From Gracilinanus agilis (lineage: Eukaryota), in the NCBI RefSeq assembly GCF_016433145.1, contig NC_058134.1, forward strand, positions 10,482,189 to 10,546,188: 64,000 nt of DNA, given 5' to 3'. Position 1 is the stretch's first letter. Every line of letters starts with the position of its first letter. Shown piece by piece: positions 1-64,000 of this stretch. The notes beneath the pieces are model-generated. The model saw only the letters and a program-made list of their open reading frames with translations, did not search any database and had not been told where the DNA came from. The translations under genes and the position numbers were made by a program.

Positions 1-319
1 TCAGGAACAGGTCCCGGAGCTGCTGATGACTCGATGGGTGCCCCAAACTTGCTCTATTTCTTTTTAGCTGGGTTCGGAGCTATAGGTGAGTGTGGAGGGG
101 GTGGGGGTGGGGCGGTTGCTCAGCTCGCGATTGAGTGAGTGAGAGCCCTTTTTAGCTTGGAAATGTCTCGATTCCACGTACCTTCCACGCTGTGCCCTGT
201 TGTGGGGTTCCTCCGTTCGTCTGGACTTGTTTTTATGTCCCCTTGAGGAGTTTTGTATGTTTCGGTCAGGAGAGGTTAAGAGCTGCTTCTTACTCTGCCG
301 CCATCTTAACCGGGAACCC
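1..319 (-). mobile_element. 5' UTR of a young, CpG-rich L1 (L1_Mdo/L1-1_MD-like); body continues left of the window
   Basis: Minus strand begins GGGTTCCCGGTTAAGATGGCGGCAGAGTAAGAAGCAGCTCTTAACC, a typical L1 start with an AAGATGGCGG YY1-like core. Many intact CpGs. A-rich target site (320-335) at the junction. Confidence 0.8.
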
Positions 320-930
320 TCAGCTTTTTTTTTTTGTAGTGACATAGAATTGGAAACTGAGGGGGAATGACTGAATAAGTTGTGATATATGGTGGTAATG
401 GAAAACTATTGTACCATAAGAAATGATGAACAGGATAAGTCTAGAAAAATCTGGAAAGGCATGTATGAATGTGTGCAAAGTGAAATGATCAGATCCAGGA
501 TAACAGTGTATATAGTAACAGAAATATTGTATGATGATAAACTGTGAAAGACTAAACAATTATCAGCAAAACAAGATTCCAAGATAACCCAAAGGGACTA
601 ATGATTACAGAAAAAAAATCTCTATCAACAGCCAAAGAACGAACTGTTAGAATCTTATTGCAGATCATAGCATGCTGTCCTTCACTTTATTTCATACAGG
701 AGGCTTTTTTATTACATATGTGATACGGGTCTTTAGTTATGATATGGGTAATATGGAAATGTATATTGTATGAAATCAGTGATATAACCTACATGAGACT
801 TTTCCCACCTTAGGGAGGGGGAAAAGGAGGGAGGGAGAGAATATGAATCACACAATGTCAGAAACCAATTGTCAAAAATATTTCTACATGTAATTGAAAA
901 CAAATTCAATTAAAAGGGGAAAAAAGCAAA
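320..930 (+). mobile_element. Old L1 3' end (ORF2 C-terminus plus 3' UTR), interrupted at its left by the young L1
   Basis: tttgtagtgacatagaattggaaactgagg reads FVVT*NWKLR, followed by decayed L1 C-terminal motifs. Similar to the L1 ends at 26440-27060 and 61480-61900. Confidence 0.7.
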
Positions 931-3000
931 GGATGAAGAAAATTTCCAGACATAAAAAACATTTGTTTTAAAAAAATAGAAAAAGAAACTCATATGTTAA
1001 TAGAGGATATAATACAGAAATAACTACAGAGAGAAGATAAATATGTTTGCATCTTTATACATATATACTCATATGTATGTAGAAATAAATATGTGTAACT
1101 AACTGACTTGGAATTTATCTTGTTGATGAAAGATGACATACATATGTACAAAAATACATACATGCATACATATGAAGGGAGGCTCTCTTTTAGCTTTGTG
1201 CTTTTCTCTCCAGCACTCTTTGTTGATTCTATTCCATCATGATCATGACACCATGACATAGTTCAAACATTTACAGTGTTGAATAAAAATGTTGTTTTTC
1301 CTGGTCCCCAGCTCACATGATCATTTTCATATACGTACACTTTTCTTCCCTCCTTCATATTCCTGGATGTTCTCAAACCTTTGAGTGTTAGTTCCATGCT
1401 CAGAGCACCAGAAAACCTGAGTGGCCAGTTTTCTCCAAACTTTACTGAAAAGCTTCCAAATGGACAAGTAACTGCTAATTTCAATCTAAGAATTCACTGA
1501 AGAAAAAGTTTTCGTAGTCAGATTCCCAGCCAGCTGTATGGTATGCTCCATTAATCTTTGGAGCTAGCTGTCACATCCATAGCCAGAAATGATAGGACAG
1601 GAAGGAAATGACTTTTCCATCATTTTCTTTTGGCTTCTAAATGAGAGGTCATTGAAGATCTAAGATTGGGTCATCTGGGTCTCAGATAGATAGTCTGACT
1701 TGAAAATGTCATTCTCTCCTCGTTTGTCACTGCCAATTCACACACTGAGTTTAGACTTGGAGTCATCTGGGTTGTTACTTAGCTCCTCTTCAGGTCTTAA
1801 AAAAATGGAACTGAATAAATGAAATTCACACATTATTAAGTACCTGCCATGTAGCCTGCTGTAATCCAGGAAGCATGATGAAGAAAAAAGTGCCCTAAAA
1901 TTTTGTATCAGATGACATGTTTTTACATTCTGACTGATACTTCCTAATCAACAGAAGCAGCTGGTAATACAATGGATAGAGCTCTGGTCCTGGGGTCAAG
2001 AAGATTTGAATTCAAATCTAGTCTCAAATGCTGACTAGTTGTCTGTGAATTTTCCTTTCTCTTCCATAGTTTATATTTGATCTGGAAGTTAGAACATGCA
2101 TGTACAGCAAATTGTGAAAGACATTTAATGTTTATGTGGGAAACTCCTTTCATCGCTGAAGATGACAACCTATCTCTGACTTAGGAGATGAATCATCAGG
2201 AGGATTTTGAGTCACATACAAGTTAGATAATTTATTTTTATTGTATGTTATGCTTCTCTTCCCTTCCCTATTCTCTCTGGGCTTGCTCATTCATCCAATC
2301 TGCAGCCATACCAGCAGTTTGGAATCTCAGAGGTATAGATTCTTCAGCTTTTTCTCAGAGTTCTAGGGACTGGGAGTAATAAGGGTAGTGAGGTGGCTAC
2401 TCTCCTATTATAAATTAGTTTACTTCAGTTTGCTCCTAACAAAAGTATTTGTGGAAAAGGCAAAGCTAGAACCACAACCACACAGCTTTCTCTCTCTTCC
2501 AAAAAACAAACAATCAACCAGAAGAAGCTGGAATCTATATTCCCACCAGCACTCAGCGTCCTTGGGGAAAATTCAGTATAATTTTAAAGAAGTATGGCAG
2601 TGTTTCATGTTGGTAAAGAACAGACATGACTAGGACATCACACTACTATGGAACTACGGACTTTAATGTCTTTTCTCAGGAACTGTCCTCACAAAATTGA
2701 TCAATATCAGCATAGTATTTGGTTGGGATGTTGGCTCCTTTGCTGAAATGGCTTCATCCTAGACCAAGCTACAAAGCTGGGATATGACAATGGAACTCCT
2801 CTGCTTGACTGGATTTAATTTGCTGTTAGGGTAGGTTGTACCACTGTTACAAGGTGGAGTAACTCCTCTACTGAACTGGACTCGCTTTTCTTCAAGCATA
2901 ATGTGGTATTCCTCCAAAAAGAGTAACGAACCTTAGCCTGGGAATTCCAGGAATTGCTCCAATTCTGCTCCCTAGAATCAGTGGGATTTCTGCCTCACCA

Positions 3001-3014
3001 GCAGTAGGTGGCAA
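3001..3014 (+). promoter_or_regulatory. Candidate CTCF core motif
   Basis: GCAGTAGGTGGCAA matches CCASYAGRKGGCRS at 12/14 positions, in sequence with no obvious repeat. Confidence 0.35.
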
Positions 3015-3636
3015 TGCAAAAATATTTAGCCTCTCTTTTGCCAACCCACTTTCTCAGGAAGCAAATGGAAGTGCAGGGAGTCACAGACTTTTCTTGGTAC
3101 TTTGAAGTCTTGTCTTAGACATTAATCTTGGTTTCATACTCTGTCCATTCAATGAAAGGTCTGAAAGTAGCTTATGATAATTTACCAGTACATTGTTGAA
3201 ACCTTATTTTTGTTGGCTGAGTCATAACCAGACAATTTATTTGTACAGAAATCACAAAATAGTTCGTAAAATAGTTCTGGAGTGCAAGATTCCCAATTGA
3301 TTAACTCCTGCTGACTTTATGAAAATGGACAAGAGAGTGCTAAGCACCAACAACACATTTCCCCAGATTAATTATTATTTTTGCTAGCAGGTTTCATAGT
3401 GGTTTTCTTCTTTTTTATGTTATGGAAATCTCACCACTTTTCCTTCATATTTTCCCCCTTTATTCAGCCAAATAGTCAGTCAGGTAGACATTACACTAGT
3501 GTCAGAAGCAAGATTAGAACCCATCTTTACCCAAATCCAAGTCTGTCACCATTTCCAACACACATCTCTACCCCTATAATATTATGTATACAAATAAATA
3601 AATACAAGTTTATTTGATAAAGAAATACATCAAAAC

Positions 3637-3841
3637 CAGTAATGGGCAAACTTTTTTAAAGAGGGGACCAAAGGAAAGGAAATGCTCCTCTGTCCCTCTG
3701 TTTCTAAGGCAACTCTTTTGAAATTTCATTATATTATATCCTACTCTTTGTATTCATCAAATTTGGAATAACGTTGCACCTTGGGATAGAACATTTCAGG
3801 GGGCCGCATCTGGCCTTCAGGCTGTAATTTGCCCATTCCTG
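3637..3841. mobile_element. Non-autonomous hAT/Charlie-type DNA transposon (MITE), 205 bp
   Basis: 16-bp TIRs CAGTAATGGGCAAACT and AATTTGCCCATTCCTG (14/16 complementary). 8-bp TSD ATCAAAAC (3629-3636) / ATCTAAAC (3842-3849). Confidence 0.85.
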
Positions 3842-5829
3842 ATCTAAACCACTGGGAGCATCATTCAAAGGTAAACCTTGAAAGAAGCTAAGGAAGTGTG
3901 AAGCATATTAGATATCATGGACAGGGTTAATGTAAGTCTTTATCTAAGTTCATCTTCAACTAGCACTATCTACACCATTTAAACTTTTGGAAGTATGTGT
4001 AAAGGTACACTGGCTTTTTTTTTGTCTTGGTTGCTTCCTGGATTGATTAGCACCAGTTGACAGCATAATATTGTCTCTTTGTTCCAGTCACTTGCTATTC
4101 TTTGTTTGTGTTAGTTATGCTCCCAAAGAACTCAATGATGCTACTATTGTAAGGATAGTTTATTAAGTCAATGTCAGTTCCAGTTTTCCATAGACCATCT
4201 AACTCTGTGACAATCTGAGTCCCAAACAGCATGCAAGTTTTGATTATTGGAATCTCAATATTTACAAGGACAGTCATTTGAGAAAAAGAACTGAGGCCAT
4301 CTTTAGAGAGTCACTGAAATGATCCTGTTCACATTACTTTCCGATTACTTCTTGTTTGACAAAGAAGTCAACCAAGTATCCACAGATGGTTTAAGTAGAT
4401 TTGATTATTTGACTTCCCTGGTCCTGGTTAAAATTGTAACAAAGAGGAAGAGAAATCTAAGAGATGTTTTGAAAGAAAAAAATGATAGGATGTAATGATA
4501 TATTAGATTAAAACAGAACTAGAAAGTATTGAGTTTGATTGATGATGCCATTGAAAGAAATGGAGAAGAGGGTGATAAAAATTAAACAAACAAAAATGTA
4601 TCTGACACTGGATAAGACTAAAGTTCATTTAATCTAATTCTCTCCTCTTACAGATAAGGAAACAGACCTGGAGATTTTAGGTGCCTTGACATCAGAACCA
4701 TCCTAGGGACAATTCTTTCTCATCTCATCTTCAACCTAGCCTTTTTTCCCCTGTCATGCAGCTGCTATATTTTCTCTTGTAAATTGAGCCACCAGATATT
4801 ATAAATATGAACAGTTAGGCCACTCCCTGGGACTATTTATCCCTACCTTATTTTTCATCATTTGGTCTGAGGAATGTAATCAAATCACCACTGTCATTGC
4901 CTCTGGAAAGGGCATGTCTTGTGAAATGTCTTCTTACATCACTCTCCATTTTTGTTACAAATCGTAACTCTTATTCTTAGACACCACAAAGACATATGTA
5001 TTTTCTTCCTCATGAAAACATTAGTTCCAAGAAGCCAGGAATCATCTTACAAAGATAAATAATAATAAATGCACTTCATTCATTCATTCATTCATTTATT
5101 CATATAGTTTGTAAACAATAGGGACAAAATCCAAACAAAAGTCTTTTAATTTCAGGTGAAAATTTTGGTTTCAAACATGTTGAGTTTGAAATGGAAATTG
5201 CAAATCCAAATGGATATTTATTATACCCAGAAGTAAGAAAGAAACATAACTGATAACTGGAGATAATGATCAATAATTTGTAGAGATTCTGCCTGAAATT
5301 CCTGCTTTGGGGTTACCTTATGTTTTGGAGCTGATAATGGAATGATATGAATGAATTTGACCTCAAAGAACAGTTCAATATGACCCTGATTCCTATGCTT
5401 TTGCCTACCTCAGATTAGTGACCAACAGGTGCTAAGAATTATACTTTGGGGGAGCATTTCTAAAGAATTTACTTATTTATTTTAGAAAAAAAAATTCCCA
5501 TGGCTACATTATTCATGTTCTTGCTCTCTCTCTCTCCCCCCACCCCCACCCCCCAGTATCCAACGCACATTTCCACTGGATTCTTCCTGTGTCATTGATC
5601 AAGACCTATTTCCATATTATTGATAATTGTCCTAGGGTGATCATTAAGAATCTACATCCTAATCTTGTTTGCATCAACCCATGTGTTCAAGCAGTTGTTT
5701 TTCTTCTCTGTTTCCATTCCTGTAGTTCTTCCTCTGAATGTGGGTAGCGTTCTTTTCCATAAATGCCTCAGAATTGTCCTGGGTCATTGCATTGCTGCTA
5801 GTACAGAAGTCCATTATATTCGATTTTAC

Positions 5830-8800
5830 TACAGTGTATCCATCTCTGTGTATAATGTTTTCCTTTCACTCTGCGTCAATTCCTGGAGGTCATTCCAGTT
5901 CACATGGAATTCCTCCAGTTCATTATTTCTTTAAACATAATAGTATTCCATCACCAGCATATACCACAATTTATTCAGTAATTCCCCAATTGAAGGGCAT
6001 ACCCTCGTTTTCCAGTTTTCTGCCACCACAAAAAGTGTGGCTATAAATTTGTGTACAGGTCTTTTTTTTCCCTATGATCACTTTAGTGGTACAAACCCAA
6101 CAATGGTATAGCTGGATCAAAGGGCAGGAATTCTTTTAGTGATCTTTGGGCATAGTTCCAAATTGCCATCCAGAATGGTTGGATCAATTCACAACTCCAC
6201 CAGCAATGCATTAATGTCCCAATTTTGCCACATCCCCTCCAATATTCATTACTTTCCCCTGCCATCATTTTAGCCAATCTTCTGGGTGTTATATGATACC
6301 TCAGAGTTGTTTTGATTTTCATTTCTCTAATTATTAGATATTTAGAACACTTTCTCATGTGCTTATTGATAGTTTTGATTTCTTTATCTGAAAATTGCCT
6401 ATTCCTGTCCCTTGCCCATTTATTGATTGGAGAATGGCTTGATTTTTTGTGCAATTGATTTATTTCCTTGTATATTTGAGTAATTAGACCTTTGTCAGAG
6501 TATTTTGATATAAACATTTTTTCCCAGTTTGTTGTTTCCCTTCTGATTTTGGTTGCATTGTTTTTGTTTGTTCAAAATCTTTTTAATTTAATGTAATAGA
6601 AATTATTTATTTTACATTTTTGTAATTTTTTCTCACTCTTGCTTGGTTTTAAAATCTTTCCTTTCCCAGAGATCTGACAAGTATACTATTCTGTGTTCAC
6701 CTAATTTTCTTAGTTTCCTTCTTTATATTCAAATCATTCACCCATTCTGAATTTATCTTGGTATAGGGTGTGAGATATTGATCTAAAACTAATCTATCCC
6801 ATATTGTTTTCCAATTTTCCCAACATTTTTTTTGTCAAATAGTGCATTTTTCTCCCAAAAGTTGGGCTCTTTGGGTTTATCATAGAATATCTTGCTGACA
6901 TCACTTACCCAAGTTTATTCCACTGATCCTCTCTTCTGTTTCTTAGCTAGTGCCATATTGTTTTGATGACCAATACTTTATAGTACAGCTTGAAATCTGG
7001 TACTACTAGACCACCTTCCTTCACTTTTTTTCATTATTTCCCTTGATATTTTTGATCTTTTGTTCTTCCAAATGAACTTGGTTATAATTTTTTTCTAATT
7101 CAATAAAAAAGTTTCTTGGTAGTTTGAAAGGTATGGCACTAAATAAGTAAATTAATTTGGGTAGAATGGTCATTTTTATTATGTTAGCTCATCCTACACC
7201 TGAGCAATCAGTGTTTTTCCAGTTGTTTAGATCTAGTTTTAATTGTTTGGAAAGTGTTTTGTAGTTGTGCTCATATAATTCCTGTGTTTGTTTTGGTAGA
7301 CAGATTCCTAAGTATTTTATATTGTCCAGGGTGATTTTAAATGGTGTTTCTCTTTCTGCCTCTTGTTGCTCTAATGTGTTGGAAATATATAGAAATGCCG
7401 ATGATTTATGTGCATTTATTTTTTATCCTGCAACTTTGCTAAAGTTGTTGATTATTTCTACTAGCTTTTTAGTTGATTCTCTAGGACTTTTTAAGTAGAC
7501 CATCACATCATCTGCAAAGAGTGATAGCTTAGTCTTCCCATTGCCTATTTTAATACCTTCAATTTCTTTTTCTTCTCTAATTGCTACTGTTAGTGTTTCT
7601 AGTACAATGTTAAATAACAGAGGTGATAATGGGCATCCTTCTTTCACTCATAATCTTATTGGGAAGGCTTCTAATTTATCCCCATTGCATATGATGCTTG
7701 TTGATGGTTTTAGATATATACTGTTTATTCTTTTTGGGAAAGGCCCTTCTATTTCTATACTTTCTAGTGTTTTCTGTAGGAATGGGTGTTATATTTTGCA
7801 AAGGCTTTTTCAGCATCTATTGAGATAATAATGTGGTTTTTGTTGGTTGGCTTGTTGATATAGTCAATCATGTGGATGGTTTTCCTAATACTGAACCATC
7901 CTTGCATTCCTCATATAAATACCACCGGATCATGATGGATAACGCTCCTGATCACTTGGAGGAGTCTTTTTTCTAGTATTCTATTTAAGACTTTTGCATC
8001 AGTGTTTATTAGGGAGATTGTTCTGTAATTTTCTTTCTCTGTTTTTGGTCTGCCGGGCTTTGGAATCAGTACCATATTTGTGTCATAAAAAGAATTTGGT
8101 AGGACTCTTTCTTTGCTTATTATGTCAAATAATTCGTGTAATATTGGGATTAGTTGTTCTTTGAATGTTTGATAGAATTCACTTGTGAATCCATCAAGCC
8201 CTGGTAATTTTTTCTTAGGGAGTTCTTTGATGGCTTGTTCAATTTCTTTTTCTGATATGGGATTATTTAAGTATTCTATTTCTTCTGCTGTTAACCTATG
8301 CAATTTATATTTTTGTAAATATTCATCCATATCACCTAGATTGCTATATTTATTGCAATATAATTGGGCAAAATAGTTTTTAATGATTGCCTTAATTTCC
8401 TCTTCATTAGAGGAGATGTCTCCCTTTTCATCTTTGATACTGTTAATTTGGTTTTCTTCTTTCCTTTTTTATTACATTTACCATTATTTTGTCTATTTTA
8501 TCTGTTTTTTCAAAATACCAGCTTCTAGTTTTATTTATTAATTCAATAGTTCTTTTACTTTTTATTTTATTAATTTCTCCTTTGATTTTTAGTATTTCTA
8601 ATTTTGTTTTCATTTGGGAATTTTTAATTTGTTCATTTTCTAGTTTTTTTAAGTTGCATGCCCAATTCATTAATCTCTGCCCTCCTTAATTTGTTAATAT
8701 ATGCACTCAGTGATATACATTTTCCCATTAAAACTGCTTTGGCTGCATCTCATAATTTTGGTAAGAAGTATCATCATTGTCATTGTCTTCAATGAAATTA

Positions 8801-9601
8801 TTAATTGTTTCTGTGATTTGTTCTTTCACTAACTTATTTTGGAGCATCATATTATTCAATTTCCAAATAATTTTTGGTTTGCCTCTCCATGTATTCTTAC
8901 TAATAACTATTTTTATTGAATTATGATCTGATGAGGTGGCATTTATTATTTCTGCTTTTTTGCATTTGTTTGCCATGTTTCTATGCCATAGTAAATGGTC
9001 TAGCTTTGTGAATGTCCCATGTGCTGCTGACACCTTTTTGTCCCTATTTCTTTTTCTCCATATATCTATTAACTCTAATTTTTCTAGAATTTCATTCACT
9101 TATCTTATCTCTTTCTTACTTATTTTTTGGTTTCATTTATCTAGATCTGATAGGGGAAGGTTGAGGTCCCCCACTAGTATAGTTTTGTAGTCTATTTCAT
9201 CCTTGAGTTCCACTAGCTTCTCCTTTAGAATTTTGGAAGCTATACCATTTGGTGTGCACATGTTGAGTACTGATATTTCTTCATCATTTATACTGCCTTT
9301 TATTAGTATGCAATTACTTTCCATATGTCTTTTAACCAGATCTACTTTTACTTTGGCTCTGTCAGACATCATGTTTGCAACTCCTGCCTTCTTTTTCTCA
9401 GTTGAAATATATAGTTGAAAAATATAGTTTTTGCTCCACCCTTTCATTTTTATTCTATGTATGTCTGCCTGTCTCATGTGTGTTTCTTGTAGACAACATA
9501 TGGTAGGATTTAATTGACTCTGATATGTGCTTCCATTTTATGGGAGAGTTCATCCCATTCACATTCAGAGTTATAATTATCAACTGTGTATTCCCAGATA
9601 T
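5830..9601 (-). pseudogene. Disrupted L1 ORF2 (endonuclease / reverse transcriptase)
   Basis: Several frame-broken ORF fragments (6083-6517, 7423-7647, 7911-8330, 8443-8670, 8728-9099, 9133-9477, 9455-9640) with L1 ORF2 motifs. Boundaries approximate. Confidence 0.9.
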
Positions 9602-10086
9602 TTTGATTCTTTCTTCTTGTCCTGCCCTTTCTTCTTTCACTATTTACTTCTATACCAGTGTTTTGTTTTCAATTAGTTGCCCTAATCCCCTCCCTTATTG
9701 TACTTCCTTTCTCCCCTCTCCCTTCTTATTCCCCTGTTATTCTTCTTTAGGGTCTTTTTAAGCTACCCCCCCACCCTCTCCCTTCCTAGTGTTGCTTCCC
9801 TCCCCACAAGTCTTTATGTTACCCTTCTACTTCTCTATAGGGCTTGAATCAATTCTCTGCCCTAATGGATCTGAGAATTCTTCCCTCTTTAAGTTGATTT
9901 CAATGTACTTAGGTATTAAATATTTCCTCTCTCCAACCTCTTTACCCTTCCACTGTATTGTTATTCTTCCCTGTTCACCCCATGTGCTTCTTTATGGAAT
10001 ATAAACTTACTCCATTTTGTTTGTTTTCCCAATTTTCTTAATATTACCTTGTTTTTCCCTCTAGTTTTGTATATATTTATACATAC

Positions 10087-10090
<4 letters not shown>

Positions 10091-10132
<42 letters not shown>

Positions 10133-10148
10133 ACACACATATATATAT
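10091..10148. repeat. (AC)n/(AT)n microsatellite in the L1 inter-ORF spacer
   Basis: Direct reading. Confidence 0.95.
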
Positions 10149-10329
10149 CTTGACATTTTATCCTGTATAATTTGTCACTGTTCCCTCTATGTAAACTTCT
10201 AGTTACCCTCTTGATAATAATTTTTAATACTTGACAATATCTTCTTTTCTTTTAGGGATACAAATCAATTGAACTTATTGGGTCCCTTAAAAAAAAGATT
10301 TTTTTATTCCCCCCCCACACACACTCTCT

Positions 10330-11347
10330 TGATTGTCTCATGGTGATTCTGTTGAGTTCTGTGTTTGGGCAGCAAACTCTCTGTTTAAGTCTGGTTTTTT
10401 CTTTATGAATGCTTGGAAGTCCTCAATTTTATTGAACAACCATACTTTCCCTGCAAAAATATAGTCAGTTTTGCTGGATAGTTGATTCTTGGTTGTAGGC
10501 CCAGATCTCCTGCTTTCCAGAATATTATGTTACATGCCTTCCAAACCTTCAATGTAGATGAAGCCAGATCCTGAGTTATCCTAACTGTGGTTCCCTGGTA
10601 TCTGAATGACTTTTTCTAGCAGCTTATAATATTTTCCCTTGGTCTGGTAGTTTTTTAATTTGGCTATAATATTCCTGGAAGTTGTCATTTGTGGATTAAG
10701 TATAGGAAGTGATCTATGGATTCTTTCAATTTCCACTTTCACCACTTGTTCGAGAATGTCAGGGCAATTTTCTTGGATCATTTCCTGTAGGAGGATGTCC
10801 AAACTTTTTCTTTTGTCATGATGTTCCAGTAAACCAATAACTCTTAAATTGTCTTTTCTAGCTCTGTTTTCCAGATCTTTGTGTCAATGAGGTGTTTCAT
10901 ATTCCTCTCAAATTTTTCATTTTTTAAATTTTGTTTTATATAATCTTGCTGCCTTGTGAAGTCATTTGCTTCTAGTTGTTGAGTTCTATTTTTTAAAGAC
11001 TGAATTTCATCCCTGACTTTTTGGTCATCCTCCTTCTGGTCTGATTTTCTTTGTAGATCATCTTTTGCCTTCTTTGCTTCATTTTCAAGCTTGGCAATTC
11101 TGGCTTTTAAGACTTTATTTTCTTGTTTTAGTTCATGTATTTCCTTTTTCAGATTGTCTTCAACCTCTCTTGATTGCTTTTTGAGTTCCTGAAGCTCTTA
11201 CGTTAATTGAATTTTGAGATCTTCCAAAGCTTGTGCCCAATTCGCTGGAACTTCTTCAACTTCTGCTATTTCATTTGCTTTCTTTTCACTTCCTTTAAAG
11301 GAGCTGTCAATTGTCATTTATTTTCTCTTTTTCTGTTGTTTACTGAT
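10330..11347 (-). pseudogene. Disrupted L1 ORF1
   Basis: Fragment 10581-10802 (QENCPDILEQ..VEIERIHRS). The start codon reads ATC (ATCAGTAAACAACAG) where the related copy at 34613 has ATGAGCAAACAGCAG. Confidence 0.85.
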
Positions 11348-12356
11348 ATTTTTTTCTTTTTTGTTCTGCTAGTTTAAGCAGATGGATTTAATAATCTTTC
11401 CCCAGCTGGCAATGGAGGTTTGTAGTTACTTTCTCTTCAGTGTATGGTGGAGGGCTGTTGGAGTTTCTCTGCCCTCTGAAGACTTCTTGTCTGTCCAATT
11501 GATGGGATCAAGCCTGTATTGATTGGATTAGTCTGTATTGCTTAATGTGCCCTGAGGCTAAAACCTTTAGAGGGGGGAAAAAAAGAAGTGGGGGGGGGGA
11601 AAAGATGGAGTGTTTTTGCTAAGCTGTTCAGCAGTAGTGTCCCCCTGTTCTGTGCTACTGTTAGAACTTGTTTTCTTTCCTCTTGAAGCGCTTTGTTCTC
11701 TATCTTGGTTTGATAAAGCTGGCAGTCTGAGGTTTGGCTCCATCTAAGCCACCTTCTTCAGAGCTTTTTTGTTTTGTTTCTTTGGCTTTCTCCTCCTGTC
11801 ACCTCCCAGGTGCCTCAACTCCCAGAGTCCAGGGCCAGCAAGGCCCTCTCTCCAGGCCAGTGTGCTCGCCTGTTCTGAGATTTCAGGGGCCACTGGAGAC
11901 TCCACACAGCTCTTGGGGGGAGGGGTCCTGGGATTCCCCTTCTATACCCTCAGACAGAACAGTTCAAGAATTCAAGCCTTTTTCTTGGTGTACATCTTTA
12001 GTTGTCCAGCAGTAGGATTCCCTCTGCTCTGTCCCGTTGTTAGATTTGGTCCTCTTTCTTCTCAAAGTTCATTGTTTTCTATTTCGGTGTGGAAAGAGTT
12101 CAGAGGTTTTAAGATTTGCTCCGTCTAAGCCACCATCTTCCCCCATTGCTAAAGTTTAAATTAATTGTTGTTACCCACAATTGGTCATGTGACCAACATG
12201 TTGATATTTTACTGTAAGAGCTGGGTAATATCAACATTGACATTCTTCCTGTAGGTGAAACAAGAAGGTATAATCAGTTGTAGCAAGGTGAGATGATGAC
12301 ATTCAGGTTTTCCTTGCAGTGGGGAGTAGAGGGGAAGACAGATGATTTTTATCAGA

Positions 12357-12600
12357 GGGAACTAAGTAGTGCAGTGAAGGAGTGTCAAACCTAGAATCAG
12401 GAAAACCTGTTTGAATCTGGCTTCAAACACTTATTATCTGTGTGACCATGGACCAGCAATTAGCCTCAATTAGTCTTCATTTCTTCATCTGTAAAATGGG
12501 TGTAATAGCATTTAGGCCTCTATGAGGATCACATGAGATAATAATTGTTAACTACTTAGCATAGTGCCTGGAAAATAGTAAATGCTATATAAATGTTAAC
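12357..12600 (+). mobile_element. CORE-SINE (MIR/Ther-1/MAR1-like)
   Basis: tRNA-like head, core ...tgtgtgacc...catctgtaaaatggg, tail ...gcatagtgcctgg...aaatgctatataaatg. Confidence 0.8.
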
Positions 12601-12956
12601 TTTTTTTCTTTTTTATTTCTATTATTGTTATTGTTATTGTTATTAGTGTCTTGAGGCAACACAAGTGCAACTTCATGAGACCATCAATGGTCCAATGCCC
12701 ATAATGATCATAAAGCAAAAACCACTAAGAATATAATCCTATATAGATGCCAATCTCTAGTGTAAAGATATAAAAGAAAATGAAAAACTCATCAAGTCCC
12801 CTGCCCATTACATTAGCATGTACTTCATCAGTTAAATACAAATATAGGAATAAGTAAGAACATTGAAAAACATGTGGGAAAGTATAACTACAAGGTGAAA
12901 GAGGAAGCTATAATCTACCTAGCATCTTTATGGTTCAACATCAGAAATGTTCATGA

Positions 12957-13158
12957 GGGGGCAGCTGGGTACCACAGTGGATTGAGAGCCAGGCTAGAGA
13001 CAGGAAGTACTAGGTTCAAATTTGGCCTCAGACACTTCCCAACTGTGTGACCCTTGGCAAGTCACTGACCCCCCATTGCCTAGCCCTTACCACTCTTCTG
13101 CCTCGGAGCCAATACACAGTATTGACTTCAAGATGGAAGGTAAGGTTTTTTTTTTCAA
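12957..13158 (+). mobile_element. SINE1_Mdo-like SINE
   Basis: GGGGCAGCTGGG head; 3' CTAGCCCTTACCACTCTTCTGCC..CCAATACACAGTATTGAC..GATGGAAGGTAAGG. Degenerate TSD AGAAATGTTCATGA (12943-12956) / AGAAAAGCTTATGA (13159-13172). Confidence 0.85.
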
Positions 13159-13430
13159 AGAAAAGCTTATGATTTCAGCAATGAAAGTGACATCGATTAT
13201 GAAGCATTGCCAGATGCTTTGTCCCTGAACTCTTAGGATGATGAGAATGTTCTATGTGACTCGAAGCCAAGACTTTCAGATGTATTATTTCCATCAGTAG
13301 AATGAGAGCTCCTTGAGAAGAGGGACCGTCTTACTTTCCTATTTGTATCTCTAGTATTTAATGAATGGTTTATTCATTTATACTTCCTTATTGTGAATAA
13401 CTTAAAGAACAGAACCTGAGGGACACTGGG

Positions 13431-13890
13431 CATGACTTCTTTCATGTTTTCCTCAATTTTTTCAGTCTTTGGATTTTGTTTTTTGGATGTTTGCTGCCTT
13501 GTGAAGACATTTACTTCTAGTTGTTAGATTCTAATTTTTAAAGACTGAATTTCATCCCTGATTTTTTATCATTCTTTTCCTTTTGGAATATTTTTTTTTG
13601 TTGTTCATCTTTCACTTTCTTTGCCTCATTTTCAAGCTGGCCAATTCTTGCTTTTAGAAAACTATTTTCTTGTTTTAGTTCATGCACCTCTATTTCCAGA
13701 ATACCTATTTTGCTTTTTAAGTTCTTTTCTCAATTTTCTTCAGCCTCTCTTAATTGTTTTTTAAATTGTGTTTTTGAGTTCTTCCAAACCTGAGTCCAAT
13801 TCACTGGAGTTCCTTAGTTTTTGCTTAGTGTTCCTTGGTCCTCTTCTGTTCCATTTTTTTTGTTCATTACCTAGGTAGAAGCTATTGATT
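13431..13890 (-). mobile_element. L1 ORF1 N-terminal fragment
   Basis: Clear similarity to 10900-11300 (gctgccttgtgaag.catt..cttctagttgtt..gattcta.ttttaaagactgaatttcatccctga). Confidence 0.8.
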
Positions 13891-14929
13891 ATAATTTCAT
13901 AATAAATAATATCGATCTGTACATTCTCATCTCTACTATTTTGTCTGGTGATTTTGCATTGCTACAAATTGTAGAATTTCAGTTTTCCAAGAATATATAT
14001 CTTTTTGCCACCCAGAGGGCATTAGAGGCTTATGTGGTAGGAATTGATAGGCTGCAACAACTTGTTACCAAATAAGAGTTTCGTGGAAAATACCAATCTA
14101 GAGATATGAGAAGGTTAATCAAACTTGATTGGCCACCATGTTATGCCAGCAAACAGAGAAGAAGATTCATAGACTATATGAAGTCTTCATAGACTGGACA
14201 AGAGTCCAGGATGAGAAATTCTGTATGAGTTGTGGTAAGCTCAGAGTCCCATTGAAGTGATCTTATAGATGAGACATGTGGAAGACAATGAGTGTATCAG
14301 CCTCAGAGATTTAGAGCTGGAAAGGGCCATAGAAGTCACCTAATACTCTCTTCATTTTACTAAGGAGGAAGGAAACTGGCATCTAGAGTGACTTGACCAA
14401 GATCACACAGTTGACAAATGAAAAGGGCACAATTTGAATCAATTCCTTGGATTATAGATCTGTGGCTTTTAGTAGTATACCATTTTTAAGGACCAAAGGA
14501 TTGAGTCCACAAGAAATGGCAAGATGGTAGGAATCATCTAGGGATACTTGTGTAAATTAGTTCCATTTGGAGGAAAAGGAAGTTCTATGAAAGAATAAAA
14601 GAATGGAATATTTAGAAACAGAAGAACTAGCATAGTCAGAGAAAGTCAAGAAAGGAAAGCAGTTTGACAAGTAAAGCATGAGGAGTCATGGGAAAATAGG
14701 TTCATTTTTTGAGACTATGTTAATCATACTTTTTAACCATGTGATCTCATCAATACAGGGGTGTAATGTTGTATATCTGCTTAAATGTGGTTACTGCAGC
14801 CTTTTGTTTTATTTATTTGTCTTATTTTTGTTTTTATTTATTATTCTTTAATTTTATTTCACTGATGGAGGGTACATTGAGAAATAACCAGGATGTAAAA
14901 AGAAATAAAATCTTACAGCATATATACAT

Positions 14930-14978
14930 ATATCTATATATTTGTATGTAAATATCTGTCTATCTATCTATCTATCTA

Positions 14979-15010
<32 letters not shown>

Positions 15011-15017
15011 CACACAC
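14930..15017. repeat. Compound (TA)/(TATC)n/(TGTC)n/(AC) microsatellite
   Basis: Direct reading. Confidence 0.9.
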
Positions 15018-15159
15018 CCCAAGGAAGTCAATGAGGATCAAAGACCTAGTAGAAACAAAAAATATTCAGAGCAACATTTCTTTGTGGAAATTATACAAGG
15101 AGATCTGTATATGAGGCACAATAAAATTAGTAGAAACAGGACAATACATAAAGCTACAA

Positions 15160-15415
15160 TGATTTAACATTTATATAGTGTCTACTATGTGTCAGGCACT
15201 GTGCTAAAACTTTGAAATTATGATCTTATTTGATCCTCAGAACAACCCTGAGAGATTGATGCTATTAGTATCCTCATTTTATAGAAGAGAAAACTGAGGC
15301 AAACAAAGTTAGGTGACTTGCCCACAAACACAACTGGTTAGTGTCTGAGACCACATTTTAACGTAAGGTTTCCTGACTCCAGGTCTAGCATTCTGTCCAC
15401 TGTACCCCATAGCTA
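15160..15415 (-). mobile_element. CORE-SINE (MIR/MAR1-like)
   Basis: ctcattttatagaagagaaaactgaggc...gtgacttgccca...gtgtctgag...cctgactccagg, the reverse complement of the CORE-SINE consensus. Confidence 0.8.
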
Positions 15416-16729
15416 CAATAATGTCAATGAAAGCAGAATTAAAACAAGCCAAACTCTGAACTGCTGAAGAAACAGTTATGATTTTTCAGAGAATAATGAA
15501 AGTATATGCTCTCAGGAGAGGGAAGAATGTTGTATACCTTATTGGAAAACACAATTTTACTGGCTGTTTTTGAAAAGCCATTTTGTTTCTTATAATGGAG
15601 GTTTGAATTCTGGAGTGAGCAAATGGTTGAGGAGAAACATCCCTACGAATGACCATAATACAAAAAGAAATGTAATCAAGTAAAAGACTGGGAGGGCTAC
15701 TAAAATTATGGGAGCTTTTCAAGGGAATAGACACAGAGGAGAGAGTGGCAGAAGTGAAACCCTTCAAAAACTTTGGCAACTAAAAGAAATAGACTAGGAA
15801 TTTTCTTGCCTGGCTTTGAAGAATCTTCATAGACTAGATATACCCTTCCTATCAGTTCTCATTTCCTACCACCCTCAAACAGAAACTCACCAATCCTATA
15901 AAGTTTATTTATATGCAACATCTTTGATTTCCTGCCTTTTTTACTTCGATGGTGTTAATTCACCTTCCTCTCCTCTCTCACTGGTCAAATCCTCCCCTCC
16001 TTTCATACCTACCTTGAGGGCCACCTACTCTGGGAAGCCTTCCTGAAGACTCCAGCCCACATTGATCTTCCTCTCTGGGCTGCTTGGGTGATCCCAGATC
16101 ATTCCACAACATAGTCACTTCATTCTGTCTGTACTTTTTATTCTTTGGTGTTATTACTGACACCTGAGAATCTTTGAAGCCAGTAACCAAGTAGCCATAG
16201 AGTTCTCAAATGACCAGTGAAAGCCAGAGTTGTGCTGAACTCACAGGCTAGACTCCTAAAGAGTACTTAAAGTTCAATAGATGATTAGAATTGATATACT
16301 GCCCAATTTCTACCAGGTCTTTGAAAAGGTTGTCAAGTATATTAGTAGAGAGGTAATGAAATTATATGCTAATTAAGGTGATATGATTGATTAAGTGAAT
16401 CCACTTTAAGCACCATGGAGAAGGATGAGTTTTCTAGGTAGAATCTCCCCATTTGATATAGAAGGTTTGGAAAGAAACTCCTCTGGTTAGAATGGCCCAT
16501 CAATGTGACTTACATTTTTGTTCAATTAGTAGAAGAGGCAGCCTGATGTAGTGATTGGATCAGGAGAGCTTAATCATTTTTGTGTTGTGGATTATATTGG
16601 TAGTCTGATGAGCCTTTTGGATCCTTCTCATATTTATGCTTTTGACTGTGAAAAAATAAAATATTGGGAATACAAGGGAAGTTAATTATACTGAAGTTCA
16701 AATGTCAACAAAGTAAAAATGAAAACAAG

Positions 16730-16935
16730 CAAAGTCACAGATCCTTAGACCTGAGTTCAAGTCCTATCTCTGCCACATCTGTGCTGTGGAGAATAGGCCA
16801 AGTATTTAACCTCCCAATGACCCAAGCAATTCTCTAAGACCATAAGTTGCAGGCGAGTCATCAAGATATTTTCTTGGAGGAAGTTTCCCCCGAGGAGTAC
16901 TATACACTCATGAAATCACAGGTCAGGGATAGCTC
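16730..16935 (+). mobile_element. Marsupial tRNA-SINE (MdoRep1/Mar3-like)
   Basis: gacctgagttcaagtcc B-box-like head; tail ctaagaccataagttgcag...ggaagtttcc...atgaaatcacagg. Family name is recalled, not searched. Confidence 0.55.
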
Positions 16936-17379
16936 ACCTATCCACCCACCCCCATAAAAAAAAAAGAAAAGATAGTCTCTTTTTTTATTATTAACTTGGT
17001 TCTCAAGTCATATTTAAGTGAAAGGTAGTGTGAACCTCCTGAGAAATGATTATTTCAAGTCAATGGACCCTCCATTTCTCCACATCATGGTTTTATAAGG
17101 ATTTATAGATCCTGGGTTTGTTGAGGAGTTACTTGATTTTGCTATGATACATTACAACTAACCTAGAGGTTCAGGAATTCCTTGATCATAGCTAGATCTG
17201 ATTGCTGTTCTGTACAGGAATTCTTTATAAAATTCCAGAACATGAGTTAGAAATTGACTTAGAGAATCCAATAAACTTGCAAGCTTTGGCCGACTTCCAA
17301 GCTAAATTTATAGACTGGAAAAAATATGGCCTTTCCATTGTCCTCTTTTTTTTTCTTTTTTATCCCCTTCAGGATAGTC

Positions 17380-17380
<1 letters not shown>

Positions 17381-17421
<41 letters not shown>

Positions 17422-17429
17422 ATGTGTGC
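17381..17429. repeat. (GT)n microsatellite
   Basis: Direct reading. Confidence 0.95.
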
Positions 17430-17968
17430 GCTCACACAGATTTATCATTTTGCTGACACCAGAGTTGGAAATTAAATTTTCAGTGCGCGGGAATCAGACT
17501 AGGGTGTTGGAGCTTCAACTTTTTTCATTGGGGTTCAATGCTTCTAAGACTCCATCCTCCACCAAGGAAGGATTTCTTCTCCTCCTTCCCGGCAAGAAGA
17601 ATTCAGGACACAGATGTAATGAGATATGAAGTCGTATTCCTAAGTGGGATTTGTCAGTCCAGTGGCTGGGGTGCCCATTGATGGCTGAGTTCAACCCCCT
17701 AAACGCCTCTAGTGCCTTCCAGGCTCCCACAGCACTTTTTCTTTGAGTCATGATATAAACAGCTTTAATCAGATATTTTATTTCGGCTAATTCTATGAAA
17801 GGCTAAGGGGGGGGGGCAGAAAACAAAGTCAGAAGCCTCTAATAGGTTCCAATTCTCTGTATTACAAGAAGAGACAAGAATTCTTTCTTTCTTTTTCTTT
17901 CTTTCTTTCTTCCTTTCCCCCCACCTTTTTCCCTATCTTATAATTGAAAACCTATCTTGTTCTTCCAG

Positions 17969-18024
17969 AATGGGTTTGCTGTTGTAAGGCCCCCAGGCCA
18001 TCATGCTGAAGAGTCAACAGCCAT
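17969..18024 (+). CDS. HDAC9: HDAC9 coding exon (about human exon 18), 56 nt: NGFAVVRPPGHHAEESTA(M)
   Basis: Acceptor tcttgttcttccAG and donor AT|GTAAGT. Encodes the RPPGHH catalytic His dyad of class IIa HDACs. Phase 0 to phase 2. Confidence 0.97.
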
Positions 18025-19340
18025 GTAAGTACCAGGGAAGACTGGCCATCCTGGAGCACTGGGGTTACTGGCAGTCACCTGCCCTGTGCACGTCTCTGAA
18101 ACCCTCTAATTGTTAGCAGATGCCTGCCGAGGCTTGCGGGGTCCTCCCAGAAGCAGATTTATGGCTTCAGAGATCATATAGCATTTTGAGAAATGCCCTG
18201 AACGTTCTTTCTAAGGTGTTTTTTTTTTTTTCCTGCCTGATTTGCTTTCTGATTTCTCTGTTCTCTCTTCTGCAGGGGGTTCTGCTTTTTTAATTCGGTG
18301 GCGATTACCGCCAAATACTTGCAGGAGCAGCTCAATGTAGGCAAGATATTGGTTGTAGACCTGGTAGGTATCCCGGGCGAGCTCTGGTTTCTGGGGTTGC
18401 TGGGGGAGACGGTGGCCTTCTTGCCCCACGTCCGTGGGCTGCATCGCCTTCTCGCTACTCGGGGAGTGCGTGGCCTCCCAGACCAATGTGGAAACTCATT
18501 AAATCCGGCCTGGGCATTCCGAAACCATAAACATGAAGCTTTCACTTTCGCAGCATTAACCGAGATTTAATGAGAAGAAGGCACAGCTCGGGGCAGCCTT
18601 TTTATGGTCCTTAAATGAATTGATACTTCCAGTGTTAAAATAACCCAACAGAACCCCAGTTTACTTTCCCCCATAGAATAGAGGCCCTAACGAGTCCGAT
18701 GGGCTGGAAAGAATGCTGTTGCCATGGTTACCAAATTGGCCACTTCCCCTGCGTCGGATCCCTCCGCTTGTTGTGTAACACTGGGATCATTCAGACCAAC
18801 GAGCTTGTCATTCTCTGGGCGCGGATGCCAGGGTGGGATGTCTCCCTGCAGGAAAGCAGAATGATTAAAAGGCCGCAGCAGCGTTGGGCTGGGCTGGGCC
18901 TCCGCTCTAAGAGGATGCATTCTTGCACAATGGAGTTATAATTTGCTTAACAAATGGTTTGTTTAAATGCGGGTGACATTTGGCATGTTGTCCATAGCGT
19001 GTGCATGAATAAGGGATTGGAGCTTTGCCTCCCCCAAAAGGACCAGCTCCGTGCGCGGGCAGAGGGAGAGTGGGAGGGTGATTTATGAGGCCCAGGCTGG
19101 CCAGGCCGACAGTTCAGCGGAGAGGTGTAATGGGTTGTCTGACAAAGCATAGACAGGAAATGAACCCTGGCATCCGAGCCTAACCCGGGGCATCTGCACT
19201 TAATTAATTTTTGCAGGTGATAAAAGATTTAAAGACAAAATATGTTCAAGGCTTTTTTGAAGTGCACGGCTTAATAGTCTAAATCTTGTTCATATCTGCA
19301 CTCATAATTAAATCTTATTGGGAAGTCATGGCCTTACCAT
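18025..19340. promoter_or_regulatory. CpG-dense intronic/exonic enhancer-like element around HDAC9 exons 18-19 (candidate TWIST1 enhancer ortholog)
   Basis: About 40 CpGs counted in 18121-19200 against a CpG-poor background. No repeats. X-box, PBX-HOX, homeodomain and E-box motifs. Human HDAC9 exon 18/19 is a reported exonic enhancer. Confidence 0.7.
18276..18363 (+). CDS. HDAC9: HDAC9 coding exon (about human exon 19), 88 nt: (M)GFCFFNSVAITAKYLQEQLNVGKILVVDL
   Basis: Acceptor ctctcttctgcAG and donor CTG|GTAGGT. 56+88=144 nt keeps the frame. GFCFFNSVAI motif; the VDL ending is HDAC9-like (HDAC4/5/7 have VDW). Confidence 0.97.
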
Positions 19341-19369
19341 CTAGCACTTTGGTTCACTTAAGCAAACAG

Positions 19370-20175
19370 GGAAGAAACTGAAAGAGAGAAGGAGTGGAGG
19401 GGGGGGGGGGGGGGGGAGAGGAGAGGAGACAGAAACACAAGGAGAAGTTGAAAGGAAAGAAGAAAATCGGAGAGTAAGGAAAAGCAAGAGAGAGAAAGAA
19501 AGGATAGGGTCGAGAGGAAAAGGAGGAAGAGGGAAACTGAAGAAGGGAGAGAAAAAGAAAGAATAGATGAAAGGAAAAGGAAAGACAAGAAAAAAATGAA
19601 ATGAAAGAGAAAATAGCAGAGGAAAGAGTGTTGGGAAAATGGATGGGAAGAGTTAGAACAAAATAAAGAAAAGAAAAAGAATAAACAAAAAGCCAAGAAA
19701 GAAAAAAGAAATAATGGAAAGAGGGAGACAGAAAAGATAAAGAAGGAAACAGAAAGAAAAGTATGTTAAAAAAAAGAGAGAGAGAGCTAACTAAAGAGAA
19801 GGGAAAACAAAAAGAAAGCTGATTAAGGAGGGAGAAATAAGCAAAGGAAGAGAAAATTAAGAGTGAGACGATTTTTAAAAAGAATAAAAAGGGAGAAACA
19901 AAAGGAAGAATGAAAAAGAATGTGGGAAGAATGAGAAGAGAAAGAAGGAAAAAGGAACAGTAAAGGAAAAGTAAAGAAAAATTAAAGAAAGAGGAGGGGA
20001 AGACATAAGAAAGTTCAAAAAGAAGGAAGCAAAACAAGAAAGATATCAATCAAGAAATATATGGGGGAAATGAGAGAAATGAAGATAAATGAGAGACGAA
20101 AGGAAGGAAAGAAGACAGAAGGAAAGAAGAGAGGGAAAGAATGAGAAGGAACAAAGAAGGGATGGAGAACTATGG
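19370..20175 (+). repeat. ~800-nt polypurine (GA-rich) low-complexity tract including a G18 run (19399-19416)
   Basis: Direct reading; the + strand is overwhelmingly A/G. Confidence 0.95.
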
Positions 20176-20379
20176 ACAGATAAAGAGCATTCTGTAAAGA
20201 AAATATTTTTGTTGCTTCAAGAGCCATAAATTCATCACGAAGTATATGAATTAATTGAAAAAGAAGTTAAGAAGATAGAAAATGCTTTTCAATTCTTAGA
20301 TTTGAAATTATATATGTAAATTATATAAATGTACAATAAACACAAATATGCATATACACAATATACTTCACCTGTTCTA

Positions 20380-21130
20380 TAAAATTTCACTGCAGAGCAT
20401 ATTCTCATCGCTGTTTCATTGATATTTTACTGACTTTCTTCTGTTCAGCAGCAGCCCAGAGCTCACCTTTAATGAAAATAAAGTTGGCAGATGCCTTGTG
20501 ATCCCATAAAAAATCACCGAGCTGGGGAAGTTAGTATTTGCTTTCCCATGCACATTAAAATAATTCCAGTTTCATCTTCCCTCCCCCTTCCACTTAATAA
20601 AAACACAGTAAACTTGTAGAAGTTTTTAAAGATACACTGTAATTGCCGTGTTGCCATGGTGACTGTTTTTATTAAAAGATTAAGTTTCAACAATGTGCTA
20701 GAACGGGGAATTAGATGGAATTTCTTTCCTTCTCACAGCCTGCCTCCCGGTAGCAGAAACACATCTTTTGAGATCTGTATGCATATGCCCAGGTACAAAT
20801 GGATGCATATTTATTGACATATACACACGTACATGGCATAAATAGGAGGAACGGATGGGAAAACATGAAGAAGACCAGATATTTCCAAATCCCCAGTTCT
20901 TGTTCGTTAAACTTGAACATCCTGGGGTTCCTGACTGAAGTGGGGAGTGGATTTTGCAGTCCTTCTAGATCTTTTCACATTTAAGAGGGACGTAATCAAT
21001 CATTGCTCCGAGGCGCCTTTGATAGAGGAATGCATGATATCCAGATGCAGAAAACTTGAAATATAGGCTCAACTTGACAGCTACTCATTTAAACTTGCCT
21101 TAGTTTATGAGTGTGTTTTTCGTACTCGAG
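20380..21130. promoter_or_regulatory. Enhancer-like non-repetitive intronic block
   Basis: X-box 20650-20663, CCCATAAAA near 20503, PBX ATCAATCA 20995-21002, TCF/LEF CCTTTGAT 21016-21023, CAGATG E-boxes. Conservation not checked. Confidence 0.5.
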
Positions 21131-22915
21131 AAGGATATTTGTGATTTCCCTCCTCATTTTAGTTGTTGGTTAGTTAACGCAAGAAGAGACTTGGGCATGA
21201 TGGAGGGGGTGAGGTGGGGAAGGCAGAAAGAGATCAGATGCTCTGTGTAAAGTGAATGTGCTAGGGAGTTCTTCTGACCTGTATTTTCTCCTCCATCCCC
21301 TCGGAGAACAGGATTTTCCCAGCAGGTATTGATTGGAGGTATCCATTGCAGAATGTCTAATACTCCCAGTTCTGTTCAAATGGGCTCTCTTTAAGACTGT
21401 TGGCCCACAGATACTCCAGTGATATCCTAAAGACTGCAGCTGCAGGGGCTATTTTGGGGGAACTCTGTTTCTTCCAGCTGCCGGGGATGAATTTTTGAAA
21501 TGCCACGTGGCCTGGAGACATCCCTTTTCCTGGCTAACAGATCTATTCTCCAACTTAGCTAGAGGGGAAAAAAGTGAAACTTAACTAGCCCAAGAGAAGC
21601 CTTACCCTTTCAAACCTCAAAAGGACATAGGCTAGGGAAGAGTCTTTTCCTTGAATGGATACCTGCTCCATTCTCCCTGAGGGAACTGCTTCCATTTTCT
21701 ACCTTTAGTGAGAGTTTGAGTTCTGATTTTATTCCTTTCTCAGAGGAATTCCAAAGACTTTGGTGATTCGGGCAGAATTCATTTCCATGAGTTCATTCAA
21801 CTCTCTTTCCGTAGAAGACTCCAATGATCTTGAGCATCCTTGGGAATCACTAAAGTCCCTTTCTGCTCTAGATCCTATAAGATGACTAGATGGAGTTGGG
21901 TAGTGGTCGGTTATTTCTACAACTCTCTGTCTTAGTTTTGCTTTCTTTCTATAATCTGAGCGTTGTGAGATTGTCCCACCCTTGTGCCATGACCACTTTC
22001 CCTGCAATCTTCCTAAACTATGGATGATCTCTACTCTCCAGGTTATTGGGGGAGACAACATATACACACTTAAGAATATACAGAATTTTTTTTTTAAAAA
22101 TGCAAGGTAGATTTTGGTGGAGAGTGGGGGAAGGCCATTGGAAGCAATCAGGAGAACCTCCCAAGTGGAAAGTGATGCTTGCTCTCTGTGTCTCTGAGGA
22201 AATGAGCAGTGAGTACATTTCTAGCTATGGGGTTCAGCCAGTCCAAAGGCACAGAGATGGGAGATAGATTATCGTGAGTAAGAAACAGAAAGAATAATAC
22301 CAGCTTGGTTCAGTTGTAAGTGGAACTTGGAGTAAAAAGGAAAGAGGCAGGAGGGGGAGGGGGACATAACAAGCTACCAATGGTCTCTCAGAGACCTTAA
22401 CCTCAAATTCATTATAACTAGCTTCTCTAAGCTCTTTCTAGTTGATTGATGTGTGGGATGTCTGCGTTCTATCACTTCCAAATTCAGCGAAGCTAAACTC
22501 TTCGTGGCAGTCTTGGCTTTTTGCATGAAGTGATAGGGAACTAAGCCTAAACTCTGTCTCCCTCCCCAACTCCACACATAACTTGCTTCAGGGATATGAA
22601 GCCCAAAAAATGACTCCCCATGAGTGAATGCATGTTCAACCACTATCTTTGACTTCATAACTGAGAAGCAGATTTCAGTAGAAGAACACAAATAGCCAGT
22701 GGAGTGATTATTAGAGAGTGTGGTTTGGCCAGTGGTACATCAGGGTATGAGTAGTAGAAAAGAGGGACTCTGATAGAACCTCCATCACTGAGCAATATTC
22801 TTAGCATTCTGTTATTAGATGGCATGAGCAGCCTCATGATTCCAAAACCCACGGTTGGATTTTAGCCTCTTCCATTTTGAGAAGTTTTGCCTCCTTTTTT
22901 GCCAATTGAATATGG

Positions 22916-22917
<2 letters not shown>

Positions 22918-22977
<60 letters not shown>
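22918..22977. repeat. (AC)n(TA)n microsatellite
   Basis: Direct reading. Confidence 0.95.
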
Positions 22978-23454
22978 TTCATTTTCCCAAACACCTATTC
23001 TATTATATGCTTTAGACCTAGAAAAAAATGACCTGCCTTGTGGTGTCTTCTTTCTAATCTCTTATACTTTTGCATTTGGATGTAGTCTATCATTTAACAT
23101 GCTTTGATGGGATGAGTCTTCTCATGAAATAACTGTTATTTATTATTTTCTTATATAGTTAGGGAAAGATGCTGACTTCTGTGAGCACTTCTCATCTAAA
23201 CCCTTTTTTGATCCACATGCCACTTGTTAGTAGGTAGGGGGAACTAGATGGATACATTGCATGGTGAAAATTCCTAAAGCTGGGACTCTATACACTAAGA
23301 TTTATCTCCTCCCTCCTCATATTCACAACATTATGAATTTATCTTCTTCCTCATCATTTCCCAAGGGCATAAGAGGCTCATCAGGGTTATTATTTATCCA
23401 AATCTTCATATTTCATATTTCCTAAATTAAGAAGCAGAAGGGGGTCCATATGTC

Positions 23455-23590
23455 ATCCCACCCAACCCTCTCATTTTACAAATGAGAAAGTTGAGTTACA
23501 CAGACCTTCAATGACTTGTCCAAGGACACAGAGGTAATAGGTGGCAGAAATAGGATTCAAAACCAGATTTTCTGACTTTAAATGAATCAT
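23455..23590 (-). mobile_element. MIR-like fragment
   Basis: ccaaccctctcattttacaaatgagaaag...gacttgtccaagg...ggattcaaaaccagattttctgact. Confidence 0.65.
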
Positions 23591-24829
23591 ACTTTCCAAT
23601 TTATGTATGTATGTATGTGTTTACAGAAACCCATATGGATCAGATATTTTGGTATGTGTCTATGATTGATATTGATTGATATGAATTCATATATTTATAT
23701 ATATATATGTATATATACCAATGTCATAAATCATCATAGTCTACCATATGCTTAGTCTAAGAATAGTGTGCGATTTTATGTTTCTTCATAGAAATGCTTT
23801 CACGGCACATCTTAGTCATGACCTGCTGGATCATTGTGCTCACTTGCCAATACTTTGACATTCCTATAGGTCCTCAAGGGTGTTACCTTCTTCTCCAACC
23901 TACTGGTATTCATCATGTCTGGTTTGTGCCTTAGCACTAAGGACATTTTCTCAGCAGAACCTACATTTCTTGAGATAAAAAACTTGCAAAAAATAATGAG
24001 ACTAGACAGTTCTGGAGATAAAGCCCCAGCTAACAATGCTAAATCCAAAAACTGGAGAAATTCTTGGGTCTGGGCCAACTACCCTTCAATAACCACGTCT
24101 TGACACTCACAAGTTTCTTTAATTCATTGACCACAATAAAATTCCTTCACCTTTAAAAACAATTAAATGCAACCAGAGAATCAACAAGTACCACAAATAA
24201 GAACTATAATATGTGGTTTAGGAGCCCCAAGGTGATTCTTTGCTATTAGTTTGTGCTGTAATTTCCATACGTGTTATCTCATTTCTTCTTTTATCTCATG
24301 GGAACATTGGGGATGGAGGGGATCATCACATATGCATTTTGGAGGAGTAACAAATATTGATTGAAGATCATTCCCCATAACAGCACTTGGAGCTAAAACT
24401 CAGTTGAATTCCTGATCATCCTGGGATGATAGCCAACCAGCCAGGCCCAACTTGAACATACATTACTGAGTTCCCAAGACCAATTCAGAAAGGACTCATG
24501 AACAATTTCATTTTTAAATCCTGCCTACCTGTAATATCGGGAAAGCTACATGGCTCAGTCACCACTGAGTACTAAGATGTTAGTGTCAACTATAAAATTA
24601 TTCATGGTGATGAATGATGATATTATAGTGAGAAGAGTCAGTGGCAAAGTACTTGAAGTATGCCTGAAGTCACATCTCACCTAGGCAGACACTGAGGAAT
24701 TATCAGGGTTGAGAGATTAGCAGAAACCCATATAGATCAGATATTTTGGTAAACTACTCTTTTTCAAAAAGGAAACATTTCTTAATAGTTTTTGTGGATG
24801 TTTATAACTAGTAAGGGAGAGGTGTCTGG

Positions 24830-25900
24830 AAAAAAATTAGTATACTAGCCCAGGTTACATGGAAAACTAGCAGATGATTTTTAAGTCATTCTCAACAACT
24901 TCAATGAACCACCGAGAATGAGGGAGAGGGAACATGGAACTGCAGAATGGAAAATGGTTTGATTTTCAAGAATAGGAAGACAGAAGCATCTATAAATTAT
25001 GAGTTAACAAATTTGATTTTAATTCCAGTCAAACTTCTAAAATATTTTACTGAATGGTTGGTTTGCAGATAGCCGGGAAAAGAAGTCTTGATCATTGACC
25101 CATCAGGAAGCTAACATGTTTTCGTCTAGAACAAACATGCCAATTATTTCCCTTCTTGGACAGAATTGTTCCTCTGGTAGAGCAGGGGGCTATTGGAATC
25201 GTGGTTTGCCAAAGTTTCCATAAATTCTTTCATGAAGTCCAACACATTACATTATTTTTGAATTTTAGATGGAGAGATTTGGCTTAGACAATGTTACAGT
25301 TAATTGGATTTGGAACATGTTGTATGACCAGACTCAAAGAGCATCATCAAGGGGTTCTTCAGTTGAGGCATGTTCTGAGGATGATTTATAGTCTAATATT
25401 TTTTATTGTCTAATATATTATTGTCTTGTATTATGTATTAGCATTCTCTTAAATGTATTATGTATTAGTATTCTCTTAAATGAAAGCATTGACTATGTGG
25501 TTATCAAATGTCCAGATGATGCAGATTTGGGATGGAACATGAATTAGGAGTGGTATCGTGGATACAACTCTGGACGTGGGATCATAAAGACCTGAGTTCA
25601 AATCTTACATTAGACACTTACTAGCTATGTGATTTAACTTAACCTTGTTTTCCTTCAGTTTCCTCAACTATAGAATTGCCCTAATAATACTATCCAGGGT
25701 TTTTGTGAGGATCAAATGACGTAGCATTTATAAAACCCTTAGGAAGATTTCTTGCACATAGCACATGCTATATAAATGCAAATGATGCTGTTGATAATGA
25801 TGAGGGTAATAGGGATGATGATGATAATGGTCCAGATCCAAAAAAAATCTGGATAGGTAGAATTTTTGACTGAATCTGAGTAGCTGCAAAGATGGAAATA
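24830..25900 (+). mobile_element. Ancient CR1/L3 ORF2 (RT) remnant, interrupted by a CORE-SINE
   Basis: Decayed but collinear CR1 RT motifs (ELAD.., FK.G..E...NY, HG....RT.., FLDR..PLVEQG, KMERFGLD..TV.WI.N). Confidence 0.65.
25545..25790 (+). mobile_element. CORE-SINE (MIR/MAR1-like)
   Basis: gacctgagttcaaatc...gacacttactagctatgtg...cagtttcctcaact...gtgaggatcaaatga...catgctatataaatgc. Confidence 0.8.
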
Positions 25901-26439
25901 AAAGCAGTCTTGCAATGACTTTTAAAAATCAACTTTATATGTACAATAGCATTGAAGCATGGCTTCACTTTGTATCAGTTCATATAAATTTTCCCATTCT
26001 TCTCTGAGCTCATCATTGTCATCATTCCATACAGCACAGGAACATTCCATTGCATTCCTTTACTACAGCTTATCAAGCTTCTTTCCAGTTCTTTGCTACT
26101 AAAGATGTGGAAAAGAAAGCCAGTCAAATATGGAAAAAAGAATCATAGAAAAACACTTCCTATGATGCCTTCTTTATGATGCCTATGTTATATTTAAGAT
26201 TACCCTGTATATTGTTTTGATGGCCTCTGAACAACAGGAAAAATTCCTTTGGAATTTCTTCCCATTCCCTACAAACTCTGGGATTATCTGAATAGAAAAA
26301 AAGTTTTTTTTTTTAATTTTTTAGTTTTTGAATTAGCCATTTATCTGAAAAAAATAACTAGGGCATTAATAAATTGCAAGCTCAATAGAAGACAAGAGTG
26401 TAGACATAGTGTTGACAAAAGTGACTTTGAGAGGCAGAA

Positions 26440-27060
26440 TTCTTTGACCCAGTTATTTCACTGATAAATACATACCCCAAGGAGGTCAAAGACAAAAAAG
26501 AAAAAAACCCATATGTGCCTAATATTTGTAACAGAACTTTTTGTAGTAGAAAAGAGCTGGAAACAAGCCATCAATAGGGGAATGACTTGATAGGTAAAAG
26601 TAATATAATGTAATATTTCTGTGCTATAAGAAATGATTAATACAGAAATTAATGGGAAGGTACACATGAACTGATGCAAAGTGAAATAAGCAGAACCAGG
26701 GAAAATGCTTTATAACCATAACAATGTATTTGGAGAAACAACAACAGAACAATTGAAATTGAATGCTGTTCTAGTTTGGGGGGGGGGGAAGAGAAGGAAG
26801 GAGGAGGAAGGTTGGGATCTTATAATTTTGGAAAATGTATGTTGGAAATTACTATTCTATGTAATTGGGAAAAGAAAATCTCTTGGAATTAAAAAAAAAA
26901 AAACACCTAAATGCTGGAAAGTTATAACAAACAGACTTGAACCTATGGGGGAAATGTGAGGAGGAACCTATTGGCAGAATATGGGTTAAGAAGACTGCAT
27001 ATAGCATCAGACTTTTTTGATAAATTGATTATGTTTGCTGAACTGATTTAAACCACTTTT
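26440..27060 (+). mobile_element. Old L1 3' end
   Basis: ctttttgtagtagaaaagagctggaaacaa, gaactgatgcaaagtgaaataagcagaaccagg and other L1 C-terminal/3'UTR motifs. Confidence 0.65.
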
Positions 27061-27119
27061 TATTCTTCATTATAAAATGGATAATTGGAAGGGGAGTTAT
27101 TAATAATGATAATAAGTAG

Positions 27120-27355
27120 CAGAGATGTAGAACTTTCAATGCTTTCAATTGTAGAGCAATAAATGCTTGACAAATATTATCCCATTTTATCCTAACAACA
27201 ACCTCAGGAGTAGGTGCAACTATTATCACATTTTACATGTGAGGAAACTAAGGCAAACAGGTAAAATGACTTGCCCAGCATCACTCTGCTAGTGTCTATA
27301 GCCAGATTTAAACTAAGGAAAGGCTTCCTGACTCCAGGTTCAGTGTTCTATCCTT
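27120..27355 (-). mobile_element. CORE-SINE (MIR/MAR1-like)
   Basis: cattttacatgtgaggaaactaaggc...gacttgcccagc...cctgactccagg. Confidence 0.75.
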
Positions 27356-30214
27356 TCTACCAGCTTTATTACTTTCTTATGAAGAAGTTGGACTTCATGA
27401 CTCTTTTGATCCCTTCAGGAGCCATGATTCTCAGCTTTATGATGTCCATGGCATGTGCGAGGTCACACTTCATATTATTTGATGTGCTTTTACCAATAGG
27501 AACAGTCTTTTGGAATTTCTTTCCATTTCTTACATACTCTGGGAAAGTCTGAACAGAATCAAGCTCTTATTTGCTGAATTCATTTGAATCTTTCTACATC
27601 AGTTCAGAAGTGAAGAGAGTTTTCCATAAACCTCTAGATAGTACGGTCCATGAAATGCAGGATTTATCAAGTATTATGCTGGGTAATGAGATTGAGAAGA
27701 CAATGATCAAAGTTATTCTTGCTCTCAAGGAGTTTGCCTACTAGTGACAAAGATTAGCTAAAGATGCAATAACAAAGTGAATTGGTCTAATAAAAATGTT
27801 TAACTTTAACTACATTAATATCTAGAAAAATTCATGATTTTTATTTTTTTCACATGAAACAAATCATTCACTCAAAGAACTTAAAAGGACAAATGTCTCC
27901 ATGGGGAAATAAGAACATATATCAGTTTGGAAAGGATATTAGGGATCATATAAGCATAGATCTAGAGCTGGAAAAGGATCTTATAAGTCAGCTAGTCCAA
28001 CTCCCTAATTTTTACAAATTAAGAAACTGAAGACACAATTGATTTGCCGGAGGTCACATTACTGGTAATGGGTTTTGAGCCCAGGTCTTCTGAAACCAAA
28101 GCCAGCACCTTTCCTGCTGTACCACAACATCCCCCCCCAGTTTGACTCCATTATTTTACCTTTGAAGAAAAGGAGTTCCAGAGAGGAGCAATGACATACA
28201 TGGGACCACACGAGCAGTTTTTTTGATAGAACAGAGCCTGAAATCCAGGTCATATTCCAAATAGAGCTCTTTTTCTATTGCATTTTTTTAGAGGTTTTTT
28301 TTTGTACCTCCTCTTTTAAAAATCCAGGTTAATATTTAATTAATAAAATACAATCAGATTTCAAGCTGAAACAAAACTTTTCATGCATCTGAGTCACAAT
28401 ACTACTATTAGGATAATGCAAAGATAGCATCAGTTTTGTGGCTTGTCCTTTCCCAAGATTTTCAGAAAAAAGCATAAAACCAAGCAAACAACCAAACCTC
28501 AAGCACATTATTTCCTGTGATGCTTAGGGGTCCTTTCCATTAAGGTCTCTAGTTTTGAAGTCTCCTCTCTTCTTCCCTCTCCGTTCTTGTGCCAGTGAGC
28601 ACACACATTTCAGGGGAATCTTGCATTGTATCTCAGAGGTCTTAAAGAAGTGAGTGTGTTCTGGGCTCAGGAATTGCTCACAGAACATTTTTAAAATACT
28701 CTCTTCATATTAAATAAAATCCCCAAACAAGTATTGCAAGGTCTGATACAAAGCCCACAGAAAGGTACCTTAGAATTCTATGCCATGGGCAATGTTGGAC
28801 ACATGCACTCAGATCTGGTCTCTGGGGTGAATAAAGGAAGACCAAAGAGGATGGTATATAAAAGAGGAAATGACCTGCCTAGTCATTAAGGATATGGGTT
28901 TGAGATTGACTCTGCCACTAACTATGATCATAGGAACAGAGGATGATGGACTTAAAGACATGAGGGACCATAGAATATTTTAAAGGGCATCCAGTCTAAC
29001 TCTCCCATTTAAGAGAAGACCAAACTGAGATCTAGGGAAGTAAAGGAGGTTACCCCAAGTGATGCAGAGAGTGAATGCCTGAGCTCCATTTTTCCTTCTC
29101 ATGTGGATCTAATGTTCTTTCCAACGAATGGTGCTGAGTCATTGTATGGCTTTGGAAGAACCTGATGAATGGTGACTAAAGGTTCTATGGATCATGCCTT
29201 ACTGGTGGGGTTGCTCGAAGGAACAACTGAAGTAATGTAACCAAAAGAGCTTTAAGAAATACCAGCTATCTGCTTCCATTTGCACTTTGGTAGGCAAAGC
29301 TATCCTTGATAATTAGAGACATTGGAGCCAACATCTTACATTAGGCCAGTCTGAGCATCGGTTTCCGCAGTTATAAATAGCCATAGGTATATCTCCCATC
29401 ACTATTGCTAAGGTCTGTCCGGAAGATCAAATGAAATTATTATGTGCACTGAATAGATGAGTTTTCTCTCCACGCTTTGGTGCATAGACTGGAAGCTCCT
29501 TGAGGACAGGGAATGTTTCATTTCAATATTTGTAGTTCTGATGCTTGGTATAGAGCCTAGCATTCATAGCCACTTAATAAATCTTATGGATTGATTCTAT
29601 TTATTCTGATTTATGATTCATGTTCTCCTGGAGATTCCTCTTGCTCTAGTGTAGACTATAACCATACCATGACATATATTTGAATCTTTAAAGCGAGCAC
29701 GCCATTTTCTTCGACTTCTCTGTTTCACCAGAGTGAGAACCCCCACCAGATGACTGAAGCAGCTGCACATCCATTGCCCAGATAGGTACTTAGTTCCTTT
29801 AACCTTCCACTCCTACCCCAAACTGGCCATTATTTCTTAGGTGCTTAAAGGGAAGCCTCAACCTCCTCACTCATTTTTTTTTCAACCACTTCCAGTATTC
29901 CAGTACAGAAGTTTACCAAAATGCTGTTGATTTTCCTTCACCTCTACAACCTGGATCCCTCCTTTTTCACTCCTAAATTCCCATACGCATGGAATTTTGT
30001 CCTCTAAAATGAAACAATAGTGGTGGAGGGAGAAGCTTTTGAAAACTCTGAATCATCCACAGATGCCCAAAGTACCCAAATATTTCCCTTTTATTATTTG
30101 ACTAATGGAAGAGGGTTAAAAAGAAAAAACCCCACAACTTTTTCTTCTTCTTTTCTTTTTTTTTTTTTTTTTTTCTGGTGGGAGGCGGAGGCAAGGAGAT
30201 AGGTCAGGACTTTT

Positions 30215-30830
30215 AAGGCAATCATCTAATGTTGGATTCATGCAGATTGCTTGAGCTTTCTCCCTGATGTGTGTGAATCCCCCATGCTCTCTGCCTGCTC
30301 TGGGCCAACTGATTTAATAGCTAATGAGCTCATACTTCTGGGTCTTCAACCCTTGCCGTCACAATTTTACGAACATGAAGTATGAAGTCCTTTCTGCATC
30401 TGGCATCTCTTTTGAAGTGAATCTAACTGCTGAGGGACTGCTCACTGAACTGAACACTTCAAGAAGGCCAATTTACTCAGCTGGTTGCAGAGCCTTTGAC
30501 CTCGGCGGTGGAACTTGGCAAATCAGTGAATACACTTAGGCTCAGTGTTCTGTCAAGAATTGTGGAAAATGCTCTCCAATCCATAGCTCCTTCTGCAGAA
30601 TGTGAGCTTGCAGCTTAAACATTCGTCTTTCTTTGGAGGCCAATGAGGCTGGTTAATTAAGCCAGAGGGGTTATGAACTGTTGGCAGTTAATAAGTCATA
30701 AACTCCCCCCATAAAACAGGATGCTAGATTCCATCACTGGGGCAAGGACTACAAAGGGCCGGTGTATAAATATCTAATTGTACAAAAGGACTGGGATTTC
30801 TCAATGACTGCTCATCTGGAGTCTCTAGGG
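30215..30830. promoter_or_regulatory. Enhancer-like block upstream of exon 20, rich in posterior-HOX/homeodomain motifs
   Basis: TTTTACGA 30365-30372, TTAATTAA 30653-30660, GTCATAAA 30695-30702, CCCATAAAA 30708-30716, CATCTG E-boxes. No repeats recognised. Confidence 0.5.
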
Positions 30831-31085
30831 CATGCTTGCTGTGGTTTCCTGATTTTTAGAAGCCAGTTTAAAAAATGAGTGCATTAAAGAGTAATTTGCC
30901 CCAAAGTCCAGGAAGTCGAGGGGGTGGCAGTGGAAGCAGAAAGAAAGAGAGAGATGCAGCCAGGGAAGGAAGAAAGAGAAAGAGAGGGAGCATGGGCTGG
31001 GGGCTCCGGGGGGAGGCAGGCATCGGACACCGTCTCCACACTGAGCAGGATAAGACTGCATTTGTCATCTGTTTGCTCCCTCTAG

Positions 31086-31205
31086 GATGTTCACCATGGG
31101 AACGGTACCCAGCAGGCCTTTTATGCTGACCCCAGCATCCTGTACATTTCCCTCCATCGCTATGATGAAGGCAACTTCTTCCCCGGCAGCGGAGCCCCAA
31201 ATGAG
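31086..31205 (+). CDS. HDAC9: HDAC9 coding exon (about human exon 20), 120 nt: [40 protein letters not shown]
   Basis: Acceptor tttgctccctctAG and donor GAG|GTTAGG. Zn-binding DVH motif. [17 protein letters not shown] and GAPNE are HDAC9-diagnostic versus HDAC4/5/7. Confidence 0.98.
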
Positions 31206-31520
31206 GTTAGGTTTATTTTCTTCAGAGTCCCGTTTTTATTTGTATCTTGCCCATAATTGCATGGCGTGATTACCCCTAATTTTCTAGTCCTTTGCCGGGG
31301 CTCTAAATTACATGAGATTACTGAGTTCTCCCAGGAGACCATGGCCCAACCAGGAACAAGTGTATAACCCAGAACACAACTTGTCAAGCGGGACCCTGCC
31401 GGTTTGATGTGCTGTTTAAAGTTTGTTTCAAAAGCTTGCCTGTCCTTCTTTGCTTCTCTCTGGTTTTCCTTCCTTGTGCTCTCTCTCTGTGACCTAGTAT
31501 GGAATTCTTCCTTTTCCTAG

Positions 31521-31618
31521 GTTGGAAGTGGCCTTGGAGAGGGATATAATGTGAATATTGCCTGGACAGGTGGGCTGGACCCCCCCATGGGAGATGTGGA
31601 GTACCTTGCAGCATTCAG
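31521..31618 (+). CDS. HDAC9: HDAC9 coding exon (about human exon 21), 98 nt: [32 protein letters not shown](R)
   Basis: Acceptor ttcttccttttcctAG and donor AG|GTGGGT. In frame with the previous exon. [23 protein letters not shown] is HDAC9-type. Confidence 0.98.
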
Positions 31619-34489
31619 GTGGGTACTCCATTTACCCAGAGAGAAACTGATTGAAGTGGAAAGTAAACTGAGGCAAGCTCTGTCCAGGCAGAAAAAGAAA
31701 CAAACAAGTCCAAGAAAGACCCAAGTTCTTGCTGAGACTGAGCAGACTTAAAATGACTCCTTTTAATATTTTAATAAAATATAAGAGTGGATAACTGGGG
31801 AATTTGGGGAAGATGATCCAAAGAACATAAAAGAGAAACACATGCAATTAACATTTCATTTTTAGGTTCTTCCACAACCCCAGAGCACTGTGGGACAGGG
31901 GAACTGACCAAGAGCCCAGATGATACCGCTGTGTATAGAATTACTCATGTCTCTTGGGCCTCCTTTCCTGCCTCCCTTTCATCCTTAAAAATAGTCAAGC
32001 CATTCTCTCCCATTCTTTTTTCTCCACTTCCAATATGTGTACTCTCAGCAAGAAGAATGGTTATACATTCCCTATGACTCTTTTAGGTGTGATGGGGGTG
32101 GGGTGTAAGATTGCACCCATGATCTATATATTGAAAACTGGCTTAGAAATTCCCTCCAATGCAGAGTGGCACCCTGGTCAGAGAGAGAAACCAAGACTTG
32201 GCCTCTCCCTGCTTTATTGTTCTGCCTTACATTAATTTTAATCACTGCAATAAATGGCACTTTGCAAAGCACTTGGCATATGTAACTTCTTGGTGGCACT
32301 GATGAGCAAAGCCAGCTGAGCCATCCATCACCCTAGAGTCTGAGGCACTGCCAGGCATGCCTGAGGAGCTCATTCCCCTCCAGGGGCACGCCTTTCTCTT
32401 TCAACCTGTGGTACGTTGCCTTTGAGGGCAAAAGAAAAAAAAATAGACACCCACCTTATATTCCTCACACATCTCTGTAGATGCACTGACTTAACAAACA
32501 TGCTCCTTGAGATTATTCTGGACAATTAAGGGGAAAAAAAACAAAAATAAATAATTACACTTTTTATAGTAAATGGGTGCCATTGAACCCTTTGGACCTC
32601 AGGTAAAACTCAGCATAACAACTCTCAGCATATTTGGAGTCAGAGATACCTGGGTTCAATTTCTGATCTACCTGTGTGACCCTGGAAAGCCTCATCATCT
32701 CTCAGCATACCAGGGAACTCTACGAATTTAAGTTATAATGCTGCCAAAAATCTCTCTCCTGGTGAAATTTCAGGCATGAAAACCTCTTAAAAAGAAACAG
32801 TCTTTATAATTTAACAGAGAAATAAGGAATTAACAATGTCCTTCTGGGTAATCAAGGACTTCTATATTAGACTAGATAAAATGAGGGAAGGGGAACCCCA
32901 AGAAAAGCACATAAACCACCTTTTTATAGGCCAGGTCCTTTTTCTGTTTTCTAAATGGCACCTATTTATCTCTCTCATTCATTTGCTCATACTTAACTTT
33001 AAATACTTGAGGCATGCTATGGTGGCATATTTGTTCTTTTAGGGGGAATCTTTCAAAGTGATGGCTTTGGCTTCCAGCTAATAAATAAGGTCCTCAATAG
33101 ATTTGATATTTCATGTTCATGATTATAATAGTATTTAAATTACACTGAAAGCAGTAAAATAAGGGACTCTCTCTCTTGTGGTATCTCCCACAACCCCCTG
33201 TTCCATTTCTGACTACTTTATGCCAGGGAGAACTGGGTGTCCTTTATTCTTGAGTTTTAAAGGGGATCCACTGCAAGAATTCCTGCCAAGTGGAAGCCTT
33301 CTCCTGTCAAGGGGATAAGTGGATTGAGGCCACAGTTCAAAGAAGTAACAGATGCCAGTGGCAACTCTCACTTCAACCCCACCCACTTTCTGGATTTGCT
33401 CTTTGAGCCCAGGTCTCTATAATATACAGTGTTAAATCTGCCCTATAGAATAAATAGGTCACAAGGTATATAAAAGAACTACTATTTGCTGGAAGACTCA
33501 TGGGTGGTCCAAGAACATATTTTTTTATTAATTCACATCACACCTAAATGCAGAAATAAGCTAGAAAGCCATATGGGTTTCCATTTTATTTTTGCTCTTT
33601 GCCCATATTTCAAAATGTTCAGTTGAATCATTAATTACTGAAAGGGACTACAAGATTTCAGGGCTTAAATCCGACCTCCTGTGAGTACTTCATTTTTCTA
33701 CTTCCAAAATCAATCTGGCATCTTGAGGGTTTTCTTTTTTTTCCTTATATGACTTTAAAAGTTCCCACCATCTTGTTAAATATTTTTTTAAAAGTCTCAT
33801 GAAATAGCCACACAACTTCACAATCATACTGAGATTCTTGGTCTTACAATAGGGAACTGTCACAGTCTGTTGTCCTACTCAACAGACCTCATCTGCATTT
33901 CATTTTATGACTCAGCTTCCAGGGACCATAGCTACTCCTTCTCATAAGGCTGGAATATAGAAGAGCTGGGAGTTTCCATGATGTTTTCAAATGTGATCCT
34001 TTCACAAAAATAAATAATGGATTAACTCTTTTTAGTTAATCAAAATACATTTATTAAACATGTATTATAGAACAGAAACTGTACCAAGCACTGAGATCAG
34101 GAACTTTTACTAAAGAAATCATTCCTTCCCTCAGTGGGCTTTTATTACACATTAGCAGAAACATCATAGATATAAATAAACATATGAAAATAAATACATT
34201 ATCATATTTTGGGGAGGAGAATACTAACTCTACGGATTATTAGGAAAGGGCTTTGTATAGAAAATGAGCTGAACCTTGAAGGAAATGAGGGATTCTAAGA
34301 GGCAGAAGTGTTAGGCCAGTACATTTCATGCAAAAGAATAGCTGAACAAATTGTGGCATACAAAAGTAATTGAATATTATTTTTAAATGATGAATGTGAA
34401 GAATTCAGAGAAACATAGGAAAACTTTGACTAACTGGTGGTGAGAGAAGTCAAGAGAAAAATTTACACAATGACTATGGATACTGAAGA

Positions 34490-37245
34490 TCCAGACAGAT
34501 TTCTTAGCATTAAAATACTTGACACTGGACAGAATAGTCCTAACCCATAGATCCAGCAAATAAACAGAGGAGCAAGATTATAACCAGTGACGGGGGGAAA
34601 GAAGGAAAAAATATGAGCAAACAGCAGAAAAAGAAAAAAAAAAGAAATTATAGTTGACAGCTTCTATTCAAGTTATGAACAAAGAGCAAATGGAACCAAG
34701 AAGGATCTAGGAACACCAAGCAAAAATGCAGAAATTCCAGTGAATTGGACACAAGCTTTGGAAAAACTCAAAACATAATTGAAAAAACAATTAATAGAGG
34801 CTGAGGACACTTGGGAAAAGAACTTAAAACGCAAAATAAGTTATCTGGAAACAGAGACACATGAACTAAAACAAGAAAATAGTGTCTTTAAAGCAAGAAT
34901 TGACCATCTTGAAAATGAGGCAAAGTAGGTGAAAGATGACTTACAAAGAAAATCAGGCCAGAAAGAGAACAAAAAATCCAGGAATTAAATTCAGTCTTTT
35001 AAAATTAGAATCCAACAACTAGAAGCAAATGACTTCACAAGGCAGCAAGAGTTTGTAAAACAAAATCAAAAGAATGAAAAAATTGAGGAAGCTGTGAAAC
35101 ACCTCATTGATAAAATTACAGATATGGAAAATAGATCCAGGAGAGACAATTTAAGAATTATTGGACTACTGCGAGATCATGACAAAAGTAAAAGCCTGGA
35201 CATTATTCTACAGGAAATTATCCAAGAAAACTGCCCTGACATTCTTGAACAAGAGGGAAAAGTGGAGATTGAAAGAATCCACAGATCACCTCCTGCATTT
35301 AATTCCCAACTGACAACCGTCAGGAATATTATAGCCAAATTCAAGAACTATCAGAGCAATGAAAAGATACTACAAGCTGCAAAAAAGAAGCCATTCAGAT
35401 ATTATGGAACCACAGTTAGGATAACACAGAAGCTGGTTACATCCACACTAAAGAACTGGAAGGTGTGGTATATGATATTCTGGAAAGCAAGAGAACTCGG
35501 TCTACAACCAAGAATCAACTACTGAGCAAAACAGACTATATTCTTGCAGGGGAATGGTCATTTAATAAAATAGAAGACCTCCAAGCATTCATAAAGAAAA
35601 GATCAGACTTAAATAGAAAATTTGATCCCCAAACATAGAACTTAACAAAAGGTAATTAAGAAAGGGAGAAAAAAAACCCCCAATAACTTTTTTTAAGGGC
35701 TCCAATAAGTTCAAATGATTTGTATTCCTATAAGACAAGATGACATTGGTAACTCTCAAAAATTGTTATTATCAGGGTAGCTGGAAAAAGTATACTTAGA
35801 GGGAACAGTGACAAACTGTATAGGATGAAATGTCAAAAAATTATGGGTAAAAAAGAAGAGAATACTAAGAGAAATGGGGAAAAAAGACAAAATAGGGTAA
35901 ATTCATATTTCATAAAGAAGCACATGGGGGGAGGAATAGGAGACCAATGCAATGGAAAGGTAAAAGAGTTTGGAGACAGGTAATGCTTAATTGTTATCTG
36001 CATTGAAATTGACTCAAAGAGGGAAGAACAATCAGATGCATTGGGGCAGAGAATTGTATCGTGCCCTATGGAGAAGTAGAAGGGTAATAAACAGGATGGT
36101 GGGGAGGGAATCAATACAAGGGAAGTAGAGGGTGGGAGTAGTTTAAAAGGCACTTTAGAAAGAGGGGAATAAATAACGGGAGGTGCTGGGAAGGGAAGGG
36201 AGGAGAAAGGGGGGAAACTGACTAAAAGTGAAAAGTTGGAGGGGAGGGTAAGAGGGATAAGAGAAAAGGCAGAACCTAATGAGGAAGTCAAAATGGAGGG
36301 AAATACACAGATAGTAATCATAACCGTGAATATGAATGGGATTAACTCACTAATAAAAAGGAAGCAGATAGAAGAATGGATTAAAAGCCAAAATTCAACC
36401 ATATGTTGTCTACAAGAAACACATTTGAGGCAGGTAAATATATACAGGGTAAAGGTAAGAGGGTAGAGCAGAATGTACTTGGCTTTAACTGAGACAAAGA
36501 AGGCAGAAGTAGCAATAATTATCTCATACAAAGCTAAAGCAAAAATAAATTTCATTTGAAAAGATAAGGAAGGTAATTACATCTTGATGAAAGGCAGCAT
36601 AAATAATGAAGAAATATCAATACTCAACATATATGCACCAAATGGTATAGCAGTCAGATTTCTAAATGAGAAACTAAAAGAACTTAAGGAGGACATAGAT
36701 AGTAAAACCATACTAGTGGGGGACCTCAAACTTCCTCTATAAGAACTAGATAAATCAAACCCAAAAATAAATAAGAAAGAAGTAAATGAAGTAAATTAAA
36801 TGTTATAAAAACTAGAGCTAATAGATATTTGGAGAAAAATAAATAGGGATAAAAAGGAATATACCTTATTTTCAGCAGCACATAGCAAATATACAAAGGC
36901 CGACCATGTACTAAGCCATAAAAACATTGCAAGCAAATGTAGGAAAGCAGAAATAATAATTTTTTTCAGATAATAATAATCAATAAGGGTTTATGGAAAG
37001 GCAGATTTAAAACTAATTGGAAACTAAATCTAATTCTTTAAAACTGGTTGGTCAAAGAACAAATCAAATTACTGATTTCATTGAAGAGAATGACAATGAG
37101 GAAACAACTCATAAAAATCTATGGGATGCAGCCAAAGCAGTACTCAGGGGAAAATTTATATCCCTGAGTGCATATATCAACATATTAGAGAGGGAAAAGG
37201 TCAATGAATTTGGCATGCAAATTAAAAACTAGAAAGAGAACAATA
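34490..37245 (+). mobile_element. L1 fragment (end of 5'UTR, ORF1, spacer, ORF2 endonuclease), truncated at both ends, sense to HDAC9
   Basis: ORF1 ATG at 34613 (MSKQQKK) and ORF1 fragment 35094-35525 (RSRRDNLRIIGL..IERIHR). ORF2 ATG at 36293 (MEGNTQIVIITVNMNG). LWDAAKAVLRGKFISL at ~37120, then L1 similarity stops. Confidence 0.92.
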
Positions 37246-37754
37246 AATGCCTTAGCTAAGCAAGATGATGTAAAGTACTGGATCAAATTTTTAATACTAC
37301 CTTTTAATGATGCATTATGGGGCATTTTAGGAGAACTATCTCCTTGAGGATCTAAATAGTTCCTGTATGGTAAACGTACTCCACCTTAGAAAATTTACTC
37401 CATCACCTTTGTGGTACTGGTGATGTGCAGATTATGTTGTGTCTTGTAGAACTTCTGACTGGTCCCCATTTCAGGGAGGGCAGGAGTATCAAAGGAAATA
37501 GAGATGAAAAAAGAAAAATAATGGCAATAAAGTGCCTTTAGAAATGTTGCCCAGAGACCACCAAGGTATCTGTAGGCATTTCTGGGAAGCTTCATGGAAT
37601 TGATAAACCATTCCATTGGAATTTAAAATCATTGTGGATAGAGGTTGTTTCATTTGTTGTTTATTCCCAGTGCAGAGAACACTGTCTGGCACAAAATATA
37701 TGCTTAATACATATTTATTGATTGATTGATTAATATGTTAACCCCACAAAATAA

Positions 37755-38000
37755 ATATTGCTTCACAAAGGTAGAGCACTGAGTTTGGTATCAGGAAGAA
37801 TCTTCATGAGTTCAAATCCAGCCTCAGACACTTAATAGCTATGTGACCTTAGGGTAAGTCACTTAACACTATTTGCTTAAGTTCCTCATATGTAAAATGA
37901 GTTGGAGAAGGAAATGGCAAACAACTCTAGCATCTTTGCCAAAAAAAACCCAAAATGAGGTCACAAAGAGTTGGACATAACTGAAATGACTTGACAACAA
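37755..38000 (+). mobile_element. MAR1-type CORE-SINE with RTE-like tail
   Basis: CORE region followed by gagttggagaaggaaatggcaaac.actctagcatctttgccaa...gtcacaaagagttggaca..actgaaatgact. Confidence 0.8.
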
Positions 38001-41000
38001 ATCACAAAGGTAGCTTAAAGTTTTCCTCTATCACATATCTTGTCTATTTAGTACAGTTGATTCTTTTTATTCAAATTTGATCCGTATCCTTTTGACACAA
38101 TATGAGGCAAACAGTCAGCACCCATCAAATGCTTCTCAAACAATTCCATGTACCTTATTGATGCTCTAGAAATATTATTTATAATGATTTATGTGAAATC
38201 ATGTATCTTGAATGGAGTCTACCATAATGATAATGAATTTTTTGCTTTGAAAGCAAAGTAAGAGCAAAACAAATCCAAAGTATTAATTTAGCACATCAAG
38301 TAAAAGAAGAATTGGGTAGATTTTAAGTGTGGCAACAGAATCTTTGTGCCTGTAAAATTATGTCTGTTTCATGACTTCTTAGGTGTGTCACCAAAATCCA
38401 AGTTCTAAACTCCTACTGGACAATGATTGTTCATTTCCTCCAAAGAATGGAGGGTATGATTAGTTATCCATCATTGGATACAATCCAACTAAGACCAGAT
38501 GACTACTTATTTGAACATAATTATGCAGAGACATTTCTTGTTCACTTTGGAGTTGGACTGGATTGCTTCTGAAATCCCTGGCAATGCTAAAGATTTGATA
38601 TTTCATGAAGGATTTTGCAACCAGTAAGGAGGCCCTTTTATAGTAATGAAATCATTTTATTTCATGCATGTTTTCATGTTTCTATTTCATATTCTTTAGG
38701 TCTTTAAAGATCCTCAAAGGTACGATGACTTCTTTTCTAGAAATATTTTTTAAAACAAAATGTCAATTGCCCCATTCAGTGCCTTATACATTGCCAAAAC
38801 TCAACAAACATTGGCTGACAAAGATTTGTGGGTAAACAGCAAAGGAGCTTGACATACTTAACTTCTAATGATATTACATAGAAAATGAGGACATATGGCA
38901 TATTGGGTAGCTTAGAGACCTGGTAATCAAAGTGACCTGAATCCTAATCCCTTCTCCATCACTCATTAGTTAGATGAACCTGGGCAATTCATTTAACTTT
39001 TTGGTTTCTTCCTTTATAAAATAGGTAGTAATATTCAGAGTACCTCTTCTATAGAGTTGTAATGACAAAAATAAGATTTTAAAGTGATAAATCTCTATGA
39101 TAATAATTAGTGGAAAATCTCTGATTCAATGCTTCTTCTCTGGCACATACTAGCTGTGTGACCCTGGACAAATCATCAAGCAGGTGTAGTCACTTCCTCT
39201 TTTATTGGGAATGGATTTAGCAATTTGATCAATTCAGTTGTAGCAAAGTTGGCTCCATCATGGCCCCAGGCTAAAGCTCTTGGTTGTATTTCTTTGAGTC
39301 ACATCTGCTTGCTTTCATGATACAAGTCCTGTTAACACCCATCCCAGACTGATTAGAAAGTTGAGCCACTATCTAATGCTTCTCTGACCTCGTCACTATA
39401 ACTGTCAGTTCAGTTCATATTGGGCAGCATTTAGAACTGAAGATGGTGCTGACACAGCTCCTAAATAGCACTTACCCTGTTGCTGACAATAGCAGAAACA
39501 GACACAATTGGGGACACATTTGATTTGTTCTCCCTTCTCAAAACTTATGGGGATGGTTATATAGAACACTGGCTTTCAGTAACAGACCTCCAAGTTGCCT
39601 ATCTGCTGATTTCCTTTTGGACTGAGTCTTATAATACCTGCTAATTTGAAGAGTGAATGCCATGAATTAATCATCTATACATAATGATTTTCCTCATAAG
39701 TGCTTCACTAAATCAACACCAAATAGGAGCATATTTGGTCAGTCATCTAAAGGATTTTTCCTCAATCAAAATAGCACTGCGCTCATCTACTTTCTTAGAG
39801 ATAGAAGGGATCTTGAGCAGTTATGTTATTAATTCATACATTCATCAAGTATTTATTAAATGCCTACTATGTGCCAATCACCGTGTTGAAGACCCAAAGG
39901 CGAAAAACAAACTATTGTTGAACAAGTAGCTTCATGCCCCTGAGCTTCAGGCTGGTTTCATCTTCTGTTAAATGGAGAATTTGAACAAGATAACCCAAAT
40001 GATCTCTCTTAGCTATATAGACCTATGATCATCTATGATATTCATACTCAAGGAACATATTTAGGGTAAAGGATGACAACAAGGGCAATGAAAAACCCAC
40101 AAAGCATTTGCAATACAAGATGATTTGGATGAGTGGTTGGAGCACTGATAACTAGGGGGATCAGAAAAGCTTCACATGGCTGATGGTGTTTGAACTGAGT
40201 TTTGAAGGAAAATAGATTCCCACCATAAGCAAACATTTATTAAGTATGTACTCTGTTCTAGGCAATATGCTAAACATTCATTTAAGCTGTTGTAGATGAA
40301 GAGAGTAAACATCTTTCCTTTGGCTTCCAAACAGCACTCTGGAAAATGAAAAGGCATATGATTTCTCAGCTTTGTGCTGTTTGGGAGTAGAAGATGGGGA
40401 GGGGAATCAAGGAGGGATGGTATTTTGCCTGTATATTATTTTTCATTTTTGCTTTTATAAAATTCAATCTTAGAATAGACACATGGCTCACTGCCTTTGG
40501 TTCCTATGCCAAAGGCAGTGAATGCTTCGGGAAATAGAAAAAAAATGCCCATTGAATCTTTTTCCTATTATTAGTATCATGTTGGCTGGTAAAAGTCAGG
40601 ACTTATATGCATGGTTACTTTATAAGGATGATCTTGCCAATCCAGCTGTCATATTATAACAACTTAATTTTGTGTTTGAGCTCTGTTAAAAGTGGAATCA
40701 TCTCTGTGCTTTATGGAGCCATTATAACATATATAATTATCCTATTCCTCTTAAGTAATGAAGATATATTTCCAACGAACTTCACTCTGACCCTTTCCTC
40801 CAAAAGATGCCAATGTCAGATCAAGTGAGATCCTACCCATAACATTTTATCATTATCAGGTAATTCTATAATTGTCCAAGATGAAAGCTTTTGTTATCAG
40901 ATGAAAGGACTGATGATTTAGAGCTATGATCTTAAATGATCTTAAAGATCTTTTATTCAAACATTTGGTTTTATATGTAGGGAATTTGAGGCTCAGAGAG

Positions 41001-43079
41001 GATAAATTATTTCCTCAAAGGCAATTAATAAAGCAACAAGAATTTGAGTTGCTCCTCTGCTCTGACACTCTGATTCATGCTGAGTGATACAAATAAAAAG
41101 TGAACAATCCCTGGCCTCATGGACCTTGCATTCTAATCAAGGAGGCAATATGTACATATAAAAAGGATAAATGAAGAGTAGATGGGGGGGTAACCTTAGG
41201 GAGAAAGTTATCTAGCATAAGTGAACAAGGATTAATTTATAGGGTCATGAAAATAAAGATATATTAGATGAGGTCTTCTTAATTTTTGTTGAATCATAGA
41301 CTCTCACCCCCCTCTACCTCTTGGCCATTTATAGGTGCTTTCTCAGAGTAATGTTTTTAAAACAATAAAATAAAATTCATGGGATCATAAAAGAAATAAA
41401 TTATAATGGCATATAATTATCAAAATATTTGAAAAGTCAGGCTCCCAGACTACAGGCTAAGAACCCTGTCTCTAGAGTTTGAAAGGACATTAGACTATTT
41501 ATTACAAACCCCTCACCTTACTGACATAGACATTGAAGTCCAGGAAGGTTAAGAGACTTGGCCCAGGTCACACAAGGGCAGTGTAATTTTTACTAATATG
41601 CTTCAGAGTTAAGACTCCTTTCACTCTGACTCCAGATCTTGGGTTTTGTTTCCACTTTCTCTCCCAATTGTGTACTTGGCATTGTGCTAGGTACGAGGAA
41701 TAGAAGAACCAAAAAATTAAACAGTTCATACCATTGAGGAACTTACATTCCACATACAGTGGAAGTGATGTAGTGGATATAATTTCACAAATATATGAAG
41801 GGACAAACAGATGAGCTTGGCATGCAGTAAGATGAATAGATTACTGATGGAGAGTGTTCATGCTCCATTGGAATCTGGATAAGATCAAGAGAATGAGAAG
41901 AGCCTCATCATGGTGACTTTGTTTTATTGAAGGAAATGGATGGGAGTCACATGAAATGGGCAGGCACTAATGAGTCTCAATCTGCATTGTTGGAAAGAAC
42001 TATACCCATTAATGGGCTAGATTCCAGATCAATAGGGATTTTGTCATTCTATTACAATATTTGAAGTATGGGACTTTTGAGATAATATGATTCGTCCCAG
42101 TTGCTCCTGAAGTTGTCCTTAATTAAATATAAGGTGAGAGTTGAAGTTTTAGATTCCCCAAAGAAGTTGCAAAATAACTGCCGCCTTTAATTCACTGCTT
42201 CTTATACTGTGGAATTTCATTTGGCTCCTAAGAGCTGTGGGTGATGATAGCCAGTGTGGATGCATTCACAATAGTTAATAAAAGCCAAAGTGCCTTTCAT
42301 GTCCTGTATTTTCCCAGCAGCATCCAAGATGCTGGAAAAGGGCTGGGATTTCTTGAAACAATTTCCCAATGTTAAATGCCATGTATGTCATATCGGCCCT
42401 CCTACCACCTTTCCCAGACCATTTATCATCATTCCCAAACCAGGCCCACATTTCCCGTATCTGGGAAACCACTAATAAGGAAGAGGTGGGTTTAAAATAT
42501 AAGCATGTCTATCTACTCTGGGAACAGCCCTCTGACATACCTTGCCTCAATTATTTTTCTTTTTTATTTCAACAAGGAACTCCAAAACAGTGACGGGGCA
42601 GGCATGACCTACAGCATGGCATGCTTTTCTCTTTTTCTTCCCAATACCTCTATATGATCAAATGGCCTAAGAAGATCAACTGGGTTGAGTCAGAGCCAAA
42701 ACATATCCAGTAGGATTTTAGGAATACTTGGAGAATGTATCCTGTCTGATTTCTAATTTTAGGGATAAATAAGCACATAAAAATGTCTGTGCTGTCTTCT
42801 CATCTGCACCACATATTGTACCAATTTTCATCAAAAAATTACAATTTCTGGAGATGTGTGTCTCTAGATACCCTCAGAATTTCTGCTCCTTGACCTGGAT
42901 GGTAAATTGATCTTTGGCACACCTGCCCAGCATGGGAACCTCTTTGGATGTCTCCTTTTTGAGCTTAACATCAATAAGATTGGATCATTATAAGCCACGT
43001 CCTACTTAAGATTAACAAAAAAAAATCACAAACTGAATCACATCAAGGGAATAACTTTACTTTCTAGGAAGAACTCAAA

Positions 43080-43310
43080 GCAGCATTTAGTAAGTACCAA
43101 CCTACTGTAGCAGGCACTGTGCTGAGGGCTTTGCAAATCTCTGGTTTGATCCTCAGAATAACTATTTTCCCCATTTTATAGTTGAAGAAACAGAGGAAGA
43201 CAGGTTAAGTGACTTACTCAGGGTCTCATAGCTACTAAGTGTCTGATCCAGGATTTGAACGCATTTCTTCCTCACTCTAGTCCTATCCCTTTATCAACTG
43301 CATCACCTAT
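43080..43310 (-). mobile_element. CORE-SINE (MIR/MAR1-like)
   Basis: gcaggcactgtgctgag...cccattttatagttgaagaaacagagg...gtgacttactcagggtc...ggatttgaac. Confidence 0.75.
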
Positions 43311-46300
43311 CTTTTTTCTGATAAAATAAGTCAGGAAGAGGAAGCAGTTAGAATGTGATTCTAAAAGAATTAGACAAATTCGTAATGATTTTTACCTTGC
43401 CCATTCCTTTTTCTATTGATGGACAAACTTTGTAGGATCCAACAATTGATCAAAGATCCAATTAAATAAATATTTAGTAAGCACCTACAATGTGATAGAC
43501 ACTGGAATATATGAACAAAAAGGAAATAATCACTGTCTTCAAGGAGTTTGCAGTCTAACAAGGGAGCCAACATGTTTACCTATGAGTGGATATAAAATAA
43601 ATACAACACATATATAATACATATCCATCCATATATATATGTATATATAAATATACATATACACATATGTAAATCGCTTAATAAACATTAAAGCATTATA
43701 TGTAGTTATCTTTTATTTTTCTTGTGGAATTAGAAAATATTATAAACAAGGAAAGTTAAATAAGAAGATCTGTTCCTTTAGCAATTCCCACTAGCTGATC
43801 CCCCTAAGAAAGAAAGGAATTTGCATACTTAGAGATAACTCAATTTTCTTCACAAGATGAAGGGTTGCAATAAAAGATGCCTAACATGCCCAAGGTTCAC
43901 CCATCATTTGTGCCAGTAAACTGCTGCCCCAGGCAGGTGATGGCTTTCCACTCTACAGTTAATGTTTGTTAGCACCCGGTGCCAGAAACTTAGCACATCC
44001 CCTGACCTGTCAAAGGAGTTCCCATCAATTACATCAGAGGCAATCATCTCCTCATCTCATGCTCAACAACATCGGTTAGGATGGTATGACATAATGGGGG
44101 AGGAGACCTACACAAGATACCGAGTTTGTGGAGTAAGACCTTTCGTACACCCTTTGTGGAGATTTCCAGAGGACTTGAATCTATAGGATATTCAAAAGCT
44201 TTTAGTACCACAAGAAATATTTTTATTTATTCAGTTAAAAGGGGGGAAAATATATCCATTCTTACATATGACTTGGTGCTCACATCTTGAAATTGCTGTG
44301 TTCTGAACCATGCCACCAACCTGAAATGTGCCAGCACAGTTCTAGGGCATGGCCCACAAACTTTAGAATAGCTCAGTGGAGTTCCTGGTATGGTAGACAA
44401 AATGAAAGGGAAATCCATTTTCAGAGGCAATTCCCATCTTGCTCTTGTGTGAGTTTGGATGGCATAAAGAAGGAGCAGGCTTGGTTTTCCCATGAGGAGC
44501 AAATCATCCCTGTAGAACTCTTGTTCAAACAGAGGCATGCCTTCTGAGTTGAAGGCTTGAGCTTTTCATGATTTCCTGGCATGTCAACCTTTGTGGTACA
44601 GGTGAAGGCTTTGTCTGAAGGGCATCTGCACAACTGAGCATGGACAAAATTCTTTGCTTTTTATCTGAAGGCATTGGCACATTGCAAATCAGTTCATAAT
44701 CACAATTTAGTCTAGTTTGTGGCATCAGACTAGTGCAATGACTTCCTAAAAGACCAAGTGCAGCACTGGCAACTGCTCCCTGCCTGACTAGCAGTCCAAC
44801 ATCTAGTCACTGTGGTTCAAAGCCTCTTAACCGCCCCCCCCCAGGTATCTACAGATGGATATAAAACCCAATGGGTGGTCAACCTTTTGGGTGGTATTTA
44901 TAGGTCCCACTTCATAGAAAGACTCTGGGGAATAGCCATCTTATAACAAATGATATTTTGTGATTAGTAATCTGTGCATAATGTTGAGTGAGTTGACTAT
45001 CCTAATTTTGAAATCAAATAAATACTAAGTGATTTCTCTGTGATTTCAAGATATTCAGATATTATTGTTCCCGGGAACAGAGCAGAAGTCTGTGATGAGG
45101 CTCAGTGCCTTCTGTTACCTTCCTCTTGCTTGGAGAGCAATGTTTTCAGAATTGAAAACTAAAAATGTCTTACTTTTCTAGGATGTTTTGGGTGTTTTGG
45201 TATCATAATTCCTTCAGCTTATAATATATTTGATGAAACATAGTTTCTTAGGTAAATAAGCATTTATACTGCTGAATATGATACTTAGAAATCAGCAACA
45301 GTAATGACCACAAAAAGCCATTCTATTATGTCTTTGGCTTTCTAAAGGAAAAGTTTCCCAGAACAAAGAGAAGGCAATTCTGAAGGTAAGTTTTCAGGGT
45401 AGTGCCATTATATTCAAAACCAGCTTGTCCCAAAGAAAGAGTTGAGAGTTAGTAGCCTCCTCCTCATCCTTTTTCCTTGGTAGGTAATGAGTTCTTGCCC
45501 TTGGGCATTTGGTTTGGGGTCTGTTTGCTTTTCCCTTTCCCCCCACTTTCCCTGCCACTCTATTTTCTCTTTCCTAAACTTTGGGAAAGAGAAAGAAAGA
45601 TTGACTTTCAAGGGTATTAGAATGTGCAGAGGTGACTCTGGGCTGCTGACTGCTCCCTATTCGTGTCTTCATTGTAAGGAGGGCAGGCTCATGGATGATA
45701 AAAGGGGCATGAACCAGCTTCTGATGGAGCCTCCATCAGATTGGAAACAACTCCTGTGTGCCCAGAGATTGGCTCCGTATTATAAAAAAGTTGGGACAAT
45801 TTGTAATAAAGTCACAATATCCAGTAAAAAGTTAAAGTAGGGGCAAATGATCTAATTATGATAATATAAGAAGGAAACCAACATAGACAGATACTATTTT
45901 AAAGAGACAATTGTTTCCTAATTTCAAGATAAAAAAAAGTTATTGAAAAGCTCTCCAACTCATTATTGTTCTTTTCCCCTACTGTCACCATGAGCTTTAA
46001 CAAATGTAAGAAAAGAAGGGAAAAGATGTGGAATTTTCCAAGAATGCCTTGGAAGGAGTTAAGGTGGGGAGAAAGATTAAAACAGTAACCCTTTAGCCCC
46101 CAGGGAAGCCTTTGAACTGAACTGAAAGCCCTGGACCAAGCCCAAATGCCTCATCCTACCCAAGTGAGCAGTTTGCTGTCTCTTAATAAACTTTGGAACA
46201 TAGCAATGCACTGCAACCCGTAAAACATCCACATGGTCCTGTCTGGAATGGCTCCAGCCTGGAAGAGAACCTCAAGGCAGCTTCCTGGTGCTTTATGTAT

Positions 46301-46921
46301 TGTTTAATTGTTGACCTTTGGCAGACGGTTTTATTAAAAACCGATTATTTAAGATAAGACCAAAGTGTCACGTCAAGAACCACAGAAACTGGAGGCTAGA
46401 GTGGCTTCACTTGGTTTCATACCTGCTTTGGAGAGCTTCGCTAATGAGGACACTGCATCGTCCCCCTTGCAATTCTTCAAAAACAAAACAAAAAAAAAAA
46501 GGTCGGCTTTTATTTTCCTCCATTAAAACATGAACTCAGTTGGCTGGAAGGGCTGGGTGTGTGTGTGCATATATGCCTGGGGCATGTTGGCATGGAAGCA
46601 TGCATGTGCTCCTCAGCTCTGTAGTGGAGAGGGGGATTGGTTTGACTTGGGTTTAGGGACGAGCAAGTAGAGCTGAATGGTGGGCCTTTAGTGGTGCTGA
46701 GGAGTGGGAAAGAGGTATGTTCTCTGTTGGAATTATGACTGGAGTACATGTGGTATTTTCCAGTCCCAGGGATATTTTAAGTGTTTGCCAAGGCAGTGAA
46801 TAAAATGCTTTGTTTTCCTCTATTCTACTTGCCCAAGTACAGGACAGCCATCACGCCCCAGGTCAATCTAGTCATAAATTATCTGGGCAACATTATTAAT
46901 CTAGTCCATCTGAAATACGCC

Positions 46922-47400
46922 CTGTATCTCTGTCTCTCTGTCTCTCTCCCTTTCTCTTTCCTCTTTATCTCAACCTCTGGACCGCTGATTCTCTCTCTGT
47001 TTCTCTATCTCTCTCTGTGTGTCTCTGTCCTCTCTGTCTCCCTCTATTTCTCTCTCTGTCTCTGTCTGTCTGTGCTCTCTCTGTATCTCTGTCTCTCTGG
47101 GTCTCTCTCTCTGTCTGTCTGTCTCTGTCAGTCTCTGTCTCTCACTCTTTTTCTGTCTTTCTGTCTGTCTCTCTTTCTCTGTCTCCATCTCTGTCCTTTT
47201 CNNNNNNNNNNNNNNNNNNNNNNNNNNNNNNNNNNNNNNNNNNNNNNNNNNNNNNNNNNNNNNNNNNNNNNNNNNNNNNNNNNNNNNNNNNNNNNNNNNN
47301 NNNNNNNNNNNNNNNNNNNNNNNNNNNNNNNNNNNNNNNNNNNNNNNNNNACTCCCTGCTTCCCTCTCTTTCCTTCCCTCCCTCCTTCTCTCTCTGGAAT
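46922..47400. repeat. (TC/TCTG)n pyrimidine-rich repeat spanning an assembly gap
   Basis: Direct reading; N run at 47202-47350. Confidence 0.9.
47202..47350. other. Assembly gap (149 N)
   Basis: Run of n. Confidence 1.
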
Positions 47401-48057
47401 ATGGAATGCACTCTCTTTTTATGAGACATACAGAAATCTCTCAGGATATTTTGGCCAGTCTTAGACGTGGATGTGAATTGGAGGCTTGGACGTTATTCTC
47501 ATCCAGATACTCCGAAACTGGCCATTACTCACACTCCCACTGAGAATTAGAAGAAGGTAGCTGACATGGCTAACATTTTTGGAAATGAAACGCTCTGAAG
47601 GCTGGCTGGGCTTGTCCATATTGGAGTCAGCCTGAATCTTTACTCCGTTTAGCCCCTGTTATATACTGCTTCGCTCTTTAAATCTAGACTTTGATCATTC
47701 GAATGCAGTCACAGCAGAGTCTGTGTCCATGGTCTGGGTTCCTTTAGAAACGGCCACCTTCCGAAGCCTACCGAGGCCCACGTTTCCCAGAGTTCTTTCA
47801 TGGGCCAGCCTGCCCGCTAACAAATGGGGCTCACCAACAAACTAAATAAATTACTACACGGATTGGGCCTTTGAGGCTCTGGGCGAAGAATGGAAAAATT
47901 ATTTACAAAAGCTTGAAAATATTTAATCACCAGAGGCAGGCAGTGGGGGTGACGGCATTTTAATTAGCAAGTCCTCCGGCCATTGGATGGCTGGGGGGTG
48001 GGGGGTGGGGGTGAGGGTTGGTTCTTTCTCAACAGCCCCCCAAAATCACTCCCCCTC

Positions 48058-48221
48058 NNNNNNNNNNNNNNNNNNNNNNNNNNNNNNNNNNNNNNNNNNN
48101 NNNNNNNNNNNNNNNNNNNNNNNNNNNNNNNNNNNNNNNNNNNNNNNNNNNNNNNNNNNNNNNNNNNNNNNNNNNNNNNNNNNNNNNNNNNNNNNNNNNN
48201 NNNNNNNNNNNNNNNNNNNNN
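48058..48221. other. Assembly gap (164 N)
   Basis: Run of n. Confidence 1.
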
Positions 48222-49604
48222 CGGGTCTCAGTGACTTTGATAGTGTTTGAAGTCCTAAAAGTGTTCTCCACACCACTAGCCTGCTGGGCCGGGCCTCCCC
48301 GGTCACCTTAATTATGGAGCTTTGTTGCCGGCTTTACTGCCCAGGAAAGGGGCCATTATATGTTCCATCAACATCAACTCTTCTCAGATTGGAGGAAAGG
48401 CCAGGTTGAAAGGCCACCATAGAAAGGCAAAGACTTCACTTTGAGGCAGTCAGATCATTTACCAGGCTTAAATTTCACTGGGTTATGGATGTGGCCGGCA
48501 CATTCCTCCCAACACAGAAGCCTCAATTTCCAGTTTTTAAACAAGTGATTACTTTTCAAAACATTTTGTTTGTGCCTGTTTGGGTGGAGGGGTTACTGCT
48601 CCTCAGGTGTGGAGGCAATTCCAGAGGAATGGATAGAAAAACACCCAAACAGACAAACACACCATCTCTGCCAACAGCCCAAGGACCTTTCCATTAATCA
48701 CACCACCAAAAAGGCCTGGTTGGAGCTATAATGAGGGGGATTATTATTAATGCTGCCTTACAAGTCAGACAAAGCGAGCAAACATCCTGTAGCTGGAGGG
48801 TTGTCCTGATAGCCCAAGGAAGGAGAAATCTTGCTGGGCACTCCAGGGTTCCCCGCCAGCTTCTTGAGTAGAGCCTTGCCTTATCTGAAAGGGAATGAAG
48901 AGTCAGGCCTCCCTGGAGCCTGGGCCTGAGGCTGGGATCTACAGAGGAGAAACTCGGCTAATTTTGTTAAGAGTCTGTATCCTCACAGGAACCTCCTCCC
49001 AGACCCAGGCGCTCCTCTTGGTGCTAAAGGAAATCTGGGAGAGAGAGCACATGAGAAGACTCATTCTTCAAACTGCATTTCCCTGAAAGAAGGGATTGTT
49101 CACCCTAGGAGAATTCACGGACAAGTTCCTAGTACTTGTGTCTCATTGTATAATGGTTGGATGCTTGGATGCTGGAAGCCTAAAACCTTCTGGAAGAAAA
49201 TTGATGTAAATCAAGCAGCTTTGAATGTGTCAGACAAAAGCAGGTTCTCTTTCTACTAAAGATCCTGGTCTTGAATGAATTCATATATTCGATAAGCTCT
49301 AATGAACAACCACTGCTCAGGTGGAGAAGAGACTGGACAGACAAAGGCAGAAAAGGAGAGGCAATAGACCAACTCACAGGCTGGGTTGGGCTTGGTGGGA
49401 TGGTAAGAATTTGGTAGCTGTACCGGCACTGACAGGTCATGGAATGAAATGATGGCCAAAATGAAACTACCTGCTTTTGCATCTCCAAGATTGTGAGACC
49501 TAAGAAAAGGATAGTGGTCTTGGAACAGATAATACTCAGAGTGGAGTAAAATATCTGAACCTAACTCAGAGAGCAGAAGCAGGACAAAAATCTAGCCAAT
49601 CTGT

Positions 49605-49736
49605 TTCCTTCCTTCCTTCCTTCCTTCCTTCCTTCCTTCCTTCCTTCCTTCCTCCCTCTTCTCTTTTCCTTTCTTCTTTTTTCCCCTTCATTCCTCTTAT
49701 GTATACCCCAAACCACCCCCTTCCTCTTTTTTTCTC
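49605..49736. repeat. (CCTT)n and pyrimidine-rich repeat
   Basis: Direct reading. Confidence 0.9.
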
Positions 49737-49927
49737 NNNNNNNNNNNNNNNNNNNNNNNNNNNNNNNNNNNNNNNNNNNNNNNNNNNNNNNNNNNNNNNN
49801 NNNNNNNNNNNNNNNNNNNNNNNNNNNNNNNNNNNNNNNNNNNNNNNNNNNNNNNNNNNNNNNNNNNNNNNNNNNNNNNNNNNNNNNNNNNNNNNNNNNN
49901 NNNNNNNNNNNNNNNNNNNNNNNNNNN
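49737..49927. other. Assembly gap (191 N)
   Basis: Run of n. Confidence 1.
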
Positions 49928-51065
49928 TTTGTCAACAATAATAGAAATCAGTAAATATCACTTAGTTAGATTTGGGGAGATCAGAACTCAATATTTTAAG
50001 AACCATTAAGACTCTAAGTTGAAGACAGAGTAAGAAGAGTGGAGTTTTGCATTGGATGATCTAGTCATCTTTAAATTCTGATAAGTGGCATCTCCCTAAC
50101 ACCATCATAACTAGTTGAAAAAGCATCCAGACCCTTATGACCAATCTAATGTCACCTGGGCTAAATCAAGTCTAGTACTGGTCACATGGATTGAATTCGT
50201 GGCACCCATTTTCTTGCTAACACTACTTGTGCTGGACTATCACAGCCTAGAGAAGTGAGGAATGTTATTAGAGGTAGTAAAGAGGGGTCAAAATGGGCTC
50301 AAGGATTTTTTTGATGGGATTGGATTGGACCCGTGATTGAATTTCCTTCTGCTAATGCAATTTTAGGCACTTTTTATCTTAGAGAGGTTCCTAGATCCTA
50401 GATCCAAGGATCACTTGGTATATATCCAAAGTGAGATCCAAAGAAATCTCTGACTAAAATCGCTCCCTATTTACGATTTCATGCTTCCTCTCTTTTGATA
50501 CAGTGATGAAATTGAAATTTCTTGATTTTATTTACTCATTTGAGACTAACCCAGAGATATTGTCAAATTTGTTTACCCCCTTTCTGATTGTACAAATGTT
50601 TACTCTAGAAGCTGGGATTAAAATCTTTAAAGTATGGCAAGATACATTCCCCCCCCCTCCCAGGGGGTGTCAGCATTCCCAGTGCTAGTGAAGTTTTCCC
50701 TCAATAACTTACAAAGTTACCATCATTCAAAATCTGCCCAAATCTGCCCAAATCATGGACATTTTAGCACCCTGGGCTCAGCTTGTTGCAGCCGAAGTTT
50801 GTGCCTGTGGCAACCATTTTTATCTCACCTCCATAATGACCCACATTGGAAAGATTAATTCATTTCAGCATGTTTCCTAATTGGCAGCTAATCAGAGCTG
50901 GGAAGTTGCATTTGCTTTATAGCTGGATGGCAGTTTCCTTTCCCTAAGTTGTAAGATACTCTCTGTTGCTGCATCGCCATTTGCTTTTGCTTAAATTGTG
51001 ATGAGGAATGCGTCTTCTTTTTTCAATGAGGTGAGGTTTTCATGTTAGTGAATCTATTTCATGAC

Positions 51066-51096
<31 letters not shown>

Positions 51097-54000
51097 TGGC
51101 CAGAATATCTGGGAAGTAGTTGGAGTGGGACGGAGCCCCCTGCTTTCTGCTTCCAACACAATAGATGGCTTTGTAAGAATGCCCCATAGGTGTCATGCTG
51201 GGGAGCTCTCTGTTTATTCCCAGGGCTAATCATTCCAGATGTGCAGATGTTTGAAACTGTATTAAACTGCCCATTGAATTGGTCTTGATTTTCTGGTGAT
51301 CAACACATCTAACACGATAGATAATGCCTGTTATCATAGCAATGAGCCAACTCGTGCCCTTGGTCATTGGGCTAAAATGTAGCCCTTTAAGTAAAATGTT
51401 CACATTTGGATTGTGTGTAGAAACACTGAACTGAGGTGAAATTACCATGAGTTACATAAAAGTTATCAATATTCCACAGGACACCAGATACTCTCATGGA
51501 CTTCTATAGAACCAGGTAGATTTTTGTTTTGTTTTATTATTTAAAGCCAGAGGAAGGAATGCTTTTCCTAGATAATGGAAAATAGATCTATAGCCCCTGG
51601 CTAGGAAACCACTGATAAGAGAGCAGTGGTACACTAGCCCTATCAATGTACCCTGCCCAAGGCATTGTGGGTTGTGGAGGACATCCTGGAGGGGAGTTAT
51701 GTGGCTCCCAAATACATGAGAGGAGCCATTGTGTTTAAGAGTTTCTTCATATAGGCACTATGGCTAAGGGGAGAATTCTTCCCCTTTGTAAACCTGCACA
51801 ATGCTTTCTTTCCTGAATTGGCAATGGTTCCCATTCACTTATGCCTGGCAAAAATATATACTTCTTTCTTCTAAAGTCAGCGTGGGGGAGTAAATGCAGC
51901 CCAGAACTTAGTGTCAGGAAGACCTGGGCTGTTCAATCTCATCTTTGCTATTACTAGCTGTGTGACCCTGGGTAAATCATTAAGCTTTTCTGAATCTCAC
52001 TTTCATCATCTGAAAATGGGTTCAATTATGCTCATGAATGCTACAAACATTTCTTAAGTGAGTGCTAAGTGCAGAGCGCTCTGTCTCACAGGTTATTGTG
52101 AGGATCAAATGAGATAACATTTGTAAAATGCCTTTTAATCATTAAAATACTCCAGGAATGCTGCCATTTGTGATTCTAAGGGTTCAGAAGCTTTGCATGT
52201 TTCATTGATTTCCAAATATCTGTAAAAACAGGGAGGAGAAAATGTGGCCATTCTCATTTACAGAGAAAGAAGCTGAGGCATAGGAGACTTGTGATATCCA
52301 TGTCCATCTATTCTTATCCATTCTCATCATCACCACCTTAAGTTCAGGCCTTGATTTCCCCTTATGTGTATATGCTATAGTAAATCATGGAATCTAAAAA
52401 ACCTCCAAAAGAGAAATGTTCCTGGGGCCATTGGAAAAAGCATCCCCATGACAGGATAGCAAAGTGTTATCATCCAGCCTGTGCTTAAACACTCCAGTAA
52501 AACAGATTTCCTTACTGTTCTCTCAATTTTCTCCATCCTTTCCTCTTTTGCTCACATGTAAATACTCATAAATCATATAGAGTGTGCTCCCCCCCCCCAC
52601 CACCAAGGGGAGGAAGTTCCATGAGGGCAGCTCTTGTGTTTCCTTTTTTTTTCAATTTTGTGTCACCAATAAAATGCCCAGGACCTTTAAATAAATTATG
52701 GAAATGGATTGGATAGAATAAACTCTTCCTCCAAAATATAGCACTTAGATGCTCCTCCCAAATCAAACATAATGGAAACATTTATCAACTACTGCTATTT
52801 AAGCTTCATAAACAAAACATTTTGCTTTATTTTTTAGTTTCAGCTCTCACTTCCCTTTCATTTACTTTCCTAGATTGTTGTCCTGTGAAGCAAGTATTTA
52901 ACCCAGAAAAATCACTGGAAAGAACCCGTGTTTTCAGCTCTCTTTATCTCTCTGTCTCTCTGTCCCTTTGTCTCTCTCTTCTTTCCTCCAACCCTCTTCC
53001 TTCTCCCACATGAACTGAAAACTTCTTCAATTCATCCAATTCCATTTCTCTAAAGTGCTGGTAGCTATATTGATATAAATTAGATTACCTCATGAACCTT
53101 CTAAAAATTTCATTAACGTCAAATGTCAATAATTGAATCTGGCTTTTATAAAGTCTGTCCGAAAGGAAACCCATTGTTTGCTGGTTTTCTTTGGTTTGTT
53201 TGGAAATGTTCCTTCCAAATTGATTTCCGGAAGGCTTTTAGGCAGTCCATTCTCATCCTCTCTTTGTAATGATCCCTCAGCCACGTTTTCTTCTGGTACT
53301 CTTTCCAATGGACAGGACAGAGTAAACAGCTGTATGGAAAGAAGAGGAAGCAAGATCTAGAACATCCCTGGGGCTTTGCCCTTTAGAATAGACTCTTCCT
53401 CTATTGGTCTCCATGATAGAGCGGGGAGGGGAGAACTGAGACACGTACATAGTGTTATCTTTGAACAGTGACTCAGATGTGTTTTGACTTATATGGTTAA
53501 AGCCAAAAGGAACATTAGAGGTAGCCTAGTCTAACCCCTTCACTTTTCCCAAGAGAAAGATTTATTTGAGGAGTGCCTTGCCAAAGTTCACAAGTAGCAG
53601 GGAATGGAGATAGGACTTGGATCCAGTTCTTCTGACTCCAAAGCCAAGACCCTTTCCCACCCTGCCCACTGAGAAAACTGCTGGTTTTCGACTCAGAAGA
53701 CCTGATTTCAAATCTAAACTCTTCCACTTACTATATGAACTTAGATCACTTTCTTTTCTTCTCTACCATTCATGATTGAATCTGTAAATGGAGGAAGCTG
53801 GAAGAAATGATCTCTGAGATCAGTTTTGTGCTAATGAATACTACAGACATTTATTAAGTGGCTTCTATGTGCAAAGCACTCTTTTGGGGGATCAAATGGC
53901 CAAGGTGAGCCCATTTCTTGCCTTCTAGGTGCTTTCTCCTGAGAAAGCTCCTTCTTCTGACACTCCATGTTCTTTGCTTCTTTTTGTTGTTGCTGTTTTT

Positions 54001-55159
54001 ATTTGTTTGGGGCTCAATATAGAGACTGCCAGCTATTCTTCTTCAGCCTCCAGAAACATTTTATACCAATAGACACTTAATACAGATATTTGCTGGCCAC
54101 CTACAGGGTGCTCATCACTGAGCTGCAGGATGCCTCCAAGGACATAGAGACTACAGATAATCTGGACTTTCCCACTGAGTTTACAATCTAGTTGGGGAGA
54201 AGGTAGGGGTGGGGGTGGTGTTAGAAGAATTCCTACCATATCTAAAGGGTAAGTCATGAGGCTGTTCTGTCTTTAAGCAGAAGATCAGAGCACAGGAGAC
54301 AATGCTCCCCATTAGGATCTGCTGTATAGGAACACCCCACTCCTCCTTTCCTAACCCCCCATAAACAGAGGTAGTGGCATGACCTACTTTGGTCAGGGAA
54401 AGATAATTCTGTGCTGCAATCAGGCAAAATGCATCCCAAATTTAGGGCAAGAATTATTTTTTCTTCAGGGATATCTCAAGTTCCCTTTGTTTGGAATGTA
54501 TTGCCCCAAATGTGGCTCAGATAAATTTCATAGCTAGACCAGGTAATAATAGCAAGCAGAGTAATTCAGGGGGTTGGGGAGGGGGAAGGGAATCTTGCTC
54601 AAAGAAACTACCCTGATAGGTAACGGTTTTGACATCGGAATTCAACTGGGACACATTTTTCATCTCAGGGCACATGCTGAGGGCTTTGGTGTGCTGGAGA
54701 AGATCAAAGACATGGGTTCTCCCCCCCTTTCCTGTTATATTCAGTATGAAAAAAAATCATTAAAAAAAAAAGATAAAGGAGAAGAAACCATCACAGAAAG
54801 TGAATGGTAACCAATTTGGTGGGGGTGGGAGTGGGGGCGAGTGAACAGAGTCAAAACAGCAATCTCCCTCGTCTCTGTTGTGGGGATTTTGGTGGGAAGA
54901 ATCTGCACCTGCTTGTTTAAAAAGTCAGAATTCAGATAGGGGCCGAGCACTGAATGAACCCTCCTGGTAATCTAGAGAGGGGCTTTAATGTAATTCACAT
55001 GGAGCGTGTTTCATCTTACCCAGAATGATTTACAAGAATGGGATGAAACCAAGGAAATATCCTGGATGGCCTCGTCTCTATTTAAAGATATTAAGTAAAT
55101 ATGTGGAGGAACTCTCTATGATTATCCTTATTAAAATGAATGGAAGACATGAGTCTATA

Positions 55160-56060
55160 ACAGAATGAAGCTATAGATGACTCGCGAGTTGGGGGGGAAT
55201 CCATTATGGGTGGGGGATGGACATCAAGCTTTCTCCTCACTCCTTAGGGTTCTAAACCTTCAGATGGTCTATTTTCACTGAGCAAATCCAGGTTTGTTTA
55301 ACTTGTTTCAAAATTTGGTGTATTCTCACGTCGAGTTTCTAAAAATCGAGTCCTAAAAAAAGCAGGACTTGCCGTACCCCTCCTTCGAGTGCCTTTGTGT
55401 CTAAAGCTTTCCCAGCAGAGGTTGACTGAACATTCTGAGAGTATTTGGGGGCGAATCGTTGCCTGTTGGTGTATCGGATTAGTCGGGGCAGGATTCCTCC
55501 AACCTTGCGACTGTGTGCCATGACTGATGGTATGATGTAAGAGGACTGCGCTGGAGCCAGAAGATGGACGCTGGCTTCCTGGGCGACCCTGGACGAATCA
55601 GACCCACGTGGTCTCTGGGCCTCGAGGTCCTCATCTCTAAAATGAGGGAAGAGAGAGAGCCGTCTGGGTGACTCTTTGGGCTGTGGCTGTATGAGCCGGG
55701 GATGGCCAGTCGCTTGGCTGGGCTGGAGCCCCAGCTTCAGGGCTCAGTGTGCAGCCTGCATTTGGAGCAGTTGCCATTTACTCGTGTAAACCCATCCTGC
55801 CTTGCTAACAGCCCCTCTGACCCACGCTGTCTTCAGTTGTTCTGGCCCAGCGGGATGGGTCTGGCCACTTCATTCATGATTTCTAGAAAGAAATCCAACG
55901 GGCAGCTGGATCCCTGGGAGCAAACAGAAATTTTCTTGGTGGGGTTCATGCCTGAACCCCAGCCCAGAAGATGGGCAGCCTGACGTTCTGCTGGCGCTCT
56001 GCAGCTTTCATGCACAACCAGGGTCATTCACGTGCCTGTCCCGTGGGAGACTCCAGCCCT
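55160..56060. promoter_or_regulatory. CpG-enriched intronic block (weak CpG-island-like)
   Basis: Roughly 30 CpGs by eye in ~0.9 kb, with raised GC content relative to the flanks. Confidence 0.45.
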
Positions 56061-56283
56061 GATATGCTGCTTTGGCCACCAGTGCCGTTGTGGCTTTAGA
56101 GTGGGAGAAAGGGCTGGCCTTAGAATCCAGAAGTCTGAGGCTCCAATCACTGGCTCTGTGACCTGGGCAAATCGCCCCGTCTCTTGGGGTCCCAAGCTAC
56201 ACCAAGAGTTCCCTTGGCTTGGAAAATCATAGGTCTGGACCCAAACACAGCAAAACCCAATGGCCTCATTGTATGACATAATA

Positions 56284-57055
56284 GCAGGGGGCTTGGATTC
56301 AGGAGGACATGAATTCAGATTCAGCCTTAGATGCTGTTTGACACTGAGTAAATCACTTAACCTCTTGATGCCTCCATTTCCTGTCAAATGGGGATAATAA
56401 TAACACCTCCCTCCCAGGGTTGCTGTGAGGATCAAACGAGATAATCATTGTGAAGTGCTTAGCACAAGGTGGCACATAGCAAGTCCTATATACATGTTGG
56501 CTTTTATTATTGACAGCTAGATGGCACGGTAAATAGAGTCCTGGGTTGTAAATCAGGAGGACCTGGATTTAAATCTGGATTCAAACACTTACTGGCTGTG
56601 TGACCCTGAGCAAGTCACTTAACTTCTGTTTACCTCAATTTCTTCAACTGTAAAGTGAGAATAATAAAACTTCCCTCCCATGGTGGTTGTGAGGATCAAA
56701 TAGTTGTAAAGGGTTTAGCACAGGGACTGGCACATTGGAAGTGCTATAGAAGTGTTGGTTAGTATTATTTTTTAAAAATAATTCCAAATTCAGGGGAATA
56801 ATATTGTATAAAAGTATATCGATATGAAGCAAGATTGTATATGGGAAAAAGTCCTGACCTTAGAAGGGACCCGGGTTCAAATATAACCCAAGGCTACATG
56901 CCCTTGGGCTGGTCACTTTATGTTTTTGAGCTTCAGTTTCCTCATCTGCAAAATGGGGATGATAATGAGCTATTCCCCCAAGGGTTGTGAGGATCAAATG
57001 AATGGCATTGCTGTGCAGTGTTTTATAACACTTCATGTGCTATGGAACTAAATGA
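56284..57055 (+). mobile_element. Three tandem same-strand CORE-SINEs (~56284-56510, ~56512-56770, ~56830-57055)
   Basis: Three successive head-core-tail units, each with ...gtgaggatcaaa.. and catctg/ctgtaaa-type cores. Confidence 0.75.
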
Positions 57056-57564
57056 TAGTTATTCACTATAATGATTTCATCATGGGATTCCTGAATTGCA
57101 AAATAGGGGTCTACTATCAGCCCTCTCTGGCTGTGTTGTCAGAAAAAGCAGGCTTCTGGAACCACAGGATGGTATGTAAATTGGGAAGAGGAATAACAAC
57201 ATCTAAAAGTCAGCAGTAGCTAACAATGAAGCCGGCTGGCAAACAAAGAAATACATGTTCCAAGTCATAATAGGAGCTCCTAAAGAGGATATAGTGCTAT
57301 CAGTTAACAGATGTACCTAGGAGAGTTTTCATGAAAAGCTGTTGGGAAAAGATACTTGTAATTTTCAGACCTCAAATTTAGTATTTTATGGTGATGGGAG
57401 ACATGCGTGTATGGTGCCTGTAGCAACCCAGGACCACATTCAGCTTCCTTCAAATTGCATTGTTCTCCACCCATTCAACCACTATTCACAAGCCCTCCTG
57501 TTTTTCCTCAGAGTCTCCCCTAGATCAGCAGAATTAACATCTGACACTATAAACAGGCAACAAA

Positions 57565-57745
57565 GATGTTGAGTCATTTCAGTTGTGCCCAACTCTTTGT
57601 GACCCCATTTGGGGCTTTCTTGGCAAAACTTCTAGTGGTTTGCTATCGTTTTCTCCAGCTCATTTTTTAGATGAAGAAACCGAGGCAAATAAGGTTAAGT
57701 GACTTGCCCAGATTCACATGCCTTGGAAATGCCTTAGGCCAGATT
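57565..57745 (-). mobile_element. MAR1-type SINE with RTE-like tail
   Basis: gtcatttcagttgtgcccaactctttgtgaccccatttgggg..ttcttggcaaa, the reverse complement of the tail at 37900-37990. Confidence 0.8.
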
Positions 57746-58814
57746 TGAGATCATAGTTATTTCAAAGAAATTCCATAATATACAGCAAGAGATCAAAATC
57801 AGGAAGCAAGTATTCCCAATACCCATTTCCCAAACTACAACTTGCTATATCACAATGCCAAAGAAAAATAGGGAAGGATAAAGTCACGATAGCAATTTGC
57901 TCAGTGATTGAGCCCATGAGGCTCAGGGTTGGTCAGAGGTTGCATTTTGGCATCAAATAGACAAAGCACGCAAGTCTTTTTAACATAACTGCCGAGGGTG
58001 GAAACCATAGTTGGGAAGAGTCTTCTTCCCTTGATTCCCACAGACAAAGGAAAGCCTCATATTAGCAGTAGGAGGAAGGAAATCAGTGCAGCTGCAGCCT
58101 AGATTTCTGGCTCTGTATCTATTTTTCTGCCCTCATCTCCCTTCCAGTGCCCCTTCTTGAATATTTCCAAATCCCCACTCTCATAAGAGTTTGGTTGTAG
58201 CCTCCCACCCCATCCACTAGCTCCCAGTGAATCTGCCCTGCATATAACAGGACCATCGCCTGGTACAGTTTATACAGATTTGTCGGCAGTGTCGTTCTCA
58301 AACCTCCTGACAAGTAAATACAAACTTCTGTGATGATAAAAAAGTAGTGTGTGCTGATATCTCCATCAAGTGCTACTCTAATGCCTCTTGGCAGTGCAGA
58401 GATGTTCCTAACTCCTTGAAAAGGATTCCAGAAGGACACAAAGTTTTCTCAACTTTACTAATCTGGTGAGGCTTCAAACATGGTCCTGGAGACCACCTTT
58501 ACTTGTGGTCATGTAAACAGGACAATTCAGTATAGAAGAACACATTCAAAACTGGCTAAAATACGAAACAGACTCCAGTGATCTGTGACCTTAATCCACT
58601 TCATCAGTGGTATGGCTGAGGACAGAAAGAAGAGTTGCCAAGAATTCTAGACCACCTACATATTTAGGGTAAATTTGGCTCTGTTGATAGTTTCTGGGAT
58701 ATGGAGGGAGATTACAAGGTCATTATTTACACTAGTCAGTCAGTAAGTATTTATGAAACACTTGCTTACTGTGGACTAGGCATTGTGCTAAAAGTACTGA
58801 GGATATAAAGAAAA

Positions 58815-58935
58815 GCAAAAAAAAAAAAGAAGGAAAGAGGGAAGGAAGGGAGGAAGAAAGAGAGGGAGGGAGGGAGGAAAGAAGGGCGGGAAGGAGAAAG
58901 GGAGGAAGGAAGAAAGGAATGGAGAAAAGGAAAAA
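58815..58935. repeat. (GGAA/GGGA)n purine-rich repeat
   Basis: Direct reading. Confidence 0.9.
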
Positions 58936-58984
58936 CCCTAGCCTCTGCTTAACAAGGATCTCAGACTATGAGAGTATTATGAGT

Positions 58985-59790
58985 CATTGTTGACTATTAT
59001 GAGTTAACAGGGTGAAATAGTGACTAGAAAGGCAAATGCCATCTTAATCTGTAATAAGACAAGTGTTCAGCTTAAAGGAAGGAATGAGTCCATTGCTCTC
59101 TCTTTACTCTGCCCCCATCCATCTGCAGTGATCCTTTGTGCAGTTATGTGCCTTTCTTAGCGTCACATTTTAGAAGAGCCATAATGAGGTACGGAGAGGT
59201 TTGGAGCCAGGGAAAGGATGTGGCTTCCATTCGTGGCTCTGCATGATTCTAAACAAGTTACCTGCTTCATTTACTCTGTTTCTGCATCTGTAAAGTGAAT
59301 AACTAGATTATATGAGCTTTAAATTCCCATCTAGCTTAAGCATCTATGAAACTAAGGAGGACACTAACAAGCTGGTGTCTTTCCAAAGGAAGGTACCCAC
59401 AGTAGTGAAGGGCTCCACATCATATTATGTAATTATGGTTTGAAGGAATTGGGCATGTATAGCCTAGAAGAGGAAAGGATCTGTAGGCACATCAGGACTG
59501 ATACCAAGTATATGAATGCCTACATTGGGGAAGAAGGATTAAATTTGTTCTCATTGGCCCCAGAGGGCAGAAATAGAAGTTAGAGAGAAGATTTCATCTG
59601 CTTTAAGGAAAAAATATTCCTTACAGAGTTCAAAGTCAACCTGACTGCATCAGATCATAGTCTTTCCCCAAATCATTCCCGCTTCCCCTTCTACAAAGGG
59701 CCTTCAAGTGAAGATTGTATTACATCTTATAGAGGAGATTCCCAGTGAAGGGCTTGATCGGTTGCAGGACTGCTGAGGTCTCTTCCAATT
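58985..59790 (+). mobile_element. Ancient CR1/L3 3' remnant
   Basis: aaggcaaatgccatcttaatctgt.., gaaggaattgggcatgtatagcctagaagag.., ttgttctcattggccccagagggcagaa, which are typical L3 ORF2 C-terminal stretches. Confidence 0.65.
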
Positions 59791-59799
59791 CTGAAATCA

Positions 59800-60185
59800 T
59801 ATGAAGAACACATGAGAAAGGAGAGAGTAAAAGACTTCCAAATTTTCATCCTGCCTTCCTACTCTGCAGATATCTTTACCATTAGGCTCTACTGTCCTGG
59901 TTAGTGATGGCCTGCACAGACCATTATTTCAGGAGAGCCTCAAGACATTCTTCACTTTAATCACAACTCAACTGTCCAGAGTCCTTCTTGTATCCCTCAC
60001 TAGTCATCTTGCCAATGGATATCCCCCTTGCCAACATTTTACAAGTTCTAGTTTATACGTAATCTTATCCAATTGAATGTAAACTCTTTGAAGGCAGGAA
60101 TGCTTTTATTGGTTCACATTTGTATTTATAAGACTTAGAATAGTACTTGTCATATATTAAATATTTTATAAATGCTCATTCACTC
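59800..60185 (+). mobile_element. L2 3' remnant followed by a pyrimidine-rich tract (to ~60535)
   Basis: gaatgtaaactctttgaaggcaggaatgc...ataaatgctcattcac L2 terminus. Confidence 0.55.
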
Positions 60186-60599
60186 TATTTTCTTTCTCTC
60201 CCTCTATCCCCTATCTCTATCTATCCATATATTGATCTTTTTATAATCTCTTATTAACTATCCATCTATCCCTCCCTTCCTCCCTATCTCTTACTCCCCC
60301 TCTCTCTATCCATCTATGTAGCTATCTTTCTATTCTTCTACCCACCTTCCATTTGTCTCTCCATCTAAGTATATGCCTTTCTTTCACTCTCTCTCTTCCT
60401 CACTTCCCTTCTCCCTTTCTTTCCATACCTCTTTCTATCTACTATTCATCCATCCTTCCCTTTATCTTTTCATCCACCATCTAGCCATCCCTCTCTCTCC
60501 CTCTCTCCTTTCTTCCCTCCCTCCCTCCTCTCTATCCAAGATTCAGAGGCATGTCATTATACAGTTTGGTCACCAGATGGTGACAACTGGACAACTGGA

Positions 60600-62470
60600 A
60601 AGGGAATGGAATGAAGAATCAAACTAAGAAATGAGTATGTGATAAAAACTGTGATTACAAAAGGTTTTAATCAAAATGATGGAGATAAATAGAAATCATT
60701 ATAGAGGTGGAAGGGGTAATAGATAATGGATGAGACAAGGAACCTGAAAAATAATTAGAAAGGAAAATGTAGGCAAGTGGAACAAAGACATACAGCAAAC
60801 AACAGTAAAGATTATAATAATCTGGTATTTGAAAGAACCATAGATCTAGGTTTTGGGGATAACAAACTAGTGTTTGGAAAAAATGTTAGAATAACTATAA
60901 ACTAGTTTGGCAGAAACTAGATGTAGACCTATAGCTTATACCATTCACTAGTATAAGATCTAAATGGAAAAAATTATCTAAACATAAAAGGAGATATCAT
61001 TGTAAATTAGAAGAACAGGGAACATGCTAGTTATCAGATTTATGGATAGGAGGGGAATTTCCTACATAGAGTCAAAAAGAGATGGGGAGCATTGTGAAAT
61101 GTAAAATGGATAATTTTGAATACAGTAAATTGAATAAAAGAAAATAAATGTTGCCAAGATTAAAAGGAAAACAGAATATTGAGATTTTTATGGATAGCCC
61201 ATTAGATAGAGGTCTCATATCTAAAACATATAATGAACTTTGTCAAATTTATAAAAATAAGAGCCATTTACTAACTGATAAATGGAGAAAAGATATGAAC
61301 AATTTTCAGTTGAAATCAAAGCCATATATAGATACGTGAAAAAAATGTTCTAAATCACTACTTATTAGAGAAATGAAAACAAAGCAATTCTGAGATAACA
61401 CTTCTCACTCACCAAGCTGGCTATAATGACAAAAGGTTAAAATGATAAATGTTGGAGGGCATGTGGAAAAATCAGTGCATTAATGCATTGTTGGTGGAAC
61501 TGTGTACTGATCCAACCATTTTGGAAAACAATTTGGATTTACACCCTGAGAGTTATAAAACTGTGTATATCCTCAGATCCAGCAATACCGTTGCTGGGCC
61601 TACTTTCCAAGGAGATTAGGGAAAGAGGAAAAGAAACCAAATGTTCCAAAATATTGATAGCAGCTCTCTTTGTGGCAAAGAATTGGAAACTGAGAAGATG
61701 CCCACCAATTGGGGAATTGCTAAACAGATTATGGTACATCATTGTGATGGAATACTACTGTGCCATAAGAAATGATACATAAACTAATTTAAAAAACTGG
61801 AAAGAACTATATAAGATAATGAACAAAGAAATGAATAGGACTAGGGGAACATTATACACAACTACAGAACTAATACTAGAATAATAAACTGAGAATGTTA
61901 TCTCCAGAAAGTGAACAGAAAGATAGAGCAGGAAAGACAGTTCATTTATTTGTTTGTTTGTTCATTTGTTTATTTATTTATATATTTATTTGCTGAAACC
62001 CTTACTTTCCCTCTTGGAATCAATACTGTGTATTGGTTCCAAGGCAGAAGAGTGATAAGGGCTAGGTAATGGGGGTTAAGTGACTTGCCCAGGGTCATAC
62101 AGTTTGGAAGTGTCTGAGGCCAGATTTGAACCTAGGACCTCCCATCTCTTGGCCTGACTCTTAATCCACTGAGCTTCCCAGCTGCCCCCAGGAAAGACAA
62201 TTTATATGAAGATAATGATCTCCGTGATGATATTCTATGTGAAGTAGGTAGGGTGGGGAGGGGTTGGGACACTAATGGATAGTATCTGTTGTATAATGAT
62301 GAAGAGAAATAAGTTAAACCTGTAGGAGATCTGTGATTTCATTTGTGATAGCTTCTTTTACTTTATATATAGAAATGCTTGTTTATTTGGAATTTTAGAC
62401 ATTTAGAAAAACAAAAAAGGAAAGAAAGGGCTAAAATATAATTTAATTGGTGTTGTTAATTTAAAAAAAT
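60600..62470 (+). mobile_element. Old 5'-truncated L1 (ORF2 3' part and 3'UTR), split by a SINE
   Basis: ORF 61483-61782 MHCWWNC..DPAIPLLGL..AALFVAKNWKLRRCP..WYIIVMEYYCAIRND is the L1 ORF2 C-terminus. Confidence 0.85.
61943..62188 (-). mobile_element. SINE1_Mdo-like SINE with (TTTA/TTTG) tail
   Basis: About 85% similar by eye to 12957-13158 in reverse complement. TSD CAGGAAAGACAGTT (61929-61942) / CAGGAAAGACAATT (62189-62202). Confidence 0.9.
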
Positions 62471-64000
62471 AATTGCCCTAATAGCATTTTACATTAATAA
62501 TTGTTTTTGCTAAAATCCTTATTTCCTGTGTTTTTTCTTTTTATAACATAATATATGTATATATAATTTATGATATATAAATATAATATATAAATGAAAC
62601 TTGACTCAAAGGTATCCTTGGGAATTCTGTGAATCTGGTAGAGCACCCAGTTGTCTGCCTACTCTTAGGAACTATTGGTCTAATTACCTCAATGATTATA
62701 TTATTATTTTTAAACCTTTAGTCCATTATCAGTAACATCTTCCATGTTTCACCACTATTTCCCCAAGACAGAGTACCTTTGTATTCCAATCATTTGCCCT
62801 CTGTAGCCCTGGACTTTTCAACCTGATTATGCCCATCATGTCTGGATTGACTCGCTTCATAAACCTCAATGTTTCCACTCCCCTCTGAATGGGGATTTAC
62901 TCTTTCTTTATATGATAGCCTCAATTGGCTTGTTATTTGGAGCTCCTTGTGTTAGGTCAGTGATGTTACCCTCATGCCAATGAGAAAAAGTAAAATGAGG
63001 AGGACAAGTTATGGTGGAAGCTGAATGAAGTCAATGGCCAAGTCTAGGGCAGACCTTTCAACCCAACAGTAGCTGCAATGACTGTAGGTTTCTTGGCTGT
63101 TTCCCATATTCTAGGATACCGACAGACAATCGGTAATCATGGAAACATTCCCAATCTTGTGCGCACCATTGTCCTACCAGACTTCATGCAGAGTGAAATG
63201 AGGAGCTCTCATCCTTCCCAAGTTGCACTGGAATGACCTTGCCTCAGCATCCATCTAAATGGCTAATTATGGAGCATTCAGCCCAGACCACATTAGCAGA
63301 GCCAATGTTTGCTCTATCTACTCCCCGCACATCTGTTGTCTCTTTAGTGCTGGGCTTTGGGTTAGGGGACCTGAATCCTGCTGCTTTCTTTAATGCATAT
63401 TTGAAAAGAATGTGCTTCTGCAATATTGTGGTCCTCAGAGATATTGCATCATCATTTCAGCTAAAGGTTTGTGGCCTGAGTAGCTGGGAATGATGGATAG
63501 GCTAACAAATGGCTGACCCATTCATTCTAATGACTGAAATAATTAAACCTCATCCAATTATTTCAAGCATTAAGATGAATTTCACTGAAAACACAGTGAT
63601 CTCCACAATTTAGGACTCTGCTATAATAGTGTTGCTTGGATTTGTTTAAGAGTCAATATAATATAGAGTTGAGCTCAGCAGGAGCTAATGTCATAAATTA
63701 AAGGAAATGGAAGGACCTCAAAAGAAAAGCATTGTTTGGTTTTGTTTGTTGTTTTTTATTCTTTGGGTTAAAGAAGAGACTCAAATGAGAAACAGGACTA
63801 CTGTTGGGGACAGATAGGACAAGTAATCAATCACCAAGCATTTATGACTCTCCTACCATGTGCCAAGTACTGGGCTAGGTGCTGGATGATAACTGGTGAC
63901 AGAGAAAAGGCAGAACTTCTCAATTAATTTTTTTTCCCTGCCAACAAGAATGACTGTAGGAAGGCAAAGGAGAATAATAAAGGGCTATTAGAGAGTCATG

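Follow-up and report, generated by a model that had tools for sequence, protein, structure and literature searches.

HDAC9 exons at the locus

The conserved block described here lies inside HDAC9, in a window (the whole 64-kb stretch of opossum DNA that was analysed) that stands for a single marsupial and was compared with lemur, vole and skink. Two very short coding exons sit in the block, and two further exons follow downstream (Table 1). By their protein matches, the two exons of the block are consecutive exons of the class IIa HDAC catalytic domain of HDAC9. The Pfam profile PF00850 runs across successive exons, with positions 101-120 in exon 17 (E 1e-4), 121-149 in exon 18 (E 1.8e-8) and 150-188 in exon 19 (E 1.9e-15). 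The matches to HDAC4 in the PDB are contiguous over exons 18-20 (residues 167-194 for exon 18 and 236-267 for exon 20), and those to HDAC7, which also include exon 20, are contiguous too. The RPPGHH and DVHHGNG motifs of the Hist_deacetyl domain can be read directly in the exons of the window. Exons 17 and 18 are both bounded by AG/GT splice sites (an AG acceptor and a GTAAGT donor in exon 17), and the splice sites and reading phases fit together and are kept in all four species. Exon 17 is 91-96% identical to its lemur, vole and skink orthologs, and the intron between the two exons is just as short in these species.

The assignment to HDAC9 over its paralogs comes from one exon, exon 19, the exons having been searched singly. 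Proteins named histone deacetylase 9(-like) match exon 19 at 100% or 98% identity, the full identity being to the 'histone deacetylase 9-like' protein of Lemur catta, as against 88-92% for HDAC4, 85% for HDAC5 and 82% for HDAC7. The exon-by-exon protein matches bear out the gene call of the sequence-only reading, an earlier description made from the letters alone. Hidden coding in the block was considered and rejected, the open reading frames being short and on both strands, and the read-through frame of exon 18 gave no hit in a word search. An Rfam search of the whole 64-kb window gave no match to a structured-RNA family.

Table 1. Features of the HDAC9 locus in the window, with exons numbered as in the published work.
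Feature	Position	Strand	Description
Conserved block, probable eTw-7 ortholog	17934-19364		blastn and four-way MAFFT alignment
HDAC9 exon 17	17969-18024	+	56 nt, codes for NGFAVVRPPGHHAEESTA(M)
Intron 17	18025-18275	+	251 nt, conserved at 60-78% identity (four-way alignment)
Homeodomain and E-box composite TAATTGTTAGCAGATG, Coordinator-like	18107-18122	+	pattern TAATTRNNNNCAGATG
Nearly invariant island with CAGATTTATGG (HOX-type TTTATGG)	18144-18178		four-species alignment
HDAC9 exon 18	18276-18363	+	88 nt, codes for GFCFFNSVAITAKYLQEQLNVGKILVVDL
CpG peak, least conserved part of the block	18364-18484		9 CpGs, GC 0.67
Intron-18 core	18485-18680		~80% identity in all three comparisons; holds TTTTATGG at 18600
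X-box-like GTTGCCATGG	18718-18727	+	eutherians carry GTTGCTTTGGTAACC there
PBX-HOX-type TGATTTATGAG	19079-19089	+	invariant in all four species
Nearly invariant 50-nt island	19191-19240		CATCTG-CACT-TAATTAA, then CAGGTGATAAAAGATTTAAAG
Second Coordinator-like composite TAATTAAGTGCAGATG	19206-19191	reverse orientation	contains TTAATTAA
Non-coding part of the eTw-6 ortholog (5' intron flank of exon 19)	30295-31085		primer match and alignment
HDAC9 exon 19	31086-31205	+	codes for DVHHGNG...GAPNE
HDAC9 exon 20	31521-31618	+	codes for 32 residues and (R)
Candidate eTw-5 ortholog	47837-48821		N run inside at 48058-48221

A block conserved as one unit

Alignment shows that the block is a single conserved unit, shared with a primate, a rodent and a lizard. 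A single continuous blastn alignment covers it in lemur (L002:49090-50510, 76.3% identity over 1463 columns) and again in vole (L003:39179-40594, 74.8%), while the skink copy (L004:12796-14200) aligns in pieces. Intronic conservation with eutherians, whose absence the sequence-only reading had named as telling against itself, is thus present in both the lemur and the vole alignment. What that reading called 'dual-coded' DNA dates back at least to the amniote ancestor. For the published enhancer eTw-7, conservation is reported down to frog (Hirsch 2018, PMC6233932; Birnbaum 2012, PMC3371700).

As had been claimed, the block is free of repeats, with no tandem repeat and no in-window copy of an interspersed repeat within it. 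Its flanks consist of (TTCT)n and of low-complexity, purine-rich DNA. When the partial HDAC9 protein of lemur was used for a word search, no partial gene model from a marsupial or monotreme came up, and a metagenome scan for vertebrate orthologs yielded one locus of 27% identity (L001), which was judged irrelevant.

Assignment to eTw-7

The sequence-only reading took the two exons for exons 18 and 19 and the enhancer for eTw5. Neither label agrees with the numbers used by Birnbaum 2012 and Hirsch 2018, by which the exons are 17 and 18 and the element is eTw-7 (eExon 18). The position of eTw-6 was read off the primers in the S3 list of Hirsch 2018, searched in the window; these published primers were the human letters compared. 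The forward primer of eTw-6 segment 2 matches at 23 of 23 positions (30675-30697) and the reverse primer of segment 3 at 18 of 21 (31075-31095), ending 10 nt inside the exon that begins at 31086, which fixes that exon as exon 19. The 88-nt exon of the block is therefore exon 18, because it directly precedes exon 19 in the protein. Numbering the pair as exons 18 and 19 was rejected on distance as well, the published eExon 18 and eExon 19 fragments being 5.6 kb apart in human, whereas the two exons sit 251 nt apart here and in lemur, vole and skink. The 23-kb eTw5-7 deletion in mouse takes out four exons (Birnbaum 2012, PMC3371700; Hirsch 2018, PMC6233932; Hirsch 2022, PMC9341515), in agreement with the exactly four clustered exons of the window.

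Spacing gives the same picture. Exon 19 with eTw-6 (~30.3-31.2 kb) lies 12.7 kb downstream in the window. In lemur the block is found 5.2 kb upstream of the eTw-6 ortholog, and in vole 4.8 kb; published distances from eTw-7 to eTw-6 are 5.6 kb for human and 4.4 kb for mouse (Hirsch 2018, PMC6233932). In the lemur locus, the forward cloning primer of eTw-7 matches over its first 11 nt at a unique place, 49070, which is 20 nt before the block, and the reverse primer matches by eye at 15 of 21 positions near 50708, ~1.66 kb downstream. The published human fragment is 1693 bp long (hg19 chr7:18,868,712-18,870,405; Hirsch 2018, PMC6233932), and the two partial matches bracket the lemur block that aligns to the window. 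The full eTw-7 cloning and qPCR primers had no match in the window, lemur or vole at up to 3 ungapped mismatches, so the link to eTw-7 is drawn from exon order, spacing, alignment and these partial primer matches.

On this evidence we judge with good confidence that the block is the ortholog, in this marsupial, of eTw-7 or HDAC9 'eExon 18' (Rr136), with a separate CpG layer gained on its lineage. It comprises exons 17 and 18, the intron between them and ~1 kb of intron 18. Exon order, spacing and alignment thus uphold the broader claim of the sequence-only reading, that an ortholog of one published exonic TWIST1 enhancer lies here. The element shares with published eTw-7 its host gene, the exon directly before exon 19, its place in the order with eTw-6 and eTw-5, its scaled distance from them, and whole-length alignment between the opossum copy and its eutherian orthologs. 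It differs in that exon 17 also falls inside the opossum fragment, the papers being silent on that exon.

The sequence-only reading had placed eTw-6 (eExon 19) partly in the block. Like published eTw-7, eTw-6 is an exonic enhancer of the cluster. It is, however, a separate element 12 kb downstream, far more strongly conserved and with no CpG excess (o/e 0.26). The region 30295-31625 is 81.6% identical to lemur and contains long amniote-invariant runs, including TTAATTAAGCC[A/T]GAGGG. Further downstream, the candidate eTw-5 ortholog is 83-87% identical to lemur L002:66239-67143 and vole L003:58155-58846, and its distance from eTw-6 fits the published spacing, 11.7 kb in human and about 15 kb in mouse (Hirsch 2018, PMC6233932). 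Neither of the two published eTw-5 primers searched in the window gave a match. A second CpG-rich kilobase of the window (55.1-56.2 kb) was rejected as eTw-5, being largely a MIR-type SINE that barely aligns to eutherians. Hirsch 2018 (PMC6233932) places eTw-5 in 'intron 19', which we read as a labelling slip, since the element falls after exon 20 by the numbering used here. Judged by these alignments, the window appears to hold the whole eTw-5/6/7 cluster of TWIST1 enhancers inside HDAC9 for a marsupial; TWIST1 itself lies outside the 64 kb.

Predicted binding sites in the invariant islands

Four-species alignment shows that the invariant islands of the block carry predicted sites of transcription-factor type: TAATTR-N4-CAGATG composites at both ends, CAGATTTATGG, TGATTTATGAG and TTAATTAA. 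The upstream composite is kept in lemur and skink and has two substitutions outside the cores in vole, and its pattern has only 2 matches in the whole window against 0.04 expected. The columns of the island at 18144-18178 are invariant in all four species, as is the LMX1B-type site TTAATTAA at 19200. Such composites resemble Coordinator, a TWIST1-homeodomain composite motif (Kim et al., PMC10312427; PMC12102336) in which the homeodomain core stands 6 bp from the E-box (PMC12102336; PMC10312427). In the opossum sites, too, TAATT[A/G] and a CAGATG E-box stand at a fixed distance, with 6 bp from the TAAT core to the E-box, and both predicted copies are conserved across amniotes. They were matched to the verbal description in the papers rather than to a weight matrix, and the base after CAGATG is C in opossum, in contrast to the G of the 'CAGATGG' half-site.

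The motifs picked out by the sequence-only reading are present and differ in their conservation. The PBX-HOX-type TGATTTATGA (19079-19088), an exact 10-mer for which 0.09 occurrences are expected in the stretch from its density in the window, belongs to the invariant class. The posterior-HOX type TTTTATGG (18600-18607) has a conserved TTTTAT core and a terminal GG specific to the window, and the X-box-like GTTGCCATGG (18718) is not conserved in skink. The E-boxes that had been listed are present as well, six CANNTG in all, without enrichment over the 6.8 expected from the density in the window. A motif search of the block for the TFAP2 sites GCCN3GGC, GCCN4GGC and GCCN3GGG found none. Published eTw-7 is reported to be LMX1B-responsive and to lack a TFAP2 site (Hirsch 2018, PMC6233932; Hirsch 2022, PMC9341515), and the predicted motif content of the block, with its LMX1B-type TAATTA site and no TFAP2 site, agrees with this.

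A CpG layer gained on the lineage of this opossum

The sequence-only reading counted about 40 CpGs in 18121-19200; there are exactly 40 (GC 0.51, o/e 0.57). The span 17969-19340 has 42. Over the window as a whole, CpG o/e is 0.15 and the median is 4 CpGs in 1080 bp; 18121-19200 is the top-ranked 1080-bp stretch of the window by CpG. Overlapping 200-bp windows that satisfy Gardiner-Garden (length ≥200 bp, GC ≥0.5, o/e ≥0.6) merge to 18247-19249, with a merged GC of 0.505 and o/e of 0.58; no stretch anywhere in the window qualifies as a CpG island by Takai-Jones (length ≥500 bp, GC ≥0.55, o/e ≥0.65). Synonymous CpGs in TCG and GCG codons had been placed in exon 19. They do exist, in the 88-nt exon, which is exon 18; its three CpGs are at 18296 (TCG), 18302 (GCG) and 18309 (ACC|GCC).

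The CpG density that caught the eye of that reading does not, by comparison with the other species, belong to the conserved enhancer. The 42 CpGs of the block compare with 14, 18-19 and 19-20 in the three orthologs, and only 2-3 CpG sites are common to the window and its orthologs; the opossum copy has ~2-3 times the CpGs and ~8 points more GC. Polarised by parsimony on four taxa, changes on the window lineage are 86 weak-to-strong (A/T to G/C) against 21 strong-to-weak (binomial p = 1.6e-10), so the CpGs are best taken as gains. The alternative of ancestral CpGs with parallel loss in the other lineages was rejected: the eutherian and skink copies agree in their TG or CA product at 13 of 14 informative window-CpG sites, whereas about half would agree if losses were independent. 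In the CpG peak, identity with lemur, vole and skink is only 0.34-0.41, weak-to-strong changes on the window lineage outnumber strong-to-weak ones by 20 to 3, and the orthologs hold 0-2 CpGs. Exon 18 took six weak-to-strong changes on this lineage, including TCA>TCG and GCA>GCG; lemur, vole and skink all have the codons TCA and GCA at these places.

The excess is local. A conserved element ~600 bp upstream of the block, in a comparison that ran to 17290, has 0 CpGs in the window against 6-7 in eutherians, and the CpG excess is absent from the other conserved elements of the window. For eTw-6 the counts are 50 weak-to-strong and 25 strong-to-weak, and for the eutherian stem in the block 24 and 35. 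The vole branch shows a weak-to-strong excess too (44 against 11), and given this, part of the bias could be methodological or reflect a common process. Taken together, the alignments show the CpG richness to be a lineage-specific, local gain that is younger than the conserved enhancer.

As to the driver, GC-biased gene conversion at a local hot spot is the most likely candidate, although we would put it at about an even chance. Tracts of GC-biased gene conversion include some human accelerated regions. The block resembles such a tract in being a kilobase-scale, lineage-specific weak-to-strong excess in an otherwise conserved non-coding element, and, as expected of gene conversion, the excess (86 vs 21) is local and lineage-specific while the neighbouring conserved element goes the opposite way. 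Since the eutherian split, this lineage has fixed ~4 weak-to-strong changes for each strong-to-weak change, in this 1.4-kb block only; block GC rose from ~0.40 to 0.49 and its CpGs from ~15-20 to 42. The chief alternative, which could also be a co-factor, is reduced germline methylation that gave rise to a nascent orphan CpG island; its probability is smaller though still substantial.

Proposed function and alternative explanations

The human eTw-7 fragment drives limb-bud reporter expression in mouse, and the region contacts the Twist1 promoter (Birnbaum 2012, PMC3371700; Hirsch 2018, PMC6233932; Hirsch 2022, PMC9341515). Mice that lack the eTw5-7 cluster express less Twist1 and develop polydactyly (Hirsch 2018, PMC6233932; Hirsch 2022, PMC9341515). 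From this work on human and mouse eTw-7 we infer a limb-enhancer role for the block in this opossum. Its DNA would then have two roles. Wherever HDAC9 is expressed it would code for HDAC9, and in limb-bud (and probably facial) mesenchyme it would bind homeodomain and bHLH factors, including LMX1B and possibly TWIST1 itself. It would loop to the TWIST1 promoter and act jointly with eTw-6 and the eTw-5 candidate (~47.8-48.8 kb).

Orphan CpG islands have a role at poised enhancers. The CpGs may have made the block an orphan island, unmethylated in the germline and early embryo, and changed the working of the old enhancer, for instance by a poised, Polycomb- or CGI-assisted state with stronger or earlier contact with the CpG-rich TWIST1 promoter. 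We regard this as possible and somewhat unlikely. It would suit a block whose CpG o/e is twice that of eTw-6 (0.50 vs 0.26) at nearly equal GC, whose CpG gain is limited to the conserved element while its conserved neighbour lost CpGs, whose Gardiner-Garden windows extend over about a kilobase, and whose CpG peak occupies less constrained spacers with the motif islands left intact. However, the Takai-Jones thresholds are missed by the merged region (o/e 0.58 at GC 0.505), and the strong-to-weak rate per site is not below that of eTw-6 (0.061 vs 0.060), the weak-to-strong rate being the one that differs.

Short exons often rely on intronic splicing enhancers, and the block has two (56 and 88 nt) with a short conserved intron between them. 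The conservation might then reflect splicing signals of the HDAC9 pre-mRNA instead of a TWIST1 enhancer, with the CpGs incidental. Conservation, however, reaches ~1 kb into intron 18, and the islands where it is strongest, 830-880 nt away from the exon, resemble homeodomain and bHLH sites; together with the published reporter activity, promoter contact and deletion phenotype, this makes the splicing account very improbable. Chance fluctuation and a young repeat insertion, which the largely SINE-derived kilobase at 55.1-56.2 kb might suggest, are already refuted as sources of the CpG cluster by its rank (40 CpGs against a median of 4), by the lack of any in-window repeat copy and by the end-to-end alignment with lemur, vole and skink, because of which the block is no insertion.

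Implications

The eTw-7 ortholog is a known enhancer that bears a lineage-specific GC/CpG overlay. What is new is that the ancestral enhancer lacked this CpG richness, the feature that first drew attention to the element. The gain is sharply local and overlies conserved islands of predicted binding sites. TWIST1 dosage shapes limbs and skull. A burst of CpGs in the eTw-7 spacers might have made an orphan island that alters the timing or strength of TWIST1 expression and aids the early development of the marsupial forelimb and face, a scenario we hold to be improbable. The element may nonetheless serve as a testable case of whether biased gene conversion or the birth of a CpG island at a developmental enhancer has regulatory consequences. 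If the gain is the product of biased gene conversion only, it would be a warning that CpG-dense stretches of marsupial introns need not be under constraint.

HDAC9 exons and their numbering

Four successive class IIa HDAC exons (Ea to Ed, see table) lie in the window, and neither the part of the window before 17969 nor the part after 31618 yielded an additional HDAC exon motif. They span positions 101-120, 121-149 and 150-188 of the Pfam Hist_deacetyl profile and match uninterrupted runs of residues in the HDAC4 and HDAC7 domains of known structure. The exons were searched singly, by reference. As the family scans left the paralog undecided and a word search for it gave no match, an exhaustive protein search was made with Ec alone. 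Ec is 100% identical to the 'histone deacetylase 9-like' protein of Lemur catta and 98% identical to vole HDAC9, against 88-92% for HDAC4, 85% for HDAC5 and 82% for HDAC7. On protein identity the gene is HDAC9, as the sequence-only reading had called it.

The existence of HDAC9 exonic enhancers of TWIST1, on which that reading drew, agrees with published work. For eExon 19, both the exon and the proximal 5' intron are required (Birnbaum et al., PMC3371700). eExon 18 and eExon 19 were renamed eTw-7 and eTw-6, eTw-5 was added, and Twist1 promoter contacts and LMX1B responses were shown for these enhancers; in mouse, a 23-kb deletion that takes out all three together with four Hdac9 exons lowers Twist1 expression and leads to polydactyly (Hirsch et al. 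2018, PMC6233932).

The stretch first flagged, 17969-19340, had been taken to hold exons 18 and 19, with part of eExon 19. In published coordinates, however, the human eExon 18 and eExon 19 fragments start 5.6 kb apart (Hirsch et al. 2018, PMC6233932), whereas the two exons of this stretch are 251 nt apart and therefore cannot be exons 18 and 19. Primers from the table of the same paper supply the numbering. For the eTw-6 segment-2 forward primer, all 23 bases match at window 30675-30697 (0 matches in 100 shuffles), and the segment-3 reverse primer falls at 31075-31095 with three mismatches, ending ten bases inside Ec. This placement makes Ec exon 19, and Ea, Eb and Ed exons 17, 18 and 20; together they are the cluster of four exons that the mouse deletion removes. 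The earlier exon numbers were thus off by one and the eTw label was wrong: the flagged stretch corresponds to eExon 18 (eTw-7), and the eExon 19 (eTw-6) ortholog lies at about 30.3-31.2 kb. Since eTw-5 would follow exon 20 in this numbering, its published label 'intron 19' does not fit, and we read it as a slip in Hirsch et al. (2018).

Past the exon 19 donor the frame reads through for 16 residues before a stop, and lemur, vole and skink share the initial portion at the DNA level. The read-through is similar to the truncated HDAC9a isoform, which terminates in this intron.

Features of the window, with identity to lemur, vole and skink unless stated otherwise
Feature	Position	Strand	Product or sequence	Identity
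Conserved non-coding element	17009-17350			75-79% (lemur, vole)
Probable eTw-7 ortholog (the block)	17934-19364
Exon 17 (Ea)	17969-18024	+	NGFAVVRPPGHHAEESTA(M)	0.91-0.96
Intron 17				0.60-0.78
Homeodomain + E-box composite	18107	+	TAATTRNNNNCAGATG
(Nearly) invariant island	18144-18163		CTCCCAGAAGCAGATTTATG
Exon 18 (Eb)	18276-18363	+	GFCFF...VVDL	0.84-0.85
Part of block	18364-18484			0.34-0.41
Part of block	18485-18680			about 0.8
Part of block	18681-18949			0.38-0.65
Part of block	18950-19340			0.72-0.79
(Nearly) invariant island	19079-19089		TGATTTATGAG
(Nearly) invariant island	19191-19240		50 nt
Homeodomain + E-box composite	19206-19191	-	TAATTRNNNNCAGATG
eTw-6 ortholog (eExon 19 + 5' intron) plus exon 20	30295-31625
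Exon 19 (Ec)	31086-31205	+	DVHHGNG...APNE
Exon 19 read-through	31206-31256
Exon 20 (Ed)	31521-31618	+	...AAF(R)
eTw-5 candidate	47837-48821			83-87% (lemur, vole)

Conservation and motifs of the probable eTw-7 ortholog

Genomic loci of Lemur catta, the vole Alexandromys fortis and the skink Lerista edwardsae were reached through partial HDAC9 gene models. The lemur (49090-50510; 76.3% over 1463 columns) and vole (39179-40594; 74.8%) loci each align to the block in one piece and the skink locus in four, and the alignable edges of the block agree near-exactly with those of the flagged stretch. The sequence-only reading had named a lack of intronic conservation with eutherians among the results that would refute it; such conservation is present, and the claim survives this test. 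Over the window as a whole, the eutherian loci are alignable in conserved islands only. From the block to the eTw-6 ortholog downstream it is 5.2 kb in lemur and 4.8 kb in vole, in agreement with the eTw-7 to eTw-6 spacing in human (5.6 kb) and mouse (4.4 kb). Full-length eTw-7 cloning primers, at three mismatches or fewer, had no match in the window, lemur or vole. The first 11 bases of the forward primer occur once in lemur, 20 nt ahead of the block, and the reverse primer matches at 15 of 21 bases about 1.66 kb downstream (by eye), compared with 1693 bp for the published fragment. Site patterns set lemur and vole against window and skink 123 times (alternatives 32 and 23), and the p-distance of the window is smaller to lemur (0.216) than to skink (0.268). 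With the island-only alignment to eutherians, these values are consistent with a non-eutherian mammal. Sampled words of the block were found at 0.90 in one sequencing run and at about 0.35 in many runs of other organisms, which suggests that the latter are close relatives.

The part-wise identities and islands in the table come from the four-species alignment of the block. The homeodomain and E-box composite TAATTRNNNNCAGATG occurs twice in the whole window (0.04 expected), and both copies are retained in all four species. They fit the verbal description of Coordinator (TWIST1-homeodomain), TAATT[A/G] with a CAGATG-type E-box, including the 6 bp between homeodomain core and E-box (PMC10312427; PMC12102336). 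The E-box class shows no enrichment (6 counted, 6.8 expected), and the motifs named earlier were confirmed in position. A predicted LMX1B-type site, TTAATTAA, is invariant across the four species, and the block holds no TFAP2-type site, as reported for eTw-7 (Hirsch et al. 2018, PMC6233932). In the eTw-6 ortholog, unlike the block, TTAATTAA adjoins GCCAGAGGG. The block comprises HDAC9 exons 17-18, is conserved amniote-wide over the whole fragment with conserved motif islands, and stands in collinear order with eTw-6 and the candidate eTw-5.

A derived and local gain of CpGs

The roughly 40 CpGs reported for 18121-19200 were counted at exactly 40 (GC 0.51, observed/expected 0.57). With a window median of 4 per 1080 bp (observed/expected 0.15), this is the CpG-densest kilobase of the 64 kb. 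Windows of 200 bp passing the Gardiner-Garden criteria tile 18247-19249, and the stricter Takai-Jones criteria are passed at no place in the window. The block had rightly been described as free of repeats: no tandem repeat and no copy of an in-window interspersed repeat lies inside it, and it is bordered by (TTCT)n and, at the opposite end, by a purine-rich low-complexity tract.

The block and the flagged stretch each contain 42 CpGs (block GC 0.49, observed/expected 0.50), against 14 in the lemur ortholog (0.40, 0.24-0.25), 18-19 in the vole (0.43, 0.28-0.29) and 19-20 in the skink (0.39, 0.35-0.36). Only 2-3 of the 42 are common to the eutherians and none to the skink. The synonymous CpGs noted earlier (TCG, GCG) are present, albeit in exon 18 and not 19, and read TCA and GCA in lemur, vole and skink. 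Loss of ancestral CpGs elsewhere by parallel deamination is rejected: of 14 informative sites, 13 carry an identical TG/CA product in eutherians and skink, against agreement at only about half if the losses were independent, and many window CpGs stand opposite AA, GG or CT. The window CpGs are thus gains. Polarised by parsimony on four taxa, one of them a marsupial (lemur, vole and skink alike, window different), the window lineage shows 86 weak-to-strong (A/T to G/C) against 21 strong-to-weak changes (p = 1.6e-10), and the eutherian stem 24 against 35. The well-aligned parts of the block keep the bias (14 to 6 and 19 to 1).

The eTw-6 ortholog is less biased (50 to 25; differing from the block at Fisher p = 0.04) and has no CpG excess (observed/expected 0.26). 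The eTw-5 candidate and the smaller conserved pieces look like their orthologs. The non-coding element that precedes exon 17 by about 600 bp trends the opposite way to the block, with 0 CpGs against 6-7 in eutherians and a GC below theirs (measured part 17009-17290). These comparisons indicate a GC and CpG gain that is derived, local and confined to the block.

Weak-to-strong changes are also in excess on the vole branch, at both eTw-7 (44 to 11) and eTw-6 (45 to 13), so GC-biased change there is not exclusive to the marsupial; the eTw-6 copy of the vole contains 33 CpGs, those of the remaining three species 17-22.

Other conserved elements and repeats

The eTw-6 segment contains very long amniote-invariant runs, e.g. 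GGCCAATGAGGCT.GTTAATTAAGCC.GAGGGGTTATGAACTGTTGGCAGTTAATAAGTCATAAA. Conserved pieces at the expected distance form a candidate for eTw-5, which is the cluster's strongest limb enhancer. Runs of N lie around and within it (47202-47350, 48058-48221 in mid-element, 49737-49927), and the published eTw-5 primers had no match in its readable parts. Three more short non-coding segments, in introns 18 and 20 of HDAC9 (21434-21559, 42231-42980, 46220-46387; 71-88% identity) are all conserved with lemur and, save the first, with vole. The second most CpG-rich kilobase, 55100-56400 (32 CpGs), is mostly MIR-type SINE sequence, barely alignable to eutherians, so a high CpG density here can be a sign of repeats as well. 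Two inverted long interspersed-repeat copies at 8646-11154 and 34688-37228, about 80% alike and 21-28 kb apart, look like LINE fragments.

Implications for the probable TWIST1 enhancer

As the probable eTw-7 ortholog, the block represents a known exonic TWIST1 enhancer, and the sequence-only reading had recognised its kind correctly. Orthology to the tested human element and the kept conserved cores suggest that in Gracilinanus agilis it would still enhance TWIST1 in limb and face. A role in marsupial heterochrony gains no support from these results. The CpG layer may have arisen through biased gene conversion, loss of germline methylation, or both. On the four-species comparison, CpG density is a lineage-specific overlay, outside the conserved code of the enhancer. 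Human and mouse eTw-7 are known from earlier work; what is new is the local CpG gain on the block, a modest observation.
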